Notes under the pieces: model-generated
What the model was told of the DNA's origin: nothing
What the model saw: only the letters and a program-made list of their open reading frames with translations
The model's database searches: none
Shown: positions 1 to 64,000 of the stretch, in pieces
How positions within the stretch are numbered: position 1 is the first letter of the stretch
Layout of the letters: every line of letters begins with the position of its first letter
Source of the DNA: a virus
DNA length: 64,000 nucleotides
Reading direction: 5' to 3' (one strand)
IMG/VR virus record: IMGVR_UViG_3300031992_000005
Coordinates: 192,001-256,000 of that record
Made by a program: the position numbers and the translations under genes

Positions 1-48
1 TTATATTAGTAATAATATTTTTAAACCACCTAGCAAGACATAGTTAAT

Positions 49-276
49 ATGCAAAGTCCATTTAAGTATTTTCTAAAAAAGCATAAAGAAGATATATACT
101 TTTATGTATGGGTATTGTTAACTATAGTAGATGCAATTTATTTGGCTATATCCTTGGCATTATCCATAATTGATGAAAGTAAAGGTGCTTTTTATGCGCG
201 GTGTAGTACAATATTAGCTTTTTGCGCATTTGGAATCTTTACCGTGATATTAAGTTATTTAAAAGAAAAAGGTTGA
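49..276 (+). CDS. small membrane protein (tandem paralog 1 of 2)
   Basis: 75-aa ORF with two hydrophobic segments. N-terminus MQSPFKYF..KH resembles the next ORF. Confidence 0.55.
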   Translation: MQSPFKYFLKKHKEDIYFYVWVLLTIVDAIYLAISLALSIIDESKGAFYARCSTILAFCAFGIFTVILSYLKEKG

Positions 277-280
277 AGAT

Positions 281-517
281 ATGCAAAGTTCATTTAGTTA
301 TTTCAGAAGAAAACACCTAGGTAATATCCTAGTAATTACGTGGGTACTAATAATAGTGGTAGGGTTAATTGATTTACTGGTTTTCGCAAATTGTTTGTTA
401 TTTGAGGTTGAATCTGTGTGGAAACCAGCCTTACTTTGGTTTGGGATACTGTTTGCGGCATTTATTCTAATAACAGTATTAATGATGTACTTATTTGCTA
501 CGAATCGGATAGAATAA
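281..517 (+). CDS. small membrane protein (tandem paralog 2 of 2)
   Basis: 78-aa ORF. MQSSFSYFRRKH plus two hydrophobic segments, 4 nt after the previous stop. Confidence 0.55.
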   Translation: MQSSFSYFRRKHLGNILVITWVLIIVVGLIDLLVFANCLLFEVESVWKPALLWFGILFAAFILITVLMMYLFATNRIE

Positions 518-804
518 TGACAAAAAAGTATTGGAATGATTGGAAAAGAAGAATAGGTGAAACTATAAATATACACCTATTCTGGAACCGCATAGATGGA
601 ACAATAATACGGAAAGCCAATAGTGGATTATTAGATCCAGAGGATAGAATAGTCAAGGCGACATTTCATGAAAAATCTGTTGACTTAACTATCGAACGTA
701 GCAATTATTATTATATCGGTTCACACTATCTTTCTAAAAATGAATATATTACTTTGGAAAGAGAAAAAATAGCATGTATAATTTTTAAGAAAAATGGAAA
801 ATAG
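517..804 (+). CDS. hypothetical protein
   Basis: ORF track 418..804. Start moved to ATG 517, which forms a TAATG overlap with the upstream stop (MTKKYWNDW..). Confidence 0.5.
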   Translation: MTKKYWNDWKRRIGETINIHLFWNRIDGTIIRKANSGLLDPEDRIVKATFHEKSVDLTIERSNYYYIGSHYLSKNEYITLEREKIACIIFKKNGK

Positions 805-946
805 CTGGTTATTATTAGAGAACGGTAGAGTAATAGAAGAATATCCTTCTAAGACAAAAGCTAAAAATGCTAAGTGGTGGAAGGAAAAAGAAGCCAGAGA
901 AAACTGGCTAGACCTAAGTTATGAAATTAAGCCAAAAACTGAATAA
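794..946 (+). CDS. hypothetical small protein (50 aa, not in ORF track)
   Basis: ATG 794 to TAA 944-946 (MENSWLLLENGRV..). Overlaps the upstream stop by 11 nt and fills an otherwise empty gap. Confidence 0.3.
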   Translation: MENSWLLLENGRVIEEYPSKTKAKNAKWWKEKEARENWLDLSYEIKPKTE

Positions 947-947
947 T

Positions 948-1334
948 ATGTTAACAGTTTATACTGCCGATGAATACGGTTTGTTACGATTAACTAGGAC
1001 AACCTATTCTTGGCCTGAAGAGAAAAGATCTCCTCGAGAACAGATTAATTGGATTAAGATTCGCATTAAGAATCTTAGGGGCAAAGAATCTATAAAAACT
1101 TTTAGTCCTTACATTTTGAATTATCTCAACTTAGCCCTTGAAAAGGGAGATATCAAGCCAGAAGATCTTGAGGTAATAGAAGTTATCAGATGTGATGATA
1201 GTGTCGAAGAAGTAAGCTTAAAAGTTAAAGATGATAAGGGGAGATGTTTAATAGATACTAGATCTCTATCAGATCCAATTTCTGAAATTTATCAAGAATT
1301 TAATAATCTTAGAAAAAATGAAAATCGAGTATGA
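948..1334 (+). CDS. hypothetical protein
   Basis: ORF track 921..1334. The internal ATG 948 follows the stop of the 794..946 ORF directly. Confidence 0.5.
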   Translation: MLTVYTADEYGLLRLTRTTYSWPEEKRSPREQINWIKIRIKNLRGKESIKTFSPYILNYLNLALEKGDIKPEDLEVIEVIRCDDSVEEVSLKVKDDKGRCLIDTRSLSDPISEIYQEFNNLRKNENRV

Positions 1335-1608
1335 AGATTTAAAAAAGCACATGATCGTTCATTTAAAGATTAATAATGTAAACGTGATCGTATTTTATTT
1401 AACGGCTCAGGAAATAAAAAAGAAACGTATAAATGCTGATGAAGAAGGTTTCTATGGATTTAGAGGTCTTTGGTATAAAGGTAATGGTACGAGATATTCT
1501 TCCTATGGGAAAATTTATAACTTGAGCTATTACAAGAAAGACATGGAATTAGTAAGGACAGGTATTCATGGACTGTCGAAGAAAGAATTAAGGCATATTG
1601 TCAGGTAA
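1318..1608 (+). CDS. hypothetical protein
   Basis: 96-aa ORF in a co-directional tightly packed series. Confidence 0.5.
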   Translation: MKIEYEDLKKHMIVHLKINNVNVIVFYLTAQEIKKKRINADEEGFYGFRGLWYKGNGTRYSSYGKIYNLSYYKKDMELVRTGIHGLSKKELRHIVR

Positions 1609-1972
1609 AATGAGAAATTGTACTAACTTATCCCAATCGAAGGACTTGAAGAAGTACCTTCCACTTAATAGTGCGGATATGTATTATACTCCGCCCTTAG
1701 TGAATGGATTTACAGAATACTTAGTACATCCGATAAGAAAATTACCCATTGATTGGGAAGTAGAACAAGCTATTCCGTGTTGGACTTTGACTGCTTTGAT
1801 CAACATTCTACCAAGTTCAACACTTGATATATCCGACGATCATTATTGTAGAGTTTCTACGATGAATAGGAGTTCTGAATGGCATGGTAATCCAGTTGAT
1901 GCTTGCGTAGAAATGATTAAGAGATTACATAATTTAGGATTGATGAAAAATGGGAAAGTACGTAGACGTTGA
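1598..1972 (+). CDS. hypothetical protein (paralog of 6288..6644)
   Basis: Shares SADMYY, IPCWTLTALINILPS and ..MIKRLHNLGL with 6288..6644 (SADMVY, CCAWSLPALLDILPE, ..ILKLHKLNY). Confidence 0.6.
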   Translation: MSGKMRNCTNLSQSKDLKKYLPLNSADMYYTPPLVNGFTEYLVHPIRKLPIDWEVEQAIPCWTLTALINILPSSTLDISDDHYCRVSTMNRSSEWHGNPVDACVEMIKRLHNLGLMKNGKVRRR

Positions 1973-2072
1973 TGCAGTTATTGCAGAGTTAAAGAAAAGA
2001 AAAAAGAAAAACCCCCTAAACGAAGGCGCTTTTGAGGAAGATATTAAACTTCATGAACAAAAACTACTGTAG
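1950..2072 (+). CDS. hypothetical small protein (40 aa, not in ORF track)
   Basis: MGKYVDVDAVIAELKKRKK.. resembles the N-termini of 2075..2380 and 5169..5393 (Y[IV][DE]K..L[IV].E[LI]). Stop lies 2 nt before the next ATG. Confidence 0.3.
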   Translation: MGKYVDVDAVIAELKKRKKKNPLNEGAFEEDIKLHEQKLL

Positions 2073-2074
2073 GT

Positions 2075-2380
2075 ATGGGACGACAATATATAGAAAAAAG
2101 TGAATTAGTAAAGGAGATAGAGAAAAGAATAAAAAAATTAAAGGATCTTCATTTTGATACAGTTACGGGTTATGCTGGAGAAATTTCAGGCTTAGAAAGA
2201 CTACTTTCTTTCCTCGATACTCTTGAGACGAAAGAGGTTGTGGCAGAACAGGAAGGTATATGTAATGGCATACTCAATACCATTATAGGAGATACTACTT
2301 GGCATCTTAAGATCCCACTTGATAAGGTAGGGTTAAAACACGGAGATAAAGTAAAAATATTCATAACAAAAGAAAAGTAG
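2075..2380 (+). CDS. hypothetical protein
   Basis: 101-aa ORF; N-terminus YIEKSELVKEIEKRIKKL. Confidence 0.55.
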   Translation: MGRQYIEKSELVKEIEKRIKKLKDLHFDTVTGYAGEISGLERLLSFLDTLETKEVVAEQEGICNGILNTIIGDTTWHLKIPLDKVGLKHGDKVKIFITKEK

Positions 2381-2387
2381 TTTGATT

Positions 2388-2729
2388 ATGAAAGCAAAAA
2401 TACGAAAAACAGGTGAAATAGTAGACGTAATTTGTTATGGAGGGAGTCCTAATAGGAGAAGTGATGCACTTGACTACGTGAATTATATTGATTCACGGGG
2501 TGTTGAGCATACAGAATCAAATAACTTAAATTATTATTGGGACTTTGAACCAATAGAGACTACTGATGAGTATTGGCAAGAAGTAAGAAAACGTGCTGCT
2601 ATTGCTGCTTTACAGGGTCTTTCAGCAAATCCCGATTTAGTCTATGATAACGGTGATGAGAAAGTAGACATTGTTGCAAGAGCAATGAGATACGCTGATA
2701 AACTTGTTGAGAGACTTAAAAAGAAATAA
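2388..2729 (+). CDS. hypothetical protein
   Basis: ORF track 2382..2729 begins at TTG. The first ATG is at 2388. Confidence 0.55.
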   Translation: MKAKIRKTGEIVDVICYGGSPNRRSDALDYVNYIDSRGVEHTESNNLNYYWDFEPIETTDEYWQEVRKRAAIAALQGLSANPDLVYDNGDEKVDIVARAMRYADKLVERLKKK

Positions 2730-2731
2730 TT

Positions 2732-3100
2732 ATGGCAACGATTAAGAGCAATTTACTAATTAAAATTGACAGCTTAAAAAACGCTGTAGAAAAAGAAGAT
2801 GTAGAGGTTTTAATCCACTTAATTGATGATATGGGTTTTGACAACAGAAAATCATCAATGATAGTGGATTTTGCAAAACAAATCATTATAAATTTTATAT
2901 CAGACTATATTAAGGAAAAAGATATAGAGACATTAAGAATAAGTAGAACTGGTGAGTATGGCACAAAAACATACGATACATATAGGAGATGTAAAGAAGA
3001 GCTTTTCCGAAATGGAACTAATGTGCAATGGACTTCTTTAGGTAAACTATATCAGGCGTATAAGTATATAAAGTATTGTATAAAGTATGGCAACAATTAA
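2732..3100 (+). CDS. hypothetical protein
   Basis: 122-aa ORF, 2 nt after the previous stop. Confidence 0.55.
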   Translation: MATIKSNLLIKIDSLKNAVEKEDVEVLIHLIDDMGFDNRKSSMIVDFAKQIIINFISDYIKEKDIETLRISRTGEYGTKTYDTYRRCKEELFRNGTNVQWTSLGKLYQAYKYIKYCIKYGNN

Positions 3101-3111
3101 GTCATTTGATT

Positions 3112-3360
3112 ATGGAACAAATTTTAGTGAATTTAAGTAACAGTCAAGTACAAGATATCTTAGAAGAACTTGGAATGCTTGAAGATGGCAATTGTTCTTA
3201 TACTGCGGAGGAAATATTTATAGCAGGAATGGAATATGCTATAAATAACGGATTATCGTGGTTAGATAAAAATATAGATTTTGAGCACGACTATCCATCA
3301 TCCAAAGAGGAACTAATTGAAAATTTACTTAAAGCAATGAAAGCAGAAAAAGTAGAATAA
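3112..3360 (+). CDS. hypothetical protein
   Basis: ORF track 3076..3360. ATG 3112 (MEQILVNL) avoids a 25-nt overlap. Confidence 0.5.
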   Translation: MEQILVNLSNSQVQDILEELGMLEDGNCSYTAEEIFIAGMEYAINNGLSWLDKNIDFEHDYPSSKEELIENLLKAMKAEKVE

Positions 3361-4046
3361 TGTTTATGGAAAATAAATTTAAGATTAAGAAAGGTAATTG
3401 GTATGTTTGCATAAGAAGTTTAGACGATGATTATGGAACAAGGGCATTTCGTAAAGGAGATGTGTATTACTCCACAAAGGATGAAACTCTTATGCCAGAC
3501 AATTCTAACGTTCCTACTAAATTCTCATATTGTTGCCTAGATCAGTATTTCCGTCCTTGGTCTATTAAAGATGCAAGGGAAGGTGACATACTTGCATCTA
3601 AATCAGGGAAAAGAATATTTTCGTATAGCGGAAAACTTGATTTAAAGAATAGACCTTGTGCAAATTATGGTATTTACGAAACATATGATGGATTTATTCT
3701 AACTAAATGTGCTTTTGGTAATTTCTTTACATATGAAGAAGTATATCCTGCCACTAGAGACCAACATAATTTCCTTTTGAGGAAAATGCAAGAGGCTAAT
3801 TGGTCTTGGGATATAAGTAGTAACATGAAGTTAGGCATAAATACAAGAGGGAAGGATGTAGTCATATTTTCTAATGAGACAACTCAGTCTTTTAAGCAGA
3901 ACCATACTTGGAGTGAAGAGGATGAAGAAATGTTCGACTATGCTCTTGATATGGTAGAATGGTATGGAGGTAAAAATGAAGGAAAATCAAGAGATGTATC
4001 TGATTGGATTAAATCTCTTAAGCAAAGAATAAAAGGAAATGGCTGA
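3360..4046 (+). CDS. hypothetical protein
   Basis: 228-aa ORF with a TAATG overlap to the upstream gene. Confidence 0.6.
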   Translation: MFMENKFKIKKGNWYVCIRSLDDDYGTRAFRKGDVYYSTKDETLMPDNSNVPTKFSYCCLDQYFRPWSIKDAREGDILASKSGKRIFSYSGKLDLKNRPCANYGIYETYDGFILTKCAFGNFFTYEEVYPATRDQHNFLLRKMQEANWSWDISSNMKLGINTRGKDVVIFSNETTQSFKQNHTWSEEDEEMFDYALDMVEWYGGKNEGKSRDVSDWIKSLKQRIKGNG

Positions 4047-4326
4047 AAAGATAGGTGGAAAATACAAGCAACCTTGGACTGAAGATCTTCTTGCGCAGAT
4101 AAACAACGAAGATAGTATTACCAAGCGACATCATTTAATCTCAAGGTATCTTCATCAAAGGGAACAACAGATAGAACGTATACTCGCCAATATTGAAAAC
4201 GATGATATTGACTTAACTCTTGTCGTTGAACAGTTATGGGAAGACCTAAAACTCGCCCATAAACAAATTCGACATACAATGGACAGAAGTGATTTTTATG
4301 CTAAATATTATAAATTAGATAAATAA
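4039..4326 (+). CDS. hypothetical protein
   Basis: 95-aa ORF with an 8-nt overlap. Confidence 0.55.
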   Translation: MAEKIGGKYKQPWTEDLLAQINNEDSITKRHHLISRYLHQREQQIERILANIENDDIDLTLVVEQLWEDLKLAHKQIRHTMDRSDFYAKYYKLDK

Positions 4327-4826
4327 TGGACATAAAGGAAGAGCACGTAAGCTTTGAAATAGCAAAACTCCTTAGAGAAAAGGGGTTTGATGAGCATACT
4401 GTTTGTAGATATGTTGACGACAATGGAGCAACTGAGAAATGGTATGACAATTACAGAGAAAAAGTATTACGGTTTGAGCTAAATGCAGGTGACCTAATAG
4501 AACCATCAATAGAACCTAAAGAAAAATACGAACTATATGGTGATACGATCCCTGCACCAACTCTCTATGGGGTAATGGAGTGGTTGAGAAAAAAGTATAA
4601 GCTCTTCTTAGGAGTTGGATTTGGTAATGATGATAAAGGCGAGTTTCTCTATATGGTAGATATTTATGACTTAACTGGCGAAGCTATTGAGGGTAAATAT
4701 AAACCTATTGTAGAAGCAGACGATTATCTTACTGTTAATCCGAAAACTCCAGCAGAAGCTATAGGAGAAGCATTAAAATATTTACTCAAAAAATCTGATT
4801 TATTGGAATGTTATTATAAAAAATAA
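4326..4826 (+). CDS. hypothetical protein
   Basis: 166-aa ORF with a TAATG overlap. Confidence 0.6.
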   Translation: MDIKEEHVSFEIAKLLREKGFDEHTVCRYVDDNGATEKWYDNYREKVLRFELNAGDLIEPSIEPKEKYELYGDTIPAPTLYGVMEWLRKKYKLFLGVGFGNDDKGEFLYMVDIYDLTGEAIEGKYKPIVEADDYLTVNPKTPAEAIGEALKYLLKKSDLLECYYKK

Positions 4827-4838
4827 AATAATATAGGT

Positions 4839-5126
4839 ATGGACGATAAAATTAAGCTTGATGTGGAAATTAATCCAGTCGTAACACTAAGATTACATGG
4901 TGTTAATAAATATGGTGGTATTATGGATATTAACTATAAGGACATCGAAAGGGTTAGAATTGATCGTGGTAAAACAATGATTCTGTATAAAACAGGTATT
5001 GAGGATAAACCTCTTGATGGATTTTATGTTCAAGAGTCTGTTGAAGAAGTCAATATGCTTATTGAAAAGGCAAAAGAAACTTATTCAATGGCATTAATAA
5101 GTTATAAAGCAGTCAAAATAGATTAA
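4839..5126 (+). CDS. hypothetical protein
   Basis: 95-aa ORF. Confidence 0.55.
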   Translation: MDDKIKLDVEINPVVTLRLHGVNKYGGIMDINYKDIERVRIDRGKTMILYKTGIEDKPLDGFYVQESVEEVNMLIEKAKETYSMALISYKAVKID

Positions 5127-5168
5127 TTCGATAACGTTAAGAGCAATTAAGTATTGTTTAAAAAAATT

Positions 5169-5393
5169 ATGAAACAGTATAAGTATATAGACAAAGATGC
5201 TTTAGTAGCAGAGTTAGAGAATAAGAAAAAGTACGCTCAGACTTTAGGCGATAATGCTATTAACGGAAGTATGCAGCAGTTCTATGATGGAATGAAGCAA
5301 GGTTGTGTTGATATTCTTTCTTTTGTCAATTCTCTTAAAGTAGTAAAAGTGGATTTGGATGAAGAAATTAAGCGCCTTAAAAGAACTTTATGA
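5169..5393 (+). CDS. hypothetical protein
   Basis: ORF track 5154..5393 begins at TTG. The first ATG is at 5169 (MKQYKYIDKDALVAELENKKK). Confidence 0.5.
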   Translation: MKQYKYIDKDALVAELENKKKYAQTLGDNAINGSMQQFYDGMKQGCVDILSFVNSLKVVKVDLDEEIKRLKRTL

Positions 5394-5496
5394 AACTAAA
5401 GTGTAATAAGAACAGTCGCCAAATACTTCTATGAACTTGGTCTTAGGAAATAGATCCTATTAATTCTATATTTATATAACATAAACTTATAGTATT

Positions 5497-6288
5497 ATGG
5501 ATAATTGTATAGAAGAATTAAGACAAAATTTGAAAGAATTAGAACTAAAATCAGAGTGGGAAACTTTACATGAGAAGTACTTATCAAAGAAGAAACTGTT
5601 TGAAGGTAAGTGTCTCAGCTCTCATGCACTCGCAAAGCCGCTTTATTCCTATAGTGGGAGAGAAGGGACCTATTTCTCGGCTAATCGTATAGATAAGGTC
5701 TATATTGGCCTCTCATCCTACGGCTACAGAGGCGAAGGACCTGTTATAGAAACCTTCGAGGATTTCAAGGCAATCGGTGGGCAATCCGCGATAATTGCAA
5801 AAGGCGAATGTATATCAATCCGGTTACTACCAGATAATGAGTATGAAATACAATCTAGATCCTTCAGGGAGATATTTGGCCCATCAACTTCTTTTGGTGA
5901 ATATGCACTGTCATTACAGTTATATGAATCACTCAAGGGATTGTTGCGTGGATCTTGTGACAATTTTTTCCACGTTGCTACTAAGAAGTTACAATTTGAT
6001 GTTCACCCTTGTAAGGAACAACTAGAACTATTAGAGGCACATGGGGCAAAGATGATAGACCTGGAGGATGATGAAGTGTACCTATTACATGACAAACCTT
6101 TCAGGTATGGAAGAAAATTGGTAGTGAACGAGATTTCACGGGCAATAATAAAAGATCTTTTAAGGGATGCTAGGGATAGCGACCTAAAAGATAATGGGTT
6201 CTCCGTTAAAGGTGTGTATTATCCACCAACTGGATTTTATAAGAGGATGGTAACTACATTAAGTAATGTCCTAGCAAAAATGAATTAA
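5497..6288 (+). CDS. hypothetical protein
   Basis: 263-aa ORF. Confidence 0.6.
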   Translation: MDNCIEELRQNLKELELKSEWETLHEKYLSKKKLFEGKCLSSHALAKPLYSYSGREGTYFSANRIDKVYIGLSSYGYRGEGPVIETFEDFKAIGGQSAIIAKGECISIRLLPDNEYEIQSRSFREIFGPSTSFGEYALSLQLYESLKGLLRGSCDNFFHVATKKLQFDVHPCKEQLELLEAHGAKMIDLEDDEVYLLHDKPFRYGRKLVVNEISRAIIKDLLRDARDSDLKDNGFSVKGVYYPPTGFYKRMVTTLSNVLAKMN

Positions 6289-6644
6289 TGGAAAAGAAGA
6301 AAATAATCCCAATCGCTACAAATTACGAACAGGGAAAGATCTTAGAAGAACTTATTGGCACGGATAGTGCAGATATGGTTTATATAGACTATGGATATGC
6401 AACACGACTCTTACCAAAGAATGATATTGATGCAAATTCATATCCTGTAATATGTTGTGCATGGTCATTGCCAGCATTACTTGATATATTGCCTGAGATA
6501 CAGGGTACGTCGCCTGTAGTCCATACTCATGATAATTCTATATCTTATGCAGGTAAGGATGGGTTGACTGTCGTGTCGGATTCTCTTATCAGTGCTAGTT
6601 ATGAGATTATATTAAAACTTCATAAATTAAACTATGTTGGATAA
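6288..6644 (+). CDS. hypothetical protein (paralog of 1598..1972)
   Basis: TAATG overlap. Shared motifs are listed under 1598..1972. Confidence 0.6.
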   Translation: MEKKKIIPIATNYEQGKILEELIGTDSADMVYIDYGYATRLLPKNDIDANSYPVICCAWSLPALLDILPEIQGTSPVVHTHDNSISYAGKDGLTVVSDSLISASYEIILKLHKLNYVG

Positions 6645-6972
6645 TTTAAAAATTTGGTTGAGCAGAATCTTTAGGCTTCCAGTATCAAGAAAGGCAATTC
6701 TTAATCGAGTAGTAAAATTGTATAAGGGGAAAACTGATGGATTGTGTGAAGCATTGGAGTGGTCATTGATAGATTATGGGATCTATCTTCATGCAGCTGA
6801 TGTTTTTTCTGAATTTCTTACTCAAGAGAATGCTAAGGGATTTGGTGGTATCCTTCCTGGTTTTTGGTGGCCAAGAAAAGACTGGACGTCTGGAAGATCA
6901 GAGTTCCTAGATTGGCTAATTGAACAGTACAAGAATGATAAAACAAACCTAAGAAATTATGTTCAAAGATAA
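6634..6972 (+). CDS. hypothetical protein
   Basis: 112-aa ORF. Confidence 0.55.
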   Translation: MLDNLKIWLSRIFRLPVSRKAILNRVVKLYKGKTDGLCEALEWSLIDYGIYLHAADVFSEFLTQENAKGFGGILPGFWWPRKDWTSGRSEFLDWLIEQYKNDKTNLRNYVQR

Positions 6973-7333
6973 TTGTCCTTGGGGAGCTGATGTACCAGAG
7001 GCACCCTGGAATAGAACGGATGCGCCAGAGGAGAACTTTAATGTAGCCATAACTCAAGTTTTGGTCAAGGAAACGGAGATTATGACTAATGATTATAAGT
7101 TAATACCCGGCAGCGAGAACCGAGATACTGATAATACAGATTGGAAGAATGCTTATTACAACAATGATAAGTATACTCCCCTGGATTTGATCAATAAGTT
7201 CAAGGAACTCTTAGAGGAAAATATTCCAGATAAAAAAGTTGATCGCAAGAAGCATTTTTTATACAAAAAGCTTATAAAAGAATGCGATAACTGGATAGTA
7301 AGCGATCTGAATTTTGAAAGAATAGGGGGATAA
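6959..7333 (+). CDS. hypothetical protein
   Basis: 124-aa ORF followed by a terminator. Confidence 0.55.
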   Translation: MFKDNCPWGADVPEAPWNRTDAPEENFNVAITQVLVKETEIMTNDYKLIPGSENRDTDNTDWKNAYYNNDKYTPLDLINKFKELLEENIPDKKVDRKKHFLYKKLIKECDNWIVSDLNFERIGG

Positions 7334-7351
7334 TATCTCCCTTTCTTTTTT
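7326..7351 (+). terminator. intrinsic terminator
   Basis: Hairpin GGGGGATAATATCTCCC followed by a T-rich run. Confidence 0.6.
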
Positions 7352-7384
7352 CCTCCCCAAAGAAAAAGAAATGCCTTATATATG
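7352..7384 (+). promoter_or_regulatory. recurrent phage promoter motif (class 1, ..ATGCCTTATATATG)
   Basis: CCTCCCCAAAGAAAAAGAAATGCCTTATATATG, about 58 nt upstream of ATG 7443. Confidence 0.55.
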
Positions 7385-7442
7385 TAAGAGGAGATATCGG
7401 GATGCCTATAAAAGAACCGGTTAACTTTTAAATATTTAGATT

Positions 7443-7637
7443 ATGTTAAGTAAAGAACAGCGTGAGAAATATCTAGAAATTCTTCGTAAGTGTCTGAAAG
7501 ACGAAGAAGACGAAGAAAATTCTGATATTGAGGGCAATCATAGAATTGCCGACATGGTCTTGACCGATGCTCTTTTGGCATTGGGAGAGAAAGAAATAGT
7601 ACAGGAGTGGGAAAAGCTCGAGAAATGGTATGCATGA
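7443..7637 (+). CDS. small acidic protein
   Basis: 64-aa ORF, DE-rich. Flanked by a + strand promoter motif and a + strand terminator. Confidence 0.55.
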   Translation: MLSKEQREKYLEILRKCLKDEEDEENSDIEGNHRIADMVLTDALLALGEKEIVQEWEKLEKWYA

Positions 7638-7658
7638 TCATTTCTCATTCGATTAGAA

Positions 7659-7693
7659 GAAAGGAAGCAGAGATTGTTTCCCTTTCTTTTTTT
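7659..7693 (+). terminator. intrinsic terminator (hairpin family 2)
   Basis: GAAAGGAAGCAGAGATTGTTTCCCTTTC plus T-run. The same 28-mer recurs on the - strand at 20031 and 20807. Confidence 0.65.
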
Positions 7694-7703
7694 CTTCTCA
7701 GAA

Positions 7704-7724
7704 CCGCCTAAATCCTTACTACTG
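7704..7724 (+). promoter_or_regulatory. promoter motif (class 2, ..AAATCCTTACTAnTG)
   Basis: CCGCCTAAATCCTTACTACTG ends 10 nt before the tRNA-Met 5' end. Confidence 0.5.
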
Positions 7725-7734
7725 TAATAAAGTC

Positions 7735-7810
7735 GGGCCTTTAGCTCAGTTGGTCAGTTAGCAACACGCTCATAACGTGGAGGTCGTGGGTTCAAGTCCC
7801 TCAAGGCCCA
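7735..7810 (+). tRNA. tRNA-Met (anticodon CAT; could be Ile2 if lysidine-modified)
   Basis: Acceptor GGGCCTT/AAGGCCC, D arm GCTC..AGC, anticodon stem ACACG/CGTGG with loop CTCATAA, T arm GTGGG TTCAAGT CCCTC. Confidence 0.85.
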
Positions 7811-7858
7811 CTTTATTTTTTATTTTTATAGAAACAATAACAAATTAAGAGAAAAAAA

Positions 7859-8047
7859 ATGATTACATTAACTTTCAATTTTTGGTGGATTCCAGTTATA
7901 ATTATTGTATTGTTTGGAATCATCGTATTTATTAAAGCGTATGTCAATAAGAATGATAAATTTGGTTTTGGCGCATTCTTTGGTCTCATTGTTCTCATTG
8001 GTTGTATATTATTGGCGGTTGCTATAGGAGGGTTTACGATTTGGTGA
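7859..8047 (+). CDS. small membrane protein (2 TM, holin-like size)
   Basis: 62-aa ORF with two long hydrophobic stretches. Confidence 0.5.
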   Translation: MITLTFNFWWIPVIIIVLFGIIVFIKAYVNKNDKFGFGAFFGLIVLIGCILLAVAIGGFTIW

Positions 8048-8098
8048 AGATGAAATATTTTTACAGTGATAATAAAATTATTAGTATTTTATTAAACT

Positions 8099-8506
8099 AT
8101 GAATAAAACAGAGATAGTTGAGAAAATTCAGTCAAAGGTTGATTATAAGGTCGGAGATTGGGTTGAAACATGTAATTTTCTCCCAGGCATAGTGCAGAGC
8201 ATTGACATAGGGTATGTCAAGAGAGATGACTATGTGAAAGATGTAGTTGAGATATTTTACCCTCATATGGCTTTTGACAAGAAATATAATGGGAAATATT
8301 GTGGAGGAAGTATTTGTTCCGCCGATAATTGTGGAATACATAAAATCACTTCAGAATATGCCTGTAAACTCATGGCATTGGGTTATGATAGACTTAGTAA
8401 TCTTTGGGAAAGAGCTTGTGAATATTGGAAAACTGATGATAAAAAAGCATGGAAGGATTTTGTAGAAGAAGAGTATAAAAAAGTATTTGAAAGAGCAGAC
8501 CAATAG
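8099..8506 (+). CDS. hypothetical protein
   Basis: 135-aa ORF. Confidence 0.55.
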   Translation: MNKTEIVEKIQSKVDYKVGDWVETCNFLPGIVQSIDIGYVKRDDYVKDVVEIFYPHMAFDKKYNGKYCGGSICSADNCGIHKITSEYACKLMALGYDRLSNLWERACEYWKTDDKKAWKDFVEEEYKKVFERADQ

Positions 8507-8525
8507 TGGCTCTGCTTTTTATTTT

Positions 8526-8550
8526 TCCCTTCAATGCCTTAATAATAAGA
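8526..8550 (+). promoter_or_regulatory. promoter motif (class 1 variant)
   Basis: TCCCTTCAATGCCTTAATAATAAG, about 45 nt upstream of ATG 8594. Confidence 0.45.
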
Positions 8551-8593
8551 GATAATTAAAAATAGTATTAACTTTTTAAAATCAAAAAAAAAA

Positions 8594-9001
8594 ATGAGTG
8601 ATGTTAAATTTGGTAGGCAGAAAGGAAATCCAAATGTTGATGATAAGGTAATCATCCGAACTCAAGAAGCTAGAATAAGAAGTCTTGAGGAAAAGCTCGA
8701 GGCTAGTGAAAGAAAAAATAAAACCCTACAGGATGTAATTGATAGGTATCAAGAACACGACAAAAGGCAAAAAGAGATATTCTACGAAGGAACTCTAAAA
8801 AATGCCGTTGACTTCCTATTAAAGTCAATTAAGAGTAAAGAGGAGAACTGTCGTATTATCCTAGACGAGACTAATCAAATGATTAATCTAAATAGCTCTT
8901 GCAGAGGAAAAATTCGAAGCCTGATCAACTACTTAACAAAAACCAGGCTGAAGGAAGAAACTCTTTTAGAGAAACTTCAAGCAATGCTAGAAAATTCCTA
9001 G
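8594..9001 (+). CDS. hypothetical coiled-coil protein
   Basis: 135-aa ORF rich in charged heptad-like sequence. Confidence 0.55.
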   Translation: MSDVKFGRQKGNPNVDDKVIIRTQEARIRSLEEKLEASERKNKTLQDVIDRYQEHDKRQKEIFYEGTLKNAVDFLLKSIKSKEENCRIILDETNQMINLNSSCRGKIRSLINYLTKTRLKEETLLEKLQAMLENS

Positions 9002-9023
9002 GTTTCCCTAGGGATTTTTTTTT
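8996..9023 (+). terminator. intrinsic terminator
   Basis: TCCTAGG tttc CCTAGGGA plus T9, overlapping the stop codon. Confidence 0.65.
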
Positions 9024-9029
9024 CATCTC

Positions 9030-9055
9030 AAATCCCTTTAAAATCTTATAGATAG
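9030..9055 (+). promoter_or_regulatory. promoter motif (class 1 variant)
   Basis: CAAATCCCTTTAAAATCTTATAGATAG, about 35 nt upstream of ATG 9089. Confidence 0.45.
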
Positions 9056-9088
9056 ATATAATAATTAAAAATACAAATTTCAAAGATC

Positions 9089-9709
9089 ATGAAAATTACA
9101 ATTACTAGAGCATTAGCAAAATTAACTTCTTTAAAGAAAGAGGTAAAGAAAGACATTCTCACTTATACACCTACAGCTGTTCAGCACGGTAAGATCTTAA
9201 GATCTCCTCATTCAGCTATGACAAGAGAAGTGTTTGAAGATAAGGCGAAGAGTGGTTTCCAATCACTTCATGATAAGCTTAGTTTAATCGAAAAGTTAAA
9301 CAAAGCAATTCTTATCTCAAATGCTACTACTGAAATCGAGATAGCAGGTGTTGTAATGACAGTTGAACAGGCTCTTCTTATTAAGAGGGAAGTTATTCCT
9401 TTAAAGGAAGATATGCTTAGTAGGTATAAGTCGGTCTGGACTGAAACTCGTAAATCCTATGAAGCTGCGCTTAGTGAAAATGAAGCGAAAGTAGAGAGGA
9501 TGATTAGAGATGCTGGTGATAATGACCAGAAGAAGTCCAGAATTGATGCAGAGACTTACGTAAATCAGTCTAAGGCAGTGGATATTGTTGACCCATTGAA
9601 ATTACCTGATGTGATTGAGTCTCTAGAGAAGGAAATAAATGACTTCAATCTTAACGTAGACTATGCTCTCAGCGAGAGTAATAGTACTACATTCATTGAG
9701 ATTGATTAA
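9089..9709 (+). CDS. hypothetical protein
   Basis: 206-aa ORF. Confidence 0.6.
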   Translation: MKITITRALAKLTSLKKEVKKDILTYTPTAVQHGKILRSPHSAMTREVFEDKAKSGFQSLHDKLSLIEKLNKAILISNATTEIEIAGVVMTVEQALLIKREVIPLKEDMLSRYKSVWTETRKSYEAALSENEAKVERMIRDAGDNDQKKSRIDAETYVNQSKAVDIVDPLKLPDVIESLEKEINDFNLNVDYALSESNSTTFIEID

Positions 9710-9717
9710 GTAATATA

Positions 9718-10040
9718 TTCGATGTCATATCGAAAGTGGGCAAAAATAACGCCTTCTTTTGTGTCAAGAAGTGAAATAATGATACGTTATGTAAATCGCA
9801 AACTTACATTGTTAAATCACTTCAAAGCTCAAAGGAAAAAGCTCAAAGCTCAAAGATCAAAGTTTAACTGTTCACTACAATTTAACTTGGTGGAGTTATG
9901 ACTGTCGGTAGTGAACATCAAAGCTTAAACATGAAAGATCCAAAGCTTTACAAAATCCCTGAGTTAATTCATCATGGCAACATGTAGGAGTTTTGCAGTT
10001 ATGCCTCCGCTTACTTATACAGGGCTGATATGACATTGAA
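9718..10040 (+). other. structured non-coding element (3' UTR or ncRNA) with CAAAGCT repeats
   Basis: 14-bp closing helix TTCGATGTCATATC / GATATGACATTGAA (G.U only on the + strand). Internal helices GTTCACTAC/GTAGTGAAC and ATGTAA/TTACAT. At least 7 CAAAG(CT) repeats. Confidence 0.35.
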
Positions 10041-10045
10041 TTTTG

Positions 10046-10090
10046 AAAAAAAAAAGAGGTTGAGAATAAAACTCAGCTTCTTTTTTTTTA
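10046..10090. terminator. bidirectional intrinsic terminator between convergent genes
   Basis: A-run, then 11-bp hairpin AAGAGGTTGAG aataaaa CTCAGCTTCTT, then T-run. Confidence 0.65.
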
Positions 10091-10098
10091 TTGGCTCA

Positions 10099-10605
10099 TC
10101 AAAGAGCCGCGATTTTACTCAAGAGGCGGGTTAGTTTTGAGTTATCCACCTCCTTCACTGCATAACTTCCTTGGAGGTCACACAATGCCAACTTCGCTAG
10201 ATTTTGGATTGTGCATCCCTCTGGCATATTAGCCAGCTTCTGAGCATCCTCTACGGATCTCCAGAAAAGTGGCTTGATGTGGTTTTGAATATACCACTTT
10301 ATTTCCTCAAAGTGAGGATGATCACGTGGTATAAACTGATTTAAAATCTCTCCACCCACTTTTGCGTGGTTTGGGTAAGACCAGTCCCCTTTGCCATTGC
10401 GGACTGATGTCTTAATTTTTCCAATATCATGGAGAAGGGCAACTAATTGCATGGTTTTATTGCCCTTGAATATTTTTCTTGCTGCCCGCCATACTAAGAT
10501 TGTGTGTTGGTAGGCATTTCCTTCACGGTGGTATTTTACGTGCCCACCAATACACTTTAATACTTGAAGGCGTTTGATTACCCTCCTTGTTGTGCATCTT
10601 TTCAT
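10099..10605 (-). CDS. HD-domain phosphohydrolase
   Basis: H..(QHTILVW) followed by LLHDIGK, the HD signature. Confidence 0.7.
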   Translation of the reverse strand: MKRCTTRRVIKRLQVLKCIGGHVKYHREGNAYQHTILVWRAARKIFKGNKTMQLVALLHDIGKIKTSVRNGKGDWSYPNHAKVGGEILNQFIPRDHPHFEEIKWYIQNHIKPLFWRSVEDAQKLANMPEGCTIQNLAKLALCDLQGSYAVKEVDNSKLTRLLSKIAAL

Positions 10606-10663
10606 ACACAGACTGACCTATAGCTTCAAAAGCCCCGGACGTCAGATTCCGGTAATTTATATT

Positions 10664-10692
10664 CTATTAATAAGGCATTAATAGTAGGAAGG
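10664..10692 (-). promoter_or_regulatory. promoter motif (class 1 variant)
   Basis: The - strand reads ..TAATGCCTTATTAATAG, about 60 nt upstream of start 10605. Confidence 0.45.
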
Positions 10693-10713
10693 AGAGGAAA
10701 AAAGAAGGGAGGA

Positions 10714-11043
10714 CTATGCCTCTACCTTCTCTTCTCTTGGTCCAAGCAATGAAAGCAATTCTTCATACGAAGAGCATCCCAGAATATTCTGACTAAATTC
10801 CTCAATGTTTTTTCCTTTCATGGCTAACAGTTTTACCTGTGTGCCAATTTTAATCATTTCGAGAATATCCTCAGGATCTTTGCTATTCTGCTTACTGAAA
10901 AATTTATCTCTTAGTTCTCTCGAAGTATGAGCGGCCTCTTCAGCCTCCTTCTTTAGAACATTTAACATCTCAGTCTTCATAAACATGAAGCCGAGTAGTT
11001 GTTCAAAGTTTTCGTTCATAATTTTTTGCTTTTTATTGAACAC
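10714..11043 (-). CDS. hypothetical protein
   Basis: 109-aa ORF. An alternative start is M9 (MNENFEQL). Confidence 0.5.
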   Translation of the reverse strand: MFNKKQKIMNENFEQLLGFMFMKTEMLNVLKKEAEEAAHTSRELRDKFFSKQNSKDPEDILEMIKIGTQVKLLAMKGKNIEEFSQNILGCSSYEELLSLLGPREEKVEA

Positions 11044-11055
11044 TTAGTTATTTAA

Positions 11056-11090
11056 CTCTATATATAAGGCATTTCTTTTACTTTGGGAAG
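11056..11090 (-). promoter_or_regulatory. promoter motif (class 1)
   Basis: The - strand reads CCTTCCCAAAGTAAAAGAAATGCCTTATATATAGAG. Confidence 0.5.
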
Positions 11091-11109
11091 GAAAAAAGAA
11101 AGGGAAGAA

Positions 11110-11316
11110 TTATCTTCCCCCTTCTATGAATTCATCAAAGGCCCTATCTATGTCAGCATATGTCTCGGCCTTTTCTAAGGATTCCTCTAGGCTAGATAAA
11201 TCCCAGCCAAAAAGTGCATTAGATCTTGCTTTTTCATCATCATCTTTGTCATTAACACTTTTTGAAAGTTCTATTTTTTCTTGTTTCACTAATAATATAA
11301 ATTCTATTACATTCAT
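11110..11316 (-). CDS. small acidic protein
   Basis: 68-aa ORF, D/E-rich. Confidence 0.5.
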   Translation of the reverse strand: MNVIEFILLVKQEKIELSKSVNDKDDDEKARSNALFGWDLSSLEESLEKAETYADIDRAFDEFIEGGR

Positions 11317-11344
11317 TTTTGTTTTTTTTTATTAAGTTAATAAT

Positions 11345-11367
11345 TATATATATAAGGCTTTAAGGGG
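11345..11367 (-). promoter_or_regulatory. promoter motif (class 1)
   Basis: The - strand reads CCCCTTAAAGCCTTATATATATA, about 30 nt upstream of start 11316. Confidence 0.5.
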
Positions 11368-11424
11368 AAAAACTCACTTGAGGACCCCTCTATTCTTTAC
11401 CTATGAATATAAATTTAAAGTTTA

Positions 11425-11805
11425 ATGTTGAAAAGATTATTATTTATTATACTTCTTGCATTGTTTGGGAGTTCTATATATGCTCAGAATACATACACAA
11501 AGCAATATGAACTGTCAGGGGTAGAAGAAGTTGATTCAGGAAAAATCAAAAAAGCCACTGGATGCGTTAAAGTCAAGTATAACAATGATTTTAATGTAGT
11601 GGAATTAAAGTACATAGTGAATCCAGAGTCCTACTGGCATTTGATTAAGTTGGAAGATGTTATCCTAGAATCTTCTCCTAGGTCTTTTATCTGTAAAAGA
11701 GAAGATGATATTATTTTTGAAATAAAGGAATCCGGAGACGGATATTCCTACATATTAATAAATTATAGTAAAATTAAAAACAAAAACAATGAAGCAAGTA
11801 ATTAA
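11425..11805 (+). CDS. secreted protein (signal peptide)
   Basis: MLKRLLFIILLALFGSSIYAQ has the form of an N-terminal signal sequence. Confidence 0.55.
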   Translation: MLKRLLFIILLALFGSSIYAQNTYTKQYELSGVEEVDSGKIKKATGCVKVKYNNDFNVVELKYIVNPESYWHLIKLEDVILESSPRSFICKREDDIIFEIKESGDGYSYILINYSKIKNKNNEASN

Positions 11806-12349
11806 ACCTGGTATGGAGTATATACCAGAAAGAGAAAATGTTCGTATTTTCTTAGCGGGAACAATCGACAACGGTTCTTCCGAAGATTGGCAGAAAGAGT
11901 TAACAGACGCTGTAAAAGATGATGCCCCTATTACATTCTTTAATCCTAGACGAGATAAATGGAATCCTGATGAGGGTGAAGAAGGTCTAATTAGGCAGAT
12001 CAAGTGGGAACAGTATTATCTGGATAAGGCAGATGTTATTCTACTGAACTTCGTGGGTAGTAGTAAGTCTCCAATTAGTCTATTGGAGTTGGGTATCTAT
12101 TCTCAGACTAATAAACTTATCGTTCTTTGTCCAAAAGAATACTATAGGTTTATGAATGTAAAGCTAACTTGTGAGAAATATGGTATTCCACTAGTTGAGT
12201 CTGATGATTGGGCAGATCAATTAAATGTACTCAGTCAGATTCTGGAGTTAGAAGGCCCAGCATTACTCGTTAAGCCAGAGTACCTTGAGGATTCCGTTGA
12301 GGAAGAGAATGTAGAGGAAGGAAATAATGATGAATCTGGAAAAGCTTAG
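11789..12349 (+). CDS. nucleoside 2-deoxyribosyltransferase-like protein
   Basis: RIFLAGTI..DWQ, ..NPRR..W, ADVILLNF, SPISLLELG and KLIVLCP match the layout of that fold family. Acidic C-tail. Confidence 0.5.
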   Translation: MKQVIKPGMEYIPERENVRIFLAGTIDNGSSEDWQKELTDAVKDDAPITFFNPRRDKWNPDEGEEGLIRQIKWEQYYLDKADVILLNFVGSSKSPISLLELGIYSQTNKLIVLCPKEYYRFMNVKLTCEKYGIPLVESDDWADQLNVLSQILELEGPALLVKPEYLEDSVEEENVEEGNNDESGKA

Positions 12350-12941
12350 CCTATACCTTAGATCTTGTTTCGCAGGTATATGTATAAGTTTAGGTTGTAT
12401 AATATATCTTAAAGTTGGTGGAGTTATTGGGGCCTGTCTATTCTCGATAGGCCTCATCTCCGTCGTAAGATATGAACTCGACTTATACACTGGTAAAGCT
12501 GGATTTATCAATCTCTTAGGCTTACCTGATTATGCTTACCTAGGAAGAGTTCTTTTGGGCAATATTATAGGATGCCTAATAGTAGGACTCTTATGTAGAT
12601 TTGCATTACCTGACTTGATCGAACCTGCTCAACATATCATTGAGACTAGGGTAACAAAAGGTCCATTAGCAAATGGAATACTTGGAATTGGTTGTGGCAT
12701 GTTAATGACAACCGCAGTATTATTTGCTAAGGCGGATGATGATTATGTACCACTTCTCTTTGCGGTTCCAGTATTTATCTTATCTGGGTTTGTACACTCC
12801 ATCGCAGATTCATGTTACTTCGTAATATCTGGAGGACTTCATTTCTTTACTTATGTATTGAATTACCTCTTTATAGTAATCGGAAATTTTATCGGATGCA
12901 ATGTGTACAGATTTTCTAAAAAGCCTGATGAAATCAATTAA
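12327..12941 (+). CDS. integral membrane protein, formate/nitrite-transporter (FNT)-like
   Basis: Multi-TM protein. CFAGICISLG...FSIGLISVV..ELDLYTGK and GFVHSIADSCYF resemble the FNT signatures (..eLFTGn.., ..EHsiANm..). Confidence 0.45.
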   Translation: MMNLEKLSLYLRSCFAGICISLGCIIYLKVGGVIGACLFSIGLISVVRYELDLYTGKAGFINLLGLPDYAYLGRVLLGNIIGCLIVGLLCRFALPDLIEPAQHIIETRVTKGPLANGILGIGCGMLMTTAVLFAKADDDYVPLLFAVPVFILSGFVHSIADSCYFVISGGLHFFTYVLNYLFIVIGNFIGCNVYRFSKKPDEIN

Positions 12942-13200
12942 ACGTTTTCTGAGATTAGGCCCAATTGAAGATTATCCAAAGAAAGTGAAAAACCTTAAGC
13001 CTGGAGATGTAGTATTTGGACTAGATGATGGAACATTCTTAGGCACAAGAACTAGGGTTAAAACAATTAGCAGTGATGGTGGAATTTTTAAAGTTTCATT
13101 TGAAAATGATAGTCATAGCTTCTCCGTTGATATTCCAAAAATCTCGGGGAATAGACTAGCATATACATCACAAGAACAGCTTAATAATTATTACAAGTAA
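12928..13200 (+). CDS. hypothetical protein
   Basis: ORF track 12901..13200. ATG 12928 shortens the overlap, but the start is uncertain. Confidence 0.45.
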   Translation: MKSIKRFLRLGPIEDYPKKVKNLKPGDVVFGLDDGTFLGTRTRVKTISSDGGIFKVSFENDSHSFSVDIPKISGNRLAYTSQEQLNNYYK

Positions 13201-13201
13201 T

Positions 13202-13312
13202 ATGATTTATCTTATCATTGGTTTAGTAGTTGGCTTCTTCTTAGGCCAGCGTTTTTCAGATGTATCTATTAAAGATATTTATCTAAAGATAAAAGAAAAA
13301 ATTAAGAAATAA
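13202..13312 (+). CDS. hypothetical small TM protein (36 aa, not in ORF track)
   Basis: MIYLIIGLVVGFFLGQRF... Starts 1 nt after the upstream stop and ends in a TAATG overlap with the next gene. Confidence 0.35.
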   Translation: MIYLIIGLVVGFFLGQRFSDVSIKDIYLKIKEKIKK

Positions 13313-13716
13313 TGACAGTAGAAGAAATTCTCAGGCTCGAATCGTTATTAGAAAAACGAGGCTATGTAAAATCCTCAAGTAAAGGGCTTAGATTAACTAA
13401 TGAAGACCATTACTGGTATAAAGGGTTTGGAAGAAAAAATAATCCTTATGAAGAAGGAAGAGCACAATACCAAGTGTTCTTTGCCATATGGGATTTTGAG
13501 AAATATCAGAGGGATGCGGGTTGGAGTTATCAAGTTTATGTGGAAGTAAGTAGGACTGTCTCTGAACTTGTTAAAATAGTCCTGACATCTATTGATAGTA
13601 GTTCTACTATTGAAGAAGTAGAACAAATGGCCGAGAAATTCTTTAAGTTCGTGGATGAGAATTTTTCTATAGGACAAGAATGGATATTAATTAAAAATAA
13701 TAAGAGTAATCCTTGA
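13312..13716 (+). CDS. hypothetical protein
   Basis: 134-aa ORF followed by a terminator. Confidence 0.55.
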   Translation: MTVEEILRLESLLEKRGYVKSSSKGLRLTNEDHYWYKGFGRKNNPYEEGRAQYQVFFAIWDFEKYQRDAGWSYQVYVEVSRTVSELVKIVLTSIDSSSTIEEVEQMAEKFFKFVDENFSIGQEWILIKNNKSNP

Positions 13717-13745
13717 TTTATTCAAGGGTTACCCTTTCTTTTTCA
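13711..13745 (+). terminator. intrinsic terminator
   Basis: CCTTGA tttatt TCAAGG followed by T-rich sequence. Confidence 0.5.
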
Positions 13746-13747
13746 TT

Positions 13748-15004
13748 ATGGAAGAATATATAAAATATTTTGAAACTCAAGAAGAGTATGATGAGTATGT
13801 AACAAGTGGAAATATGAAAAACCCCAATGTATCTTATTGTGAAGATGTTAAGGATGTGCATTATAATCCTTGGACTTGGGCTGATGAATATTTTACAACA
13901 GTTGCATTGGAGAATGGCACGATAACGTTAAACGTACCAGGACATATAGATACACATAATATTTCGTATGTTTCTTATTCAATAAATGGTGGAGCATCAT
14001 GGGTTGACACTGTTGATGTAAATGACTTTGTGGAAGAAACCCCAATAACTATCAATGTTTCTAAGGGTGATGCAATTTTGTGGAAATGTGGAAGTAAGTA
14101 TTATGAAATTCCAAGTGGACTTGGTGGGTGCTTTTTCTCATCTACGTGTAATTTTAACGTAATGGGAAATATAATGTCATTGGCATGTGGTGACAACTTT
14201 AAGGGAGCAAATAGAGGTTCAGAATTTAGCAACTTATTTAAAGATGTTAATGGGAACAAAGAGTGCCTTTTGGTAGATGCATCAAATCTTATCTTTCCAG
14301 CAGTATCTATTGGCTGTAAATCAATGTTTAGTGGCTGTACGAGCTTAGTAAAAGCTCCAAAACTTCCCGCTACTACATTATTGTACTACCAATGTTATTA
14401 TAGTATGTTCCAAGGTTGTACTTCATTAACTACCGCTCCTGAACTTCCTGCTACAACATTAGTTAGTGATTGTTATAGTAGTATGTTCTCTAATTGTACA
14501 AGTTTAACTACCGCCCCTGAGCTTCCCGCTACTACGTTGGCAGACCACTGCTATAGTAGCATGTTCAGTGGTTGTATCTCATTAACTACTGCACCTGAAC
14601 TTCCTGCTACAACGTTGGCAGATTATTGTTATAGCGGTATGTTCAAAGGTTGTACTTCATTAATTGCTGCACCTGAGCTTCCTGCAACGACATTAAGTAG
14701 TAGCTGCTATAGCTGTTATCAGAGTATGTTCGAAGGTTGTACAAGTTTAACAACTGCTCCTGAGCTCCCTATAATAAATCTTAATTCTAGTTATGGTTGT
14801 TATTGGAGAATGTTCTATGGTTGTACAAGTCTTAATTATATTAAAGCGATGTTCACAACAGAACCTTCTTCAGCATATACAAGAGATTGGGTTGATGGTG
14901 TTTCTGCAAATGGTACATTTGTGAAAAATGCAAATGCAACATGGGATGTAAGTGGAACTAATGGTATTCCGACCGGTTGGACAGTAGAAACAGTGACAGT
15001 ATAA
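13748..15004 (+). CDS. BspA-type leucine-rich-repeat protein
   Basis: Seven tandem units CYSSMF.GCTSLTTAPELPATTL.., the LRR_5/BspA-like pattern F.gCtsL...p.lp. Confidence 0.65.
   Translation: MEEYIKYFETQEEYDEYVTSGNMKNPNVSYCEDVKDVHYNPWTWADEYFTTVALENGTITLNVPGHIDTHNISYVSYSINGGASWVDTVDVNDFVEETPITINVSKGDAILWKCGSKYYEIPSGLGGCFFSSTCNFNVMGNIMSLACGDNFKGANRGSEFSNLFKDVNGNKECLLVDASNLIFPAVSIGCKSMFSGCTSLVKAPKLPATTLLYYQCYYSMFQGCTSLTTAPELPATTLVSDCYSSMFSNCTSLTTAPELPATTLADHCYSSMFSGCISLTTAPELPATTLADYCYSGMFKGCTSLIAAPELPATTLSSSCYSCYQSMFEGCTSLTTAPELPIINLNSSYGCYWRMFYGCTSLNYIKAMFTTEPSSAYTRDWVDGVSANGTFVKNANATWDVSGTNGIPTGWTVETVTV
14315..14854 (+). repeat. 7 tandem coding repeats (about 66-81 nt each) inside the LRR gene
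   Basis: Recurring TGTACNAGTTTAACTACCGCNCCTGARCTTCCNGCTACNAC at the DNA level. Confidence 0.8.
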
Positions 15005-15009
15005 ATTTA

Positions 15010-15044
15010 GGGGAAGACTAGTAATAGTCTTCTCCGTTCTTTTT
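15010..15044 (+). terminator. intrinsic terminator
   Basis: GGGGAAGACTA gtaa TAGTCTTCTCC followed by a T-run. Confidence 0.65.
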
Positions 15045-15064
15045 CCTTTAAATCCTTACATGTG
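15043..15064 (+). promoter_or_regulatory. promoter motif (class 2-like)
   Basis: TTCCTTTAAATCCTTACATGTG, about 30 nt upstream of ATG 15093. Confidence 0.45.
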
Positions 15065-15092
15065 TATTATTATAAATAAAATTTTAAATATT

Positions 15093-16082
15093 ATGGAAAA
15101 AGCAGTAAAAGAAAAGAAAGGATCTGTAGTAAATGACATGTTAAACATGTGTGTTATCTATGCTTCAGATTTTGTAGAAAGAATGAATGCGGCTTCAACT
15201 CAGTCAAAGAAAGCTGAGCTCCTGAACAAAGTAGGTTTTGTAAATACTATTGAGTCCGTTAAGTACAAGGAGATGAGTGCGCTCTTTAAGAGAGCAGAAG
15301 GTTTTTACAAAATTCTCAATCCGATTATTGAGGGTAATTCCCAGGCTTTTTTCGTACCAGCGCAAGGTTTCTTAGAGGTATTGAAGAAATATGACCTTGT
15401 ATGTGGTACATTCAAGCAATATAAGGGCGATGTTCCCCTAGAGAACTTGGAAATAATTAATGATATTCAAGATAAGTACATTAGGAATTACTACCGCTAT
15501 GACTTCTACGGCCTTGATTATCGGACTGATATGGTAAGTGAGATTCGTCCGCACATCAGTCTCAGTAGTAGATGTAGTAGCGCTGATCGGGATTACCTGG
15601 AGAGCTACTTTGTAGATAAAGATTACTGTGAGCTGGATATCATGAAGGATCTCAATCGATTCCCATTCCTGGGTATGATAGATGATTTTGACGATGACGC
15701 AATTGAACGTAAGATTAGGACGCACCTCTTCAAGAAGACTGCAAATGTATTTCAGCGCATATTTAACATATCCAGTTTCTTTGAGAAGAATGCTACTATT
15801 AGAACTACAACTATGACAGAAACAAAGGATAACCTGTTTATCTGTGCGCCAAGAGTGGATATGGTACCTAATATCATAGAAGTAAAGGCTAACGTTGAAC
15901 TGGAAGTGGTGAAGGATCCACTTATTGTATCTCTTGTCAAGACTAATGATATCAAGGGAGTCGTAGTTCATACTGGTTGGGGTATGGAAATCAATACAGA
16001 TGAGATGACCAGAATGAAAGATGCAACTGGAAATTTCATGAGAACTTTCAAGGACTTCGAAAAAAGGTTTTGTATTAAATAA
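15093..16082 (+). CDS. hypothetical protein (tandem paralog A1)
   Basis: ORF track 15060..16082. ATG 15093 lies downstream of the promoter motif. Shares FF.P.Q.F...LK.Y.L.CGTF..YKGD.PLE.L, L.ICAP and VHTGWGME.N with 16091..17041. Confidence 0.6.
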   Translation: MEKAVKEKKGSVVNDMLNMCVIYASDFVERMNAASTQSKKAELLNKVGFVNTIESVKYKEMSALFKRAEGFYKILNPIIEGNSQAFFVPAQGFLEVLKKYDLVCGTFKQYKGDVPLENLEIINDIQDKYIRNYYRYDFYGLDYRTDMVSEIRPHISLSSRCSSADRDYLESYFVDKDYCELDIMKDLNRFPFLGMIDDFDDDAIERKIRTHLFKKTANVFQRIFNISSFFEKNATIRTTTMTETKDNLFICAPRVDMVPNIIEVKANVELEVVKDPLIVSLVKTNDIKGVVVHTGWGMEINTDEMTRMKDATGNFMRTFKDFEKRFCIK

Positions 16083-16090
16083 TTAGTGTT

Positions 16091-17041
16091 ATGGGATATT
16101 TTAGTAAACTGATCAAGAGAGCTCCCACAATGGATGTGGCAGATAGCCTCTTGGTTAAGAGTGACAAGATGTTACTCGGATTAGTGGAGCAGATGAGAGA
16201 ACTGGTTCTCCAGGCGGAGAAAGTAAAGCTTATCCGTGAACTAGGTTTTACTAACTCAGAAGAATCCAGTAAAGTAAAGAAAGTAATAAATCTACTTGAA
16301 GAGATTGAAGAAACCTATAATATTCTGAAATCCCTGACGGATAAAAATGATGACACATTCTTTATTCCATTTCAGGTTTTCAAGGATATCCTGAAAGAAT
16401 ACAACCTTTTCTGCGGAACTTTTGACAAGTACAAAGGAGACATTCCACTAGAGAGCTTGAGGACTATTAAGAAAGTCAAGGATAATATGGATAAAACGAG
16501 CCCATATATCCCGGCTCGAATTGATGTATGTGATAGAATTGATATAATTATTCGTACATTCTATTCATACCAACAAAGTCCAATTACTGACGAGATTAAT
16601 CAGGCATTCTTAAATGGTAGACTTTCATCTATCCTAATGGATTTTCTCAGATTACCATTATCAGATCATAATCTTCCACAAGTTTATGCCAATATACAGA
16701 GATTTATTTCTGAAACGGCCTATGCTCATAATCTATATCCAGTTAATATGCACCAAACTATCAATATCAATAAGAAGAATGTCGAAAATCTTCTTATCTG
16801 TGCACCCGCTGATAAAATGAATACAATGGTGGAGAAAATAACATTCGACGTAAAAGAGGTTAAGCCAATAACAAAGGACCCACTGATAATATCAATTACT
16901 AGATCTTCTTCGGGGGTCATTGTTCATACCGGTTGGGGTATGGAAATGAACTTAGATGTTGTAAAAAGTTATCAGGAATCAACTAAGAGGTTCTTAGAAA
17001 AAGCAGAGCCTTTTATGGAGGGAATGAAACAAATCGTATGA
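16091..17041 (+). CDS. hypothetical protein (tandem paralog A2)
   Basis: See 15093..16082. Confidence 0.6.
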   Translation: MGYFSKLIKRAPTMDVADSLLVKSDKMLLGLVEQMRELVLQAEKVKLIRELGFTNSEESSKVKKVINLLEEIEETYNILKSLTDKNDDTFFIPFQVFKDILKEYNLFCGTFDKYKGDIPLESLRTIKKVKDNMDKTSPYIPARIDVCDRIDIIIRTFYSYQQSPITDEINQAFLNGRLSSILMDFLRLPLSDHNLPQVYANIQRFISETAYAHNLYPVNMHQTININKKNVENLLICAPADKMNTMVEKITFDVKEVKPITKDPLIISITRSSSGVIVHTGWGMEMNLDVVKSYQESTKRFLEKAEPFMEGMKQIV

Positions 17042-17457
17042 AACAATTTCTTGTAAAAAAGCCAATTAAGACGTTTAAGATCGTTAAGCTGTTAAAGGAT
17101 AATACATTTGTTCCTTACTTCTTTAGCGATTCTATGAACTACAAACTTGGCGAGTTGTATGAAAAAGACGACTTTTCATTCGAGAAAAAAGACGCCTACT
17201 TTTCATATGACATGAAGAAAAGAGGTTTTTGGATAACAGATACTAAAATCATTACGTTTGAATTACTATTAGGCTTTATCCCAAATCTGTTTACAATATT
17301 TACGTATAGGAAGCATCCTGGCTCATTTGACCTTGCTATTCTGGAGTGTGAAATCCCAGAGGGATCTTATGCTACAAATATAGGGCAGGGGAAAATAGCT
17401 AGTAATAAGTTAAGAGTTAAGCACATAATGTATGTGTTGGACTGGGAAATCTTCTGA
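17038..17457 (+). CDS. hypothetical protein (tandem paralog B1)
   Basis: KPIKTFKIVKLLKDNTFVPYF and ..LECEIPEGS are mirrored in the next ORF. ATGA overlap. Confidence 0.55.
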   Translation: MKQFLVKKPIKTFKIVKLLKDNTFVPYFFSDSMNYKLGELYEKDDFSFEKKDAYFSYDMKKRGFWITDTKIITFELLLGFIPNLFTIFTYRKHPGSFDLAILECEIPEGSYATNIGQGKIASNKLRVKHIMYVLDWEIF

Positions 17458-17941
17458 TAGAAAATTTGCGTTTAAACCAGTAGTGACTTTTAAACTAGTG
17501 GTATTAAAAGCAAGCGGATTATTTTCCCCAATGTACGCTCTGTCTAACTTCTTCTATTACAAAGGAAGACGATGTGATAGGGTTGAGTTAGTAGAGGAAC
17601 CATCAGAACTATTTCAAGGGCTAATTGATATACATAAAGGATATCATTCTTATTCTCAGGATAAAGTAAGATTTTCTGCAAATAAGCTAAAAATTATAAC
17701 CAGCATAGATATACTTAATGCTGATAATAAACTGATCGATAAGATAATAACCTATATGGATATCAATGGTGAAATACGAGAAATGTGTAACAAGGAAGTA
17801 CTAGTATTCTTAAGATGTACTGTACCACAAGGATCACCCTATTACGAAAATTCTGATGGAGAAATAGTAAGCGAATTCTTGGATATAGAGGAAAGTTGGA
17901 CTGTAAATGAACTTATGAAATATCATGACTCCAGAAACTAG
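17432..17941 (+). CDS. hypothetical protein (tandem paralog B2)
   Basis: KPVVTFKLVVLKASGLFSPMY and ..LRCTVPQGS. Confidence 0.5.
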   Translation: MCWTGKSSDRKFAFKPVVTFKLVVLKASGLFSPMYALSNFFYYKGRRCDRVELVEEPSELFQGLIDIHKGYHSYSQDKVRFSANKLKIITSIDILNADNKLIDKIITYMDINGEIREMCNKEVLVFLRCTVPQGSPYYENSDGEIVSEFLDIEESWTVNELMKYHDSRN

Positions 17942-18419
17942 ATATAAAAGTGATAGAGAGAAATATCTGAAAAAAGAAGAATTAGGTTATTCAACTATAG
18001 ATGTTGAATTTGGGCCTAATTATAACATATATACTTTGAATTTTAAGGATAATATTGTCGTAAATCTTTGGATCTCATTAGATGATGATACTGAACCAGA
18101 TGATGAAGCCATAGCATCTTTTGAGAAGAATGGAGTCCTAATGAGAATCCTCCCAGTGAGGTTGAAAATTCTATCTTCATTCCTAAAAGAGAATACAACA
18201 ACGCTCAAAGAATATATTAAGCCGCAAATAAAAGAAAAGATTGAAGTAAAAACTAACATCCTATCAAAGGAGGGAGAAGAACCGGAGCCTAATTCAGGAC
18301 AAGAAGAACTTCCTCTCCCAGAACCTAAGAAGGTTTATCACAAACCAAAGATGAAGGTAAAAAAAGATACTGGCTTCATTGGACTAGTAAGAAATCTTTG
18401 GAAAGCATGGATAGGATAA
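17925..18419 (+). CDS. hypothetical protein
   Basis: 164-aa ORF. Confidence 0.5.
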   Translation: MTPETRYKSDREKYLKKEELGYSTIDVEFGPNYNIYTLNFKDNIVVNLWISLDDDTEPDDEAIASFEKNGVLMRILPVRLKILSSFLKENTTTLKEYIKPQIKEKIEVKTNILSKEGEEPEPNSGQEELPLPEPKKVYHKPKMKVKKDTGFIGLVRNLWKAWIG

Positions 18420-18437
18420 AAAAGAAAGGGAACCCCA

Positions 18438-19028
18438 TTAAGAGGGGCTCTCTTTTTTTATTGTTCCCGTCCACCTACCTTTGGCGGTAGTGCCAGGAGT
18501 TAAGATGTCGATTCTCCTAATCCATCTGGGATTCATTCTATCATGGATGGTATATGTTCCATCCACGGAGCCAGTACCTGTTAAGGTAATTCGGTCTCCA
18601 TACTTAAAATGTTCCAGAAGATCAGGGGAGATTGCAATCCACTTTTCCTTCCCGGTTTTTATCTTACTACCATCGGCCGTAATAGATGGTGTACTATCAC
18701 ACTGCGACCGAACTGGATTATACCTAGTTACGGTCACCCTAATTTCCTTTACCTGTCGTATGGGTACAGGCCTAGGGGTTTCTTTGAGCCTCAATGCGTC
18801 CTCACGACGCTGCTGAAGCTCCTTCTCATAATCATCTAGATCGACATTGTACAAGACTGTGTCGACCCTAAGGTCATAATGCTCCTCCTCATACTCCCGG
18901 AGCAAGTGGGAGCGGTGCTGTTCCTTTGCCGCACCGAACAGAAAGTATAATACTACCCCTAAAAAGAAGTAGAGTATTATCTTACCTATGTAGTCAATGA
19001 CCACAGGGTTGTTAATAGGATTTTTCAT
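18438..19028 (-). CDS. membrane-anchored 3D-domain protein (lytic transglycosylase-like; candidate lysin)
   Basis: N-terminal TM segment. C-terminus VTVTRYNPVRSQCDSTPSITADGSKI..WIAISPDLL..GDRI.L.G..DG.YTIHDRMNPR..IDIL follows the 3D-domain pattern. Confidence 0.65.
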   Translation of the reverse strand: MKNPINNPVVIDYIGKIILYFFLGVVLYFLFGAAKEQHRSHLLREYEEEHYDLRVDTVLYNVDLDDYEKELQQRREDALRLKETPRPVPIRQVKEIRVTVTRYNPVRSQCDSTPSITADGSKIKTGKEKWIAISPDLLEHFKYGDRITLTGTGSVDGTYTIHDRMNPRWIRRIDILTPGTTAKGRWTGTIKKESPS

Positions 19029-19068
19029 AATTCTTAATTTTTTTTTCGTTAGACATTTTCTTTATAAA

Positions 19069-19093
19069 CTCTATATATAAGGCATTAATGGGG
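19069..19093 (-). promoter_or_regulatory. promoter motif (class 1)
   Basis: The - strand reads CCCCATTAATGCCTTATATATAGAG, about 40 nt upstream of start 19028. Confidence 0.55.
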
Positions 19094-19099
19094 AGAACA

Positions 19100-19131
19100 A
19101 AAAAAAACACAGCGTTTACTGTGTTTTTTGA
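19100..19131. terminator. intrinsic terminator
   Basis: A-run, hairpin ACACAG cgttta CTGTGT, then T-run. Confidence 0.6.
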
Positions 19132-19150
19132 AAAGCTTCAACAGTTCCTC

Positions 19151-19447
19151 TTATAAATCTCCAGCTTTTACGAGCTGTTCGAGGAACGACTGAAGGTCGT
19201 CCTTCTTCAAAGGATTTCCGGCCATATCAAAAAGGCCGTATCCCCCGACGTTAACCTTCTTGCCACCTACGATATAGTCGCAAGAAGCAACTATGTCACT
19301 TAAGTAAGCCTTATGGTTGTCGACGTATTCTAACGCCTTATACCTTACGTCAACAACCATTCCGGCGAATTTACCGGAAGTTGGGATCATCTCAATAATG
19401 TGATAGACCCGAGATCCATCATCATGCTTTGAAAATAAGTATTCCAT
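19151..19447 (-). CDS. hypothetical protein
   Basis: 98-aa ORF in its own promoter/terminator cassette. Confidence 0.55.
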   Translation of the reverse strand: MEYLFSKHDDGSRVYHIIEMIPTSGKFAGMVVDVRYKALEYVDNHKAYLSDIVASCDYIVGGKKVNVGGYGLFDMAGNPLKKDDLQSFLEQLVKAGDL

Positions 19448-19480
19448 AATCTTTTTTTTAAATTAAACATTAATTAATTA

Positions 19481-19514
19481 TCTCATAAATAAGGCATTGA
19501 TTATTCTTTGGGGA
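19481..19514 (-). promoter_or_regulatory. promoter motif (class 1)
   Basis: The - strand reads CCCCAAAGAATAATCAATGCCTTATTTATGAGA. Confidence 0.5.
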
Positions 19515-19531
19515 AGAAAAAAGGGGAGGCC

Positions 19532-19843
19532 TTAGACCTCCTCCTCTTTAAACTCGTTTATTACACTTAACAGAGTATCCTCGGTTTCCTTTACCAAGGA
19601 TACTATGAAATTTTTCGCTTCTTTGTCATTTTCGACTTCTCTTTCTGAAATTTTTAAAACCTCTATCAGATATCTTAACTCATTACATTGAAAAACAAGA
19701 TTAAGCATCAATAGAGATACTATATCTTTTTCACTTGCCTCATTTGCCGCTAACCACTTTTGAATCTCCTCTGCAGTCCCTTTGCATCTAACTCCAAGGT
19801 CTTTGGCCCTGAGTGCTAAATTTTTTAATACTTTTGTTTCCAT
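19532..19843 (-). CDS. hypothetical protein
   Basis: 103-aa ORF. Confidence 0.55.
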   Translation of the reverse strand: METKVLKNLALRAKDLGVRCKGTAEEIQKWLAANEASEKDIVSLLMLNLVFQCNELRYLIEVLKISEREVENDKEAKNFIVSLVKETEDTLLSVINEFKEEEV

Positions 19844-19867
19844 CTTTTTTGTTTTTTATAAATTAAA

Positions 19868-19908
19868 CCTATATATAAGGCAATAACGACATTGATTAAC
19901 ATTTGGGG
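19868..19908 (-). promoter_or_regulatory. promoter motif (class 1)
   Basis: The - strand reads CCCCAAATGTTAATCAATGTCGTTATTGCCTTATATATAGG. Confidence 0.5.
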
Positions 19909-19920
19909 AAGAAAAAAAAA

Positions 19921-19994
19921 TAATCCGAGAGGGATTCGAACCCTCGACCCCAACATTAAAAGTGTTGTGCTCTGGCCAACTGAGCTATCGAATT
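19921..19994 (-). tRNA. tRNA-Lys (anticodon TTT)
   Basis: Acceptor AATTCGA/TCGGATT, D arm GCTC AGTTGGCCA GAGC, anticodon stem CAACA/TGTTG with loop CTTTTAA, T arm GAGGG TTCGAAT CCCTC. Followed directly by a T-run. Confidence 0.85.
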
Positions 19995-19998
19995 ATAT

Positions 19999-20021
19999 CT
20001 CATATATAAGGTTTTGAAGGG
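19999..20021 (-). promoter_or_regulatory. promoter motif (class 1) for tRNA-Lys
   Basis: The - strand reads CCCTTCAAAACCTTATATATGAG and ends about 4-6 nt before the tRNA 5' end. Confidence 0.55.
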
Positions 20022-20058
20022 AAAGAAAAAGAAAGGGAAACAATCTCTGCTTCCTTTC
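20022..20058 (-). terminator. intrinsic terminator (hairpin family 2)
   Basis: The - strand reads GAAAGGAAGCAGAGATTGTTTCCCTTTC followed by T-rich sequence. Confidence 0.6.
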
Positions 20059-20085
20059 TTTTCTTATCCTAGTTCTCTCTCAGAC

Positions 20086-20592
20086 CTAAAACAATCGTTC
20101 GAGAACTTGTTGGAATTGAAGTTCATTACCTGTTTGCCACTTGTCTTGGCAAAGATGTAACTGAACCTCGCCCCACTTGGAGGCAAACGTTATCACTTCC
20201 CCTTCTTTTCTCCCTTCGAATAATTCTATTGGGAGATAGCTTGGGAATCTATAATTATCTCGGAGAGCAAGCCACTCTCCTACTGCTGTGCTTTTTCGTG
20301 GCACAAAGGCATCAATACCCTCTTTTGCCCAATCGGACAATGTGCCAATACCTAAGTTACATGACTCGCAGTGGACCCTAACCAGTCCCTTAGAGTCCTT
20401 GAACTCCTTGATTCCGGAATTATTTGCATAAGCATCTAGAATCTCGGAATAACGATCACTGTTCTTCTCTGAAATAGTATCAGTATCGATGCCAAGAACG
20501 ATCGATACGTTACCTTCCAAAACTTGTTCCATACTTGTCTCCATATTCAAATACACTAAATACGTGTCGTGCGCAACATCTAAATTAAACAT
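20086..20592 (-). CDS. hypothetical protein
   Basis: 168-aa ORF. ATG lies only 6 nt after CCTTATATATAG, so the mRNA is leaderless or an internal Met is the start. Confidence 0.55.
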   Translation of the reverse strand: MFNLDVAHDTYLVYLNMETSMEQVLEGNVSIVLGIDTDTISEKNSDRYSEILDAYANNSGIKEFKDSKGLVRVHCESCNLGIGTLSDWAKEGIDAFVPRKSTAVGEWLALRDNYRFPSYLPIELFEGRKEGEVITFASKWGEVQLHLCQDKWQTGNELQFQQVLERLF

Positions 20593-20594
20593 TA

Positions 20595-20627
20595 CTCTAT
20601 ATATAAGGCATTAGTTAACATTTGGGG
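20595..20627 (-). promoter_or_regulatory. promoter motif (class 1)
   Basis: The - strand reads CCCCAAATGTTAACTAATGCCTTATATATAGAG. Confidence 0.5.
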
Positions 20628-20640
20628 AAGAAAAAAAAAA

Positions 20641-20761
20641 TAATTCGAGAGGGAATCGAACCCCCGACCTCCCCGATATATTAGCTTTATATACCTGGTG
20701 TTCTACCTCAGAAAACCTAAACATAAGATCTAATCGTAGATTTTCTCTGAACTATCGAATT
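20641..20761 (-). ncRNA. aberrant tRNA-like RNA (121 nt) with D-loop hairpin insertion and doubled anticodon arm
   Basis: Perfect acceptor AATTCGA/TCGAATT, D stem GTTC/GAAC, T arm GGGGG TTCGATT CCCTC. A 37-nt hairpin (AGAAAATCTA..TAGGTTTTCT) sits in the D loop. The anticodon arm is about 10 bp with loop AAAGCTA. Confidence 0.5.
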
Positions 20762-20762
20762 A

Positions 20763-20787
20763 TTCTTATATATAAGGCTTTGAAGGG
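20763..20787 (-). promoter_or_regulatory. promoter motif (class 1) for the tRNA-like RNA
   Basis: The - strand reads CCCTTCAAAGCCTTATATATAAGAA and ends 1-3 nt before the acceptor 5' end. Confidence 0.5.
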
Positions 20788-20796
20788 TTATATGGA

Positions 20797-20834
20797 AGAA
20801 AAAAAAGAAAGGGAAACAATTTCTGCTTCCTTTC
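20797..20834 (-). terminator. intrinsic terminator (hairpin family 2)
   Basis: The - strand reads GAAAGGAAGCAGAAATTGTTTCCCTTTC followed by a T-run. Confidence 0.6.
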
Positions 20835-20856
20835 TTTTTATGTTGTTTTAGAAGGG

Positions 20857-21066
20857 TTATTTCCTTCTGATAATGTACCCCTTCTTTTCGAGGTAGTCAA
20901 CCTCGCTCTCCAGAATGGTATATTCGTCACCCTTATTCGTGGTGAGAGTATAAGAGAAAACGCCTTTTGGGTCTCTTACACATTTGTAAAAATCTTCAGG
21001 ATTTAACATTACCGTTGTTGGCGATACTACTGCTTTTTGATCCCAAATTTTAATTTCAACTAACAT
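20857..21066 (-). CDS. hypothetical protein
   Basis: 69-aa ORF in its own cassette. Confidence 0.55.
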   Translation of the reverse strand: MLVEIKIWDQKAVVSPTTVMLNPEDFYKCVRDPKGVFSYTLTTNKGDEYTILESEVDYLEKKGYIIRRK

Positions 21067-21106
21067 AATTTTCTTAATTTTATTAAATTTAACATCATAT
21101 TAATTA

Positions 21107-21142
21107 TCTCTATATATATAAGGCACTAATATGGTTTTGGGG
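21107..21142 (-). promoter_or_regulatory. promoter motif (class 1)
   Basis: The - strand reads CCCCAAAACCATATTAGTGCCTTATATATATAGAGA. Confidence 0.5.
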
Positions 21143-21146
21143 AAGG

Positions 21147-21177
21147 AAAAAAAGATCCACCTTCACAGGCAGATCCT
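21147..21177 (-). terminator. intrinsic terminator (hairpin family 1)
   Basis: The - strand reads GGATCTGCCTGTGAAGGTGGATC followed by T7, downstream of tRNA-Arg. Confidence 0.6.
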
Positions 21178-21211
21178 TTCATAATTCTCGAAAAATTCAA
21201 CAATACATATG

Positions 21212-21285
21212 TGATCCGGAAGAGATTCGGACTCTTGACCTACAGTTTAGAAGACTGTTGCTCTATCCAGCTGAGCTACCGGACC
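21212..21285 (-). tRNA. tRNA-Arg (anticodon TCT)
   Basis: Acceptor GGTCCGG/CCGGATC, D arm GCTC AGCTGGATA GAGC, anticodon stem ACAGT/ACTGT with loop CTTCTAA, T arm AAGAG TCCGAAT CTCTT. Confidence 0.8.
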
Positions 21286-21291
21286 ATTATA

Positions 21292-21315
21292 CTCTATTTA
21301 TAAGATTTTAAGGGG
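21292..21315 (-). promoter_or_regulatory. promoter motif (class 1) for tRNA-Arg
   Basis: The - strand reads CCCCTTAAAATCTTATAAATAGAG and ends 6 nt before the tRNA 5' end. Confidence 0.55.
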
Positions 21316-21366
21316 ATTTGAGATGAAAAAAAAAAAGAAGTGGCCATTACCACCCCTTTACTATGT

Positions 21367-21819
21367 TTATGCGAACAGGCATATTAAGCTCGCAACAAAG
21401 TAGACTATATGGCAAACTACGTTAGTCGCAAACGCAGCTTCATCGTTATCCTTTGAAGCTTTTTGCCATCTTCGCCACGAAACAATGCTTAATACCAAGA
21501 GAAATATTCCAATTACTATTCCCAAAATATCTGTGTATAATAATTTCCAGATTACTATACCGATGGCAACTCTTCCTAGGTGTGTATTTGAAATTCTCTG
21601 AGCTGAACCCTCAATCGCTCTAAGGCATTCATTAACAGCTATGCCTATCTGCTTGCCAATGTTTGCCCACTTATCGGCGGATTCACTACTCTTCTGGAAG
21701 TTAATCTTTTCTCTTGTTTCACTAGGCAGCTGATTCCACTGCTCTTCTGTTAATACTCTGTCTGCTTGAACATTTAGTCCAAAAAACAGAACACTAAATA
21801 AAAATAATAATCTCTTCAT
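21367..21819 (-). CDS. membrane protein with signal peptide
   Basis: MKRLLFLFSVLFFGLNVQA plus C-terminal TM segments. Confidence 0.6.
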   Translation of the reverse strand: MKRLLFLFSVLFFGLNVQADRVLTEEQWNQLPSETREKINFQKSSESADKWANIGKQIGIAVNECLRAIEGSAQRISNTHLGRVAIGIVIWKLLYTDILGIVIGIFLLVLSIVSWRRWQKASKDNDEAAFATNVVCHIVYFVASLICLFA

Positions 21820-21844
21820 AATTGTTGTTTTTAAGTTAATATTA

Positions 21845-21868
21845 ATATATTAGTAAGGATTTTGGGGG
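21845..21868 (-). promoter_or_regulatory. promoter motif (class 2)
   Basis: The - strand reads CCCCCAAAATCCTTACTAATATAT. Confidence 0.5.
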
Positions 21869-21926
21869 ATAAAAAAGAAAGAGGTATAGACCTCTGTTCT
21901 TTCTGTACTTTGAAAAGTCAGTTTGA

Positions 21927-22205
21927 CTATGAAACACCAAAGAAAGATACCTCTCTTGTGTTTCCTAAGAATACCTCAGTAAATACTGGCTTTTCGTTAG
22001 CAAATTGTTTGGGCGTGCCTGCCCACAGTATTTTTTCCCCTTCGAAAAGGTAAGGGGCAACCTGATTCTTAGTACCTGCTAGTGCAGATACATAAAAACC
22101 TCCCTCATAGTCAGGGGATTGAATTACACAAAATCCTTTCCCCTCGTTGAATAAGTTGGCTTTCGCCAAAATCTGTAAACTAGTAACTTCCATGACTCTC
22201 ATCAA
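21927..22205 (-). CDS. hypothetical protein
   Basis: 92-aa ORF preceded by a promoter motif. Confidence 0.5.
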   Translation of the reverse strand: MMRVMEVTSLQILAKANLFNEGKGFCVIQSPDYEGGFYVSALAGTKNQVAPYLFEGEKILWAGTPKQFANEKPVFTEVFLGNTREVSFFGVS

Positions 22206-22232
22206 TTTAAGTTAAACAAATGAATTATCTAT

Positions 22233-22263
22233 CTCATATATAAGGCATTTCTTTTACTTCGGG
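22233..22263 (-). promoter_or_regulatory. promoter motif (class 1)
   Basis: The - strand reads CCCGAAGTAAAAGAAATGCCTTATATATGAG. Confidence 0.5.
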
Positions 22264-22267
22264 AAGG

Positions 22268-22369
22268 AAAAAAAATCCATAGCTAGGTAAGACACATTCT
22301 GTCGTTTAGTTGGCTGAGCGGGTTATGTGAATTACTAAGAATCACCGCAAGCATCTTATCTGCTATGGA
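22268..22369 (-). ncRNA. structured small RNA co-transcribed downstream of tRNA-Leu
   Basis: 8-bp closing helix TCCATAGC/GCTATGGA encloses about 78 relatively GC-rich nt and is followed by T8. Starts 6 nt after the tRNA-Leu 3' end. Confidence 0.4.
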
Positions 22370-22375
22370 CTATAG

Positions 22376-22458
22376 TGCGCCTGACAGGACTCGAACCTGC
22401 ACGTCACCGAGACACTTGATCCTAAGTCAAGCTTGGCTACCAATTACAACACAGGCGC
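22376..22458 (-). tRNA. tRNA-Leu (anticodon TAG), long variable arm
   Basis: Acceptor GCGCCTG/CAGGCGC, anticodon stem CTTGA/TCAAG with loop CTTAGGA, variable arm TGTCTCGGTGACGTG, T arm CAGG TTCGAGT CCTG. Confidence 0.8.
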
Positions 22459-22467
22459 ACATAATAT

Positions 22468-22488
22468 ACATTAGTAAGGTTTTTGGAC
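22468..22488 (-). promoter_or_regulatory. promoter motif (class 2) for tRNA-Leu
   Basis: The - strand reads GTCCAAAAACCTTACTAATGT. The CCTTACTAATG core ends about 12 nt before the tRNA 5' end. Confidence 0.5.
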
Positions 22489-22513
22489 TTCCTCAGCTTC
22501 CTTTTCCTTATTT

Positions 22514-23920
22514 ATGAAAAATATTAACATTATGGTATATATATTAACTTGTGAAGAAAGACGTTATTGTTACATTGGATTTGACAATAATGAACAAACA
22601 ATAGAGCAAATCTTGGAGGTGTTTGTGAAATATAATCCAAGTATAGAAGAATATCTTGTCTTAGATGAAGCTAATGAGGAGGATGCATTATCATTGAGTC
22701 TGTTATTTAAAGACCAGGAACATTGCCCGGGTTGGTACAAGTCTGAAAAAATTCTAGAGTTCCTAGGGAAATATGATAGACTGGATCTACTTAGAAAAGA
22801 ATTACCCCATACGAAAGCTAACCTAAGTCCCCAAGATATTGATCAGGGCATGGTTAATTCAATAATGGAATTTTGTGAAGTAAATTCGCAAGAAGACTTA
22901 GTCATATCTATGGTAAATCAAGGAATAGCTACGGGAGATTCATTTAAGTTATTCCTGTCCCATGATTTTCCAGAAAAAGATCAGTTAATTTATGAGTTTT
23001 GGGAAGGTAGGAAAGGAAAGTGGAGTGCAGATGATATTATTACTTACAGTAAGATAAAAGACCTGGTAAAGGGCATAAGTAGTAAAGCTGAACTTTATAA
23101 GTACTTATGTACTATCGATCTTCCTTTCATTGGACTCTTAGAAAAAGACGGGTTATATGAAGCTAAAGTAGTAGTTACTCTTGGAAAAAGAAGAGTAAGG
23201 GGGAATCCAGATCCTGAATATGACTATGAACTTCGTCAAATAGATCAAGTGGCATTGGAAGAGGAGATAAGAAATTCTTTCAAGCTATGGTCTTGCTATA
23301 CAAATCAGGAAATAGAAAACATTTTTTGTGGAATAAAAAGGAGATTAGAAATATCACCTAAGATTCATCTTAATATTAATAAGTATTTCTCTTTTGAGAA
23401 TACTAAAGTAAGAAGACCAGGGACGAGACATTTCCAATCCGCAAAGATACTGTGTGATTGGCTTGGTGATGAACCTAATGCAGAGTCCAGTTTTAAAAAA
23501 GAGCTTTTTAAACTCTTTCCTATTGGGGATAAAATGCCAGTAACTGTGGCAAGAAATAGGTTAAACTATCTCTATAGTAAAGTACAAGGATTTACAAAAA
23601 CTGCAAAAGCAACTGACCTTAGTAGATGGTTTGTGGTTAAATATTGTTGGGTTGATAAGCTCTATAGGGGCGTAGAGATAAAAGCTAAATTGGGAGATCC
23701 TAGTCCACAAAATTTTATTGATATACTAAAACCTCTTGTCCTAGAGAAGTTTAAGTATCAAACTAAAGCAAGTACTGCATCTATAATGGTGTTCCTGGAC
23801 CAATTGTTTCAAGGTTGTGGGTATTGGAGAAAGCCAAAAATAAAGTATATAAAATATTGGTATCCAAATTCAAAGAAATGTATGGTCCTAGGAAAACCTG
23901 GATATAAATTCAATAAATAA
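22514..23920 (+). CDS. hypothetical protein
   Basis: 468-aa ORF on a + strand island. CCTTATTTATG overlaps the start codon, so the real start may be M7 at 22532. Confidence 0.6.
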   Translation: MKNINIMVYILTCEERRYCYIGFDNNEQTIEQILEVFVKYNPSIEEYLVLDEANEEDALSLSLLFKDQEHCPGWYKSEKILEFLGKYDRLDLLRKELPHTKANLSPQDIDQGMVNSIMEFCEVNSQEDLVISMVNQGIATGDSFKLFLSHDFPEKDQLIYEFWEGRKGKWSADDIITYSKIKDLVKGISSKAELYKYLCTIDLPFIGLLEKDGLYEAKVVVTLGKRRVRGNPDPEYDYELRQIDQVALEEEIRNSFKLWSCYTNQEIENIFCGIKRRLEISPKIHLNINKYFSFENTKVRRPGTRHFQSAKILCDWLGDEPNAESSFKKELFKLFPIGDKMPVTVARNRLNYLYSKVQGFTKTAKATDLSRWFVVKYCWVDKLYRGVEIKAKLGDPSPQNFIDILKPLVLEKFKYQTKASTASIMVFLDQLFQGCGYWRKPKIKYIKYWYPNSKKCMVLGKPGYKFNK

Positions 23921-23963
23921 AAAAAAGTGAGCAAATCCTTTTGGGACTAGCTCACTCTCTCTT

Positions 23964-24242
23964 TCATTGGAAGGATTGAATTATTCTCTCTTTCACTTCA
24001 TCAAAAAGAGAATAAATTAATTCTATTGGTTGGTTTCTTAACCTTTCCTTTTCCCCCGTTGGTATGGTTCTGTAATAAACTATATCAGATTCTAATACCA
24101 ACTCGTGGTGTGAGTCTTCTTTCAGTGGAAAGATTTCCATCTCCCCCTTCTTCATCCACTTCCCGATAAAGTGGCATCTTGAAAACTTATTGTTACATAA
24201 AGATGCCAAATCTTTTAAGAATTGTTCCTTGTCTAGTTTCAT
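23964..24242 (-). CDS. hypothetical protein
   Basis: 92-aa ORF. Confidence 0.55.
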   Translation of the reverse strand: MKLDKEQFLKDLASLCNNKFSRCHFIGKWMKKGEMEIFPLKEDSHHELVLESDIVYYRTIPTGEKERLRNQPIELIYSLFDEVKERIIQSFQ

Positions 24243-24269
24243 ATTTAATCATTTTTTTTTATTGTTAAA

Positions 24270-24295
24270 CTTATATATATAAGGCATTAATAGGG
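24270..24295 (-). promoter_or_regulatory. promoter motif (class 1)
   Basis: The - strand reads CCCTATTAATGCCTTATATATATAAG. Confidence 0.55.
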
Positions 24296-24301
24296 AAGGA
24301 T

Positions 24302-24336
24302 AAAAAAAAGTAGACCAACCGCCGTTAGTCTACTAT
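24302..24336 (-). terminator. intrinsic terminator
   Basis: The - strand reads GTAGAC taacggcggttg GTCTAC followed by T8. Confidence 0.6.
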
Positions 24337-24351
24337 AATACGAATTCTTGT

Positions 24352-24861
24352 TTACTTAATGATAAGTCCGCCCTCTTCTTTCCAAACATTCCTGAAATTT
24401 TCTGTCTTCCTCAAAGACTTAATGAGCTCTTTGAACTCTCTTAGGTTACGGTTCTTAATCTTGACACTGATAGCGGTGTCACTGGACTTTCCCCAAATGT
24501 TTTCAGAGGAAAAGTATTGACGATCTTTTGGATCAGCTAGAACTTCATCAAGCTCCTTCTCACGAAAACAGCTTCCGATAGTATCAGCTACAATGTCACG
24601 TGCAGATACCTCCTTTGCCGTGTCATAACCCGAACCAAGGAGAACATCAATCAACCTCTTTTGTGCCTCCTGACTTCTAACCAAGATATAAATCTCAGAT
24701 ACTCTACCATTGAGCGAAGTCTGAAAAAGGTCATTCAAGTCTTCCGTCAGACATTCCTCTTCACAAGAATAGTTTAAGTACGGATATACCTCAATAATCC
24801 CGAACTCTTTCGCTTCATTTTCTTTTGAAGCCTCAATCTTTACATAATACTCGTCGTTCAT
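24352..24861 (-). CDS. hypothetical protein
   Basis: 169-aa ORF. Confidence 0.6.
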   Translation of the reverse strand: MNDEYYVKIEASKENEAKEFGIIEVYPYLNYSCEEECLTEDLNDLFQTSLNGRVSEIYILVRSQEAQKRLIDVLLGSGYDTAKEVSARDIVADTIGSCFREKELDEVLADPKDRQYFSSENIWGKSSDTAISVKIKNRNLREFKELIKSLRKTENFRNVWKEEGGLIIK

Positions 24862-24886
24862 AGAATTAAAAAAATTAAATATTATT

Positions 24887-24914
24887 TACAATACAAAAGT
24901 AAGGCATTGAGGGG
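24887..24914 (-). promoter_or_regulatory. promoter motif (class 1 variant)
   Basis: The - strand reads CCCCTCAATGCCTTACTTTTGTATTGTA. Confidence 0.45.
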
Positions 24915-24940
24915 AGAAAAAAAATACCCCTTCAGAAAGG

Positions 24941-25031
24941 GGATAATGCCTTATATATGTAATTTATATTATCTTTCATACATGTTTACTAAAGGGGATC
25001 GTCCGTGATGGATATATCCCCTCATTTTTTT
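24941..25031 (+). ncRNA. ORF-less promoter-to-terminator unit (sRNA candidate)
   Basis: GGATAATGCCTTATATATG, then 34 nt AT-rich, then hairpin GGGGATCGTCCGTGATGGATATATCCCC, then T-run. Confidence 0.45.
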
Positions 25032-25035
25032 GTTC

Positions 25036-25145
25036 AAAAAAAATAGGATCGAGATATACATATTACTATGTATAACCCTGACTGACTATTCTTTTTGAGA
25101 TTTATTATACTCTATATATATCTATTTATAAGGCATTAAGGGGAG
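25036..25145 (-). ncRNA. ORF-less promoter-to-terminator unit (sRNA candidate)
   Basis: The - strand reads CCCCTTAATGCCTTATAAATAGA, then about 50 nt, then TATACAT agtaat ATGTATA hairpin and T8. The hairpin differs from family 1. Confidence 0.35.
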
Positions 25146-25166
25146 AAAAAATACCGCCCCAGAAAG

Positions 25167-25262
25167 AGAAAAATGCCTTATATATAGAAACAGACGCATA
25201 ATAATTTAATTTCATAATAATAACTAGGGGATCGGTTCGTGATGAATAGATCCTTTTTTTTT
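25167..25262 (+). ncRNA. ORF-less promoter-to-terminator unit (sRNA candidate)
   Basis: AGAAAAATGCCTTATATATAG, then 39 nt, then GGGGATCGGTTCGTGATGAATAGATCC, then T9. Confidence 0.45.
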
Positions 25263-25265
25263 CAT

Positions 25266-25368
25266 ATCCCTTTAATGCTTTATATATGATCATAAAAAAT
25301 ATTTTTTTAAGTTTGAAAATAATGATTGGAGGATCAGTCCGGGATGGATAGATCCTCTTTTTTTTTTT
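25266..25368 (+). ncRNA. ORF-less promoter-to-terminator unit (sRNA candidate)
   Basis: ATCCCTTTAATGCTTTATATATG, then 39 nt, then GGAGGATCAGTCCGGGATGGATAGATCCTC, then T11. Confidence 0.45.
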
Positions 25369-25371
25369 GTT

Positions 25372-25405
25372 CAAAAAAAATCCCCCGACACGGGGATTCC
25401 TTTTT
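25372..25405. terminator. bidirectional intrinsic terminator
   Basis: A8, hairpin ATCCCC gaca(c) GGGGAT, then T5. Confidence 0.6.
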
Positions 25406-25655
25406 ATACACTTACGTTGAAGCCTAGGATATATTTATAAAATAAATCAGAGATCCTTTCATATATGCTTGGCTTTCCTGTGTAAAATTTTAATACTGAT
25501 CTTCCACTCTTAGTTAGTTTCCATGTTTCACCACTTGGAGAAACTGAAACGCTAATGTAGCCAAGCCTTAGTAATTCATCTACGTCTACTAAGCTTTCAA
25601 TGTCCTTCAATAGGCCTTTAGTTGAACTTAAAGCGTCTTTTAAATTTTTATTCAT
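25404..25655 (-). CDS. hypothetical protein (possible winged-helix)
   Basis: 83-aa ORF. Confidence 0.55.
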   Translation of the reverse strand: MNKNLKDALSSTKGLLKDIESLVDVDELLRLGYISVSVSPSGETWKLTKSGRSVLKFYTGKPSIYERISDLFYKYILGFNVSV

Positions 25656-25674
25656 AATTGTTAGGTGTTGTGTT

Positions 25675-25700
25675 TATATACTCTTAAGGTATTAAGAGGG
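25675..25700 (-). promoter_or_regulatory. promoter motif (class 1 variant)
   Basis: The - strand reads CCCTCTTAATACCTTAAGAGTATATA. Confidence 0.45.
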
Positions 25701-25702
25701 AA

Positions 25703-25871
25703 GAAAAAAAAAGAGAGGGGAACCCGTTTTAGAGAGTTGACTGATCGTCTGTGCGTCTGTGGGTTCCCCGGAGTGCAGCTGAGCCCGTCCTTTCGATCAT
25801 CGGCGGGGTCCGATCTGCTGCAATTTTCTAAAATCTAATTCCTTTATGTTCATATATAAGGATTTAAGGGG
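25703..25871 (-). ncRNA. GC-rich structured ncRNA candidate (about 135 nt transcript)
   Basis: The - strand reads CCCCTTAAATCCTTATATATG promoter, then GCAGC..ATCGG acccc(g) CCGAT..GCTGC nested helices. A 9-bp helix GGGGAACCC/GGGTTCCCC and T9 close it. GC-rich relative to the AT-rich flanks. Confidence 0.5.
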
Positions 25872-25885
25872 ATTTCAGATTCTTC

Positions 25886-25987
25886 AAAAAAAAGAGAGGA
25901 TCTATCCGTCTCGGACCAATCCTCTAAAAATTATTTAACCTAAATATGATTGTTATGAATGTTTTACATATATAAGAGTTTAAGGGG
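25886..25987 (-). ncRNA. ORF-less promoter-to-terminator unit (sRNA candidate)
   Basis: The - strand reads CCCCTTAAACTCTTATATATG, then about 41 nt, then AGAGGATTGGTCCGAGACGGATAGATCCTCT, then T8. Confidence 0.45.
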
Positions 25988-25989
25988 AT

Positions 25990-26096
25990 AAAAAAAAGAG
26001 GATGACCTATCACAGGCGACCCTCTTCTTCAATAACAAAAATTTAAATCTTTAAATCTATGGATATAATATACAACATATATAAGGGTTTAAAGGG
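25990..26096 (-). ncRNA. ORF-less promoter-to-terminator unit (sRNA candidate)
   Basis: The - strand reads CCCTTTAAACCCTTATATATG, then about 50 nt, then AGAGGGTCGCCTGTGATAGGTCATCCTCT, then T8. Confidence 0.45.
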
Positions 26097-26098
26097 AT

Positions 26099-26202
26099 AA
26101 AAAAAAGAGGAGATCTATCCATCTCGGACTGATCTCCACCTGACATCTGAATATACATCATACTAAAATGAGAGTATTACACGTTAATAAGGAATTAAGG
26201 GG
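26099..26202 (-). ncRNA. ORF-less promoter-to-terminator unit (sRNA candidate)
   Basis: The - strand reads CCCCTTAATTCCTTATTAACGTG, then about 42 nt, then GGAGATCAGTCCGAGATGGATAGATCTCC, then T-run. Confidence 0.45.
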
Positions 26203-26204
26203 AT

Positions 26205-26298
26205 AAAAAAAAAGAGAATCTATCCATCTCGGACTGATCCTCTAATAAGAAACATTCTATTAATTCTTAAACTTTTACATATATAAGAATTTAAGGGG
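26205..26298 (-). ncRNA. ORF-less promoter-to-terminator unit (sRNA candidate)
   Basis: The - strand reads CCCCTTAAATTCTTATATATG, then about 34 nt, then AGAGGATCAGTCCGAGATGGATAGATTCTCT, then T9. Confidence 0.45.
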
Positions 26299-26301
26299 AT
26301 G

Positions 26302-26390
26302 AAAAAAAAAAAGAGAATCTATCCATCACGAACTGATCCTCTTCAGAGTAAAATAAACATTACACGTACATATATAAGGCATTTAAGGGG
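26302..26390 (-). ncRNA. ORF-less promoter-to-terminator unit (sRNA candidate)
   Basis: The - strand reads CCCCTTAAATGCCTTATATATG, then about 26 nt, then AGAGGATCAGTTCGTGATGGATAGATTCTCT, then T11. Confidence 0.45.
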
Positions 26391-26393
26391 TAT

Positions 26394-26493
26394 AAAAAAA
26401 ATGACCGACTCATCACGAGCCAGCCATTGAATAATTTTTGAACTTTTTTTACCCAAGAAAAATAAGTACTTTCATTTATAAGAATTTAAAGGG
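26394..26493 (-). ncRNA. ORF-less promoter-to-terminator unit (sRNA candidate)
   Basis: The - strand reads CCCTTTAAATTCTTATAAATG, then about 45 nt, then AUGGCUGGCUC GUGAU GAGUCGGUCAU. That helix has 11 bp with three G.U pairs, so it is valid only on the - strand. T-run follows. Confidence 0.45.
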
Positions 26494-26497
26494 ATTT

Positions 26498-26533
26498 GAG
26501 AAAATAGACCAGCCCCACATTAAAGGCTGGCCC
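26498..26533 (-). terminator. terminator downstream of the polymerase last exon
   Basis: The - strand reads GGCCAGCC tttaatgtgg GGCTGGTC followed by T-rich sequence. Confidence 0.5.
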
Positions 26534-26545
26534 ACAGAATTAATA

Positions 26546-26935
26546 TTATAGTCGGTGAAACCTAACGGTCACCTTTGATACATCCATCGATATAGAACAA
26601 CCATTTTCTAAGATTGTTCTGTAATATGGATCTTCAATCATCTTCTTTTCTGATACTAGCTCTTCCCTAGTCTTATCACATTCACACCTGATACTAGGGG
26701 AATTCATTAATTTGTCATAAATTAATATAAGATTACTAGCAGGACCAGAAAATTCTATCGTATTTTTGTCTATCTGCGTTAATGGACATGCAGATTCATA
26801 TCCATATCCACACAAAAGATCAAACAGTAACTTTATCTTTGGCCCAATAGTTGCACAATAATCCGTATATTTTTCATCATAATATGCCCTAATATCAAAT
26901 ATGTGATCTATTGGAATAAGATTAGTATTAGAATC
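26546..26935 (-). CDS. DNA polymerase, family A (PolA) - exon 4
   Basis: Begins GAT TCT (DSNTN..). Joined to exon 3 it gives ..IITVH|DSNTN, which is motif C (vHDe). In-frame to TAA at 26546-26548. Confidence 0.7.
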   Translation of the reverse strand, partial: DSNTNLIPIDHIFDIRAYYDEKYTDYCATIGPKIKLLFDLLCGYGYESACPLTQIDKNTIEFSGPASNLILIYDKLMNSPSIRCECDKTREELVSEKKMIEDPYYRTILENGCSISMDVSKVTVRFHRL

Positions 26936-27237
26936 CGTTCTCTTCACATAAATTCGCTACATTTATGCCGGGCAATGCCACAGCTAATCATCTCTGATTA
27001 GACGAGACTATATCTTCAGTAAATAATTACTGCCTACTTTTTCGAACACCCATCGCTTGTGCTCTACTCTACTCACTTCTTCAGGTTTCCCCTATGCTTT
27101 CGATAGTCGTTGAATAAGTTTATAACTTACTGCTGATTGACTCTATTCATTGGATTTTTACTTCTATTCGATAGTACCAATGACCTAACAAGTTGTTCCA
27201 GCAATTAAGTAGGTTTATAGTGCACCATAAACTAACA
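26936..27237 (-). mobile_element. group I intron 3 (302 nt, ORF-less)
   Basis: The - strand carries P AATTGCTGGAA (27196-27206), Q AATCAGCAG (27130-27138), R TTCAACGACTATCG (27101-27114) and S AAGATATAGTCT (27005-27016). The 5' exon ends in U and the intron ends in G. Confidence 0.75.
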
Positions 27238-27637
27238 ATGCACTGTAATAATAGGTTGTAATGGTTGCTTCCAACCATCTTTAATTGATGACCTAATATT
27301 ATTAAAGAATCCACTAGCCATAATTGTACTAGTTCCTCCTTGAATAGGTAAATTTACACCTAATCTTTTGATTCTGGCAATTATATTTTGCGCTTCTTTT
27401 TGATCTTTTGCTTTTGGCAAATATTCATAATACTCCCTTAACCTTAATTTGTCTCCTAACATGGTATTAATGTAACCATCATGATCTAATGGATACTGAC
27501 CCTGAGACTCCACATATTCCCTGAGCTTTGGAAAAGACTTATATAAACTCTGGATAATATTCTCAGCTTCTTCAACAGAACTATCTAGTCGAGCTGCTAA
27601 GGAATTTTTCCCTAAGCCGTACAATACACCCAAGAAT
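27238..27637 (-). CDS. DNA polymerase, family A - exon 3
   Basis: FLGVLYGLGKNSLAARL (motif B, K..NFG..YG), NLPIQGGTS, ends ..ITVH. Confidence 0.75.
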
Positions 27638-27932
27638 CATTACTACTCATAATTTCTTATGAGATTAGACTATATCATTATCCGATTATTCGGATAGGTT
27701 GCACTTCGGAATAGAGAATTTCACTCTAAACCTACTCCTCGGTTAAAATTATTTTAACGTCATAGGATAGTCGTTACACTTTCTTAGACTAATCTAAGCT
27801 TAGCACGGTATTGGCATATCTTATTATTAAGACTTAGCTTTCCACCGTTAGCACTAATAAATTAGTACACCCTAGATTTCTAGGTTCACAACCTTTTCAT
27901 TAACTAATTACTTAGTTATGCCACATCTATCT
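27638..27932 (-). mobile_element. group I intron 2 (295 nt, ORF-less)
   Basis: The - strand carries P AACGGTGGAAAG (27838-27849), Q CCAATACCGTGC (27803-27814), R GTAACGACTATCC (27765-27777) and S GATATAGTCT (27667-27676). P1 guide GTGG pairs with exon CCAU. The intron ends ..GTAATG. Confidence 0.75.
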
Positions 27933-28146
27933 ATGGTCTTGAATTTCTTTCTATAAGTCTTTTGTTCTTTTTTACTAAGGTTATTCCAACCTTCTTCACC
28001 TAAATATAGTTTCGAACTATATATGTATATGTCTTCTCCAGCGTTGAACTTACTTATTAGATCAGGATCCAAAGACGCGTCAATTTTGTTATCCTTAGAA
28101 CTTTTTATTTCTAAGTTCAATTGATTCTTAATTCTCAATTGTTCAG
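27933..28146 (-). CDS. DNA polymerase, family A - exon 2
   Basis: Starts CT GAA CAA TTG AGA. With exon 1 this gives ..YFDINSEQLRI (motif A, DYSQIELR-like), then GEDIYIYSS (DIH..TA) and RKKFKTI. Confidence 0.7.
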
Positions 28147-28414
28147 CATATATTTTCACCCTATTAGATAGGGTGGGGAACACTCGTGGTAGGATTATTC
28201 TATTCGTCACCTACTATGCGTTACACTACTAGGATACCTTTAATATTATCTTAGTTAGCACGGTATTGGCATCTCAGCTTTCACCGTTTTTGCTCCCTGT
28301 ACCCCGTAATATTACTATTACGGTGGGCAATTTTTTACCCCGCGCTCTTACAGATTGTTACCCTATAGGCTTTTTATCCTATAGTTCTATGGATTCATTT
28401 TATCCATAGCTCGG
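28147..28414 (-). mobile_element. intron-like unit A (268 nt), third element stacked at the motif-A site
   Basis: Starts CCGAGC, ends GAAAATATATG. P/Q-like block AAAACGGTGAAAGC..CCAATACCGTGCTAAC is identical to unit B and related to intron 2. I found no clear P1 guide. Confidence 0.5.
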
Positions 28415-28615
28415 CATATATTTTCATCCTAGATAACTAGGATGACGGACACTCGTGGAGAGATTATATTTATTCACTCTCTATGCTCTACACTACTTAC
28501 TTAACCTTTCGCAATTTAAATAAGTTAGCACGGTATTGGCATCTCAGCTTTCACCGTTTTTGCCCGTTTATTATCACTTACATTACTATAAGTGACGGCT
28601 AAATTTTAACCTCGG
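28415..28615 (-). mobile_element. intron-like unit B (201 nt), second element stacked at the motif-A site
   Basis: Starts CCGAGGTTAA, ends GAAAATATATG. GGTTAA could pair with exon-1 TTAACU once intron 1a is removed. Same P/Q-like block as unit A. Confidence 0.5.
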
Positions 28616-30154
28616 CACTACTACATTGTGTTCAGGAGGCACGTTACATCTCCCGGTTCTCACTTAGCTAAAACTAAGATGAACTCCTACATATCTCTAT
28701 GCAGATCAGACTATATCTTAATCTCATTTCTGAGATTCTTACCGTTTCCACTTAACGATTTCAAGTGTACTCCCATTACTGGGATAGTCGTTGGGGTTTA
28801 AGAATTTAATCAGTTAGTCGGGCTGATTTTCTTTTATTTTTTGAATAAGGACATTACTGTCTGTAATTACTTCAGTGAAATATCCATATTTTTCGTAAAT
28901 TTTTATTTCATTAGTGAAATATAATAATGGTATATTATTTTTCTTAGCATAATCGTACTTCAGATGATCCCTTTTTATAGCAATTTCTGAATAACGTTTA
29001 TCGTTAGGATCAAAATGTTGACACCCATGATACTCTACTAAGATATTATATTCTGGTAAATAAAAGTCAAACCTAAGATGTGATATATTCTTTAAATCTG
29101 GGTAAGTTTTCTCAGATGTAAATTCAATATTATTTCCCGTAAATAGGTCTGCCAAAAATAGTTCCCCATTAGAGTTAATGAGCGGGAATATGCTATCTTT
29201 ATCATCATCAGATAATAATAAGAACCTATAATAGCAATTACGAAATCTTCTATAAAAATCCTTCCTAGATAGGATATTATTGTCAGCAATAAATACCTTA
29301 AAATCTTCTACCGTATTAATATTAGAGTAATCTCTATTATTGTTTGGTAATAGACTTTCTTTCTCCTCTTTAGATAAGAGTCTACTAAATCTGCAATATA
29401 CTTGCTCAAATCTACGACAAAGATCTATTCTGGAGGTTATATTATTTTCTTGAATAAATGAACGAAAATCCTCATATGTATTTATATACGAATAATCTTT
29501 TAGCATACTAGGGAGAATTCTATTTTGATCTTCACTACTCAATTTAATAAACTTATTATATCCTCCTCGAAATCTTTTTTGAAAATCATAACGGCCTACA
29601 ATTTCGTATGTTTTAATGAATTTCCTAAAATCATCCTCAGTATTCAAAGTAGAGTAATCTGCCTTTTTTATAGTTCCTTTATAAGGTAAAATAGTTTCTT
29701 GCTCTTCCTTTGATAGAAAGTTTAAGAACCTAAGATAAGCCCCAGGATATTCAGTATGTAATGTTTTTCGAGAGTGAATATTATTAGTTTTAATAAACCT
29801 TTTAAAGTCGTTTGCAGTATTGAGATTAGAATAATTACCTAAGTTCGAAGGCAGTAATTTTTCTTGTTCATCATTACTTAATTTCTTGAAGCAATTATAA
29901 ACCTTTCTATACTCCTCTCTCAGCCTAGACCTCTTCTCAATACCATTATCTTTTATAAATTTTTTTATTTCCTCATAATCCATTTTTTTTTTAAATTTTA
30001 ATTTTTTTCGTTCTTCTTAAACCTGCTGATTAACTCTATTCCCTAGATTGTTACTGCCGTGACTAAATCGGCTAGTACTAGAGACCTAACAAGTCTTTCC
30101 AGCATTTAGTAAGTTTGTTTTTCATAAGGTCACCCTTATGTGACACTAGTTTCT
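28616..30154 (-). mobile_element. group I intron 1a (1539 nt) carrying a homing-endonuclease ORF
   Basis: The - strand carries P AAATGCTGGAAAG (30095-30107), Q AATCAGCAGG (30022-30031), then the ORF, then R AACGACTATCC (28782-28792) and S AAGATATAGTCT (28708-28719). Follows exon-1 U30155 and ends in G28616. Confidence 0.7.
28814..29983 (-). CDS. intron-encoded homing endonuclease (PD-(D/E)XK / Vsr-DUF559-like nuclease with 5 N-terminal repeats)
   Basis: Five repeats of about 55 aa ([DN]YS.[LI]NT..DF..FI..N.I.SR....R[FY]...Y..F..LS..E[QK]..[IL]LP). C-terminus HLRFDFYLPEYNILVEYHGCQHF. Sits between Q and R of the intron. Confidence 0.65.
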   Translation of the reverse strand: MDYEEIKKFIKDNGIEKRSRLREEYRKVYNCFKKLSNDEQEKLLPSNLGNYSNLNTANDFKRFIKTNNIHSRKTLHTEYPGAYLRFLNFLSKEEQETILPYKGTIKKADYSTLNTEDDFRKFIKTYEIVGRYDFQKRFRGGYNKFIKLSSEDQNRILPSMLKDYSYINTYEDFRSFIQENNITSRIDLCRRFEQVYCRFSRLLSKEEKESLLPNNNRDYSNINTVEDFKVFIADNNILSRKDFYRRFRNCYYRFLLLSDDDKDSIFPLINSNGELFLADLFTGNNIEFTSEKTYPDLKNISHLRFDFYLPEYNILVEYHGCQHFDPNDKRYSEIAIKRDHLKYDYAKKNNIPLLYFTNEIKIYEKYGYFTEVITDSNVLIQKIKENQPD

Positions 30155-32828
30155 AGTTAATGTCAAAATATGTTAGTAATTGGTCATCCCCACCATATAT
30201 GATATTTCCATTTTTGTTCCGAATTGGAGCAGGAATTAAGCAATTTTTGACAGGGCTATGTGAGGGAATCGTATGAAAACTTGATGACCAGCGTTTACTT
30301 GATTTTTTGAGTACTTCGTATGGAGTAAAATTCTTCTTTACTGCTCCTGGTTCATCCGGATCTGCATCTCTAATTGGAATATGATGCTCATCTTCAATTA
30401 CCCATTTTGCCCTCTTATTAAACATTCCATCTGGACCTACATACACACTTAACATTTTCGCATGTTTCTTATATATGAGGTAGTTGAGTGTGAATTTTCT
30501 CATAAAGTAGAAATCATTACTGAGATCTACCTCAGGATCAAATGGGCTTTCATAATTTAAGTAATCACCCTGATACTCTGGAAAAAGTTGTGTTTGTGTG
30601 TTAAATCCAAGAAAATCTGTCCAAATTTCCTTTACTTTATCTGCGGTTTGATATAAAACTGTCTCTACACCTTTCACACTAACTTTTTTTCCAAGTTTAG
30701 GGCTACCATAAAATTCGAATGCTAGGTCAAATACTTTCTTCGGGTATAATGGGCTTTCGTATTCGCCATTACTGTCATAATACTTTTTCCATTCATCTAA
30801 CATTTCTTGATAACCTTCATCTATATCAGTAATACCTCTACTTGAATAGAATTTTGTTGTCTCAGGTAACTGCTGGATACTTTCTGACATGGCAGCTAAG
30901 AAAGCAGTTTTTCCTTTAAGTCCAGGAATGATAGGATTAACCATCATATCATATACGATTTTATCATTCTGTTCTGGACTAAGACACATGAAATAATTAT
31001 CAGATAGAAACTTAGAATACTCCAAGAGATCCATTTTCTTACCAAAGATATATATTTTCTCTGGGATATTATGAATATCCTTAAGCTGTTTTTTATTTAT
31101 TTTTTCCAGCTCAGTATATATCTTTCGATAATACATGTATTTCTCAAGTTCTATATGCTTCTTATTAATCTTTCCCTCTGAATCAAATTTAAGACTATCA
31201 ATTCCGAAGAGATGTATTGTTTTTTCTGCCAGGACCCCTAAGAATTTCTTTTTCCTAATAATACCTTCGTCGATCTTACCCTTTAACTTAACTTCGCTTG
31301 CAGCTTGTCTAACAAAATCTACGAATTTTTCTCCAAAGTCCTGTCCATATTTCATAACAAGTCCTCCCTCATTTAATCCAGTTTCTGTTGAATCTAGGTA
31401 ATCGAGATTACTTGTTAAGATATATTTTAAGATTTCAATTATATTACCTTGAAAAAAGTTTCCTTCTTCCAATAGTTTTACAGCAATTGGCTTATATCTC
31501 TTTATATTAGTAGCCAAGGATTGATGTTTTTGCATCTTTATCCAACAAAGAGCTCTAGTTGCCCAAGTACTAGACCAAGCCATCATCTCCTTACAATACT
31601 TTTCAAATCTAAGTCTGAATGGCTCATCTATATAGTGGCCATGTGACATAAGTCTTGCGCCAAGTCTCAGGTTATCTAAGAAAACGTTGAAACACTCTTC
31701 TGTATACTCAGACTTTTTCTTAAGATAAATCATAAGAGTATAGAATGAGTCAAGGCAGCAATACTTTCCTAAGATTTCACTTGGGATAGGCATGAATTGA
31801 TTTCCCCAATACTCTAAGATCAGTTCCTTAAATTCATCTTCATATCCAGGATATCTCTTACAAATTTCTCCCCATTCAGGAGTATTTGTAAAGTTTTCTG
31901 GGGTTACTTTTAATTCTAGGTGAATGTCCTTCTTAAGTTTACCAACTTCCTCCAATAGCATGTGTTCAATTAAGTCACTAAGTCTATCGAAGTCAGAATC
32001 CCAAACTTTCACACCAAGTACTCTTTGAGCAGTCCATTTGAGAGAGTAGTTCTTCTCATGTAATCCATCTAGTACATTAACGACGGATGCATCTGATAGT
32101 TCATATAAGTCAACTCCCATTATTCTATGACTAACCTGATACTCGAATTGTAGGTTATAAGTCCAGATATGTTTCATTCTCTTAGATAGAAATTTTGCCA
32201 GTTTATCTAAGACTGCCCTATACCCTTCACTAGACTCTCCTACTTCATGTCTCAAGTCCGTTAAGCTAATAAAAGCCGCTTCTTTTGCTGTAGATATTGC
32301 AAAACCTGATACAAAGAACACTTTCTCCATTGGCATTCCACTAGTTTCATAGTCAAATCCAAAGTCAGTGTCCAATGGTAATGAGTCTACGTAATCAAGG
32401 AACCTCAATGCATCAGTCACAGTGTGAATTACGCACCACTTGAAATCATGGTAATCAACCTCTCTTGTAAAACTTGGACTTATAAAGTCTTCTAAGAGAC
32501 CTGGAATCAATGCCTGTTGTACATCTACTGCACATCTAACATAAGCTCCGCCTTCTAAGGATACTCTATAAATTCTGGAACAATCGAAGTAATTTTCACC
32601 ACGAATACCAAAGTGATACCTTTCTCTCAGGTAACTGAAGGCTTTAGCGCCAATTAATAATGCACCATCCCCTTCACCAAGTGCAAGAAGATCATTTCTT
32701 TGTTCTTCGTCCATCTTCTCTAGAAGTTCTAGAGGATAGACTCCACAACTTAGTTTTAATCCATATAATCCCACATAATCGTGGCATTCTTCTGAACTAA
32801 CTAAAACTATCCTTTTATTCATAATCAC
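30155..32828 (-). CDS. DNA polymerase, family A - exon 1 (3'-5' exonuclease plus N-terminal polymerase part)
   Basis: 891-aa ORF with FGFDYETSG (ExoI), NLQFEYQ (ExoII) and YCCLDSFY (ExoIII). Ends ..LLTYFDIN at the start of motif A. T30155 of the in-frame TAG is taken as the last exon nt. Confidence 0.75.
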
Positions 32829-32840
32829 TAAAATTTATAT

Positions 32841-32863
32841 TACAATAGTAAGGATTTTCGGGC
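32841..32863 (-). promoter_or_regulatory. promoter motif (class 2) for the polymerase
   Basis: The - strand reads GCCCGAAAATCCTTACTATTGTA. Confidence 0.5.
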
Positions 32864-33132
32864 AATATATCTGAGAAAATATTGTTTCTTTTTCTATCCC
32901 CCAAACGCCTTACTCAAGTAAGCCGTGTTTAAATACACGATTTTAATCATACACTTTCATAAGAAAAATTAGAGAACATGAAGAGAAGTTTAATAAAAAA
33001 TTCTAAGATGGTATGAATATAGTAAAATATCATGCGATCTTAGTCAACAGTCCACCATACCCCGGAACTAAATAGAGAGGGGTTGTATGGTGTAGGAAAT
33101 TGTGACTAAGAACTTTTTGTTTAATTTAATTA

Positions 33133-33675
33133 ATGTTATTAAGTACAATATTAGCAACAGGTCTGAAGATATTAGTTACTGTAGCTGCAGGAACTGCGAT
33201 TGTTCTTGGAATTCGATATATTTTCAAAGAAGACGAAGAACAACAATCTCCGGACCAAGAAAAAACAAAAGAAGAAGAAGGTGGTCCGACCATTATCACC
33301 GATGGTTGGGGAAACAGTTATTCCTTAGGTGAAAAGAAATCATCCCACAAAGAGACTAAAGCTCAGAAAGTTATTCAAACTCTTCAGATGGGAAGATCAG
33401 TGATCGATAATGTTATCCAGATTGGTAATGGATTAGCAACAATGTTTAATTCGATCGACGCTATTTTTGGTATGGGAAATGGTAATGGATATGTCAATCC
33501 CTATGTACCAATGAGCGAATCATGGCAAGGAACTCAAGCAAAAGAAAGTGGTTGGTTCATTAACAGTATGGGAGAAAAAATTCCCTTGAACAAACCAATT
33601 CCTACGCAATGTTCCGATGGTAGGGTGCGTTATATGATATACACTGCACCTAATATAGTACATTTCATGAATTAA
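33133..33675 (+). CDS. membrane-anchored protein
   Basis: 180-aa ORF with an N-terminal TM segment (LKILVTVAAGTAIVLGIRYIF). Confidence 0.55.
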   Translation: MLLSTILATGLKILVTVAAGTAIVLGIRYIFKEDEEQQSPDQEKTKEEEGGPTIITDGWGNSYSLGEKKSSHKETKAQKVIQTLQMGRSVIDNVIQIGNGLATMFNSIDAIFGMGNGNGYVNPYVPMSESWQGTQAKESGWFINSMGEKIPLNKPIPTQCSDGRVRYMIYTAPNIVHFMN

Positions 33676-33824
33676 TAAAATGAAGTGGAGTGTGCCATGA
33701 ATAGTAGTTAACTATTGGGTAACTTAGTGTAATTCTTCTTATTAGAAAGATACATGAATTTAATAATGTACTTAAAAAACAGGTGTTTGTTTTGTGTCAC
33801 CTGTTTTACGTAGAAAGTTGTAAA

Positions 33825-34247
33825 ATGATATATTTATTTGGAACAGGGTCCTGGGATGGAACTAGGAAAGCCCTGAAAATAGGTTATAGTGAAACTCAAT
33901 TAGAAAGAGAAATAGCCTATGACCTTCATAATCCATTAGGTAAATTCTTAGCCTGGAGAGAAGGTGATAGAGTATTAGAGCTCAAACTTCACTTATGCTT
34001 AATGGATTATAAAGAGGATTTCCGGGACGAATGGTTCTTCAATGAAGATAAAGTCTTGGAAATTTTTTCTTGGTCCATAGATAAGATAGACTCTTGGTTA
34101 TGGGAAAATAGAGGTAGAATATTTCTAGAGAAACTAAGTAATCCTAATACATTAAAGGGAAAGATATTGAAAGAGCTAATGGACAAGTTTAGTCCTTCTA
34201 AACCCTTACAGGTAGATGAAAATTTATTAAATGATTTTGATTTATGA
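33825..34247 (+). CDS. T5orf172 / GIY-YIG-like domain protein
   Basis: MIYLFGTG..ALKIGYSE...E..LH.....DEWF follows the T5orf172 pattern. Start moved from GTG 33783 to ATG 33825. Confidence 0.5.
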   Translation: MIYLFGTGSWDGTRKALKIGYSETQLEREIAYDLHNPLGKFLAWREGDRVLELKLHLCLMDYKEDFRDEWFFNEDKVLEIFSWSIDKIDSWLWENRGRIFLEKLSNPNTLKGKILKELMDKFSPSKPLQVDENLLNDFDL

Positions 34248-34894
34248 AAATACCGTATAGTCTAAACTTAGATAATAAAAGTATTAGAAAAATTTGGTTT
34301 ATGTCTGACCTTCACTTAGGTCATAAGAACATAATTAAGTTAGGAAATCGTCCGTTTCAGAATATAGAAGAAATGGATGGTTTTATTCAGGAAAAACTGG
34401 CAGAAACCATAGAACCGGGGGATGTGGTATTTAACTTAGGTGACTTTTTCTGGAAATATACATTACCAGAAGCTGAGTCTGTACTAAAGTTAATGAAACC
34501 TCTTAAGTCTTACATGATAGCGGGGAATCATGATTCTCATGAATTATTACAAGGATTGAGGAGATATTTCAACGTTATTGCTGACAGATTAGAGGTAACT
34601 GTTATATATCAATCTGAGAAGTATTACTTGGTTATGGATCATTTTCCGCATCTTTCGTGGAATCATAAATCTAGGGGTGCATTCATGATTCATGGCCATT
34701 GTCACGGAAATATAGATAGTTTTAATCGTGATTCCATTGGAGATCTAAGGATTGATGTGGGATATGATGGAGAGCTGGCCAAGAAGACTGGATCATTTCT
34801 CATTGATTTCGAGACGATCTTAGGGGAAATGAAAAATAAAGTGGGACAACAAAGTTTCAAGGATTATGTTCAAAATAATAGTAAAACAATATGA
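34244..34894 (+). CDS. calcineurin-like metallophosphoesterase
   Basis: SDLHLGH, GDFF, GNHD and HGHCHG motifs in canonical order. Confidence 0.75.
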   Translation: MKIPYSLNLDNKSIRKIWFMSDLHLGHKNIIKLGNRPFQNIEEMDGFIQEKLAETIEPGDVVFNLGDFFWKYTLPEAESVLKLMKPLKSYMIAGNHDSHELLQGLRRYFNVIADRLEVTVIYQSEKYYLVMDHFPHLSWNHKSRGAFMIHGHCHGNIDSFNRDSIGDLRIDVGYDGELAKKTGSFLIDFETILGEMKNKVGQQSFKDYVQNNSKTI

Positions 34895-35730
34895 AATCTA
34901 GGGAAGAACTTATTTCAGTATTTGAAGATACTAAAACTAGTATCATTGCAGGAGGTTATAAAGATCCTACAGGGCGTTGGCATGAAATACCTGATCCAGT
35001 AGCATCTATATTTTATAACACAGTATCGAAATTGAGCAAGGATGATTGCCCAGTTTTCCCAGAAACAATTATAAAAGTTGTTAATGAGGATACGTTCAAT
35101 GTAGCTGAAAAGCTTCCTGGATGTGCTGTATTGAATATGGCATCCTTCAGTTTTCCAGGTGGTGGAGTAACTAATGGGGCAAGAGCTCAAGAGGAAGAGC
35201 TTTGTAGGCGGAGTAACCTAACAAAATCCCTATATGCATTTGATCACCGAATGGCAGATGTTTATGGTCCGCCTTATGGGAATAGTACGTATCCAATCCC
35301 TATGTTTGGTGGAATATACTCAACTGGTATAACTGTTTTTAAGAGTGCTGTTTCTTATAATGGACTAATTAATCCATTCCAGTGTGACGTAATTACCGTT
35401 CCTGGACTAAAGAAACCAGTACTGGATCGAAAAACAGGAGAACTTCAGCCAAAGGATGTCATAGCATTAAAGGGAAAAATAAGAGCCATATTCAGAATGG
35501 CTATCTTAGGAAAAAATGAATCCCTTGTATTAGGGGCTCTTGGATGTGGTGCATATGGAAATCCACCTAGCCATGTAGCTAGACTATTCAAAGAAGTATT
35601 GGGTGAAGATGAGTTCGTTCATTCTTTCTCTAAGATATACTTTGCTATCCTAGAAGATACAAATAGTAGAAAAAATATTGAAGGTGGAAACCTTAAACCT
35701 TTTAAAAAAGTATTTGAAAATGGAAACTAA
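34891..35730 (+). CDS. bacterial-type poly(ADP-ribose) glycohydrolase (DUF2263/TIGR02452 macrodomain)
   Basis: PGGGVTNGARAQEEELCRRSNL matches the GGG-x6-8-QEE PARG signature. GALGCGAYGNPP matches the diphosphate-binding loop. Confidence 0.75.
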   Translation: MKSREELISVFEDTKTSIIAGGYKDPTGRWHEIPDPVASIFYNTVSKLSKDDCPVFPETIIKVVNEDTFNVAEKLPGCAVLNMASFSFPGGGVTNGARAQEEELCRRSNLTKSLYAFDHRMADVYGPPYGNSTYPIPMFGGIYSTGITVFKSAVSYNGLINPFQCDVITVPGLKKPVLDRKTGELQPKDVIALKGKIRAIFRMAILGKNESLVLGALGCGAYGNPPSHVARLFKEVLGEDEFVHSFSKIYFAILEDTNSRKNIEGGNLKPFKKVFENGN

Positions 35731-36304
35731 AAATCGATGCACTAGAGAAGAGGGAACCGGAAAAGTAATTTGGATTTCCCCAGAAATTGCAGTAGTTGGT
35801 GTTATTATTGCTGAGAGCAAAGACAACTCGGGCAATAGAGTTTATCACTATCTTGTAGAAAAACGAGGACAAGGAGCTCCTGATTTTAATGGAAAGTATT
35901 GTTTTCCTTGTGGTTATTATGATTATTCAGACCATTACCTTAAAGTCGGTGCTGCAAGGGAAGTTTACGAAGAAACTGGAATAAAAGTGGATCCAGGGGA
36001 ATTTCATTTCGCCGGAATAAATGACGGAATGTATACCAATAAGGGTCACATTACAGCCAGGTTCGTAACTAAAGTGAACTGTAGTCCTGAGGAATTGCTG
36101 AAAATGGCGGACATTGATTCCGTCAGTAGAGGCGGCGAAGAAGGAGAATCTTCACAAATACTCGTAGTAACTTATGATTGGATAAAGGAACATCGTGAAG
36201 AGTTCTGTTTCGATCATGATAAGTTAGCCGATACTATCGAGAAACATTCCTTGGATATATTTCAGAATAGTTTCTACAAAGATAACTATGACGAAGAACA
36301 TTAA
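35720..36304 (+). CDS. Nudix hydrolase
   Basis: Nudix box G-x5-D-x7-AREVYEETGI. Start moved to ATG 35720, giving an 11-nt overlap with PARG. Confidence 0.7.
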   Translation: METKNRCTREEGTGKVIWISPEIAVVGVIIAESKDNSGNRVYHYLVEKRGQGAPDFNGKYCFPCGYYDYSDHYLKVGAAREVYEETGIKVDPGEFHFAGINDGMYTNKGHITARFVTKVNCSPEELLKMADIDSVSRGGEEGESSQILVVTYDWIKEHREEFCFDHDKLADTIEKHSLDIFQNSFYKDNYDEEH

Positions 36305-36371
36305 GTAAAAAAAAAGAGAGAAGCCATTACGACTTCTTTCTTTTTCTTTTTTTTTCCGCTCTAATTACTAG

Positions 36372-37772
36372 CTATTTTTCCCAACTCTGGATTTCACCCG
36401 AGTATTGATCCTTGAAATACGGTACCGGATCGTAGAAGTTTACGAACTTATCTACGTTGTCCGTTATGTACTTAATTGTTGGATCCTTAGGATTCATCCA
36501 GTCGAATTGACTATCTAGTACTTTTCCTTCTTCATCTAAGTAAGATAGAAGGATTGCGTATAGGATCATTGAGCTATACGTATAGTTAAAAACTATCTCG
36601 TATATCGCAAAATCCCTTTTCTCCGAAGTATGCTTTTCTTCAAACGTTAAGTTTTTTCCCCAAAGGTTGAGAAAACTCTTAATCCCCCTAATATCAGATA
36701 CTACCTTTACTCTGGAAGTAATCTTCTTAGGGTCATACCTCTCAAGGACTTGAACTGCCCTTTCTACGTTATTAACGCAAATTAGCCCATTTCGTCCTAT
36801 TTCGAATATTTTTTCTTTACGTAGGAGAGTCTGATATTCGACTCTAGAGTTGATCTTTTTCACTCTAGACTCAAGAATCTTAGCTCTCAGCGTAGTCAGG
36901 AAGACATCCGCATCTAGCTTTCCTCTATCTTGAAGAGTTTTTGCTGTGAGCCATAGTACGTATTTTTCCTCATCACTGTACGAGATCTCCTTCTCTGGAG
37001 TAGTTGTAGTCACTTCTGCAATTACTGGAGGAGTTACTCTCGGTCTTTCTACGATGGCATTGTTCTTGTCTACCGGCAAGTCAATACCAAAGCGTGTCTT
37101 GACAAATTCTACCCACTTCAGATAGATTGCCTTTATTTCTTCATTACTACCATCAATGGTCAAATAACGACCATCCTCTGGAATATTTATATAATTCCAC
37201 TTAACAGGAAGGCCAGTTACGCTACTGACGGTATTCGAAAAGCGTTCTGCACGCTTAATCGATAGAGTACATCCACTGACACCTTCTTGCCGTGTCATTG
37301 TGTAGTACTCATTTGACCTAATTGCAGTTACTTTTCTCCTGACGAAGAAATTTAGAATCTTGCCTATCAACCGGGCACTTGCCACTTTCATGTTAGGTGC
37401 CACAATAGTCTTCTTTGTCCCTGCAACTTTCTTCACTTGTTGTTTCTTTGCTCCCTTCTTAATCTTGAATCGATAACAGAGAGCATCATCGATTGCCTTC
37501 GCTGCATCCTCCACTGTAATGGAAGAATCTACGAAAACAACTTTAAAATCCCTGTTTCCTACATCCTCCCGCTTAAATACTGGCGAGAGAATGTCAAAAA
37601 ACCGACCAATTTTCTTAGGCAAACTAGTCGAGTCTGCCTTCTCATCGATTGCTTTAAAAACCTTAGTTAGGTCACTCTTCGTGAGAGTTTGGCCATTACT
37701 AAGTTTTCCAGCTATCTCAGAGCCTATTAAGTAATAATAGGCCCTTGATTCTTCATTTTTCTTTCTTGGCAT
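36372..37772 (-). CDS. hypothetical protein
   Basis: 466-aa ORF, one of two - strand genes inside the + block. Confidence 0.6.
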   Translation of the reverse strand: MPRKKNEESRAYYYLIGSEIAGKLSNGQTLTKSDLTKVFKAIDEKADSTSLPKKIGRFFDILSPVFKREDVGNRDFKVVFVDSSITVEDAAKAIDDALCYRFKIKKGAKKQQVKKVAGTKKTIVAPNMKVASARLIGKILNFFVRRKVTAIRSNEYYTMTRQEGVSGCTLSIKRAERFSNTVSSVTGLPVKWNYINIPEDGRYLTIDGSNEEIKAIYLKWVEFVKTRFGIDLPVDKNNAIVERPRVTPPVIAEVTTTTPEKEISYSDEEKYVLWLTAKTLQDRGKLDADVFLTTLRAKILESRVKKINSRVEYQTLLRKEKIFEIGRNGLICVNNVERAVQVLERYDPKKITSRVKVVSDIRGIKSFLNLWGKNLTFEEKHTSEKRDFAIYEIVFNYTYSSMILYAILLSYLDEEGKVLDSQFDWMNPKDPTIKYITDNVDKFVNFYDPVPYFKDQYSGEIQSWEK

Positions 37773-37849
37773 AATAGCTTAAAAATTTAAAAGACCCCAG
37801 AATAACATTGATTGTGATACTCTAAGGTCTTGGTTGTGTTAAATATTAA

Positions 37850-38275
37850 TTAGTTACTCTGTTTATTCCTAAGATAGCTAACTTCACGCTGAAGTCTTTC
37901 GTTTTCAGCAGTAAGTTTTCCCATTTGATAGGAATTGTTTGCCGAATCACGCTTATACCCTTGGTTTTCGTAATTCAGGTTCTCATTGATTCCCACTTGT
38001 TTCATTGCAGATGCAAAAAGTCTGTCATTAGCCTCACAAAGGCTGTCATTAGCATCCCTATACTCGTTAATGCTTGAGCGAAGTTGTGAGGTTTCTTCTT
38101 TTAGTCTTTTTATTCTCTTGTTTGCTCGTGCTTTTCCAATACCAACACCGGTAAGGAATACTGTAGCTAAGGCAATCGCCTTTGTAGTTCTAGGGTTTTT
38201 CTCTATAAACCTTCCGGCCTTATCCAGAAATCCCTCTTTCTTTTTTTCATTTTTTTCCTGTTCTTCCATTTTCAT
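37850..38275 (-). CDS. membrane-anchored coiled-coil protein
   Basis: 141-aa ORF with TM segment AIALATVFLTGVGIG followed by a heptad-rich tail. Confidence 0.55.
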   Translation of the reverse strand: MKMEEQEKNEKKKEGFLDKAGRFIEKNPRTTKAIALATVFLTGVGIGKARANKRIKRLKEETSQLRSSINEYRDANDSLCEANDRLFASAMKQVGINENLNYENQGYKRDSANNSYQMGKLTAENERLQREVSYLRNKQSN

Positions 38276-38309
38276 TCAATTTGTTGTTAATAAAAAATTC
38301 GTTAATAAT

Positions 38310-38337
38310 CTCTATATATTTATAAGGCTTTGAAAGG
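38310..38337 (-). promoter_or_regulatory. promoter motif (class 1)
   Basis: The - strand reads CCTTTCAAAGCCTTATAAATATATAGAG. Confidence 0.5.
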
Positions 38338-38411
38338 ATGATTTAAATTGAGAAAAATCAGATTTAAAAGCATTAAAGCCATATAACTGTACTTAATATA
38401 AATTTCAAGAT

Positions 38412-39308
38412 ATGAAACAATTGGATAGTTATGTAGAAATCTGGGATCAAGGTCCTGGAATAGAAGGCATTAAAAAGCAAATAGAAAAAGTGGGTCGAAT
38501 CTGTTATAAGTCGGAATCGAGTATAACAGAGGATTCTGCTGAAAAATTTGTAGAAAGACTGGGTAATGCAGGTCACTTAAAAGCATTTGAACAGGGAACT
38601 GTTTACCTAACATTTCCTAGGGGAACAACCTTTGATGAGACTCCAAAATCCCCTGAATTATATCTATTCTATTTCTTTAATAGATACTCCAAATGCCATA
38701 CAAGCAAAGATGACGATAATTATTATGTAACAACTAATTATCGAGTCTTAGTGGATAATGATAGAGTAGGGGACTTGAAGTACTTGACAGAGCCTAGTAA
38801 GAATCATGAGCTTCGTATTTGTGCTCATTTTATATGTGATCGTGGAGTTTCTGCTGAAGCTAATAGACATACTATGAACTCTGCTATGGAAACCTCCACT
38901 AGGTATTGCAACTACAGCTTGAATAAGTTTGGTAACGAGATTAGTGTCATTCAATCGGATGACATTGACTTGAGTAAAGCTAATTACGATGGAAAAGATT
39001 TCTTCAGAATGTGTGAAGATGTCAGATTCAGCTCTTCTAAGTGGAATGAAGTAGATCTTTGGATGTTTGGTAACCTAGCTACTGAGTTTTCTTACATGGA
39101 ATTACTAAAACGTGGCTGGAAACCTCAACAGGCTAGAAGGGTTTTACCATTGGATCTAAAAACAGAAGTATGTCATTCAGCATTTATATCAGACTGGATT
39201 CATTTCTTTGAATTAAGATCTGCACCAGATGCTCATCCTGATATGAAAAAATTAAGCGATCAACTAAAGAAACTTTTTATAGAAAGAGGCTATATAGAGC
39301 ATGAATAA
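38412..39308 (+). CDS. thyX: flavin-dependent thymidylate synthase (ThyX-like)
   Basis: ANRHTMNSAMETSTRY resembles the ThyX motif RHR..S....S.RY. FFELRSAPDAHPDM lies near the C-terminus. Confidence 0.65.
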   Translation: MKQLDSYVEIWDQGPGIEGIKKQIEKVGRICYKSESSITEDSAEKFVERLGNAGHLKAFEQGTVYLTFPRGTTFDETPKSPELYLFYFFNRYSKCHTSKDDDNYYVTTNYRVLVDNDRVGDLKYLTEPSKNHELRICAHFICDRGVSAEANRHTMNSAMETSTRYCNYSLNKFGNEISVIQSDDIDLSKANYDGKDFFRMCEDVRFSSSKWNEVDLWMFGNLATEFSYMELLKRGWKPQQARRVLPLDLKTEVCHSAFISDWIHFFELRSAPDAHPDMKKLSDQLKKLFIERGYIEHE

Positions 39309-40269
39309 ATGTCCATTATGTAATGCTGTTTTTGCTGATTCGGAAGACCTAGAAAGACACTTATTAGAGGAACATTTTCTTACTATGCAGTCTTTCTATG
39401 AAATGTTACCTATTGAACAAGATAAGGGAAGAGTTCCTATTTCGTATATAGAAAACGATGGATTCTTCTTACCAGACTGGGACAATATCAAAAATAAATA
39501 TGAGAAGGTACAGTCTATTAATATGGTTCAGTCAGCGATAAAGGATTACTACAATAAGGTTAGTACTGATAGGTATCTTCAGATGTATTTAATCAATGAT
39601 ATCTACTTTGAAAGTACATTAAGCCATAAGTATTCAGAGTTTAAGGATATACTAAAGCAAATACAGAGAAAATATAGGTATGATAGGAATAAGATTTGGT
39701 TCTTAGACTGGATACCTGGATTTCCTAGGTTAATAAGTGAAGACAATCTTGATGGCATTAAGGTTGTTTTGATTGATGACTTGTATAAGGTAGTCAGTGA
39801 TCAAGAAACCCTATCATTAAATAATTATTCTGTTAAGTTCCCAGAGATTATACCCTATGATAGAAGATATCACAGTAAATATAATCTCTTGAACTTAAAC
39901 GGAGATCCTAGAACTGCTAAGAGATTACGGTTAAAAAATGAAATGGATGACTGTATAAAGTTCTATAATAATAGTGATTCTTCTGCAAGATCGTTATTTA
40001 GAATCCAAGTGAATGATGATATTATAGAGCCCAACAGTTTAACTGATCAAGACTTAACCGTTCTGAAGCTATTGCTATTAAGAAATAAAACATTCATGAA
40101 ATTAATTACCTCCATGATTGATGAAATTTCAAAAAATGCAAAAGTTCTCAGTGATTCTGTATTTCTTAAAAATACCATCCTAGTTAATCCAGGGAATCAG
40201 GCAAAAATAAATATTTCTTGGTTACCTAATAAAGAAAAGGAAAATTATATTAATATATCTATCTTATGA
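39301..40269 (+). CDS. protein with N-terminal classical C2H2 zinc finger
   Basis: CPLCNAVFADSEDLERHLLEEH has the form C-x2-C-x12-H-x4-H. Confidence 0.55.
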   Translation: MNKCPLCNAVFADSEDLERHLLEEHFLTMQSFYEMLPIEQDKGRVPISYIENDGFFLPDWDNIKNKYEKVQSINMVQSAIKDYYNKVSTDRYLQMYLINDIYFESTLSHKYSEFKDILKQIQRKYRYDRNKIWFLDWIPGFPRLISEDNLDGIKVVLIDDLYKVVSDQETLSLNNYSVKFPEIIPYDRRYHSKYNLLNLNGDPRTAKRLRLKNEMDDCIKFYNNSDSSARSLFRIQVNDDIIEPNSLTDQDLTVLKLLLLRNKTFMKLITSMIDEISKNAKVLSDSVFLKNTILVNPGNQAKINISWLPNKEKENYINISIL

Positions 40270-41477
40270 ACGAAAACAATTTTAAAATTCAAGGAGTAGG
40301 ACTAGATACTAGTACAATTGACTATAATCCTGGCTCTTACTCAGGGAACTATGACTACTTTTATACGAGTATTTCAGCCAATAATGATTATCTCTTAAAA
40401 GATATGATTGATGAGGATACTCCAGTAATAGTAGGAGTAGATTTTCTAGAATCTTTAGAGAATGTATTAGGGGATCATCTTAAAGCAATTGGTAGGAAAA
40501 AGGCGGATCTTATTCTCTTCTCAGGTAACATCAAATTCGATCAAGCCCCAGAGACTATGCCAGAGAGCCTATTCGAAAGTAATCTCGTAGGTCACTGTGG
40601 AATACAGAGTCCAGTTTCAGTAGATCAGGTCAAAGAGCTTAGGGAGAAATATAAAATAGAATATATTTGTATTCCTCTTTGTCCTATGGAATTTGATCCT
40701 GATATAATTGAATATGCTGAACAAGAGAAGATGCACCTGATTGTTACTAATCCTTTTGGTGGATATCTCAGTGCTGCCAGAAATATTGTTTCATTTTCCG
40801 TACCTTATCTGCTATCATTTGCAGCAACTTACGGAAACATAGTTCTAGTAAGTGGAAGAGATCTAGTAAAAGCAGAGACATCAAGGGATTTCCTGAATTC
40901 CCTGATAGGACTTCCAAGTAATCCTGGTTTTAGATTAACAAAGGCTGTAAATAGGGAAGTCAAGGAAATAAAAAAGGCAATATTCACGTCTGTAAAAATA
41001 GACGATTATGTTGTTCCTTATGATAGTCCAGAGAATATCATAGATCAAGAGAATTTTGGATTTGGATTCGGAAAATATATTCAATCTCTCCCAGAGTCTA
41101 TTGATTTTATCAAGGACATCGAATCTGCGGATGATATTGATAGAGAAGAATCTACTGTAGCAGAGGAAATTAACCATTTCTTAAGAGTAGTTCATTATCC
41201 TATTGATGGATCATTAGATGTCCAATTTGCTGTTGCTAGGTATAAAATCATAGAATATCTAGACCAGAAATTTCCCGACTATAAAAAGGAGTTTGCTAAA
41301 ATCGGAAATAGGGTATTAATGGTATCCTTGACTAGTCCTGTTAAGATTACTGGACATTTCCTATGGAAGAAAGTAGCTATGGAAGAGACTACAATGTACT
41401 ATATGATCCTTCCACTGGAGGGAAAAGATCGTATAATCTTCCGGGAAGTAGAAGAAACGCAGTCTACGGAGGATTAA
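40266..41477 (+). CDS. hypothetical protein (N-terminal half weakly aldo/keto-reductase-like)
   Basis: GIQSPVSVDQVKEL..YICIPLCPMEFD..IIEYAEQEKMHLIVTNPFGG resembles the AKR layout (GvSn..eql..Q.e.n....l..a...gi.v.a.sPlg.G). The resemblance is weak. Confidence 0.5.
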   Translation: MNENNFKIQGVGLDTSTIDYNPGSYSGNYDYFYTSISANNDYLLKDMIDEDTPVIVGVDFLESLENVLGDHLKAIGRKKADLILFSGNIKFDQAPETMPESLFESNLVGHCGIQSPVSVDQVKELREKYKIEYICIPLCPMEFDPDIIEYAEQEKMHLIVTNPFGGYLSAARNIVSFSVPYLLSFAATYGNIVLVSGRDLVKAETSRDFLNSLIGLPSNPGFRLTKAVNREVKEIKKAIFTSVKIDDYVVPYDSPENIIDQENFGFGFGKYIQSLPESIDFIKDIESADDIDREESTVAEEINHFLRVVHYPIDGSLDVQFAVARYKIIEYLDQKFPDYKKEFAKIGNRVLMVSLTSPVKITGHFLWKKVAMEETTMYYMILPLEGKDRIIFREVEETQSTED

Positions 41478-41490
41478 ATCCTTACAAATG
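41471..41490 (+). promoter_or_regulatory. promoter motif (class 2)
   Basis: GGATTAAATCCTTACAAATG, with a degenerate second copy GGATTAAATCCACCTAATATAAAT. Confidence 0.45.
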
Positions 41491-41546
41491 GATTAAATCC
41501 ACCTAATATAAATTTCAAATGTTTAATAAATTAAAAAGAATTTAGT

Positions 41547-42035
41547 ATGAGAATCTACAACGGAAAAAACTCATTATTAAACTTACCTCTAATTAACAAC
41601 ATTAGATTAGAGATTCATGGTAACACTGTTAGCCGTGAGTTCCTTCCAACAGTAGCTTTTATAAAGCTTCTTGTGGAAAATCTTACTCCAAAGGACATTG
41701 CTATTATCGTATCGGGTCCATTTGAGATTAACATGTGTGCAAACGTATCTGCAAGTGAACCATTCATCGTTAGCTCACTTGATGAAGCCTTAAGAAGATT
41801 CAATGTTGGTAAGACAGAGGAGGAACCTAAAGTAGAAGAAAAGCCAGTCGAAGAGCCTACACCTCAGTCTGAACCAGAACCTGTTCCTGAAGTAAAGGAA
41901 GAGGAACCCAGTACTGAGAAAGAAGAGGTTAAAGAAGAGCCTGCTGCTGAAGAAGCTCCAGCAGAAACTCCTGAACCAGTAAAGGCTCCTAAGAAGCGCA
42001 AGATCTCAAAGCCTAAGGCAAACGAAGAAGTTTAA
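41547..42035 (+). CDS. hypothetical protein with PE-rich acidic tail
   Basis: 162-aa ORF with low-complexity C-terminus EEPKVEEKPVEEPTPQSEPEP.. followed by a basic patch KKRKISKPK. Confidence 0.55.
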   Translation: MRIYNGKNSLLNLPLINNIRLEIHGNTVSREFLPTVAFIKLLVENLTPKDIAIIVSGPFEINMCANVSASEPFIVSSLDEALRRFNVGKTEEEPKVEEKPVEEPTPQSEPEPVPEVKEEEPSTEKEEVKEEPAAEEAPAETPEPVKAPKKRKISKPKANEEV

Positions 42036-42050
42036 TAATAATTTACTAAA

Positions 42051-42090
42051 CAGGAATCTCTGAGAGTAATTCTTAGAGATTCCACTTTTC
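42051..42090 (+). terminator. intrinsic terminator
   Basis: GGAATCTCTGAGA gtaat TCTTAGAGATTCC followed by T-rich sequence. Confidence 0.55.
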
Positions 42091-42099
42091 TTTACAACA

Positions 42100-43059
42100 A
42101 TGGAATATAAAGAGCAAATAAAAAAGAATGGCCAAAGATTAATTTTCTGCGATTTCAAAGAATTATTGACAGAGGCCTATAATGTAAATACTATAGAAGA
42201 AGTAGAACCATTTGCTAATGACAATGGAGAATATATAATTCATTGCCCATTTTGTAGAGAAGAAGGGCATACTAAACATAAACTATACATAAAGAAAGAC
42301 TTAACAGTAGGCCATTGTTTTGTATGTACCCGAACGTATATTAATGTAACTACAGATATTAACCTAAAAGTTGATGTTCCAGATACATTAACAGATTTTT
42401 GTCTAGGACAGGGTTCATTTAAATTAGTACCATTAACTGATCAAGAATGGACTGTAGATAAATTCGAATATGAATTTGATGACTATAGCGAAAAAGGTAT
42501 TGATTACTTAATAAAGAGAAATCAATTCTTATCAGAATTATATAAATTCTTAGACTTTAAATTTTGGAATGATAATGTAGTAATACCATTCAAATATCAT
42601 GGTGAGGTATTCTACTATCAAATAAGATTTAGGAATCCTGGTGCTAAGATTAAATATTTCCTTCCGCCTATTGATAAGAAACCTCCTTACATAATTGAGA
42701 GAGATGAAGAATTCAGACATAAGATTGTAATAGTAGAGGGAATATTTGATGCAATCGCAGCACTTATACAGTGTCCTGAATATACGCCAGTTGCAGTCCT
42801 AGGGTCTAGTATATCAGATTATCAGCTGGATTTCATAAGAGATTATAGCGGATACATTGACGATATAAGGATCTGGATGGATGAAACAAAAATCTCCTTA
42901 AAGATAGCAGAGAAGGTTAAATCTGTTATCGATTATGCGCCAATTAGAATAATTAAATCTTATGGTCCTGATCCTGAAGAGGTTCTGGCAGAAAGATTAA
43001 GAAGAAATTTGCCTATACAATGGATATATGCTAAAGATAACACACAACCTGGACAATAA
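42100..43059 (+). CDS. DNA primase (zinc-ribbon plus TOPRIM)
   Basis: HCPFCREEGHTKH..GHCFVC zinc ribbon. TOPRIM IVIVEGIFDAIA and ..IWMDETK. Confidence 0.7.
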   Translation: MEYKEQIKKNGQRLIFCDFKELLTEAYNVNTIEEVEPFANDNGEYIIHCPFCREEGHTKHKLYIKKDLTVGHCFVCTRTYINVTTDINLKVDVPDTLTDFCLGQGSFKLVPLTDQEWTVDKFEYEFDDYSEKGIDYLIKRNQFLSELYKFLDFKFWNDNVVIPFKYHGEVFYYQIRFRNPGAKIKYFLPPIDKKPPYIIERDEEFRHKIVIVEGIFDAIAALIQCPEYTPVAVLGSSISDYQLDFIRDYSGYIDDIRIWMDETKISLKIAEKVKSVIDYAPIRIIKSYGPDPEEVLAERLRRNLPIQWIYAKDNTQPGQ

Positions 43060-44542
43060 TACCCTGGTTGTTCAAACAGATGATCCCAATGATCATCTTT
43101 TTCTGGAAACTAAATTTTCGGAATATAAATATCGTCCCTGGACTAAAGACTGGGGACCTACTACTACTACAATTAAAATATATAATCCTGGAAGACATTC
43201 AGTAAAAGGAGGATTATATAGATATGAACTTGGCCTGGGTTGGGCAGCTTATCTTCTTGGAGTCTTTAAAGATAAGTTAAGCGCTGATAATTATAATTAT
43301 ATTATTGATAATATAATTAGATCAGATTCTTCTCCAAGATATCCCTTTCCTGAGCTAAGAGATTATCAGAACGATGACGTTCTATTTCTACTCAAGTATA
43401 GAATAGGACTCATGACTGTTAATACTGGATATGGAAAAACACAGACCATTGCAACTCTAACAAACTATGCTAAGAATGTACTAGGAAAAAAGGTATTAAT
43501 TGTCTGCCCTGGTAATAAGGCAAGGGATGAGATAGTTAAGAGATGTAAGTCCGTGTTTGGGTTAAACGTATCTAGTAAAGAAAAAGACGTAAACGGAGAG
43601 CTTGATTGTATAATAACTTCTGGTCTAAGCAATTCGGGGAGAACAAAAGATGGAAATAAGAGTGATTCTTTTAAGAAGACTCTAGCCTCATATGATTGGG
43701 TATTAGCCGATGAGGTTGAATATACAATAAATGCAGGAGGAGAATTCATTTATAGGAACTGTGTTAATGCAGAGAGATTTTATGGTTTTTCTGGAACTGC
43801 AGATAAAACTATGGCAGAGGCTATATCATTTAGCAACGGACTAAGTGATGTAGTCGTTAGAAACAAAGACTTAATAAAATATTTTGGTCCATCTTTAATT
43901 TATAGAATGCCCCTGAATATAGATCTTAGTTTTGTCCGAGTAAAATCAAAATCTATGGATGACCTATCTCTAGATTTTGAAAAAATAGATAAAAGTTCTA
44001 ATGTTTACCTCGAAATGATGAATCAAATCTGGACAGATCCAGGTATTTGTAATTCTATTGTTAATATTGTAAAACATTATCCTCTATGTTTTATTCCAAT
44101 TAATAACCTAGTAAATATCCTTAATCTTTGGATAGAAAAGTATTTTATAGGTACTTTTAAAATACTCTTAGTATGCGGAGAAGGTTATGTGTACTATGAC
44201 TTAGATGGAAATAAGACAGTATTAACTTTAGAGCAAGCCTGTGACTATATTAAGTCTAACAAAGTAGATGTTATTCCAAGTACTAGTAGCGGATATCGAG
44301 CATTAGATCTTCCAAAGTTGGAGAATATATGCCTCTTTGCTGGAAAATTAGCTGGAGTTACACTTCAATCTATTGGTAGGTGTGCTAGAGGTAAACATAT
44401 GAATATTATCACCCTAGAGGGATATTCTGAAAGAAAAATTCCAGTTTATACCAAAGGTGTAAAAGAAAGGAATGACTTGATTAAAAACTATTATCAATAC
44501 TGTAATATGACAGAGGAGGTAATAGAGGAGTGTAACCTATAA
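43028..44542 (+). CDS. SF2 DEAD/DEAH-type helicase
   Basis: LRDYQ, Walker A TGYGKTQT, Walker B LADEVE, motif III SGTA, motif VI QSIGRCARG. Confidence 0.7.
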   Translation: MLKITHNLDNNTLVVQTDDPNDHLFLETKFSEYKYRPWTKDWGPTTTTIKIYNPGRHSVKGGLYRYELGLGWAAYLLGVFKDKLSADNYNYIIDNIIRSDSSPRYPFPELRDYQNDDVLFLLKYRIGLMTVNTGYGKTQTIATLTNYAKNVLGKKVLIVCPGNKARDEIVKRCKSVFGLNVSSKEKDVNGELDCIITSGLSNSGRTKDGNKSDSFKKTLASYDWVLADEVEYTINAGGEFIYRNCVNAERFYGFSGTADKTMAEAISFSNGLSDVVVRNKDLIKYFGPSLIYRMPLNIDLSFVRVKSKSMDDLSLDFEKIDKSSNVYLEMMNQIWTDPGICNSIVNIVKHYPLCFIPINNLVNILNLWIEKYFIGTFKILLVCGEGYVYYDLDGNKTVLTLEQACDYIKSNKVDVIPSTSSGYRALDLPKLENICLFAGKLAGVTLQSIGRCARGKHMNIITLEGYSERKIPVYTKGVKERNDLIKNYYQYCNMTEEVIEECNL

Positions 44543-44597
44543 AAACAGAGATGGGGAGGGTTTATTACTTTATTAGTGTAATATAAATGGACGGTAT

Positions 44598-46034
44598 ATG
44601 TACGAGAACCAGAGTTACTTTGATTTAGTACTGAGTTTCTTTAATCAGTATATTTTTCAAGACGCTAAGAGTAACATAAATGAGCTAAAAACGTTCTTTA
44701 CTTATGAGGCATCTACTAGTGGAAACGCATTCATAGCACTATTATTAGACGCTATTAAGAATAATACCCTAAGTAACATAGATATTCCTATGTTTGAAAG
44801 TATTATGCTGCGAACTGGTAAGACGCCAGAAGAAAGTAAAGTAATTATGGATAAGATCCGCAGGTATAAGTTCTTCACTAAAGAGCAGATAGAACCTGCT
44901 AGAGAGCTTATGAGGGATCTAGTGGCTCAAGTTTATATAAGGAAAGCTAGACATCTTTACGAATCTTCTCCTTCCGGTTACTTAAACTATCTTAAACAAG
45001 TAGAATTTAAAACTTCTGGAGAAGACTACTTAAATTCAGTACCCTTTAATAGGGTGGACATGAATACTATAGTGGCTGACATGGATACAGCCAAACTTAC
45101 ATCTTCATATGATTTTATCAATCGATGCTTTACTGAAGAAGCTTATAAAGATGGAGATATTATAGTAATTAGTGCTCCTCCAAGTGTTGGTAAGTCGTTG
45201 ATAGCCGAAACTGAGGCCTTACATATGGTGTTAGAGCATAAGGTCCCAGTACACGCCTTGGTAATGGGTGACCTAGATATGTCTGCCCTAATTCTAAGAT
45301 TTGCTAGTATCTATTCTGGTAGACCTTTTAGCGAGGCAAGAAAAGATATAGTGAATATTTATAGGAGAATGTGTAACGACATTGGAGACCTACTAGATAT
45401 AACAATTGCTCCGGCAGGTGTAATTACAGCAAAGGACTATGTTCAGTATATCATAAACAGTCCTAAACATTATAAGGCTTGTTTCATCGATTATGACGAA
45501 AACTTTGCAATAGATTATACCGGAGGTGGTGGAGGAATGTACTCAGAATTCTCGAGTATCTATAATGAATTTACGAAATTGAAAGATAAGGGTATTTTAA
45601 CTGAAGTATTATGTCAGCCTAAAGTATATACTTGGGCAAGTGATAGTGAAACAATCGAACTAGGTGACTTAGGTACCAGTTCAAGAAAGGGTCATATTGC
45701 AGACGTAGTTATTACAGTTAAGAAGTTACCTAGAAGTCTAAATGGCTTATGTACCTTTAATCTGTGTAAAAATCGACATGGTATTGCAACAAAAATATAT
45801 ACCATAAGATTGAATAATGGTAGATTTATAGAGATACCAAGAGCATTATTTCAAGAGATCGCAAGTTATCAAGACTATAGAAACTATACCGAAGGTGAAA
45901 TACAAAGGATGGCTAGTAGCTATGAAATTCAGAATAGGCAACTACAGTCAGATATCGATAAAAGAACTAAAGGGTTTACTCCTAGTGGTCCTATGATAAA
46001 AAATACAGAAATGCCTTGGGGGAAAAATCCTTAA
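44598..46034 (+). CDS. DnaB/gp4-like replicative helicase (RecA-fold)
   Basis: Walker A SAPPSVGKS, Walker B ACFIDYDE, CKNRHG arginine-finger region. Confidence 0.65.
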   Translation: MYENQSYFDLVLSFFNQYIFQDAKSNINELKTFFTYEASTSGNAFIALLLDAIKNNTLSNIDIPMFESIMLRTGKTPEESKVIMDKIRRYKFFTKEQIEPARELMRDLVAQVYIRKARHLYESSPSGYLNYLKQVEFKTSGEDYLNSVPFNRVDMNTIVADMDTAKLTSSYDFINRCFTEEAYKDGDIIVISAPPSVGKSLIAETEALHMVLEHKVPVHALVMGDLDMSALILRFASIYSGRPFSEARKDIVNIYRRMCNDIGDLLDITIAPAGVITAKDYVQYIINSPKHYKACFIDYDENFAIDYTGGGGGMYSEFSSIYNEFTKLKDKGILTEVLCQPKVYTWASDSETIELGDLGTSSRKGHIADVVITVKKLPRSLNGLCTFNLCKNRHGIATKIYTIRLNNGRFIEIPRALFQEIASYQDYRNYTEGEIQRMASSYEIQNRQLQSDIDKRTKGFTPSGPMIKNTEMPWGKNP

Positions 46035-46041
46035 CACTTCA

Positions 46042-46836
46042 ATGGAAATACAGTTAATCGTAAAAATAAAAGAGGGCTTTGTTAGTACAAATGCTCTCTA
46101 TAATGCAAGAGTAACTTATGCAGGTGGACATCCTAGAGCACAAGTTTATAAAAATCCTAAAGCTGTTCGGGTTGAGTCTATAATTAGAGATCAACTCAGA
46201 GCAGTTGATTTTACAGAATACTTAGACTGGCTAAGGAATACTAAGCAATTTAAGATACTCTTTCAATTCATTCTTAAAAGTGGAGTAAAAAGAAAAGACA
46301 CTAGTAATTATATCAAGAACTTAGAAGATATCTGGACTAGATTTGTAAGAGAAGATCTTGGTATAGATAATTATGACGATAGTAAACATCTTGAAGTACA
46401 TGCATATAAATCTTTAATTCCAGGTTTAAAAGAAGAAATAGCCTGTATTCAAATTGTTGAATCTACTGCAAGTCTCAGATTCGATAAAATCGTAAAGCCA
46501 GAACAGGTTGTATTTCATTTCCCTAAGGGAGATCTGGAGACAAAAGATTTTGAGAAAACAATGAAAGACTTGGGACTTAAGTATGAATTTCAAGATTCAG
46601 TGAAAAAGTTGAAGGAGCCTAATGCAGACGTATTTATAGTATCTAATCCAGGTGTAAAAGATACTATAGATATTATTGACCACATTTATAGCTATAAGGA
46701 TTCTAGATTTACATATGTTATTACAGACTCTACTGAGCTAAAAGATAGATTAGACGCCTTTAAGTCAGCTACAGTGAGAGCAGTAGATCTAGAGGATTGG
46801 AATAATAAGTTAATGCAAATACTTCAAGTAACTTAA
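46042..46836 (+). CDS. RusA-like resolvase domain protein with C-terminal extension
   Basis: VSTNALYNARV.. and RKDTSNYIKNLEDIW resemble the RusA pattern D.(D/S)N..K...D. The call is tentative. Confidence 0.4.
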   Translation: MEIQLIVKIKEGFVSTNALYNARVTYAGGHPRAQVYKNPKAVRVESIIRDQLRAVDFTEYLDWLRNTKQFKILFQFILKSGVKRKDTSNYIKNLEDIWTRFVREDLGIDNYDDSKHLEVHAYKSLIPGLKEEIACIQIVESTASLRFDKIVKPEQVVFHFPKGDLETKDFEKTMKDLGLKYEFQDSVKKLKEPNADVFIVSNPGVKDTIDIIDHIYSYKDSRFTYVITDSTELKDRLDAFKSATVRAVDLEDWNNKLMQILQVT

Positions 46837-47261
46837 TGAGAACAGACGCAATAACTTCAGTAGATCATATAACAATTACTCCAGTAGGTTTTCGAGTTAA
46901 GTTAATGAACTTTGACCGAATTAACAAATTATTACCCAAATTAGATTGTATCACATATGACCTAGTTGGATTCGAAGTGGCTCATGGATTTACCCGAGTA
47001 TTTCCAACTTTCATTAACTTAAGCTTTGAAAATTTAAATGAAAGTGAAACTTATTATATAAATAAGTTTAATAGAATTAGTGGTAAGTTTGATCTTCAGG
47101 TAATTAGCAAGGAAACGGAGTATAATTTTTGTGGTTGTAGTTGTGGAAAAATACAGAGCATATCAGTAGCTGATGAACATATTCCTCTATTAAATGTGAA
47201 TATTTCATTTTCATATGGCTATTATAGGATAAATTATTATAAAACTATACAATATGAATAG
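46836..47261 (+). CDS. hypothetical protein
   Basis: 141-aa ORF with a TAATG overlap. Confidence 0.55.
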   Translation: MRTDAITSVDHITITPVGFRVKLMNFDRINKLLPKLDCITYDLVGFEVAHGFTRVFPTFINLSFENLNESETYYINKFNRISGKFDLQVISKETEYNFCGCSCGKIQSISVADEHIPLLNVNISFSYGYYRINYYKTIQYE

Positions 47262-47562
47262 TAAGGTATTTGATTTTAGAAAAAAATTATTAGAATATTC
47301 TGAAAAAGCTAATAAAATTTCATTAGAAACTCCCTCAGGGGGTGATGTATGTACTACATTAGTGCATAACTTGGTGGATGAATTTGGAACTATTCAGAAT
47401 AAGAATAAACCATTTTCATTCAAGTTGGAAAAAGTAGGAGATGAAGTAATGTTTTCCTACGGAGAAAATCCTCCTGCTAAAGTTAGTGAGGTTAATAGTA
47501 AACCTATCCTACAAACATTGGGTACTTTTAAGGATATTCTTGAATTTTCAGGCGGACAATAG
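47254..47562 (+). CDS. hypothetical protein
   Basis: 102-aa ORF. The stop codon lies inside the terminator loop. Confidence 0.55.
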   Translation: MNSKVFDFRKKLLEYSEKANKISLETPSGGDVCTTLVHNLVDEFGTIQNKNKPFSFKLEKVGDEVMFSYGENPPAKVSEVNSKPILQTLGTFKDILEFSGGQ

Positions 47563-47575
47563 GTCCGCCTTTTTC
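47551..47575 (+). terminator. intrinsic terminator
   Basis: GGCGGAC aatag GTCCGCC followed by T5. CCTTATCTTTG follows, just before ATG 47587. Confidence 0.65.
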
Positions 47576-47586
47576 CTTATCTTTGT

Positions 47587-48126
47587 ATGAACAAATTACT
47601 TATATCAAGAGAATATCATAACAGTGCAATGGAAATAAATTTGGCACTAGACACATTATCAGTGCCTAAAATTGTTTTATATAAGTTAGATAAGTATTCA
47701 CGTACCGTCAAGTGGTGGAAGTTAGATAGTTGGTTAAATTGGAATTATTATCCGGAACATATAGATTTTGTAACAATAGATAATATATTTTTAACCATAG
47801 GTTATTTTAGCATGTATGAATGTAAGTACATGCCTATAAAAAAACTAACCGATAGAACTTCACTGCACTTGGCATATGCTTGTAGTAAAGAAGTAAAAAA
47901 TATAACAATTTATTATCAAAGCATGTATGAAACCTATCTAAAATTAAATAGCTTAGATAATCACCATGTGACTGTATTTAATACTAAAAAAGATCTTATT
48001 AATTTTCTGAGTGAGTTCTATAAATACATAAGGGCGGATGATGAATGCCTATATAATTTCATGTTAAATCTATTCCGAGCTAATCACCTGATAAATGAAA
48101 CTGTACCAAGAATACCGATAAAATGA
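47587..48126 (+). CDS. tandem paralog family, member 1 of 12
   Basis: 179 aa, divergent. Core DNIFLTIGY and C-terminus LNLFRANHLI sit at the family positions. Confidence 0.55.
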   Translation: MNKLLISREYHNSAMEINLALDTLSVPKIVLYKLDKYSRTVKWWKLDSWLNWNYYPEHIDFVTIDNIFLTIGYFSMYECKYMPIKKLTDRTSLHLAYACSKEVKNITIYYQSMYETYLKLNSLDNHHVTVFNTKKDLINFLSEFYKYIRADDECLYNFMLNLFRANHLINETVPRIPIK

Positions 48127-48620
48127 AAAGTGACATTAAAGGAAGATTAGTATTACTCATTACTGAACGCAAACAAGAACTTGATTTTAAATACTGCAGT
48201 GTATGGGTAACTATAGAGAACTTAGTTCTTTCTAATTCAGGTAGTTACATATTTAATGCAGGCAAAAAAGATTATCCAGCTAGAATTGAAATACCAACCA
48301 CAAATGCAGATAAGTATCAGGTAGATCCCCTAAATCTATTAAATATAGGAAGCAACTTAGGATATCACCTGGGGTGGATTTCATTACCACAGTTTAAGTG
48401 TTTTTCTAGATGGAATGCAAAAAAGTGGTCAGCCAATCCTAGGATACGAGACTATAGCTTATGTTTCGCAAGAATTCCTTGGGGAAGTAGAAAATACTAT
48501 ATTTATGAATTAACTGGGGATGAATTAGCTCAGCTTTTCAAAAATTATATTAATACGATGGATAGCTATGCTATTCGAAACATATTAACGGAAATATTGA
48601 AGTATAATAAAGTAATATGA
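48123..48620 (+). CDS. tandem paralog family, member 2 of 12
   Basis: 165 aa with an ATGA overlap. Weak family match (LLNIGSNLGY; C-terminus EILKYNKVI). Confidence 0.5.
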   Translation: MKSDIKGRLVLLITERKQELDFKYCSVWVTIENLVLSNSGSYIFNAGKKDYPARIEIPTTNADKYQVDPLNLLNIGSNLGYHLGWISLPQFKCFSRWNAKKWSANPRIRDYSLCFARIPWGSRKYYIYELTGDELAQLFKNYINTMDSYAIRNILTEILKYNKVI

Positions 48621-49153
48621 ATACTGAATTAATCGTCTATAAAGATTACACTTCTACTAATAACTTTATTTATTTTATAAATTTCAATAAATTCAAAATC
48701 CCGATTGATCTATTAGATAACTCTCATTTGTGGGGAAACAGAATAATTATATCATCCTCTACAGCAATAGGTAAGCAGGTATTATCGGATAACTATCATA
48801 GATTGTACTTGGAAGAGTTTCCAGATATTGCCTTTTGCTTAGGCCAAAGTCCCAGTAATTTTAAGCACATGACTAAACGACAGTTGCATCTTAAGTTTCT
48901 GGGGAATCCTCGTTTTCTTGCTTCAACAAGCCAAGTATTCTATCGAAATTTTAAATGGAAATATTCGACAGGTGCACCTTGGGATTTATCAAGGAGTAGT
49001 ATATTCTTGTTTCAATCTTTACCATTAGATAAATGGTTCGTAGGTAAAATAATTTATGATTACCTATTCCGCGTTAAATTGCGTAATTGCACTCTTCCAG
49101 AAGATCTTAAAATCGCAGAACGCATATTTAACCTGAATGAGTGTTATGAATAG
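48617..49153 (+). CDS. tandem paralog family, member 3 of 12
   Basis: 178 aa with an ATGA overlap. N-terminus ELIVYKDY..FKIPIDLL; C-terminus AERIFNLNECYE. Confidence 0.55.
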   Translation: MNTELIVYKDYTSTNNFIYFINFNKFKIPIDLLDNSHLWGNRIIISSSTAIGKQVLSDNYHRLYLEEFPDIAFCLGQSPSNFKHMTKRQLHLKFLGNPRFLASTSQVFYRNFKWKYSTGAPWDLSRSSIFLFQSLPLDKWFVGKIIYDYLFRVKLRNCTLPEDLKIAERIFNLNECYE

Positions 49154-49580
49154 TGTTGAATTGACTCTATTTAAGAGATATGACGAAACTCATATGATTA
49201 TATATTTCCTAAAATTCGGGAAAATTACTTTACCTAATATCTCAAACCCTGTACGTGAAGTTTACTTAGACATTGGATTTGAATATTACAGGACTAAACA
49301 TGTTACATTAAGATATCTTCTGAACAACTTAGATTCGATCGTATATCGCTTTTCATTACCTAAGTTCAGGGGATACAATCAGGTAATCAGAAAGTTTAAA
49401 GTCTATAAAGACCCATTCCAAGTTATTTACTTAAAGGGGAAAGCTCTGGATAATGTATTAGAAAATTATCTTCAAGTAATCGATGATTGTTTAGAATATA
49501 CTAGTGTGAAAGAATATTCATTAATCAGGGACATTATCGTATGTAATCGAACCAATGATACAAGAACTATATATTATTAA
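49137..49580 (+). CDS. tandem paralog family, member 4 of 12
   Basis: 147 aa with a 17-nt overlap. Core EVYLDIGFEYY. Confidence 0.5.
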   Translation: MSVMNSVELTLFKRYDETHMIIYFLKFGKITLPNISNPVREVYLDIGFEYYRTKHVTLRYLLNNLDSIVYRFSLPKFRGYNQVIRKFKVYKDPFQVIYLKGKALDNVLENYLQVIDDCLEYTSVKEYSLIRDIIVCNRTNDTRTIYY

Positions 49581-50010
49581 TCTATTCGCAGTTAGAGATT
49601 TATACATGCACTATAAACGCTTATTGATTCCAAAATTATTTATATCTGCAGAAAAAAACGGTAGCTATAGAATTGGGGGTTATAAAAAAGATGACACATC
49701 TTCACTATTGGAAGTGAAAGACGTATATCTATATATGGGTTTTCATTTCTATGAAAATGATAAGGAAACCCAAACTATGAAATTCCTATCCCCTAGGAAA
49801 GTAAAAAACCTAATTTTTACATACCGTCCGGGTGCTGGGATTGGTAGATTTTATAAGAGTTTATTACCTACACCAACATATAGGTATTATCAAAAGACTG
49901 AATTAACGCCAGATCAGCTAGTTTATCTTAACCATATATATGTTCAAAATACAGCAAACGGTATCAGAGAAAAATTTCAGGAAATATTTAAACTGAATAA
50001 TATATGGTAG
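49555..50010 (+). CDS. tandem paralog family, member 5 of 12
   Basis: 151 aa. DVYLYMGFHFY, ELTPDQLVYL, C-terminus QEIFKLNNIW. Confidence 0.6.
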   Translation: MIQELYIINLFAVRDLYMHYKRLLIPKLFISAEKNGSYRIGGYKKDDTSSLLEVKDVYLYMGFHFYENDKETQTMKFLSPRKVKNLIFTYRPGAGIGRFYKSLLPTPTYRYYQKTELTPDQLVYLNHIYVQNTANGIREKFQEIFKLNNIW

Positions 50011-50483
50011 AACTATGTATTTTTAAGGGAAGTGTATTCCGGAGTTTCCTAGATATATACTTATATTTCTCTGAATTAAAAATTCCTGAGGTTTTTTTAT
50101 CTAGTACAGCTAAGAAAGTAGAAATTTTATCCGAATCCTCTACTAATTCTGATGAGATACTAACCTTCAATAATCTTTACCTGAGAATAGGTTATGTATA
50201 TAGTTCACAGGAAAGAATAAAGTCAATAACTTATAATTATTTTAAGAAAAAAATGTTAGGTAATCTATCACATGCAGTAGCAACAGAACTACTCTATGAT
50301 ATTCCTAGAACACCTTATTCATTTCCATTTCAGAGAATACAGATACCAGATGAATTGGTAGGTAGTATATTGAAACTTCATATTGAGCAGCTCTACTCCT
50401 TAGATATGTCAGAATACACTAGTGTATATAAAAAATCCGTTCATAGATGTGAGGAAATATTTAAACTGAATGATATATGGTAG
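50004..50483 (+). CDS. tandem paralog family, member 6 of 12
   Basis: 159 aa. MVELCIFKG.., ELKIPEVF, NLYLRIGY, C-terminus EEIFKLNDIW. Confidence 0.65.
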   Translation: MVELCIFKGSVFRSFLDIYLYFSELKIPEVFLSSTAKKVEILSESSTNSDEILTFNNLYLRIGYVYSSQERIKSITYNYFKKKMLGNLSHAVATELLYDIPRTPYSFPFQRIQIPDELVGSILKLHIEQLYSLDMSEYTSVYKKSVHRCEEIFKLNDIW

Positions 50484-50959
50484 AACTATGTATCTTTAAG
50501 GGACATTCAAACTTTTTTCCAGCTCTTATGTTAGATATATATTTACATTTCTCTGAATTAAAAATTCCTAAGGTTTTTATATATAGTACATATGAGAAAG
50601 TAGTAATTTTATCTGACTCCTCTACTAATTCTAATGATGAGATACTAACCTTTAATAATCTTTACTTGAAGATAGGTCATATATCTAGTTCACAAGAAAG
50701 ATTTAAACAAATGACCTACAATTACTTTAAGAAAAAGATGTTAGGTAATCTATTATACGCTATGGCAACAGAACTTTACCGTGATATTCCAAAAGAACTC
50801 TTCTTATTTCAGGAAATACAGATACCAGGTGAATTGGTAGGTAGTATATTGAAACACTACATCGAGCACTTTTATTCTACGGAGAGCGTACTTGGTGATA
50901 TATATATTAAATTCACCCGTATATATGAAGAGATATTTAAACTGAATAATATATGGTAG
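50477..50959 (+). CDS. tandem paralog family, member 7 of 12
   Basis: 160 aa. MVELCIFKG.., ELKIPKVF, NLYLKIGH, C-terminus EEIFKLNNIW. Confidence 0.65.
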   Translation: MVELCIFKGHSNFFPALMLDIYLHFSELKIPKVFIYSTYEKVVILSDSSTNSNDEILTFNNLYLKIGHISSSQERFKQMTYNYFKKKMLGNLLYAMATELYRDIPKELFLFQEIQIPGELVGSILKHYIEHFYSTESVLGDIYIKFTRIYEEIFKLNNIW

Positions 50960-51447
50960 AACTATGTATAAATAAAACAGGTGTAGATATATTCCCAGTC
51001 CGTTGGCATCAGCTAGATATATATTTATGTTTTTCTGAAATAAAAATTCCCAGGATTTTTATTTCTAGTATGGAGAAGACCGTAGAAATTTCACCAGAAT
51101 CTCCTACTCATTTTAACGATGACATATTAATCTTCAACAATATTTATTTGAAAATAGGTTATATATATAGTTTACGAGAAAGAGTGAAACTAGTGACTTA
51201 CAATTACCTTAAGAAAAAGATGTTGGATGATATGTCATCGTTGATGGCAAAAGAACTGCGCTATAATTTCCCAGAAACATCCTATTCTTTTCAGAGAATA
51301 CGACTACTAGATAAAGAAATAGAAAGTATATTGAAACATCACATCGAGTATCTTTACGCTATGAAGAACGTACTTGGTTATCTATATACTAGATATGTTT
51401 GTAGATATGAAGAAATATTCGAACTAAATGGATTATTATGCAAGTAG
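50953..51447 (+). CDS. tandem paralog family, member 8 of 12
   Basis: 164 aa. MVELCINK.., EIKIPRIF, NIYLKIGY, C-terminus EEIFELNGLL. Confidence 0.65.
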   Translation: MVELCINKTGVDIFPVRWHQLDIYLCFSEIKIPRIFISSMEKTVEISPESPTHFNDDILIFNNIYLKIGYIYSLRERVKLVTYNYLKKKMLDDMSSLMAKELRYNFPETSYSFQRIRLLDKEIESILKHHIEYLYAMKNVLGYLYTRYVCRYEEIFELNGLLCK

Positions 51448-51893
51448 AGTTGCGTACGTATTTGGAAGAATATAGTACCCATGTTTATTTAAGATTTCCC
51501 ACATTCAAGTTATACCATCGTTACGTTATTGAGCACAACGACGGATATCATATAGCACAAAACTCGGTGGTGTGGAGAAACCATATAATAGTAGAACAAA
51601 ATTTATATCTATTTCTAGGTGTAAAACCGTATCACGACTATAGACCAATTAAATTACAAACACGAAGACAAGTATATAATATGTTGGGACAAATATTTCA
51701 GCCTGGATTTGTTGGTCTTAGAAAAAATAATGATCACTTAGAAAAGGATTACTTTGTAAAAATAACCCTACCTGAAGAAAAAAGAAATGAAGTAGTGAAA
51801 TCACTAGTACAGAATCTTGTGCGTAATAATATTAATACTACTGCTATAGAGCAATTTAAGGAATTGCTTAAATTAAATGGTATACTTATATGA
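51438..51893 (+). CDS. tandem paralog family, member 9 of 12
   Basis: 151 aa. NLYLFLGV; C-terminus KELLKLNGILI. Confidence 0.6.
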   Translation: MQVELRTYLEEYSTHVYLRFPTFKLYHRYVIEHNDGYHIAQNSVVWRNHIIVEQNLYLFLGVKPYHDYRPIKLQTRRQVYNMLGQIFQPGFVGLRKNNDHLEKDYFVKITLPEEKRNEVVKSLVQNLVRNNINTTAIEQFKELLKLNGILI

Positions 51894-52384
51894 AAGAAGA
51901 TATTGTAGCTAAGTTAGTTATATCTAAAGGAACTTTTTCATACTGTTTAGCAGTTAATGATATAATCGTCCCAAAAGGATGTTTTGGTAATATGCTATTC
52001 TGTGTTTATAATGATGATGAAGAAAGATTCCGTAGTCTCTCTCCCGAGTTCTCAGGGAAATTACAAGGAACAGCCCATTTACGCCTGGGAACTATAAAAG
52101 AGAGATGTAAGTATATAACTAAACGGTCATTATTTAATATAATAAAGACCTCTCCATATATACACTCCCGTTTCTTTGTTAGTAATATGCAGGTAGCAAG
52201 TTTTCAAACTATATCACTAACTGAAACTGAATTATTAGACTTAGGTTCAATTCTTTTGGGGAAAATGAGAAACCATGTTACAGAGTATTATACTCCGAAT
52301 TATGAAGCTATATTTATAGCAAACGGGATATTTAAGAAAGAAGTATTTACTCCAATAACACCATATTGGAATTATGGCAGCTAG
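51890..52384 (+). CDS. tandem paralog family, member 10 of 12
   Basis: 164 aa with an ATGA overlap. HLRLGT, SLTETELLDLG, EAIFIANGIF. Confidence 0.6.
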   Translation: MKEDIVAKLVISKGTFSYCLAVNDIIVPKGCFGNMLFCVYNDDEERFRSLSPEFSGKLQGTAHLRLGTIKERCKYITKRSLFNIIKTSPYIHSRFFVSNMQVASFQTISLTETELLDLGSILLGKMRNHVTEYYTPNYEAIFIANGIFKKEVFTPITPYWNYGS

Positions 52385-52865
52385 GTTAGTGTTGATTAGG
52401 TATATTGAAGATGCTATTGACTATTACCTAATGTTAGATAAAATAACTATTCCTAATTCAGCTTTAGCGACATCCGGTATTAACTTAGTTGGTTCAAATG
52501 AAGAATGGTACCTATATTTAAAAGATAATGCAGTCAATGAAATACGGAAAACGACTACTGTATTTCTTTGTCGAAGTTATAGAAATATATATAAATATAC
52601 TACTAAACGCCTTTTTTATAAGTGGCTTAGAACGACTGGCTTATATAACATAAACTCAGAACCAATATTCTATGCTCACCTAAATCATTACCAGGAAGAG
52701 ATCTTTCAATCAATCCCCCTAACAAAAACAGAACTAGAAACAATCGGAACCCTGTTTTTGGAAAGACTTTTAGATAAAACTAGGTGTTACTATACCTCGG
52801 AATTTAATGAACGAAAAGAAAAGTATGAAATACTTTTTAAAGCAAATGGGATGTATAAAAAATGA
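52374..52865 (+). CDS. tandem paralog family, member 11 of 12
   Basis: 163 aa. IPLTKTELETIG; YEILFKANGMYKK. Confidence 0.6.
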   Translation: MAARLVLIRYIEDAIDYYLMLDKITIPNSALATSGINLVGSNEEWYLYLKDNAVNEIRKTTTVFLCRSYRNIYKYTTKRLFYKWLRTTGLYNINSEPIFYAHLNHYQEEIFQSIPLTKTELETIGTLFLERLLDKTRCYYTSEFNERKEKYEILFKANGMYKK

Positions 52866-53359
52866 GCGCTACTTTATTTATAGTTAAACATCCGGGTCCT
52901 CGCTCCATCTTTAATTATATTATACTGTTTGATGAAATCATTATACCAGAGGATGAGCTGGTCCGGGAGTGTATCATGATTTATGATAAACAGAATGACG
53001 CATATAAATGGCTAGCTGAGGAAACTCGTCCAGGAAAATATAAGGGAAATATTGCATTAAATATAGGTCGTGGACCAAGTAGAACTAAATTTCTGACTAA
53101 AAATATAGTTTTTAATTGGTTAAAGACTAGCAATCAGCTTAATAATTTTCCAAGATTCCTGATCAGATTAGATAAGGATTTTTGTTATTCATGGGAATAT
53201 ATATTTCAAACTATACCTTTGACAGGGGATGATCTTATTAAGATCGGAACTCGCCTTATTGATTATCCTCCTTACGAAGATATTAATAGGTATCGTTCTA
53301 CAGAATCATATAGAATTCTTTTCTCAGCAAACGGTTTATTTCCTCCCATAAATCCCTAA
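52862..53359 (+). CDS. tandem paralog family, member 12 of 12
   Basis: 165 aa with an ATGA overlap. IALNIGRG, IPLTGDDLIKIG, YRILFSANGLF. Confidence 0.6.
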   Translation: MSATLFIVKHPGPRSIFNYIILFDEIIIPEDELVRECIMIYDKQNDAYKWLAEETRPGKYKGNIALNIGRGPSRTKFLTKNIVFNWLKTSNQLNNFPRFLIRLDKDFCYSWEYIFQTIPLTGDDLIKIGTRLIDYPPYEDINRYRSTESYRILFSANGLFPPINP

Positions 53360-53365
53360 TTCCTT

Positions 53366-55597
53366 ATGAATGTGTGTAAAATTAATGATAAAATGACAAA
53401 AAAGGAAAAAGTTATCAAATTATCGAGAGCCTTAGAACAACTTAAACAAGAGTTCGTAGGACTCGATTCTATTATTGATGAAATAGGAAAAAGTATTTCA
53501 ATCTGGTATATCACACCAGAACTCCTAACAAGACCTGCAGTTGTATCTCTTTGGGGAATGACAGGTACAGGAAAAAGCAGTGTGGTTAGGAGATTGATAG
53601 AGATACTAGATCTGAGGGGAACTTCTGCATTTCTCGATTGTGGAGAATACCTAGCTGAAGGAAAGAATATGGCTTCAGACCTATGTGATATGCTTAGCAT
53701 CTCAGAAGAATCTCTAGACTCTAAGGTAGATATACCAACGGATACCATAATAGCACTTGATGAATTTCAGTATGCTAGAACACTAAATGAAGCCGGAGAA
53801 GAGGTAACTAAAGCAACTCTCCGACCAATTTGGAGTTTGATTGATACTGGAATAATTTCAATCAATGAGTATTATTCTTGGGGATTCTCTAATGCTTCTG
53901 CCTTTATAGATGATTTTTCTATGTTTGTAAAAATGAAACCTGATGCAAAGATAGAGAAGAATTGTCTTACACAAAAAGAAGATGTAAGAATTCTGCTTGA
54001 GACATTAGGCCTTATCTACTATAATAATAGATACCTACAAACTATAAAGGACGGAACAGCTAACTCTGAGGTAGCGAAGTTAATCGAGGGTATGGATCTC
54101 GAAGAGGAAAAGCCTATATCATCTATGGAAGATGAACTCCTGGGCAATAACAATGCAGATAAGGATGATCCGTATCGGCCAATAAATGTTCTCTTAGATG
54201 AACATATTAGGTCTATTATCAAGAGACTCACAAACTGTAAGAGAACAGATCTTGCAAAAGAATTACTGACTTGTAGTTTTACTGCTGAAGAGTATCTTGA
54301 AAAACTTCAAGCAATAAAGAAATTAATATCAGTTCCTAGAGAGCTTAATCTTAGTAAGTCATTAATATTTATTATCGGAAACTTGGATGAAGCTTTTGGA
54401 ATTCAGGGAAAAACAAATCCTGACTTTGATGCTGATGTTTTTAATGAAATAACTAATGAAGTCAGTATTCAAGATATAAAATCTGCACTGAAGGATAGAT
54501 TTAGAGCAGAACAAATTGCTAGACTTGGCAATAATCTCATTAAATACCCAACACTACGAAGAGAGCATTTCCAGATCATTATTGAAAGAGAAGTGAACAG
54601 ACTGGTTAATGAATTTATGAGAATATCTCCAGGAATGATAAATTCAATAGAGATTGATCAAAAATTCTACGAACTTCTCTATTCAGAGGGTGTTTATCCT
54701 GTTCAGGGAGTTAGACCTGTATTTACAACAATAAATTCAATGATAACTCCAATCTTCAGTACAATCTTAATTGAAAAAGAAGATGAAGAAAAGGATATAA
54801 CAATAAGTGTTAAAGAAGATTTGTTTAATGTAGATAAGGTAACTATCTCCGTTAAGTTCTCTGGGAAACAGGATAGGGTTGTAGAATTTCCTTTAGCCTT
54901 ACAATTAGGATCACTTAGAAATCCTAAGAATAGAAATACTAGATTTGCAGCAGGTATCCACGAAGCAGGTCATGCAGTAGTATTCTCTTATCTAACAGGA
55001 GAACTACCTAAAGTGATTAACGCCATCTCCGTAGATGGTGGAGGATTCTGTACAACATATAGGAAAGATAAGGTTAGAAATAGAGAAGATGTGGACAATG
55101 ATGTAATGATAAGTATGGCTGGATTCTTGTCTGAATCACACTTCTTTAGCCAAAGTAAAATCCTATTAGGTAGTAAGTCTGATATTAATCAGTATTGGGA
55201 TTATTTCAAGACTGCTGTAGGGAAATGTGGATACTTCGAACCTGTACCATTTACCTTATATGAAGCTGATTCTTCTAGTGAGATACCGGATGGTGGTTTT
55301 GATATTACAAAGACACATGTACGATATTTTAATGGCCATGAAACTACTAGTGAATTATTGACAGTAGAACAAGCCATGATTAGAAGAATACAGGATCTAC
55401 AGAGAGATACTGAAGCCATAATAGCAAAAGAGGAAAGACTTATTAAGGAAGTTGGTATTAGATTAGGTGAAAAGGGAATTATTAGACCCGATGAATTCCT
55501 AAGCTTAGTGAAGGAATTTGGAGTAGGGATAGATATTTCAACAAAAAAGAAAGAAATGTCTAATAACTACTACGAAAATAAATTGAAAGGTCTATGA
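53366..55597 (+). CDS. soluble AAA+ ATPase fused to M41 (FtsH-like) zinc metalloprotease
   Basis: Walker A WGMTGTGKSS and Walker B IIALDEFQ. C-terminus AAGIHEAGHAVVF (HExxH), ..MAGFLSE.., GSKSDINQ, as in the FtsH protease domain. No hydrophobic N-terminal segments. Confidence 0.7.
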   Translation: MNVCKINDKMTKKEKVIKLSRALEQLKQEFVGLDSIIDEIGKSISIWYITPELLTRPAVVSLWGMTGTGKSSVVRRLIEILDLRGTSAFLDCGEYLAEGKNMASDLCDMLSISEESLDSKVDIPTDTIIALDEFQYARTLNEAGEEVTKATLRPIWSLIDTGIISINEYYSWGFSNASAFIDDFSMFVKMKPDAKIEKNCLTQKEDVRILLETLGLIYYNNRYLQTIKDGTANSEVAKLIEGMDLEEEKPISSMEDELLGNNNADKDDPYRPINVLLDEHIRSIIKRLTNCKRTDLAKELLTCSFTAEEYLEKLQAIKKLISVPRELNLSKSLIFIIGNLDEAFGIQGKTNPDFDADVFNEITNEVSIQDIKSALKDRFRAEQIARLGNNLIKYPTLRREHFQIIIEREVNRLVNEFMRISPGMINSIEIDQKFYELLYSEGVYPVQGVRPVFTTINSMITPIFSTILIEKEDEEKDITISVKEDLFNVDKVTISVKFSGKQDRVVEFPLALQLGSLRNPKNRNTRFAAGIHEAGHAVVFSYLTGELPKVINAISVDGGGFCTTYRKDKVRNREDVDNDVMISMAGFLSESHFFSQSKILLGSKSDINQYWDYFKTAVGKCGYFEPVPFTLYEADSSSEIPDGGFDITKTHVRYFNGHETTSELLTVEQAMIRRIQDLQRDTEAIIAKEERLIKEVGIRLGEKGIIRPDEFLSLVKEFGVGIDISTKKKEMSNNYYENKLKGL

Positions 55598-55604
55598 AAA
55601 TCTC

Positions 55605-55736
55605 AAAAGGCCTTAAAACCTTATATGTAGAGAAGCAAAACAAAAGATAATTTCCCGCTCTCTATATATTCAACGAGAGCTCCCTAAAATAAAGAATGAG
55701 TTTACAATACATTAGGGAGCTTTCTCTTTTTTTTTT
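55605..55736 (+). ncRNA. ORF-less promoter-to-terminator unit, long form (about 105 nt transcript)
   Basis: AAAAGGCCTTAAAACCTTATATGTAG, then helices GCTCTC/GAGAGC and GAGCTCCCTA/TAGGGAGCT, then T10. Confidence 0.45.
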
Positions 55737-55738
55737 CT

Positions 55739-55842
55739 AAAAACCCCTTAATGCCTTATATATGATTAGTAAACGCTTTATGACAAAACAACATCAGTCA
55801 ATAGGAGATCACCTGTGATAGGCATATCTCCTATTTTTTTTT
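55739..55842 (+). ncRNA. ORF-less promoter-to-terminator unit (sRNA candidate)
   Basis: AACCCCTTAATGCCTTATATATG, then 39 nt, then GGAGATCACCTGTGATAGGCATATCTCC, then T9. Confidence 0.45.
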
Positions 55843-55943
55843 CATCCCCTTAATGCCTTATATATGTAAATTTTCCATATTAAAATTGTTATTTGTTAAT
55901 AGGGAAGGGATCGGTCCGTGAGGGATAGATCCCTAATTTTTTT
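55843..55943 (+). ncRNA. ORF-less promoter-to-terminator unit (sRNA candidate)
   Basis: CATCCCCTTAATGCCTTATATATG, then 41 nt, then GGGATCGGTCCGTGAGGGATAGATCCC, then T-run. Confidence 0.45.
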
Positions 55944-56046
55944 ATCCCTTTAAACCCTTATATATATAAGATACTCATAATAGATTTGTTTAAGGTTAAA
56001 AATTTTTTGGAGGATCGCCTGTGATAGGTATATCCTCTTTTTTTTT
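55944..56046 (+). ncRNA. ORF-less promoter-to-terminator unit (sRNA candidate)
   Basis: ATCCCTTTAAACCCTTATATATATAAG, then about 38 nt, then GGAGGATCGCCTGTGATAGGTATATCCTC, then T9. Confidence 0.45.
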
Positions 56047-56143
56047 ATACCCCTTAAATGCCTTATATATGTTAATAAATCAGTTATTTTTATTATATTA
56101 GTTAAACAAGGGGTCAGTCCGTGATGGATAGACCCTTTTTTTT
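56047..56143 (+). ncRNA. ORF-less promoter-to-terminator unit (sRNA candidate)
   Basis: ATACCCCTTAAATGCCTTATATATG, then 38 nt, then GGGGTCAGTCCGTGATGGATAGACCC, then T8. Confidence 0.45.
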
Positions 56144-56234
56144 ATTCCTCTTAAATCCTTATTAAGGAATACTCTCATTTTTAAGTTTAGTTATTAGGGG
56201 ATTAGTCCGGGATGGATAGATCTCCTATTTTTTT
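56144..56234 (+). ncRNA. ORF-less promoter-to-terminator unit (sRNA candidate)
   Basis: ATTCCTCTTAAATCCTTATTAAGG, then about 29 nt, then GGGGATTAGTCCGGGATGGATAGATCTCC, then T7. Confidence 0.4.
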
Positions 56235-56316
56235 ATTCACTATGTCACATGTTAGTAATTTAGTTTGACGAGAGAGGTCAGAGTCTGAGATAGATATAGG
56301 CCTCTTATTTTTTTTT
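56235..56316 (+). ncRNA. degenerate unit (hairpin plus T-run, no clear promoter motif)
   Basis: AGAGGTCAGAGTCTGAGATAGATATAGGCCTCT followed by T9. Confidence 0.3.
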
Positions 56317-56428
56317 GGTTTTTACTATATAAGTATCAGTAGTATCCTATTTCCATAAAAATATTAGGTAAATGCGAATAATTCCCGATAAATAGACAGT
56401 TCTAGACAATAGAAGTATAATGAAATTA

Positions 56429-56463
56429 GCTTTTTGCCAAAAAAGCCGTTGAGAGATCTCTAG
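56429..56463. repeat. inverted repeat, left arm (about 35 bp)
   Basis: GCTTTTTGCCAAAAAAGCCGTTGAGAGATCTCTAG. The reverse complement recurs at 57048..57083 with about 4 mismatches. Confidence 0.8.
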
Positions 56464-56640
56464 AAAATATATATTATATGTTTTAAGATTTTTAGCCAAA
56501 AAAATAATATAAAATTGGAAAATTCTATTGAATATTTAATAGAATTAACCATAGAAATATTATAAAATTTCTATATTTTTTATTTTTCAAAAATCGATAG
56601 CCATAAAAATATATTAAAAATATTATAAAAATTATAATAT
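56464..56640 (+). repeat. direct repeat copy 1 (about 175 bp, AT-rich, 3 iterons)
   Basis: ..ATATATTATATGTTTTAAGATTTTTAGCCAAAAAAATAA.., ..AACCATAGAAATAT.., ..AAAATCGATAGCCATAAAAATAT.. are collinear with copy 2. Confidence 0.7.
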
Positions 56641-56653
56641 AAGCATTCCATAG

Positions 56654-56827
56654 GGATCTCTCCTTTCAGTCAAGATCCACTCCAGCTAAAGCTGGGGAGT
56701 ACTAATTGAAAGAGATTAGAATTTCTTCAAGTTCTTAGAGAGAAAAAATATATAATATCTTCTCTTAGTAATTCCCAGGAATCCCAAAGGGATTTCTGAA
56801 CTGGATGCCGACTGAAAGGAGGTATCC
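56654..56827 (+). other. central structured element between the direct repeats
   Basis: Closing helix GGATCTCTCCTTTCAGTC / GACTGAAAGGAGGTATCC. Internal hairpins CTCCAGC taaa GCTGGGG and GAATCCC aaa GGGATTT. Higher GC than the flanks. Confidence 0.45.
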
Positions 56828-56867
56828 GTTGTATGTATGATATATTTAATATAAAATCAATAAAAGC

Positions 56868-57047
56868 TAAAAATATATTATATATAGTTTTAAGATTTTT
56901 AGCCATAAGAATGAATAGGAATTGAAGAAATTTACCGTATATTTGTATATTTCAGCCATAGAAATAAATAGAAATTACTATGTTTTTTATATCTTAAAAA
57001 ATCGATAGCCATAAAAATAAATAGATTTTATTAATAGTTTTCAATAT
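56868..57047 (+). repeat. direct repeat copy 2 (about 180 bp, AT-rich, 3 iterons)
   Basis: ..ATATATTATATATAGTTTTAAGATTTTTAGCCATAAGAATGA.., ..CAGCCATAGAAATAA.., ..AAAATCGATAGCCATAAAAATAA... Confidence 0.7.
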
Positions 57048-57083
57048 CTCCAGAGATCTCTGAACGGCTTTTTTTCAAAAAGC
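57048..57083. repeat. inverted repeat, right arm
   Basis: CTCCAGAGATCTCTGAACGGCTTTTTTTCAAAAAGC. Confidence 0.8.
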
Positions 57084-57155
57084 AGTATTTTTGGAGTTCA
57101 TGGGAAGTATATCCCTTAATTATATAATACTTCAATAAAAATTAATTTAATAGTT

Positions 57156-59264
57156 ATGAAAATCGAAACATTAGTAGTTCCAAAAGGAATTAGATTTCTC
57201 AGTGATTGGAAAGATTATGGTTTAGAAAAATTTCCATTCAAGCATATTTTAAATAAAACAATTACAGGTTGTGGATTTACAGAATACTGTATTCACTGTA
57301 ACCTTAATATTATTCTCTGTTCTCCAAGAAAAATTCTATTAGAGAATAAAGAAGATCAAAATAGTAATTTAGTTTTTTATGCTAGAAATTTATATGAACC
57401 TATAACAAATTATGAACAAGATCTAACAAAAGAAGTAAAAAGATTAGGTTCTATAAATGGAAACTATAATTTCGAAACAGAAGAGAAAAAGAAAGAGAGG
57501 CTAGAGAAAGAAAAGAAACTTAAAGAAAAGAGAGAAGCTGCAGTATTACAATTAAAAGAATCTGTAGTAAACTATTGGAGATCTTGTCAAGAAACTCCTT
57601 TCAATGAAGCCAAACCTTGTAAGATATTGGTAACATATGATTCCTTCAGACATGTCAAGGAAGCCTTAGGAGAAGATATAGAAAAATTCTACATTGTAGT
57701 TGACGAAATGCAGTCAATTTTGGTTGACTCACGCTTCAAGTCAGACTCTGAAGTAGAGTTCGTGAAAAGAACCGAAGACCTAGAAAAGGTTTGTTTTGTT
57801 TCAGCTACGCCAGTTATGGAAAAATATCTAGATATGCTAGATGAATTCAAAGATCTTCCTTATTATAGATTAGACTGGCAGTTAGAACAACCCGATAGGG
57901 TAGTTCATCCTAAAATTAATATTGGATACTTAGGTTATGGCGGGTCTATTCAAGCAGAGATAAAGAAATTAATTAACAAATATAGATCTGATAAGGGACC
58001 CGTTTATAGAAAAGTTGACCCAATAACAGGAGAAATAAAAGAGATAAAGTCTAGGGAAGTGGTTATTTATGTAAATTCTGTGAAAGATATATGTAAAGCC
58101 ATTAAGCAAAATAAACTGACCTTAGATGAATGTAACGTACTTGTAGCTAAGACAGATAAAAATGATAAAGACCTACGAAAAGTATTTAAAATAAGAAAGA
58201 AAAAGAATATTGATTTTTGTTGTATAGGTAAAGTTCCCGGTAAAAATGATCCCAGAAAAATGTTTACATTCTGTACTAGAACTGTATACCTTGGTGCAGA
58301 TTTTTACTCAGATAATGCTCAGACGTTTGTATTTAGTAACGCTAACATAGATTCCCTAAGTGTAGATATTTCTATGGATTTACCACAAATCTTAGGCAGA
58401 CAAAGATTAGATGAAAATCCGTGGAAAAGAGAAGCCACTGTATTTATCACTCTAAAATTAGGTAGATTAACTAAAGAAATGTTTGAGAAGACCTTAGAGC
58501 AAAAAATAAAAACAACGAAGTATTATTTGAAGCTTTATAACATGTCTTCCCAAGAACTAGGTGAGGAGGAAAAATTTATAAGACTCATTAAAGTAAATAT
58601 AAAAGCTTTATATTATTCACAAGACTATGTTTCCATAGATAATCATTCCGGTAAATCACCTAAACTGGCATTTAATAACTTAGTATTAATTTCTGATATG
58701 AGAGCTTTTGAAGTTCAACAAATGAATTATGCTAATAGGTTTACAGTATTCTCTGAACTAAATCAGCAAAATTTTTCAGTAATATTAAATAACGATAAGG
58801 TCAGAGATTTATTATCCGGTTATCAAAAGCTAACTGTATTTGAAGATAGAATGAAGTTTCTTTATGAAGTACTAGAGAAAAATAAAGATAATAAAGAATT
58901 ATCAAAGTCTCTTGTAGAATCTTTTCCAACCGAACTTCAAGGTTATTTTAATGTCCTTAGCATGAAAGAAATTAGGTCAACTTCCTTTAGAAAAAATAGA
59001 TTAGAAACTATTATTAAGAACAAATTAGCTATCAAAGATGCAGAACGACTAGTAAAAAAATTAGATGAAAACTTTGTTATAGGTAAATTTTATACGAAGG
59101 CTATAGCAAGAGAAATTCTTGGGAAAATATTCGATGAGATTGGATATAAGAAAAAAGCAAGGGCATCAATGCTAAGTGAGTGGTATAATATAAAATACAC
59201 GACTCAATATGATAGCAATTCAAAGACATCTGTTTCAGGAATTTTAATCATTTCTAAGCTTTAA
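57156..59264 (+). CDS. SF2 helicase-like protein with degenerate Walker A
   Basis: 702 aa. ITGCGFTEY sits where GxGKT is expected. YIVVDEMQS is DExQ-like and CFVSATP is motif III-like. Confidence 0.45.
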   Translation: MKIETLVVPKGIRFLSDWKDYGLEKFPFKHILNKTITGCGFTEYCIHCNLNIILCSPRKILLENKEDQNSNLVFYARNLYEPITNYEQDLTKEVKRLGSINGNYNFETEEKKKERLEKEKKLKEKREAAVLQLKESVVNYWRSCQETPFNEAKPCKILVTYDSFRHVKEALGEDIEKFYIVVDEMQSILVDSRFKSDSEVEFVKRTEDLEKVCFVSATPVMEKYLDMLDEFKDLPYYRLDWQLEQPDRVVHPKINIGYLGYGGSIQAEIKKLINKYRSDKGPVYRKVDPITGEIKEIKSREVVIYVNSVKDICKAIKQNKLTLDECNVLVAKTDKNDKDLRKVFKIRKKKNIDFCCIGKVPGKNDPRKMFTFCTRTVYLGADFYSDNAQTFVFSNANIDSLSVDISMDLPQILGRQRLDENPWKREATVFITLKLGRLTKEMFEKTLEQKIKTTKYYLKLYNMSSQELGEEEKFIRLIKVNIKALYYSQDYVSIDNHSGKSPKLAFNNLVLISDMRAFEVQQMNYANRFTVFSELNQQNFSVILNNDKVRDLLSGYQKLTVFEDRMKFLYEVLEKNKDNKELSKSLVESFPTELQGYFNVLSMKEIRSTSFRKNRLETIIKNKLAIKDAERLVKKLDENFVIGKFYTKAIAREILGKIFDEIGYKKKARASMLSEWYNIKYTTQYDSNSKTSVSGILIISKL

Positions 59265-59265
59265 A

Positions 59266-59294
59266 GTAACCCCCTAAGTGGGGTTACATTTTTT
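59266..59294 (+). terminator. intrinsic terminator
   Basis: GTAACCCC ctaagt GGGGTTAC followed by T6. Confidence 0.7.
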
Positions 59295-59346
59295 GTCGCA
59301 AAAGCCAACATTTTTAACGGAATGGGTTATCAAAAGGACAACATAA

Positions 59347-59368
59347 CTATACGAATGCCTTATTAATG
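59347..59368 (+). promoter_or_regulatory. promoter motif (class 1 variant) with about 295-nt leader
   Basis: CTATACGAATGCCTTATTAATG. The downstream leader contains the helix GTCCAATGCAGTAAT (59428-59442) / ATTACTGTATTGGCC (59491-59505). Confidence 0.4.
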
Positions 59369-59662
59369 AATAACAAGAGTTTATTTTCGTTTGGCGACTT
59401 AAACTTTATATAGATTTTCAGGGGAGTGTCCAATGCAGTAATTTTTTGTGGCATTATCGTTGAGGTTGGTTACCGCAAGATTTCCCGACTATTACTGTAT
59501 TGGCCTCTTTTGCCTGAACTAAATAAGATCAATTATATGATATTATTCCGAACTTCGACAATTTTATAGAAAATTCAGATATAAAACTGGAGTAATTGCG
59601 TCCATAGAAAATAACTCAATAGTAGATAAGCATTTATTGTGATAATTTAACAGATACTTCAT

Positions 59663-60145
59663 ATGTTTATACTTAGAATAAAAGAATTTACCTTTCGTGA
59701 AAATATGGATGAAGTTATACAATTGACTCCTAAGATTAAATTAGTAAAGAGCAGTATAGGGAGACTAGGCAAAATATTACGATACATTCCTTCTATTAGA
59801 CGAGATCAGGATGCCTTTGTTAATTATGACATCTTCTATTCGGGAAGAGAAAAGTCCATTGGTTTTATTCAGGTAGTAGATAATGGTAATCTTGAACTAA
59901 ATGTTGTACATATGGCCGTAGATGAAGATTTCCGTGGTCAAGGTATTGCTACTAAAATAATGGAAACTATCATAGCTTTTGGGAAAAAGTTAGGATATAA
60001 ATGTATCACTTTAGAGGCTGCAGATAATTCACCGGATGGAATCCATATTTATAGAAAATTAGGATTTAAAGACTTAGGTCACGTAGTATTAAAGGATGAT
60101 TTCCTTTGGGGCGGAGGTTATACAAAAATGAAATTAGACTTATGA
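59663..60145 (+). CDS. GNAT-family N-acetyltransferase
   Basis: VDEDFRGQGIATKIME is motif A (R/Q-x-x-G-x-G/A). YRKLGF follows downstream. Confidence 0.7.
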   Translation: MFILRIKEFTFRENMDEVIQLTPKIKLVKSSIGRLGKILRYIPSIRRDQDAFVNYDIFYSGREKSIGFIQVVDNGNLELNVVHMAVDEDFRGQGIATKIMETIIAFGKKLGYKCITLEAADNSPDGIHIYRKLGFKDLGHVVLKDDFLWGGGYTKMKLDL

Positions 60146-60273
60146 TAATCAAAAGAAAAAAGAAAACAACTGTAGACAAACACAGCTTAAGACAGGAGCA
60201 ATATGAGGAAAAGAAGGCTCCTGGTTTTCTTTCAACCTCAGAAACTAAGACAGTTACCTCACATTGGCCATGA
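60142..60273 (+). CDS. hypothetical small basic protein (43 aa, not in ORF track)
   Basis: ATGA overlaps at both ends, with the GNAT stop and with the next gene's ATG 60270 (MIIKRKKKTTVDKH..). Confidence 0.35.
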   Translation: MIIKRKKKTTVDKHSLRQEQYEEKKAPGFLSTSETKTVTSHWP

Positions 60274-61355
60274 TAATTCTAAGACAGAAAGAATATACTA
60301 GAGCTGAAAGAGAGGCACTAAAAGAGCTTTTACTTAAGACAAGAGGTTTTCAAAGATTACCTAACGGTGCTAAGATGACTGCTAGAGATGTAAACAGGTT
60401 TAATTATTTAGCAACAAGCGCACAACTTTGGACTAAAGGATATAAACCTGAATTAATTAAACTCAAGGGCCCAATTAAAAATGCAAAAACTTTTTTAGAA
60501 CATGCAGATCTAGGTAAATCTTCTAAGGAACTGGAACATGTAGTTAATAAATATTCTAATAAGAGAGCACTTGCCAGATGGCAAAGACTTATGAGGCGAA
60601 AAACTGAGTCTGAAAGAATAGAAAAAATGGTTCCTCTAAAAAAGATGAGAAAGGTAGAAAATTATGTTTCTGCAGATGCAAACGATTGTGCTAAATATGC
60701 GTCGTCAAAAATTAATATAAAAAGAGGGGAAGGTAATTTAATGTCATCTTTAGCAAAAGATGCTAAGAAGTATAATATTCCTATTATCCATTCCAAAGAT
60801 GGTGCAGGATATAGTTATCATCAACCGTTAAAAAAGACACGTAAGAGCGGGGTAGATAGTAAAGTTATTGAAAGTGCTTTTATATCAGATTCTAAAAAAG
60901 GATTTTCTAAAAAACAGGCCAAAAAATTAAAGTCTTTGGCGATAAATAATAATATTGAGGGTGCTATTGTTTTAGGGAGATCAGCCGGTCCTGGAACACT
61001 TGCACATGAGCTTGGACATCATATAACTGAGTATTTTATTCCTTCAGGTCGAAATTTAAGTCTAATAGAAGATGTTACAGATAAGTCAGCACGTACTATG
61101 GCTCGTAGACTAAAAAGGGGTGACCTTGACATAGTTAGATTAAATAGAAAATCTAAAAAAATCGGGAATGCACTCAATAATGTAGCTAATGAAAATAGTG
61201 CCACTTCTTATGGCTTAGCCAGATTAAAGAAACATGGTGCTACTCCAGAACAATTAGAAGAGTTTAGAAAAATGTTAGGTTCTAACGGAGCTTTAGGAAG
61301 TTACATAAATATTAATAGGGCAGACGTTTTTAAAACGTACGGTTCTAAGATATGA
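60270..61355 (+). CDS. HExxH zinc-metalloprotease-motif protein
   Basis: GPGTLAHELGHHITE. The ORF track start 60264 is TTG and the first ATG is 60270. Confidence 0.5.
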   Translation: MIILRQKEYTRAEREALKELLLKTRGFQRLPNGAKMTARDVNRFNYLATSAQLWTKGYKPELIKLKGPIKNAKTFLEHADLGKSSKELEHVVNKYSNKRALARWQRLMRRKTESERIEKMVPLKKMRKVENYVSADANDCAKYASSKINIKRGEGNLMSSLAKDAKKYNIPIIHSKDGAGYSYHQPLKKTRKSGVDSKVIESAFISDSKKGFSKKQAKKLKSLAINNNIEGAIVLGRSAGPGTLAHELGHHITEYFIPSGRNLSLIEDVTDKSARTMARRLKRGDLDIVRLNRKSKKIGNALNNVANENSATSYGLARLKKHGATPEQLEEFRKMLGSNGALGSYININRADVFKTYGSKI

Positions 61356-61396
61356 TTATATCAATATAAAAGAATATATTTGATTTAAATTTACAT

Positions 61397-62101
61397 ATGG
61401 ACACGATTAATCCTTTTTCAGACCCAGAGTTTAAGAAACAAATTTTGGAGTCATCACTAGGGAATGATGTGTCACCTGATAATTACGAGATTATAGAGGA
61501 CAATTCTGACACTAGTAAACAAGACTTAAAGTCCATGATATCAGGGGCACCAAAGTTACCTAGGTCAGCAAAGAATATCATTCTTGATGCTAGTGCTATA
61601 GCCAAGAATGAAAAAGAACAGAAGGTAAAAGAAATGGAGTTGGCTTTAAATCAAGTACTAACTTCATATAATAAAGAGTATGGTTTATCACTAAACTTAA
61701 ATTTGAGTGACTTAAGTAAGTCGCTTATTGATGTATCTGATCCAAAGAGAAGGAGAATCCTAGAGCTTTACGTATCAGAACTTTATTCTAGTGTTAGACC
61801 TCTTTTATACCTTCACCTGATACAGAAGTTATACGTGGCTATGGATTATATTCTTGATCCAGAGAGATTGCTTGGTAGTCAAGATCTAACCACGGCAGAT
61901 ATGTTTCTTGTAGTAGAGAAGCTTATGTCTTATATTGAGCAAATATCTCAACTTCAGGATGAAGTTACCATAAAGGGTGCCGACTTGGAGTTAAAGAAAA
62001 TAGCTGATGAAAATAAAGACATAGATTTCAATAGCTCTGAATCTAAAGAAACTATTGATAACTTTATGAAGCTCTTTAATAGAGAATCAGGTATTCAGTA
62101 G
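61397..62101 (+). CDS. hypothetical protein
   Basis: 234-aa ORF. Confidence 0.55.
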   Translation: MDTINPFSDPEFKKQILESSLGNDVSPDNYEIIEDNSDTSKQDLKSMISGAPKLPRSAKNIILDASAIAKNEKEQKVKEMELALNQVLTSYNKEYGLSLNLNLSDLSKSLIDVSDPKRRRILELYVSELYSSVRPLLYLHLIQKLYVAMDYILDPERLLGSQDLTTADMFLVVEKLMSYIEQISQLQDEVTIKGADLELKKIADENKDIDFNSSESKETIDNFMKLFNRESGIQ

Positions 62102-62200
62102 GATGTGACTGAAGCGCAATATAACCCTACAAGAGAATTGAAATAAGATTCTTGCTATTCGATTAGGTTGTAGGGCCTAATTTATATAAAGTTTGAGTTT

Positions 62201-63907
62201 ATGAAAAAAAGCGAAGGATTTTTTCAAAAGATTTTTGGTTCCTATTCTATAGGTAACTCGAGAATGCCACTTAGAAGTAATATTTTCAAAGGAAACGGTT
62301 ACTCTCAGATAGGTGGTACGGGAAGATGGGGAAAGAATAGTATGAATAGACAGAGTCCTTTATTAGGTAACTCTAGCCCATCCAACCTTATCTCGGGTTA
62401 TTATGATAGAATAGATGAACTAAGGGGATATCAATTGTTGGATATTGTAAAACTAGCAACCAACTTTTTCTCAGATTACATAGTAAATTTCTTAGAGGAT
62501 AGTGGTTCTAAGGTAGTTACTATTTATTCAGAGGACGGTTCAACAGTTGATGAGGTAAAAACAGAAAGAATAAATGAGATCTTAACGAAAGATCTCAGAA
62601 TTTTTGATTATATTAAGGACCATGTTAAAGATATGGTCTTTTATGGGCAATATACAAGCTTAATTTGTAGGTCAAAGGACGAACTAGGACACACAAAGTT
62701 TAGATTTGAAGAGCTTAGTGATCCTGTATCTGTCATTTCTAAGAAAAAGAGAAACTCGGAAGGTGGTATTGATGAAACTTTCTTAGCTAGGGGTGAAGAT
62801 GGTAAGGTTTACGAAATTAATAAAAATGATGCCTTTACCTTAGGCAACATTAATCTTCGTCTTATCAATGACATGGAAGAAGGTTATAAAACTAAGAATA
62901 AAGAAAATCCAAAACCATCTTTCGGTAAGGTAGCGTCTGGAGAATCTGCATTGGATAAAATTAGGAAAACTTGTTCTTATTCTACAAGTGAACCCTTATT
63001 CTATTCCATGATTCTTAAAGTAAAGGAGTTGATTATTAAGGAACTCCTAGTTTCCTTAATTTCTCTTAGAGACCTTTCCAGCGTTCAGATTTTCTTACTA
63101 CAGTTCGATAAGAGTACTCCTATCGAAACTGCTAACGAACTTTGTGCTAGAACTACTAAGTTAGCGAATAATACAAATGAATTAGCTTCGTTCTTGACTA
63201 GTAACTTTGACGTTATTAGCTTCTTAGAGAATGTAATGTCTCAGTCCGCTAAGTTCGTTCCTGATTATAACTCTACTCTCGGCAATAAGAATAGTATGCT
63301 TCCATTAGATAAATTATCAGATAAAATTTTGGAAGTAATGCAAACAATTGATACCTGTAGAGCTAATGTTCTTAGTCCACTAGGTATTCCTAGTTCTATC
63401 CTAGATTCGACCAGTGGTAGTAAATGGACTATCTTACAGCAGTCAGAAAGAGCTAATAGTAGAGTTAGTGGATATATTGGCGGAGTAAAAGAATCTGTTC
63501 TGAACTTAGTATTAATCTTATACAATATTTTGTATGGAAAGGATCTTGATCCTAATCTCGTAAAGCTTCACGTATCAGAGAAGACCAGCGTAGAATACAA
63601 TAATCAGATTAATCAATCTGAGTCTATTGGTGGTCTTTTGACAGGTATTACAGGTGTTATTACAAACTCTCTACAGACACTCGAGGGAGCTGCTCCGCTT
63701 ATCGATACTAAGGCTTTCTTAAACTATATTCGTGGCTTGATTAAAGATATCGACCCAGACACAGAAGCACTAATTACGGATCAAACTGTAGAGGCTTATG
63801 CAGCATTCATGCAGTCTAAAGTAGCAGCTGCTGCAGAGAATCAGGGTATCGACCCAAGTACATTCATGAATATTCTTCAGGGAGATCAATCAGATAAAAT
63901 GATGTAA
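62201..63907 (+). CDS. hypothetical large protein (possibly virion-module, e.g. portal; unverified)
   Basis: 568-aa ORF. I recognised no motif. The suggestion rests only on size and position after the replication module. Confidence 0.5.
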   Translation: MKKSEGFFQKIFGSYSIGNSRMPLRSNIFKGNGYSQIGGTGRWGKNSMNRQSPLLGNSSPSNLISGYYDRIDELRGYQLLDIVKLATNFFSDYIVNFLEDSGSKVVTIYSEDGSTVDEVKTERINEILTKDLRIFDYIKDHVKDMVFYGQYTSLICRSKDELGHTKFRFEELSDPVSVISKKKRNSEGGIDETFLARGEDGKVYEINKNDAFTLGNINLRLINDMEEGYKTKNKENPKPSFGKVASGESALDKIRKTCSYSTSEPLFYSMILKVKELIIKELLVSLISLRDLSSVQIFLLQFDKSTPIETANELCARTTKLANNTNELASFLTSNFDVISFLENVMSQSAKFVPDYNSTLGNKNSMLPLDKLSDKILEVMQTIDTCRANVLSPLGIPSSILDSTSGSKWTILQQSERANSRVSGYIGGVKESVLNLVLILYNILYGKDLDPNLVKLHVSEKTSVEYNNQINQSESIGGLLTGITGVITNSLQTLEGAAPLIDTKAFLNYIRGLIKDIDPDTEALITDQTVEAYAAFMQSKVAAAAENQGIDPSTFMNILQGDQSDKMM

Positions 63908-63908
63908 T

Positions 63909-64000
63909 ATGGAAGAGAAAAAAGATAAAAAAGTATCGCTTCTCGATAAAGACGATCTGGCTAAATCAGGTATAGTTGCAGGTAGTAGTGCTGCGGCTGT
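63909..64000 (+). CDS. hypothetical protein (5' partial, runs off the window)
   Basis: ATG 63909, 1 nt after the upstream TAA (MEEKKDKKVSLLDKDDLAKSG..). Confidence 0.45.
   Translation, partial: MEEKKDKKVSLLDKDDLAKSGIVAGSSAAA

Follow-up and report, generated by a model that had tools for sequence, protein, structure and literature searches.

The 64-kb stretch of viral DNA analyzed here (the window) contains 15 short ORF-less units in three clusters, all built on the same plan: the phage promoter motif, a 33–54 nt AU-rich and weakly structured RNA that differs from unit to unit, a conserved hairpin and a U-run. On balance, these units are probably independent small-RNA genes, forming a phage-expanded family of regulatory RNAs of about 60–85 nt that would work as a battery of antisense sRNAs. 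They are best read as a new family with a layout of the GibS/FopS type. The units fail the Rfam models of both FopS and GibS, and their 5′ parts are unrelated to those of the two sRNAs. At the level of sequence, they show the general hallmark of an sRNA gene, i.e., a short non-coding unit bounded by its own promoter and an intrinsic terminator.

Six of the units lie head to tail on the minus strand between positions 25886 and 26493. This cluster was the first to be noted, and its gapless arrangement is confirmed by a promoter-to-promoter spacing of 104, 91, 96, 106, and 109 nt. Unit B_a (26391–26493) has its promoter at 26493–26475, followed by the 5′ segment, the hairpin GGCUGGCUC-GUGAU-GAGUCGGUC and U8, and scores 44.8 bits against the hairpin covariance model described below. 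Units B_b (26302–26389; promoter 26389–26371; U11; 53.7 bits) and B_c (26205–26298; promoter 26298–26280; U9; 54.9 bits) have a 5′ segment and the shared hairpin. Unit B_d (26099–26202) uses the promoter variant CTTATTAA (26202–26184) and ends in the shared hairpin with U8 (51.1 bits). Its 5′ core, AAUACUCUCAUUUU, is also found in unit C_5 of another cluster and is retained in the close strains L400 and L401. Unit B_e (25988–26096; promoter 26096–26078) carries a 5′ segment, the hairpin variant GCCU-GUGAU-AGGU and U8 (48.0 bits), while B_f (25886–25987; promoter 25987–25969) again has the shared hairpin with U8 (50.7 bits). Both B_a and B_f have an orthologue in L401, and B_c probably has one. 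A seventh promoter (25871–25853), located 116 nt past the last of the six minus-strand promoters, precedes a G+C-rich RNA of about 150 nt (25700–25871, minus strand) with its own hairpin and U9. This RNA does not belong to the hairpin family, has no Rfam match and is kept with indels in L401.

Three further units are encoded on the plus strand at approximately 24940–25368. The first, A_1 (24940–25031; promoter core ATGCCTTATATATG at 24946–24959; U7; 37.8 bits), has a 5′ segment and the shared hairpin with a 1×2 internal loop, and its orthologue in L401 is found on the opposite strand of that locus. A_2 (25173–25264; promoter core ATGCCTTATATATA at 25173–25186; U9; 50.4 bits) carries a GUUC/GAAU version of the hairpin after its 5′ segment, and A_3 (25268–25368; promoter 25268–25286; U11; 54.7 bits) shows the regular organization. 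An ORF-less unit on the minus strand (25035–25143) has the same promoter (25143–25125) and U8 with an unrelated hairpin, and is kept in L401.

The second array of six units occupies positions 55744–56316 on the plus strand. In C_1 (55744–55842; U9; 33.5 bits), promoter and 5′ segment are followed by the hairpin variant ACCU-GUGAU-AGGC, in which A·C replaces G·U. C_2 (55846–55943; U7; 49.2 bits) combines the promoter and the shared hairpin with the 5′ core UUUCCAUAUUAAAAUUGUUAUUU, which is identical in L400 over 23 of 23 nt. C_3 (55946–56046; U9; 42.3 bits) is a paralogue of B_f with the hairpin variant GCCU-GUGAU-AGGU (ACCU/AGGC in L400). C_4 (56051–56146; U8; 55.8 bits) has the promoter, a 5′ segment and the shared hairpin, and is missing from L400. 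C_5 (56147–56234; U7; 51.4 bits) is a paralogue of B_d with the same promoter variant CTTATTAA, the 5′ core AAUACUCUCAUUUU and the shared hairpin. In C_6 (56235–56316; U9; 30.9 bits), the hairpin contains a 3×3 internal loop, the 5′ core ACAUGUUAGUAAUUUAGUUU is identical in L400 (20/20 nt), and the promoter is degenerate in the window and intact in L400. An additional ORF-less unit, C_0 (55609–55741, plus strand), consists of the promoter variant GGCCTTAAAACCTTATATG, about 100 nt, an unrelated long hairpin and U11; it is kept in L400 and L398. No further units were found in the 10 kb past the right end of the window.

The units are uniform in length, and wherever an array unit has a complete promoter, its terminator ends 69–89 nt downstream of it. 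Upon folding, all 15 units have a weakly structured 5′ part (with a low mean pairing probability in most of them) and a single hairpin with U7–11 behind it. The original prediction was thus right about the anatomy, in which each unit has a promoter to itself, its 5′ part varies, and the constant hairpin at the 3′ end is followed by a U-run. It was equally right that no meaningful ORF fits in a unit: ATG ORFs that start inside one reach 34 aa at most, and the 34-aa ORF reads through the terminator. A protein or micropeptide reading was rejected, since the only ORFs are 8–34 aa long, start in the promoter or cross the terminator, and none is common to the units. Protein genes behind the same promoter motif encode ORFs of 68–206 aa that start 32–48 nt downstream. 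The tRNA genes of the window use this motif as well, and no tRNA-like fold was found in the units.

The promoter motif CCCYTTAANNYCTTATWWA has 20 matches with at most one mismatch against 0.05 expected by chance, in agreement with the claim that every unit is preceded by the motif that also precedes real genes and tRNAs. Its full form in the units is CCCYTTAA-N3-CTTATATATG, of which the core CTTATATATG is the general promoter of a clade of 200–430 kb gut phages. The canonical Bacteroides sigma-ABfr promoter comprises a −7 box TAnnTTTG and a −33 box TTTG, and is a trait of FopS. The unit promoters show TAtaTaTG (one mismatch to TAnnTTTG) behind the phage-specific CCCYTTAA box, with no −33 TTTG noted, and phage copies of FopS have TATCTTTG or TACCTTTG four nt ahead of the RNA start. 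The promoter may be read by the host RNA polymerase via its −7-like TAnnTnTG box, or by a multisubunit RNA polymerase of the phage itself; Jug phages encode their own RpoC (PMC12880540).

The hairpin core GATCAGTCCGWGATGGATAGATC has nine matches with at most three mismatches where none is expected. It folds into an outer helix, a 1×1 mismatch, a 4-bp inner helix and a GNGAN pentaloop, which corroborates the earlier description of a sequence-conserved hairpin with two helices around a mismatch. In the alignment, 99.4% of the cells are paired and changes on both sides are seen at all 11 pairs, a result reached by none of 500 shuffles. Covariation, proposed originally as a check, is thus strong, and it holds in an extended alignment of 32 hairpins (98.6% paired). 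The inner helix has a G·U pair at its base in 13 of 14 hairpins and in 28 of 30 scorable rows of the larger set, which fixes the transcribed strand, as had been claimed for three such pairs in one unit; A·C replaces this pair in C_1 and in strain variants. Constant features are the invariant G-N-G-A core of the loop, the G·U or A·C wobble four pairs below the loop and the adjacent 3′ A. The loop was formerly given as G[AUG]GAU, which is correct as to the pentaloop but too strict, as GAGAC and GUGAG are also found.

The hairpin with its U-run is the predicted intrinsic terminator of each unit. With the covariance model, the 15 unit hairpins score at least 30.9 bits, and all of them belong to ORF-less units, while the other terminators in the window reach at most 23.9 bits and those of protein genes at most 23.6 bits. 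The value of 23.9 bits comes from a weaker related hairpin, GCCU-GUGAA-GGUG, in the terminator behind a tRNA-Arg gene (21142–21179, minus strand). The hairpin was rejected as the generic terminator of the phage, given that the gene terminators have unrelated stems and loops. Bacteroidales genomes also contain this hairpin core, as do sRNA-like genes in unrelated phages of this order. A genome scan with this core gave mostly chance matches in coding DNA of unrelated phyla, with a true hairpin context almost only in Bacteroidales MAGs. A metagenome scan for the two hairpin halves at a distance of 75–105 nt yielded microsatellite-like repeats, with the hairpin in none of the 120 matches listed.

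Two Bacteroides sRNAs come closest to this layout. In both GibS and FopS, a long AU-rich 5′ seed, which is single-stranded and pairs across start codons, precedes the hairpins (PMC7366714; PMC11697453). Like FopS (RF04319; PMC11697453), the units form a multicopy family of RNAs of about 70 nt in a Bacteroides setting, each copy having its own promoter, a 5′ part that is AU-rich and single-stranded, and one hairpin that has a GNGA-type loop and forms the terminator together with a U-run. The FopS seed contains the anti-start-codon CAU and blocks translation of susC-like mRNAs, and CAU is enriched in the units. In contrast to FopS, whose copies have one common seed and are dispersed, the units differ among themselves in their 5′ parts and are arranged in tandem with up to six per array; their promoter has the phage-specific upstream box, and one more internal mismatch, along with a conserved wobble pair, sets their hairpin apart. 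Membership of FopS was rejected: the best unit, C_4 (56083–56145), scores 23.1 bits (E = 1) against a gathering threshold of 56, and it is the sole unit among the matches listed. Some Bacteroides phages carry true FopS, as in BX-TP2 and MT836368 (78.9 bits), and two phage-borne copies used as a positive control (L396 and L397) score 78.9 and 78.8 bits with the Rfam model. A likeness of the 5′ parts to the FopS seed noticed by eye vanished against composition-matched shuffles. When all fifteen 5′ segments were aligned locally with the consensus of FopS and of GibS, the R1/R1′ seed of FopS, GUGUUUUUCAUGGUAUUAGAU, was not found in the units (P > 0.05 against shuffles throughout).

GibS of B. thetaiotaomicron (RF04182; PMC7366714) shares with the units a long unstructured 5′ seed across start codons, and its first hairpin, with a GUGAU loop, a 4-bp helix closed at its base by G·U and an A after it, resembles that of the units. 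The hairpin in the unit of a relative (L149) agrees with the GibS consensus hairpin throughout its inner 13 nt, GCUUGUGAUAAGU. Unlike the units, in which the hairpin itself terminates, GibS is a single-copy RNA of about 145 nt with two internal hairpins and a separate terminator. The best scores of the units are 27.5 and 23.9 bits against a gathering threshold of 115, each unit has a single hairpin, and membership of GibS was rejected as well. Among known RNA families, only tRNAs reach the gathering threshold in the window; the other matches in E-value mode, besides FopS and GibS, are unrelated eukaryotic and enterobacterial families.

The 5′ segments carry the anti-start-codon CAT 15 times against 7.2 expected (P = 0.003), located 4–16 nt past the promoter in 10 of the 15 units; ATG is not enriched. 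Units B_d and C_5 have an exact 14-mer and the promoter variant in common, with unlike linkers, and the similarities of B_f with C_3 and of C_3 with A_3 exceed the 99th percentile of the null. C_2, C_5, and C_6 have cores of 23, 23, and 20 nt, respectively, that do not differ between the window and L400, with compensatory changes in the hairpins, and L401 retains the cores of B_a, B_d, and B_f. Taken whole, the 5′ segments show an identity of 0.78 (with gaps) between strains, which does not exceed that of synonymous sites (0.85 for L400), so that selection is visible only in the form of conserved cores, a pattern with a roughly estimated P of 0.02. The original prediction left the choice between guide, antisense and decoy RNAs. 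The antisense option fits best in view of the weak 5′ structure, the enrichment of CAU, the identical cores of 14–23 nt and the GibS/FopS layout, while the guide option finds no support.

As an antisense RNA modelled on GibS and FopS, each unit would use its 5′ part as a seed that pairs with the AU-rich, Shine-Dalgarno-less translation start of an mRNA and stops initiation. The targets may be host mRNAs, phage mRNAs or both. Beyond termination, the hairpin could be a module shared by all units that confers stability or is recognized by one RNA-binding partner. With 15 unlike seeds, many targets would be hit at once, and the units would be gained and lost quickly between strains. We searched for targets in the 64-kb window by exact k-mer complementarity, gapped complementarity and duplex energies against 86 start regions. 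The exact and gapped searches gave no complementarity above chance for 14 of the 15 seeds. Only the 5′ segment of B_f stands out, marginally, being complementary to a candidate target at 49125–49151 (plus strand), the translation start region of ORF 49137–49580, which is one of 12 tandem paralogous genes. Pairing would involve two blocks, AGGUUAAAUA and AUUCAUAACA, with a duplex energy of about −28 kcal/mol and a whole-window P of 0.013, uncorrected for 15 tests. The check suggested earlier, whether the variable segments are conserved or complementary to anything, thus gave a mixed answer: the segments are kept across strains, but complementarity in the window does not exceed chance save for this marginal case.

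A role as decoys or sponges is clearly less probable than the antisense reading, though it is the rival that fares best. The RNAs or the promoter DNA would soak up an RbpB-like RRM protein with an affinity for AU-rich single strands, a hairpin-binding protein or RNase, or RNA polymerase, and the 5′ sequence would matter little. The many copies with one constant hairpin are consistent with this, as the invariant loop core and the G·U/A·C wobble resemble features of a protein-binding site. So is the precedent of RbpB, which binds FopS and GibS in their single-stranded 5′ portions at micromolar affinity and counteracts them (PMC11697453). The scarcity of detectable targets in the window and an overall 5′ identity between strains that does not surpass the neutral level point in the same direction. 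A pure sponge, however, would have no need of 14–23-nt cores that are exact between paralogues and strains beside diverged linkers, nor does it account for CAU being enriched at a set spacing to the promoter. Next to the arrays, no gene for an RNA-binding protein was recognized; the neighboring small proteins (83, 92, and 169 aa) show no RNA-binding domain and only a weak hint of a winged helix.

The array orthologues in close strains bear on a further explanation, in which the units are leftover or selfish promoter-terminator cassettes, arisen as by-products of recombination or from decayed genes and functionless except perhaps for operon insulation. Units have been gained and lost among these strains: L400 lacks C_4 and has one extra unit, L401 has four units in place of six in the window, and the C_6 promoter is degenerate in the window, all of which is in line with such cassettes. 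The arrays are located where operons end and where transcription converges, which is likewise compatible with this explanation. Nevertheless, leftover cassettes would hardly be expected to have their own type of hairpin, which is unused after protein genes and upheld by compensatory changes including G·U to A·C, a uniform unit length and conserved 5′ cores. Moreover, in relatives with 40–50% protein identity, these positions are occupied by single units of like design and not by genes, so that the ordinary genes that would have pointed to decayed cassettes are absent there. Given the unit-specific hairpin and the conserved 5′ cores, we regard the empty cassettes proposed originally as improbable.

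Least probable of all, and very doubtful, are guide-like RNAs or anti-defense mimics with the hairpin as a handle for an RNA-guided effector or a host defense protein (mimicking a CRISPR repeat or a type III antitoxin): the layout would be like that of 3′-handle crRNAs, which have a variable 5′ part and a constant 3′ handle, with the units separately transcribed, and the sequence-specific features of the hairpin and its occurrence in unrelated Bacteroidales phages and genomes would suit such a handle, but the variable parts of 33–54 nt lack repeat-spacer regularity, no effector or Cas-like gene was recognized near the arrays, and no spacer-like match to the window or to GenBank phages was found. 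A CRISPR-like version of the guide reading thus finds no support. With variable parts of unequal length and a promoter and U-run in each unit, the units do not have the form of a CRISPR array. Arrays of the ToxI type (type III antitoxins) were not found either, as the units have unlike 5′ parts and are separately promoted and terminated, not identical or near-identical tandem repeats processed from a single transcript.

Trans-acting sRNAs are known from other phages and prophages, e.g., DicF, the EHEC anti-sRNAs AgvB and AsxR, and the sRNAs of vibriophage VP882. They resemble the units as phage small RNAs with their own promoter and terminator that base pair with host or phage transcripts. They are, however, single genes or pairs, proteobacterial and Hfq-dependent, whereas here 15 paralogues in tandem arrays are found in a jumbo phage, and the host phylum, Bacteroidota, has to our knowledge neither Hfq nor ProQ. 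Large phages also encode small stable RNAs within tRNA clusters, such as the species 1 and 2 RNAs of the T4 tRNA region. These are similarly short non-coding genes clustered by phage tRNA genes but are processed from a precursor, whereas the units are individually promoted and terminated.

The virus is a large gut phage that probably infects Bacteroides. Homologues are located on contigs of 200–430 kb and identical proteins on contigs of up to 354 kb. Only two of the 62 ORFs have a Shine-Dalgarno-like motif, and the DNA polymerase gene is split, with four group I intron matches inside and a homing-endonuclease ORF. Jug phages of Bacteroides and Phocaeicola have genomes of 360–402 kb with the standard genetic code, in which the DNA polymerase and other genes are split by numerous group I introns of about 200 nt (PMC12880540). 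The same study re-analyzed gut metatranscriptomes for these phages. More than 1500 genomes of the Jug type have been reported. The few Shine-Dalgarno motifs, the intron-bearing polymerase and the contig sizes fit a possible affiliation of the virus with the Jug phages, which the members of the promoter-sharing clade resemble. Arrays of this kind are not required throughout the clade, since L152 (with a 69% identical polymerase) has neither promoter nor array next to its polymerase gene; neither L152 nor L153, the relatives in the polymerase alignment, has an array. No match to the array was retrieved by BLAST from 50,697 GenBank phage records. When the viral collection was scanned with the promoter pattern, only isolated single matches turned up, and a scan for relatives by the FtsH-like protein found nothing.

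Bacteroidota are the dominant Gram-negative phylum of the human gut, and their post-transcriptional control is barely understood, with GibS, FopS, and RbpB being the first components characterized. The conserved hairpin, which is also present in unrelated Bacteroidales phages and in Bacteroidales genomes, is a candidate binding site for an RNA-binding partner. A more far-reaching and rather improbable extension is that the hairpin is the handle of one dedicated RNA-binding effector, common to unrelated Bacteroidales phage sRNAs and host GibS-type sRNAs, and that the arrays are a programmable, multiplexed RNA-targeting battery that silences mRNAs of the host or of rival phages. If true, this would be a previously unrecognized sRNA-protein system in a phylum without Hfq and ProQ. 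Under the favored antisense reading, a widespread type of jumbo gut phage appears to copy a host sRNA design and to have expanded it to tandem batteries with many seeds, which points to an RNA-based takeover of host expression (e.g., of surface transporters or capsule) or to the control of phage multigene families.

Both sequence reading and direct-repeat analysis bear out the six consecutive units originally placed on the - strand at 25886-26493 (the first array, B_a to B_f). Their promoter-like motifs are spaced 104, 91, 96, 106, and 109 nt apart (start-to-start), with a seventh promoter-like copy 116 nt beyond the sixth, and the direct-repeat analysis also recovers the hairpin repeat. The promoter motif CCCYTTAANNYCTTATWWA has 20 matches in the window at ≤1 mismatch (0.05 expected) and the hairpin core nine at ≤3 mismatches (0 expected). 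Wherever an array unit has a full promoter, the hairpin and T-run end 69–89 nt past it, and the longest ATG ORF starting in these units has 34 aa, in line with the claimed lack of a meaningful ORF. The motif does also precede real genes and tRNAs, as had been proposed: it was found before ORFs, tRNA-Lys, tRNA-Arg, and a tRNA-like gene, and before real genes an ORF of 68–206 aa begins 32–48 nt downstream, with no early terminator. The promoter-driven tRNA-like gene (20650-20787, -) was missed by ARAGORN. Its acceptor 5' end and D-arm resemble those of the neighboring tRNA-Lys, and it has a canonical T-arm (GGTTCGATTCC) and about 45 extra nt mid-gene; it could be a tRNA with an intron or one that is unusual in some other way.

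The family extends beyond the first array. Three more units (A_1 to A_3, ~24940-25368, +) are convergent with it, and a second array of six units (C_1 to C_6, 55744-56316, +) lies immediately 3' of a 743-aa FtsH-like gene. A covariance model built from 14 hairpins and run on the window with filters off gave 15 matches of 30.9–55.8 bits, which are exactly the 15 units. The next-best match (23.9 bits) is the terminator after tRNA-Arg, and ordinary gene terminators score ≤23.6 bits. Since the terminators of protein genes have unrelated stems and loops, the hairpin is a mark of the ORF-less units, and its being the generic terminator of the phage is ruled out. Two further ORF-less units have the same promoter with another hairpin (25143-25035, -; 55609-55741, +). 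The seventh promoter of the first array drives a G+C-rich RNA of ~150 nt with its own terminator (25700-25871, -), directly after the array. This RNA is kept with indels in the close strain L401 (9790-9950), has a folding z-score of only -1.45, and is without an Rfam match. An 830-nt AT-rich non-coding stretch 3' of the second array (56320-57155), kept in the close strain L400, contains iteron-like repeats (AGCCATAAAAAT, AGCCATAGAAAT, TTTTAGCCAAAAAAA) and is flanked by inverted repeats (AAAAAGCCGTTGAGAGATCTCT ... AGAGATCTCTGAACGGCTTTTT). Its central structured segment (56658-56795) has a weak RT-14 RNA match (29.1 bits; gathering score 48.1), and the stretch may be an origin or mobile element.

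Covariation, checked as had been proposed, marks the hairpin as an RNA structure maintained by selection. In a gapless alignment of the 14 hairpins, 99.4% of cells form standard pairs and all 11 pairs vary on both sides, values reached by none of 500 shuffles; when the 3' partner is shifted one to three columns along, pairing falls to 38–55%. A set of 32 hairpins, taking in two diverged strains, three distant relatives, and four unrelated phage or Bacteroidales loci, is 98.6% paired in an alignment that is biased towards structure because it was fitted to the covariance model, and 0/500 shuffles match the percentage or the covariation score. The G.U pairs, which would read as A.C mismatches on the opposite strand, do fix the transcribed strand in combination with the promoters and U-runs. 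The loop is G-N-G-A-N, with G1, G3, and A4 invariant among the 14 hairpins. The fourth pair below it is G.U in 13 of the 14 (in the larger set, 28 of the 30 rows that could be scored), and none of the aligned hairpins has a G-C or A-U substitution there. In C_1, L400 units 1 and 3, and one L401 unit, this pair is A.C, changed on both sides. A.C can take the same wobble geometry as G.U. From this pattern we infer selection for wobble geometry and therefore specific recognition of the hairpin. A less likely alternative is that the hairpin serves as a handle for an RNA-guided or anti-defense protein.

At gathering thresholds, Rfam returned only four tRNAs in the window. In E-value mode, the best matches were the Bacteroides sRNAs FopS (RF04319; 23.1 bits, gathering score 56) and GibS (RF04182; 27.5 bits, gathering score 115). 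The FopS family consists of 14 paralogous RNAs of ~70 nt, in each of which a single-stranded 5' seed precedes a lone terminator hairpin; they bind RbpB, an RRM protein, and act at the start codon of susC-like mRNAs to repress them (PMC11697453). In GibS, the single-stranded 5' seed is 38 nt long and pairs across start codons, and internal hairpins and a terminator come after it (PMC7366714). The window units share this architecture of a 5' seed followed by a hairpin. Membership in either family is nevertheless ruled out by the sub-threshold scores and by 5' parts whose similarity to the FopS or GibS consensus is not significant; real phage-borne FopS copies score 78.9 bits with the same Rfam model. 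The first hairpin of GibS resembles the unit hairpin in its GUGAU loop, G.U-closed 4-bp helix, and following A, and the unit of a related phage (L149) has exactly the same inner 13 nt. A phage FopS hairpin (GGCUGUCU-GGGAU-AGAUAGCC) scores 26.7 bits with the unit-hairpin model, but the link to FopS hairpins is weak because a second one scores only 17 bits.

The hairpin core GTCCGNGATGGATAGA matches at least 117 viral contigs, of which about 100 (80–157 kb) represent one conserved site. At this highly conserved site, a TAcaTTTG box comes first, then a short 5' part with CAUUCAU, the hairpin, a linker, and a terminator distinct from the hairpin, a layout resembling GibS; its outer stem differs from that of the window units but is complementary (CCCAUC/GAUGGG). 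The sRNA-like gene at this site has neither an Rfam match nor a match in GenBank phages. The gene (6590-6760, +, in the IMG/VR contig L004; 5' part CAUUCAUGAAUAG...) has a 2162-aa gene on one side and, on the other, a 350-aa gene in opposite orientation. The sequence around the hairpin in these 80–157-kb contigs recurs on a 5.8-kb contig labeled Vibrio olivae (NZ_JBHMEP010000026.1), probably phage or contaminant DNA within that assembly. In three other phage contigs (L027, L063, L078), the core lies inside other covarying stems followed by T-runs. Matches in bacterial genomes are mostly due to chance in coding DNA, with true hairpin contexts in Bacteroidales, Bacteroidaceae, and Tannerellaceae MAGs and one Eubacteriales MAG. 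Given the true contexts in those phages and MAGs, the hairpin seems to be a module that small RNAs associated with Bacteroidales share. The arrays are lineage-specific, since relatives at 40–50% identity carry single units only, a phage with a 69% identical polymerase has no arrays or units near its polymerase gene, and GenBank phages contain nothing similar to the arrays.

The promoter core CTTATATATG recurs in four relatives at 40–50% protein identity (L149, L150, L151, L153), preceding both protein genes (leaders of 20–40 nt) and small RNAs. The window variants (TACTTTTG or TACTATTG) come close to TAnnTTTG, the -7 box of Bacteroides; in true phage-borne FopS genes, TATCTTTG or TACCTTTG stands four nt 5' of the RNA start. 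Either the host RNA polymerase or one encoded by the phage itself may read the motif. The related jumbo phage L151 encodes three successive promoter-driven small RNAs (1020-1450, +) with the common motif GGCTTA...AGCTACTTCTA, one of them with a T-arm-like GGTTCGAGTCC. They are a different small-RNA family under the same promoter.

Identical copies of the FtsH-like protein and of an 83-aa protein of the window occur on contigs up to 354 kb, and homologs at ~40% identity on contigs of 200–430 kb. Upstream of the first array, a family A DNA polymerase gene (26546-32828, -) is split into several exons. It contains four group I intron matches (26984-27262, 63 bits; 27646-27892; 28387-28618; 28687-28857; all -) with E-values of 1e-5 to 7e-15, and a homing-endonuclease-like ORF of 389 aa (28814-29983, -). 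A Shine-Dalgarno-like motif at -18 to -4 is found in 2 of 62 long ORFs in the window (background 9%); their upstream regions are A-rich and G-poor, with T at -1 in 38/62. Such A-rich, G-poor regions without a Shine-Dalgarno motif are typical of Bacteroidota. These genome features match the published description of the Jug phages, suggesting membership in that clade and its host range. Jug phages have genomes of 360–402 kb, many group I introns of ~206 nt, split polymerase genes, their own RpoC, and Bacteroides/Phocaeicola as predicted hosts; the words sRNA, noncoding, promoter, and tRNA are absent from their description (PMC12880540).

The 5' parts of the units are AU-rich (A 36%, U 41%, C 8%) and largely unpaired in predicted folds. 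They contain 15 CAT trinucleotides (anti-start codon; 7.2 expected, P = 0.003), located 4–16 nt past the promoter in 10/15 units, and no ATG enrichment across the 15 units. B_d and C_5 coincide exactly over 14 nt (AAUACUCUCAUUUU) and use the same promoter variant, with different linkers, and the similarities of B_f to C_3 and of C_3 to A_3 (26–28) exceed the null 99th percentile (22). In L400 (FtsH-like protein 96% identical, third-codon positions 85% identical), the second array is orthologous with one unit lost, one gained, and the C_6 promoter intact. The C_2, C_5, and C_6 cores show complete identity across 23, 23, and 20 nt, and hairpin changes fall on loop N positions or are compensatory stem substitutions. 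In L401 (83-aa protein 89% identical), the first array has four units, orthologs of a, c, d, and f, and the G+C-rich RNA comes next; 5'-proximal cores are retained and linkers rearranged. Identity over whole 5' segments is 0.78 counting gaps, not above the synonymous level, and identical runs of at least 20 nt in three of five units have P ~0.02 by a rough estimate. Conservation of the 5' parts is a suggestive, not strong, sign of function. A competing, less likely explanation is that the units are non-functional promoter-terminator cassettes.

The proposed search of the variable segments for complementarity to the phage gave, for exact words in the 64-kb window, no seed that exceeded chance. 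Gapped alignment against the window gave uncorrected P-values of 0.013 for B_f (600 dinucleotide shuffles) and 0.048 for B_d, with 15 units tested. The B_f match is in sense orientation and spans the start codon of ORF 49137-49580; the reverse complement of B_f, TATTTAACCTAAATATGATTGTTATGAAT, aligns to 49125-49151 (TATTTAACCTGA--ATGAGTGTTATGAAT). This ORF belongs to a run of 12 tandem, overlapping paralogous genes (47587-53359, +; 147–179 aa) without Pfam or PHROG match. The predicted duplex has ~-28 kcal/mol, compared with a null of -17.9 ± 2.7 kcal/mol for the best of 86 start regions (minimum -24.9 in 40 shuffles). In L401, B_f keeps two blocks unaltered, and these largely match the two pairing blocks (10 and 8 of 10 nt). 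Because 15 units were tested, this start region is a lead, a candidate B_f target, rather than a result. A sponge or decoy role is a less likely explanation of the units.

The evidence best supports reading the units as small RNAs, each transcribed on its own, that form a phage-expanded family with GibS/FopS-like action. The AU-rich 5' seed would act on Shine-Dalgarno-less start regions, as in GibS and FopS, and the shared hairpin would end transcription and probably also have a role in stability or protein binding.

Follow-up and report, generated by a model that had tools for sequence, protein, structure and literature searches.

According to the main text of PMC12880540, the Jug phages of Bacteroides and Phocaeicola are huge gut phages whose genomes measure 360-402 kb and contain about 18.5 group I introns each; terL, nrdD and the DNA polymerase gene are frequently interrupted in them, their endonucleases are both stand-alone and intron-borne, and splicing was checked by metatranscriptome mapping. 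[quoted passage not shown] IA-type introns also lie in the conserved DNA polymerase motifs of SPO1, Bastille and other Bastillevirinae, with no more than three per gene and many of them with endonuclease ORFs, and a small exon flanked by two introns has also been reported (PMC11878797).

The locus described here is the polA gene (26546-32828, minus strand; family-A DNA polymerase) of a jumbo phage from sheep gut with a complete genome of 353 kb. Positions are those of the window, the whole stretch of 64,000 nucleotides that was analysed (192,001 to 256,000 of IMGVR_UViG_3300031992_000005). The gene is composed of six exons and five group I introns. The phage resembles the Jug phages in being a huge gut phage with split nrdD and polA genes, a likeness that rests on polymerase similarity and shared traits; it differs in its source (sheep gut), its size (353 kb) and its polymerase, which is only about 54% identical. 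The corresponding comparison is between intron-less polymerases on 367-401-kb IMG/VR contigs and P0002, an uninterrupted homologue of our polymerase (54% identity). Three tandem introns with micro-exons of 15 and 14 nt in motif A are not described for the Jug phages in the main text of PMC12880540. As in Twort, several group I introns occupy one phage gene and two similar, paralogous introns surround a very short exon, but polA has five introns, its micro-exons of 15 and 14 nt are shorter and the gene encodes the replicative polymerase. Compared with the Bastillevirinae, the phage lineage and host are different, the intron density is higher and the putative endonuclease is Vsr-like rather than HNH or GIY-YIG. 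Group I introns are already published for Jug phages, and short exons flanked by phage introns for Twort, and polA is a dense example of this known habit of phage introns that leaves the known picture of them unchanged.

Exons and product of the polymerase gene

A single DNA_pol_A match is present in the complete 353-kb genome, and neither family B nor Pol III alpha polymerases gave a match there; the interrupted polA is the sole recognisable DNA polymerase gene of the phage. Our search of the phage GenBank collection found no close relatives of the polymerase or of the region. An earlier sequence-only reading had listed four minus-strand ORFs, all of which are present, and had placed the end of the longest one (891 aa) inside motif A, where its stop codon indeed lies two codons past the catalytic Asp. 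Its assignment of the gene to PolA agrees with the Pfam DNA_pol_A match of the ORF at 27232-27633, which contains most of exon 5 (52 bits, cut-off 34.3).

Exon 1 (30160-32828, minus strand, as are all features below) covers the N-terminal and exonuclease region as well as the part of the polymerase domain that reaches to the catalytic Asp of motif A; it ends in ..YFD followed by AU. Its start is GTG 32828 or ATG 32822, the latter fitting the homologues better; by tblastn it matches residues 2-890 of P0002, and an RNA contig spans 32817-30158 without a mismatch. The micro-exon E2 (28609-28623, 15 nt) supplies the last base of the Ile codon, the residues S S A E and two bases of a Val codon; it fits the homologues without gaps, and its letters are found in RNA contigs between 30158 and 28080. 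A 12-nt version of E2, with one Ser fewer, would also be in frame, but both Ser codons are present in the RNA contigs and this version was therefore rejected. Another 15-nt candidate micro-exon, at 28662-28648, was rejected as well, since it misfits the homologues and falls in the 3' terminal hairpins of the first intron. The micro-exon E3 (28337-28350, 14 nt) supplies the last base of the Val codon, K S A G and the first base of a Tyr codon, and its letters are present in RNA contigs of samples X4 and X6. Exon 4 (27933-28080, 148 nt), identified by tblastn and RNA contigs, runs from the last two bases of the Tyr codon through ASLDPDL.. to ..KFKT followed by AU, where motif B starts. Exon 5 (27238-27637, 400 nt) extends from FLGVLYG in motif B to ..ITVH and is 84% identical to P0002 by tblastn, and exon 6 (26546-26935, 390 nt including the stop codon) extends from DSNTN.. 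to the C-terminus and is 71% identical to P0002 residues 1082-1210, also by tblastn.

The joined exons give 3636 nt that translate into 1211 aa with no internal stop, and this product aligns without gaps across all junctions with at least 20 uninterrupted homologues. Motifs A (Asp), B (K..YG) and C (HD) are intact after joining and all columns invariant in 20 homologues are kept. The family profile matches the Taq, Bst and Klenow polymerases with E-values of 1e-10 to 1e-15, with FDISSAEVK aligned to FDYSQMELR. Homologue alignment and RNA contigs together show that the spliced mRNA encodes a polymerase of 1211 aa. For annotation this means that gene callers give a truncated 891-aa protein and fragments, and that the 1211-aa polymerase is recovered only by modelling the micro-exons.

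The five introns and the putative endonuclease of I1

The introns I1 (28624-30159, 1536 nt), I2 (28351-28608, 258 nt) and I3 (28081-28336, 256 nt) all lie within 29 coding bases of motif A and leave the two micro-exons between them, while I4 (27638-27932, 295 nt) is inside motif B and I5 (26936-27237, 302 nt) separates the His and Asp of motif C. The sequence-only reading is thus supported in placing group I introns in motifs A, B and C and in its view that the enzyme depends on RNA splicing, and the upper end of its guess of at least three and possibly five splicing events is the true number. All five introns show U.G at the 5' splice site and end in G, and the exon part of P1 comprises 3 to 7 bp. 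In I1, P1 pairs UGACAU with GUGUCA, P10 pairs UAGU with ACUA and the terminal G is 28624. In I2, P1 pairs GGU with GCC and has a 3-bp extension, the terminal G is 28351 and the Infernal alignment puts the U.G of the model at the same 5' splice-site base. P1 pairs GGGU with GCCC in I3 (terminal G 28081) and CCAU with GUGG in I4 (terminal G 27638), and is 7 bp long in I5 (terminal G 26936).

When the polA region was searched alone with Infernal, the Rfam group I model RF00028 matched all five introns with E-values from 1e-14 to 0.5. The match to I5 (26984-27262, 63 bits) is above the gathering score of 50, while those to I4 (27646-27892, 49.6 bits, E 9e-11), the 3' half of I1 (28687-28889, 38 bits, E 2.8e-7) and I2 (28387-28618, 38 bits, E 2.8e-7) are under it, and I3 on its own reaches just 17 bits (28118-28346). 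At the gathering threshold over the entire window, Rfam reported tRNAs only and none of the five introns. The core elements that had been quoted from the letters alone are aligned by Infernal to P4', J6/7-P7 and P7' of RF00028. I3 is a paralogue of I2 (76% identity over 216 nt) and aligns with the I2 family with all helices kept. The covariation test covered the I2/I3 family, whose alignment A2 contains 65 pairs including the P7 pseudoknot, with 97.8% of the cells paired. Compensatory change occurs in 43 of the 65 pairs, and P7 changes from A-U to G-C in three sequences. None of 500 shuffles reached the observed values, and slid controls paired in at most 45% of the cells. Covariation thus gives strong support to a group I fold of the I2/I3 type.

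I1 is the only intron with an ORF, which forms a loop between the P4'/P5' and J6/7-P7 elements. The encoded protein of 389 aa (28814-29983) is modelled with five helical repeats, each about 55 aa long, and a Vsr-like nuclease domain at the C-terminus (AlphaFold, pLDDT 89.6). Searches of PHROGs returned phrog_9084 'homing endonuclease' (5e-19) and phrog_7140 'intron encoded nuclease', and Pfam and PDB sequence searches with this ORF gave nothing useful. Foldseek with the model found Vsr (1cw0/1vsr) and I-Bth0305I (3r3p) with probability 1.0 and, for I-Bth0305I, a TM of 0.73 on the target; the query was the full 389-aa model, which explains the weak E-values (0.0075 to 0.12). The protein has 82 homologues, chiefly on large-phage contigs, and D306, E317, H323, D339 and K342, which are invariant in 41 homologues, would fit a nuclease site. 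These results suggest that the protein is likely a Vsr-like homing endonuclease. Its predicted nuclease domain matches the fold of I-Bth0305I (PDB 3r3p, Bacillus phage 0305phi8-36) and of Vsr, and both it and I-Bth0305I are intron-encoded, but sequence similarity to I-Bth0305I is undetectable and the N-terminal part here is predicted to consist of the five helical repeats.

Splicing in RNA and alternative explanations

The RNA data are assembled contigs, not raw reads, from the sheep-gut metatranscriptome samples X4, X6 and X10, and the DNA run is X3; the three RNA studies may come from one campaign. Contigs from X4 and X6 show all five joints together, both micro-exons included. They join 26935 to 27238, skipping 302 nt, and 27636/7 to 27932/3, skipping 295 nt, and they link 28080 to 30158 with 27 letters in between, which are the two micro-exons minus 2 bases shared with exon 1; I1, I2 and I3 are thereby removed. 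In X10 the same joints occur in a close relative, with the I5 joint skipping 302 nt present. The DNA run X3 contained no joint, and its sequence reads through the introns. The polA introns are therefore excised exactly in RNA and the exons ligated, which makes this a natural, RNA-supported instance in which three group I ribozymes act within 29 coding bases of an active-site motif. Unlike in Twort, no exon-skipped forms were seen in the RNA contigs, where rare variants drop out. Skipping of E3 would shift the reading frame. Two contig ends in X4, at 28623 and 28351, were weighed as possible traces of splicing intermediates, an idea that was dropped because contigs cannot show molecule ends.

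RNA libraries may hold DNA, and 47 relatives have intron-less DNA alleles (such alleles exist in L027 and L009-L025), so the joined forms could in principle come from the DNA of an intron-less strain that co-exists with the phage and has identical exons. We regard this as very unlikely: X3 is without the joined form, the five joints occur together in two samples, the joined RNA contigs have no mismatch to the exons of the window, intron contigs of the same runs have other depths, and no DNA allele without I1 was found closer than 79% identity.

The RNA contigs also bear on the gene structure put forward by the sequence-only reading, in which four exons and three introns were assumed, the second exon began at 28146 and motif A was rebuilt as YFDIN-S-EQLRI. 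The corresponding ORF (28210-27908) exists and its EQLRI does resemble the QIELR of the Pol I motif A. However, homologues read DISSAEVK(A/S)AG(Y/F)AS, with no space for 22 extra residues, and two more RF00028 matches fall inside the supposed single intron. Of the junctions proposed, 27933|27637 and 27238|26935 proved exact in RNA, and 30155|28146 was wrong, the contigs linking 28080 to exon 1 through both micro-exons. The EQLRI stretch is the non-coding 3' part of I3, and the interval 30160-28080 holds I1, I2, I3 and the micro-exons 28623-28609 and 28350-28337, so that motif A is in fact assembled from exon 1, the 15-nt and 14-nt micro-exons and exon 4. We give the four-exon structure almost no weight. 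Translation of the pieces as separate polypeptides or their joining as inteins, for which one could point to the intein in the nrdD gene of this phage, can be dismissed, as no exon of 15 or 14 nt could yield a polypeptide of its own, the sequences between the exons are riddled with stop codons in the reading frame of the polymerase and match group I models rather than intein domains, and the RNA is joined.

Relatives and origin of the introns

We are highly confident of the six-exon reading as a whole, namely that polA is cut by five group I introns, that these are spliced to give an mRNA for the 1211-aa product and that the introns are accumulated selfish elements. In the mechanism that we propose, each intron would fold as a separate ribozyme, find its 5' splice site by means of a short P1 helix of 3 to 7 bp that closes with the U.G wobble, and end at its G. 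The length of the micro-exons would allow the upstream intron's P10 and the downstream intron's P1 to fall on separate bases, and we infer that the five introns can therefore be excised independently of one another and without a fixed order. The introns would be selfish mobile elements piled up at conserved sites, I1 with its putative Vsr-like homing endonuclease gene and the other four without an ORF. I3, as a paralogue from the I2 lineage, would have become established 14 nt further downstream, at a similar GGU target.

The polymerase gene of relatives contains from 0 to 7 insertions, at 12 or more sites. The closest relatives are 97% (P0001) and 79% identical. Besides the intron-less alleles, there are relatives with I1 only, with I2 only, or with I1 and I2 around an identical 15-nt micro-exon. 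Orthologues of I1 occupy the same site in L003, L004 and L002, those of I2 the same site in seven relatives, and those of I4 are found in L003 and L004; the E2 micro-exon is flanked by two introns also in L004/L021, L083 and L094. The family-wide series of states (no intron, I1, I2, I1+I2, I1+I2+I3) is useful for studying how selfish introns build up at conserved sites and how similar introns set close together escape exon skipping.

The I3 site is occupied in this phage alone, with no intron there in any relative. A further proposal, which we put forward tentatively and consider rather unlikely, is that I3 may be an ectopic copy of the I2 intron lineage, moved those 14 nt to a site that offers its guide sequence the same GGU target, most simply by reverse splicing, leaving the pair around the 14-nt exon, and that the need for five splicing events might gate polymerase production. 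If this were true, I2 and I3 would offer a natural pair in which to study site switching and the way exon skipping is avoided.

A six-exon polymerase gene and its spliced RNA

The virus record containing the window, which spans its positions 192001-256000, is complete (353,025 bp, with direct terminal repeats). Its genome has one match to Pfam DNA_pol_A and none to family B or Pol III alpha polymerases, so the minus-strand family-A DNA polymerase gene (polA) described here encodes its only recognisable replicative polymerase. The four minus-strand ORFs from which the sequence-only reading had built this gene are present, namely an 891-aa ORF at 30153-32828 followed by three shorter ones at 27908-28210, 27232-27633 and 26546-26947; among the four, only 27232-27633 reaches DNA_pol_A (52 bits). 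A protein search returned more than 300 polymerase homologues, many ending near residue 883, like the 891-aa ORF, and others uninterrupted and extending to 1175-1211 aa. Exons were placed by tblastn with P0002, an uninterrupted homologous protein of 1211 aa that is 68% identical. Its residues 2-890 fall on the long ORF, 900-948 on 28078-27932, 949-1081 on 27636-27238 and 1082-1210 on 26935-26549, all on the minus strand. About nine motif A residues were left unplaced by this search, and these are encoded in two tiny exons, E2 (15 nt, 28623-28609) and E3 (14 nt, 28350-28337), lying between E1 (32828-30160) and E4 (28080-27933), E5 (27637-27238) and E6 (26935-26546). We refer to the intervening introns as I1 to I5. 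The joined exons comprise 3636 nt and encode 1211 aa with no internal stops, and over 20 full-length homologues align gap-free with the product across YFDISSAEVKSAGYASLDPDL, KFKTIFLGVLYG and ITVHDSNTN. The listed start is the GTG at 32828; homologues begin at the ATG at 32822, two codons downstream, and if that is the start the product may be 1209 aa instead.

The polA region is present in sheep-gut DNA and metatranscriptome runs, and we placed the contigs of three RNA runs (X4, X6 and X10) and one DNA run (X3) on 26300-32900. The X4 and X6 RNA contigs skip 302 nt between 26935 and 27238 and 295 nt between 27636/7 and 27932/3, and they connect 28080 to 30158 via 27 letters that, reverse-complemented, are E2 minus its first two bases and then E3. 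Because those two bases are the same as the continuation of exon 1, the mRNA is exactly as predicted. The junctions 27933|27637 and 27238|26935 of the earlier four-exon reading are thus exact, in the exon model and in RNA alike, but its first junction (30155|28146), which had read motif A as YFDIN-S-EQLRI, is wrong: 28080 is joined in place of 28146, and the supposed EQLRI segment falls in the 3' part of I3. X10 has the same joined architecture in a slightly diverged relative, and the X3 DNA contigs continue through the introns with no joints. The RNA evidence consists of assembled contigs, RNA libraries can contain DNA and the RNA studies possibly form one campaign; the case is real and well-supported. 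An E2 of 12 nt and an alternative micro-exon at 28662-28648 were ruled out by the X4/X6 RNA contigs.

Group I character of the introns

When the polA region is searched alone, Infernal gives five matches to RF00028, the Rfam group I intron model (gathering score 50): I5 at 63 bits, I4 at 49.6, the 3' half of I1 and I2 at 38 each, and I3 at 17. The P, Q, R and S elements quoted in the sequence-only reading align with the conserved core strands. A gathering-threshold Rfam pass over the whole window (1-64000) reported none of the five, despite the 63 bits of I5 in the region-only search, so routine annotation would miss these introns. As in subgroup IA, to which the introns probably belong, the alignments show additional helices between P7 and P3'. 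All five end in G and are preceded by a U able to form a U.G pair within a P1 of 3-7 bp, and I1, I2 and I4 have a P10 of 3-4 bp. Identity is 76% over 216 nt between I2 and I3, and 74% over 95 nt between I1 and I5. Aligning I2 and I3 with seven introns from the I2 site of relatives gave a consensus running from P2 to P9.1 that, with the P7 pseudoknot, has 65 pairs, 97.8% of cells paired and compensatory change at 43 of the pairs; none of 500 shuffles attained these values, and slid controls paired at most 45% of cells. In a tree of I2-type introns, I3 lies within the I2-site diversity, beside the clade holding the window's I2 (support 0.85), and both target sites end in GGU; we therefore infer a site switch, with I3 being a copy from the I2 lineage.

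I1 carries a 389-aa ORF (28814-29983) between its P4'/P5' element and J6/7-P7. Over its C-terminal 120 aa the protein matches PHROG families whose names denote homing or intron-encoded endonucleases, and the predicted structure (pLDDT 89.6) resembles Vsr and the I-Bth0305I catalytic domain. The number of N-terminal helical repeats varies among homologues; family members range from 223 to 633 aa according to the count of ~55-aa repeats before the nuclease domain, and these repeats may be a modular DNA-binding array.

Intron occupancy in relatives and known systems

We compared 100 related loci from IMG/VR and metagenomes. The polymerase gene is uninterrupted in 47, some on 367-401-kb contigs, a size that agrees with published Jug phages, and the remaining loci have insertions at at least 12 sites between residues ~846 and 1122. 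I1 occurs without I2 in L003/L008/L092 and L076, I2 without I1 in L072, L066, L067 and L089, and both, around the same 15-nt micro-exon, in L004/L021, L083 and L094; the I3 site lacks an intron in every relative retrieved. The L007 gene (5384-10120) has seven gaps, and only ~28 nt separate two RF00028 matches (8269-8528 and 8557-8832), so this polymerase gene family has micro-exons elsewhere as well.

Jug phages carry ~18.5 group I introns per genome, with terL, nrdD and DNA polymerase genes often split and splicing confirmed via metatranscriptomes (PMC12880540). Bastillevirinae polymerase genes have up to three introns, and a small exon between two introns has been reported (PMC11878797); in Twort orf142 a 23-nt exon lies between two similar introns, and exon skipping occurs (PMC10136302). 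The five-intron polA is a dense instance of this known phenomenon; what it chiefly offers is a corrected gene model, proof from RNA and a graded range of intron-occupancy states.

L003 (8403-8538), L008 and L092 have a 136-nt insert between Asp and Ser codons, one codon beyond the I5 site in the downstream direction, that Rfam does not report. It is preceded by U, ends in G and has P4-, P7- and P9-like elements, and it resembles a group I intron of unusually small size; L001 has similar inserts of 140-142 nt. Polymerases 97-99% identical (P0002; L027 against L003/L008/L092) occur as an uninterrupted DNA allele in L027 and an allele with three insertions, which looks like a recent presence/absence polymorphism.

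Outside the window, nrdD, the gene for the anaerobic ribonucleotide reductase, is likewise fragmented (locus L101, 158500-163650 of the complete genome record, G000:C1). This region has a LAGLIDADG ORF and an intein that contains a LAGLIDADG domain; two or more group I introns (RF00028 39.8 and 35.2 bits) are also present, and a copy resembling I2 lies at 161646-161824. Also outside the window, G000:C1:96505-96644 matches RF00028 weakly (27.8 bits) and resembles the 3' part of I1 over 46 nt (85% identity).

Follow-up and report, generated by a model that had tools for sequence, protein, structure and literature searches.

The window (the whole 64,000-nt stretch analysed, positions 192,001 to 256,000 of IMG/VR record IMGVR_UViG_3300031992_000005) carries on its minus strand the gene for a family-A DNA polymerase of a large gut-type phage, the active-site motif of which is interrupted. 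Identity of the polymerase to its counterparts in named phages stayed below 31%, and megablast against phage genomes returned no close relative. Its nearest relatives were found on gut-phage contigs of 250-400 kb, and the lineage is one of uncultivated large phages. The gene contains five introns in total. Three of them, all of group I, lie between exon 1 and the next large exon, at three insertion sites separated by two mini-exons.

Exons and insertion sites of the polymerase gene

Exon 1 (30160-32828, minus strand, as for all features below) comprises 889 codons plus 2 nt and ends ..TTTGACAT, where homologues continue as ..TYFDI-SSAEVK. It is followed by the group I intron 1a at site 1 (28624-30159; 1536 nt, TAACTAG...CACAATG) and by mini-exon 1 (28609-28623; 15 nt, TAGTAGTGCCGAGGT), which codes for (I)SSAE(V) and restores the invariant DISSAEV. 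Two ORF-less, IA-like group I introns, intron B at site 2 (28351-28608; 258 nt, TAAAATTTAGCC...AACAATCTG) and intron A at site 3 (28081-28336; 256 nt, AAAAAATTGCCC...AACAAAATTG), flank mini-exon 2 (28337-28350; 14 nt, TAAGAGCGCGGGGT), which codes for (V)KSAG(Y) and restores the invariant KSAGY. All three sites are located within the 29 coding bases of motif A (D-I-S-S-A-E-V-K-S-A-G-Y). The next large exon (27933-28080; 148 nt), placed by an alignment of 21 homologues, starts ACGCGTCTTTGG and runs ACGCGTCT...AAGACCAT, coding for (Y)ASLDPDLISKFNAGEDIYIYS...RKKFKT(I). A fourth group I intron (27638-27932; 295 nt) interrupts polymerase motif B, with a junction ACCAT-ATTCTTGGG that restores KTIFLGVLYGLG, and is followed by a 400-nt exon (27238-27637). 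The fifth (26936-27237; 302 nt), also of group I and with a junction GTGCAT-GATTCTAAT that restores ITVHDSNTN, precedes the last exon (26546-26935, stop codon included). The last base of all five introns is G.

The predicted ligation product across motif A is ..GACAT-TAGTAGTGCCGAGGT-TAAGAGCGCGGGGT-ACGCG.., and the complete spliced model is an ORF of 3636 nt and 1211 aa, with no internal stops, reading ..FDISSAEVKSAGYASLDPDLI.. The 1211-aa product aligned without indels to 21 uninterrupted homologues across FDISSAEVK[AS]AG[YF]AS. Among the models tried, the junction between GACAT and TAGTAGTGCCGAGGT was the only one that agreed with a U.G pair at the splice site, a terminal G and the homologue alignment. 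A junction of ..AACT with CCGAGGT was dropped, as the resulting motif of 13 residues was one residue short, and ends of exon 1 at ..AA or ..AAC were dropped for breaking the U.G or the terminal-G rule. Joining exon 1 directly to 28080 was also abandoned in favour of the GACAT junction.

The original prediction of three group I intron units, with a homing-endonuclease ORF in the upstream unit and with A and B as related ORF-less ribozymes, was borne out by these results. The unit borders it proposed were misplaced in all four cases. Exon 1 ends at 30160 (..GACAT) and not at 30155, and the 'IN*' at the end of its ORF is read-through into the intron. The units had also been described as contiguous, with no exon sequence between them, but they are separated by the coding mini-exons of 15 and 14 nt. 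This reading of the introns as stacked is just the kind of error that arises from a missed mini-exon.

In the stacked arrangement, three units would occupy a single site, ..ATTAACT followed by CTGAACAATTG, and intron B would fold only once 1a was gone, so that splicing would be ordered. The ATTAACT-CTGAACAATTG join is in frame and free of stops, but it introduces 14 extra residues and replaces the invariant SSAEVKxAGY. A different arrangement had been raised as well, with A and/or B as inactive relics or 3' extensions that leave together with 1a in a single intron of ~2.08 kb (30159-28081). The lack of ORFs in A and B and their scores under the Rfam threshold are in keeping with it, and group I exon skipping is documented in phages Twort and SIOphi (PMC11878797). 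Such an excision would, however, remove the invariant SSAEVKSAG of motif A together with its acidic residue, and the loss of 29 nt would change the reading frame. As both mini-exons keep invariant amino acids and the cores of A and B are intact and covarying, excision as one intron is extremely improbable.

RNA structure of the three introns

The homing-endonuclease ORF of intron 1a (28814-29983, minus strand) encodes 389 aa, with four N-terminal repeats of ~55 aa (family D1) and a C-terminal nuclease domain. It matched PHROG 9084 'homing endonuclease' (E = 5e-19, aa 270-366) and PHROG 559 (E = 2e-16); searches of Pfam gave no match above threshold, and those of PDB sequences gave none. The P1 of intron 1a pairs GACAU-UA with UAGUGUC and places U.G at the splice site (the hyphen marks the cleavage site here and below). 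Orthologous introns at site 1 were 288-1571 nt long, and the guide CTAGTGTC was common to ~20 loci. Their ORF was intact, decayed or absent, depending on the locus, and loci lacking the intron read TTYGAYAT-HAGYTCN.. The core structure of 1a was examined solely through an ORF-less orthologue (locus L007), which scored 50.6 bits on Rfam model RF00028 (gathering score 50).

Introns A and B are contained in two direct repeats of ~270 nt at 28081-28623 (families D3, D6 and D7; spacing 268-270 nt). No tandem repeat was called at 28000-30200 by Tandem Repeats Finder, which is explained by the divergence of A and B. The identical block that they had been predicted to share is real, but is 41 nt long (GCAAAAACGGTGAAAGCTGAGATGCCAATACCGTGCTAACT) rather than 42 nt. 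The predicted covarying hairpin (GAGAG/CUCUC in B, GUAGG/CCUAC in A) and the conservation of CCACGAGTGT were likewise recovered. A further hairpin does stand before GAAAATATATG, as noted previously; GAAAATATATG itself consists of J8/7 and the 3' strand of P7, and is not an intron end. The likeness between A and B crosses the borders first assigned to them (family D6, 28132-28163 versus 28400-28431), and blastn homologues in other phage genes reach ~28345-28355, beyond the former border between B and A.

The gathering threshold of RF00028 is 50 bits, and the introns became visible only with an E-value threshold; in gathering mode, Rfam reported four tRNAs and no intron for the whole window. In the covariance-model check proposed for A and B, the group I model matched both introns with scores under the threshold (38 bits for B and 17.2 bits for A). 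Intron 4 scored 49.6 bits at 27646-27892, also under the gathering threshold, and intron 5 scored 63 bits at 26984-27262. Low RF00028 scores are expected for reduced phage introns of the IA type.

The P1 helix of B is formed by GGU-UAA and UUAGCC, using the mini-exon directly upstream, and that of A, for which no guide had been found before, by GGGU-AA and UUGCCC. Both have U.G at the cleavage site, and the same rule was kept in the related loci L005, L052, L059, L047 and L053. For the structure of the A/B family from P1 to P9.1, 93.4% of cells were paired, versus 28-45% with slid partners, and compensatory changes were present in 32 of the 63 pairs; the observed values were reached by none of 500 shuffles. 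The conserved P3-P8 core with its P3/P7 pseudoknot was recovered in the family through covariation, with P4 and P7 themselves invariant and so uninformative. Subgroup IA, the phage type, is marked by one or more extra helices (P7.1/P7.2) between the 5' strand of P7 and the 3' strand of P3. A single helix of this kind was identified in A and B, as a hairpin at that position covarying in 4 of 5 pairs, in line with subgroup IA.

Covariation was also detected in P9 (three pairs) and P9.1 (six pairs), which identifies these stretches as helices of the RNA rather than protein-coding sequence. They include the positions formerly taken as the start of unit A (P9/P9.1 of B) and as the start of exon 2 at 28146 (28146-28081 being P9/P9.1 of A). 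Repeated homing into an occupied site had been proposed from the resemblance of CCGAGC and CCGAGG to CTGAAC. This resemblance arises because the J8/7-P9 segment of A is homologous to that of B; no homing site is mimicked.

When 28630-28075 was folded thermodynamically, B and A formed two distinct domains (z = -7.3), and P1, P2, P3-P6, P7.1, P8, P9 and P9.1 were recovered for both. The P10 of intron A was weak (~1 bp). The P1 of B was local and formed in the unspliced RNA, contrary to the suggestion that B could fold only after excision of 1a. The UUAACU assigned to exon 1 is able to pair with GGUUAA, as the stacked arrangement supposes, but this pairing takes nucleotides that belong to intron 1a. 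Each intron would instead draw on the exon or mini-exon directly before it, the last 3-5 bases of which go into its own P1. With its own P1 bearing U.G and its own terminal G, each of the three could fold and splice autonomously and in any order, and obligatory ordered splicing would not be needed, since each P1 is built from the adjoining upstream mini-exon. Two ribozymes of ~250 nt may clash sterically on one exon of 14-15 nt, and some kinetic order is thus possible.

Occupancy of the sites in related phages

The comparison with the same sites in related phage polymerases, one of the checks suggested for the original prediction, separated the three insertions. Site 1 only was occupied in ~20 loci, site 2 alone in L050 and L052, and site 3 only, by an A-type intron, in L047, L046 and L053. 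Sites 1 and 2 were both occupied in L005 and L059. No intron was present in ~20 loci, and empty-site alleles were seen in L002, L008 and others; L044, a YSS variant, proved intron-less when its sequence was read. Truncated homologue ORFs ended after TYFDI, after SSAEV and after KSAG. The region therefore contains three sites, 15 and 14 nt apart and each singly occupied elsewhere, and not an end-to-end stack (twintron) at one site.

One relative, L002 (exon 1 ~94% identical to that of the window), contains 1a, mini-exon 1 and B, followed at the empty site 3 by uninterrupted TAAATCAGCAGGTTACGCC. As the B orthologue is directly followed by TAAATCAGCAGGTTACGCC, the 3' border of B is fixed, 64 nt past the border originally proposed. 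Given this border, the local P1 of B, the covarying P9 and P9.1, and the occupation of sites 2 and 3 alone in other phages, stacking at a single site can practically be dismissed. The uninterrupted TAAATCAGCAGGTT of L002 encodes the same amino acids as mini-exon 2 despite differences at 6 of 14 nt, which points to selection on translation. Mini-exon 1, with one synonymous change, was also present in L002, L005 and L059. In motif A, three neighbouring sites of the polymerase gene are thus very probably each occupied by an independent group I intron, with the mini-exons as true coding exons.

The triple arrangement was seen in this window only, and the pattern of adjacent B and A was unmatched in JGI metagenome contigs and IMG/VR. 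A chimeric assembly drawing on co-occurring strains, such as one with 1a and B plus one with A only, might produce such a singular arrangement, and both component genotypes occur in metagenomes (L002 and L047). B and A are, however, only 69% identical overall, and both the 14-nt mini-exon that links them and their flanks are unique. Between the window and L002, identity was 100% over the last 100 nt of exon 1, 14/15 in mini-exon 1 and 8/14 in mini-exon 2. In the exon after intron A, it was 68% over the first 74 nt and 90% over the last 74 nt, and it was 96% in the following exon; the amino acids KSAGYASLDP were unchanged. Divergence near site 3 is thus graded, as from recombination, with no abrupt switch, and a chimera is considered very unlikely.

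Intron A could also be a tandem duplicate of B plus some flank, arisen in this genome rather than acquired separately at site 3. A and B share the 41-nt block and the P5 variant AGC/GCC, where site-3 relatives have GTC/GAT. On the other hand, A was nearer to the site-3 intron of L047 (78% identity) than to B (69%), and its guide and exon flank (AAGAGCGCGGGGT) were the same as in L046 and L047. The identical block could come from core conservation or local gene conversion, and duplication appears improbable.

Proposed history and comparison with known systems

With three separate introns, the motif-A DNA would be a conserved hot spot colonised three separate times. B and A would be ORF-less paralogues of one IA-like family, and A may have entered this genome, or been lost from that of the sister phage, via a recombination event that also exchanged ~90 bases of the adjoining exon sequence. 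The A/B family was found at site 2 or site 3, depending on the phage; both sites end ..GGU and fit the GCC(C) guide, which would account for its presence at both. The 1a family with its endonuclease was found either at site 1 or ~90 nt downstream at a fourth site, and both of these end GACAU. This site pattern of the two families is as predicted by reverse-splicing-mediated transposition, and the cluster might, rather tentatively, be read as a record of guide-sequence-directed hops between neighbouring sites. The ORF-less B and A may also spread by being carried along in the co-conversion tract that the predicted endonuclease of 1a would set up. An exon that contributes to the P10 of one ribozyme and to the P1 of the next may hardly be shorter than these mini-exons of 14-15 nt. 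Docking of the three ribozymes would in that case have to be sequential, and polymerase expression would be tied to three coupled splicing events.

The known workings of group I introns are unchanged by this finding. It does imply that hidden exons of 14-15 nt are the likely cause wherever two phage introns look adjacent. The polymerase was truncated or mis-joined by gene callers and by the original prediction alike, and many of its homologues in public protein sets are truncated fragments. The locus is a natural compact system of three ribozymes on 29 coding bases, with sister genomes lacking one or two of them. It might be used to study the packing limit of group I introns, ribozyme interference or exon skipping between neighbours, the spread of ORF-less introns beside an endonuclease-bearing one, and moves to nearby guide-matching sites.

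Multi-intron phage genes are known: orf142 of Twort contains three group I introns and shows exon skipping, DNA polymerase and terminase genes of Bastillevirinae contain two or three introns, and a small exon lies between two introns in the ribonucleotide reductase gene of phiNIT1 (PMC11878797). As in those cases, several self-splicing group I introns would be present here in one essential gene, some with homing-endonuclease ORFs, and DNA polymerase is the preferred host gene. The difference is that three introns fall within 29 coding bases, with inner exons of just 15 and 14 nt. An account of jumbo gut (Jug) phages gives ~18.5 group I introns per genome, often-split DNA polymerase genes, and metatranscriptomes that bore out splicing in 37 of 76 predicted introns; clustered introns with mini-exons do not feature in the text consulted (PMC12880540). 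The Jug-like site-2 intron of L050 is reduced (~180-205 nt) and of another type than A and B.

In mitochondrial genes, mini-exons between group I/II introns are easily missed, and introns that seem adjacent are usually separated by a hidden mini-exon rather than forming a twintron (PMC10352661). Those genes are organellar and their splicing is often protein-assisted, whereas the present gene is that of a phage. Reviewed mechanisms include homing accompanied by co-conversion as well as the collaborative or trans homing of introns that lack ORFs (PMC3984707). The present locus is comparable in having an endonuclease-bearing intron beside ORF-less introns and a divergent exon patch around A, and B and A may be hitch-hikers. 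The dense clustering in motif A is an unusual case of a known phenomenon and not stacking at one site.

Introns within motif A of the polymerase gene

The intron cluster lies on the minus strand, within a family-A DNA polymerase gene whose first exon was called in the window as an 891-codon ORF (30153-32828). Hundreds of homologues of this exon were found in a collection of 5.8 billion proteins, on contigs of up to 250-600 kb. Part of the homologues were uninterrupted (about 1180-1211 aa), and many were fragments of about 860-940 aa that stopped at the start of an intron. The nearest of the named phage polymerases was less than 31% identical to that of the window. All uninterrupted homologues (21 full-length homologues in the alignment) carried ..LLTYFDISSAEVK[AS]AG[YF]AS.DP.LI.., which is polymerase motif A and has the D-to-E spacing of DYSQIELR. 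The cut-off homologue ORFs ended after TYFDI (site 1), SSAEV (site 2) or KSAG (site 3), and others ended after G.DI and within motif B.

Four matches to the Rfam group I model, all on the minus strand, were obtained in the window at the E-value threshold: 26984-27262 (63 bits), 27646-27892 (49.6 bits), 28387-28618 (unit B, 38 bits) and 28118-28346 (unit A, 17.2 bits). Splice sites were placed by requiring each 5' exon to end in U, each intron to end in G and the homologue motif to be restored, and only a single splice model combined the motif-A sequence with the U and G rules. In this model exon 1 ends ..TTTGACAT at 30160 and is followed, on the minus strand, by intron 1a (30159-28624), mini-exon 1 (28623-28609, TAGTAGTGCCGAGGT), intron B (28608-28351), mini-exon 2 (28350-28337, TAAGAGCGCGGGGT), intron A (28336-28081) and the next exon, which starts ACGCGTCTTTGG at 28080. 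Two further group I introns lie downstream on the same strand, a fourth at 27932-27638 in motif B (KTI|FLGVLYGLG) and a fifth at 27237-26936 (ITVH|DSNTN). Removal of all five introns gave a coding sequence of 3636 nt (1211 aa) without an internal stop, equal in product length to the closest uninterrupted homologue (P0002, 1211 aa) and ungapped in the motif-A region against 21 of 21 full-length homologues. Both the terminal 'IN*' of the exon-1 ORF and the frame that stays open upstream of 28080 result from read-through into intron sequence.

In the original prediction, three units were stacked at one site with no exon between them, and unit B (28415..28615) and unit A (28147..28414) followed intron 1a directly. 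The splice model instead has internal exons of 15 and 14 nt, and joining the exons as originally predicted replaces the invariant SSAEVKSAGY with 14 extra residues (..NSEQLRIKNQLNLEIKSSKDNKID..). The predicted borders were also crossed by the Rfam matches, that of B reaching 28 nt into 'unit A' and that of A 29 nt into 'exon 2', and by the A/B similarity itself. A blastn search against phage genomes agreed: the homologues of B that it found in Staphylococcus, crAss-like, Clostridioides and cyanobacterial phages, in genes for terminase among others, spanned about 28569 to about 28345-28355. What lies here are ordinary group I introns at an unusual density: the gene has five, and three of them fall within motif A. 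One intron of the cluster bears an endonuclease, two are ORF-less paralogues, and two mini-exons are hidden among them.

RNA structure and splicing order

A hand-derived group I structure was superimposed on an alignment of six A/B-family introns (B and A of the window, and those of L002, L005, L052 and L047, four of the homologous loci). Paired cells amounted to 93.4%, with P7 treated as a pseudoknot, versus 28-45% when partners were slid by 1-3 columns. Both-sided changes occurred in 32 of 63 pairs, and none of 500 shuffles reached the observed values. In B, the helices are P2 (UCACUUA/UAAGUGA), P3 (ACGGGC/GUCCGU), P4 (ACGGU/ACCGU), a short P5, P6, P7 (GCAUA/UAUGC), P7.1 (GAGAG/CUCUC), P8, P9 (CUAUGGA/UCCAUAG) and P9.1 (CUAUAGG/CCUAUAG). 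A differs in P3 (GGGAGC/GUUCCC), P7.1 (GUAGG/CCUAC), P9 (CAAUUGA/UCAAUUG) and P9.1 (CUUAGAA/UUCUAAG). The covarying hairpin originally noticed in A and B is P7.1; an additional helix in this place, after P7 and before P3', is the hallmark of phage-type IA introns. The starts of 'unit A' and 'exon 2' fall in the P9 and P9.1 stretches, with three and six covarying pairs respectively, and are therefore RNA helices rather than coding sequence; the supposed end motif GAAAATATATG is really J8/7 plus the P7 3' strand. The core of intron 1a is split by its ORF; the site-1 orthologue in the locus L007, which lacks the ORF and has the same P1, scored 50.6 bits, just over the Rfam gathering score. Introns 5 and 1a have a similar P3-P6 region.

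It had been proposed that intron 1a must leave before B can fold, through a P1 of UUAACU with GGUUAA, and this pairing was found to use intron-1a nucleotides. The P1 of each intron draws only on the end of the exon that directly precedes it: GACAU in the case of 1a, GGU for B, GGGU for A. Candidate P10 pairings involve the start of the exon that follows (UAGU for 1a; UAAG for B; about 1 bp and no more for A), and the two roles fall on separate parts of each mini-exon. When the unspliced stretch 28630-28075 was folded thermodynamically, P1, P2, P3-P6, P7.1, P8, P9 and P9.1 were recovered for both B and A, as two side-by-side domains without cross-pairing (z = -7.3 vs shuffles). As the P1s are local, the domains are separate and the orthologues of B and A are presumably functional in genomes without neighbouring introns, 1a need not leave first. 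Two ribozymes that dock on a single exon of 14-15 nt might conceivably hinder each other sterically, and occasional exon skipping, of the kind reported for Twort and SIOphi (PMC11878797), is likewise conceivable. The original observation was confirmed in part, for its repeats and hairpin; the stacked arrangement with ordered splicing was not supported.

Occupancy and history of the three sites

Site occupancy was surveyed by script in 42 IMG/VR loci plus extra contigs. About 20 loci had none of the three sites occupied, and about 20 had site 1 only, with an intron of 288-1544 nt that may or may not contain an ORF. Sites 1 and 2 were occupied in L002, L005, L059 and L060, and all three in the window only. 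A DNA pattern for the adjacency of B, mini-exon and A matched once in the window, and had no match in JGI metagenome contigs or IMG/VR. In L059 (8595-9088) and L060, the endonuclease gene is caught in the course of decay: the site-1 intron, of 494 nt, retains only a decayed C-terminal remnant of the ORF (..GYFTDVITDPNILINKIKE..). Downstream come the mini-exon and, at site 2, an A/B-family intron of 265 nt. In L052, site 2 alone is occupied, by an A/B-family intron. The Jug-like phage loci L050 (5633-5810) and L051 carry a much reduced site-2 intron of ~180-205 nt (GAGGT|TTTAATTGGCC...ATATCTG|CAAAGC), consistent with the ~206-nt mean intron length reported for Jug phages.

The contig L002 (ENA), whose exon 1 is 94% identical to that of the window, carries intron 1a, endonuclease ORF included, the mini-exon TAGTAGTGCTGAGGT, intron B ending ..AACTCTG, and then uninterrupted TAAATCAGCAGGTTACGCCAGTTTGGATCC, encoding KSAGYASLDP; this layout fixes the 3' end of B and leaves site 3 empty there. 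Nucleotide identity between the window and L002 was 100% over the last 100 nt of exon 1, 14/15 in mini-exon 1, 93% in intron B, 8/14 in mini-exon 2, 68% and 90% over the first and last 74 nt of the next exon, and 96% in the following exon. Around site 3 (KSAGYASLDP) all changes were synonymous, and several residues differed deeper in the exon. This is the footprint to be expected of a recombination or co-conversion tract that came with the acquisition of A, or with the loss of A in L002.

In L047, L046 and L053, sites 1 and 2 are empty and site 3 holds an A-type intron, the 3' end of which is ..AACAAATTTG|ACGCGTCTGG in L047. Intron A was 78% identical to the L047 site-3 intron versus 69% to B, and is therefore not a recent copy of B; its exon flank, AAGAGCGCGGGGT, resembles that of L046/L047 (AAGAG[CT]GCAGGGT). 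The A/B family occupies site 2 or site 3 depending on the phage, and both sites end ..GGU, matching the GCC(C) guide. A close relative of 1a, with a 558-aa homologous ORF and a 3' end ..CACAATG like that of 1a, lies at a fourth site in L047 (6592-8606; GGAACCGACAT|...CACAATG|TTATATTTACTCA), within G.DI|YIYS, where the 5' exon reads GACAU as at site 1; six homologue ORFs also stop there (P0005, P0056, P0070, P0078, P0110 and P0117). Together, the pairs of sites 2 and 3 and of sites 1 and 4 suggest, without proving it, that transposition was directed by the guide sequence.

Direct repeats spaced 268-270 nt were recovered in A and B by a repeat search, and the shared block originally reported was found as a 41-nt identical core inside a 48-nt block at 94% identity. 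The core (28253-28293 in A, 28523-28563 in B) covers the P3 3' end-J3/4-P4-P5-P4'-J6 region of introns that are only 69% identical overall. It is identical because A of the window has the P5 variant of B; in the site-3 relatives P5 differs and is compensated (GUC/GAU). This pattern may, tentatively, be read as a trace of gene conversion acting locally between these neighbouring paralogues.

Endonuclease, nearby elements and known systems

The intron-1a endonuclease (28814-29983, minus strand) has four tandem N-terminal repeats of ~55 aa with a period of 162-177 nt, modules that presumably bind DNA. The nuclease domain at its C-terminus matched PHROG 9084 and 559, and no Pfam or PDB entry; PHROG 559 proteins are listed with a VSR-endonuclease fold (PMC11878797). 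Elsewhere in the window, an array of ~100-nt units (ACATATATAAGnnTTTAAGGGGAT-A8-GAGnATCTATCCATCTCGGACTGATCCTCT, every unit containing the hairpin GAGGATC..GATCCTC) extends over 24880-26510; the copies at 25850-26510, 6-9 in number, lie on the plus strand, and those at 24880-25380 are inverted. The array accounts for the spurious ORFs that contain 'KKKRIYPSRTDP', and could be made up of promoters/terminators or of small RNAs. The window also has four tRNA genes (Rfam, 52-70 bits), at 7735-7810 (plus), 19921-19994, 21212-21285 and 22376-22458 (all minus), the last with a long variable arm.

As a natural system in which to study how introns pack and move, the cluster is moderately interesting, and it is a warning for annotation. 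A limited literature search, in which absence of evidence is all that a blank can mean, returned no description of three phage introns in 29 coding bases with internal exons of 15 and 14 nt. Phage DNA polymerase genes are a classical location of group I introns, as in SPO1 and Bastille (PMC3984707, PMC11878797), and Jug phage genomes are reported to hold about 18.5 such introns each, with the DNA polymerase gene often split (PMC12880540). In organellar genes, mini-exons between introns are commonplace and well known for being overlooked, and two introns that seem adjacent usually hide one (PMC10352661). In Bastillevirinae and Twort, genes with two or three introns, a pair of introns set apart by a small exon, and exon skipping have been described (PMC11878797).
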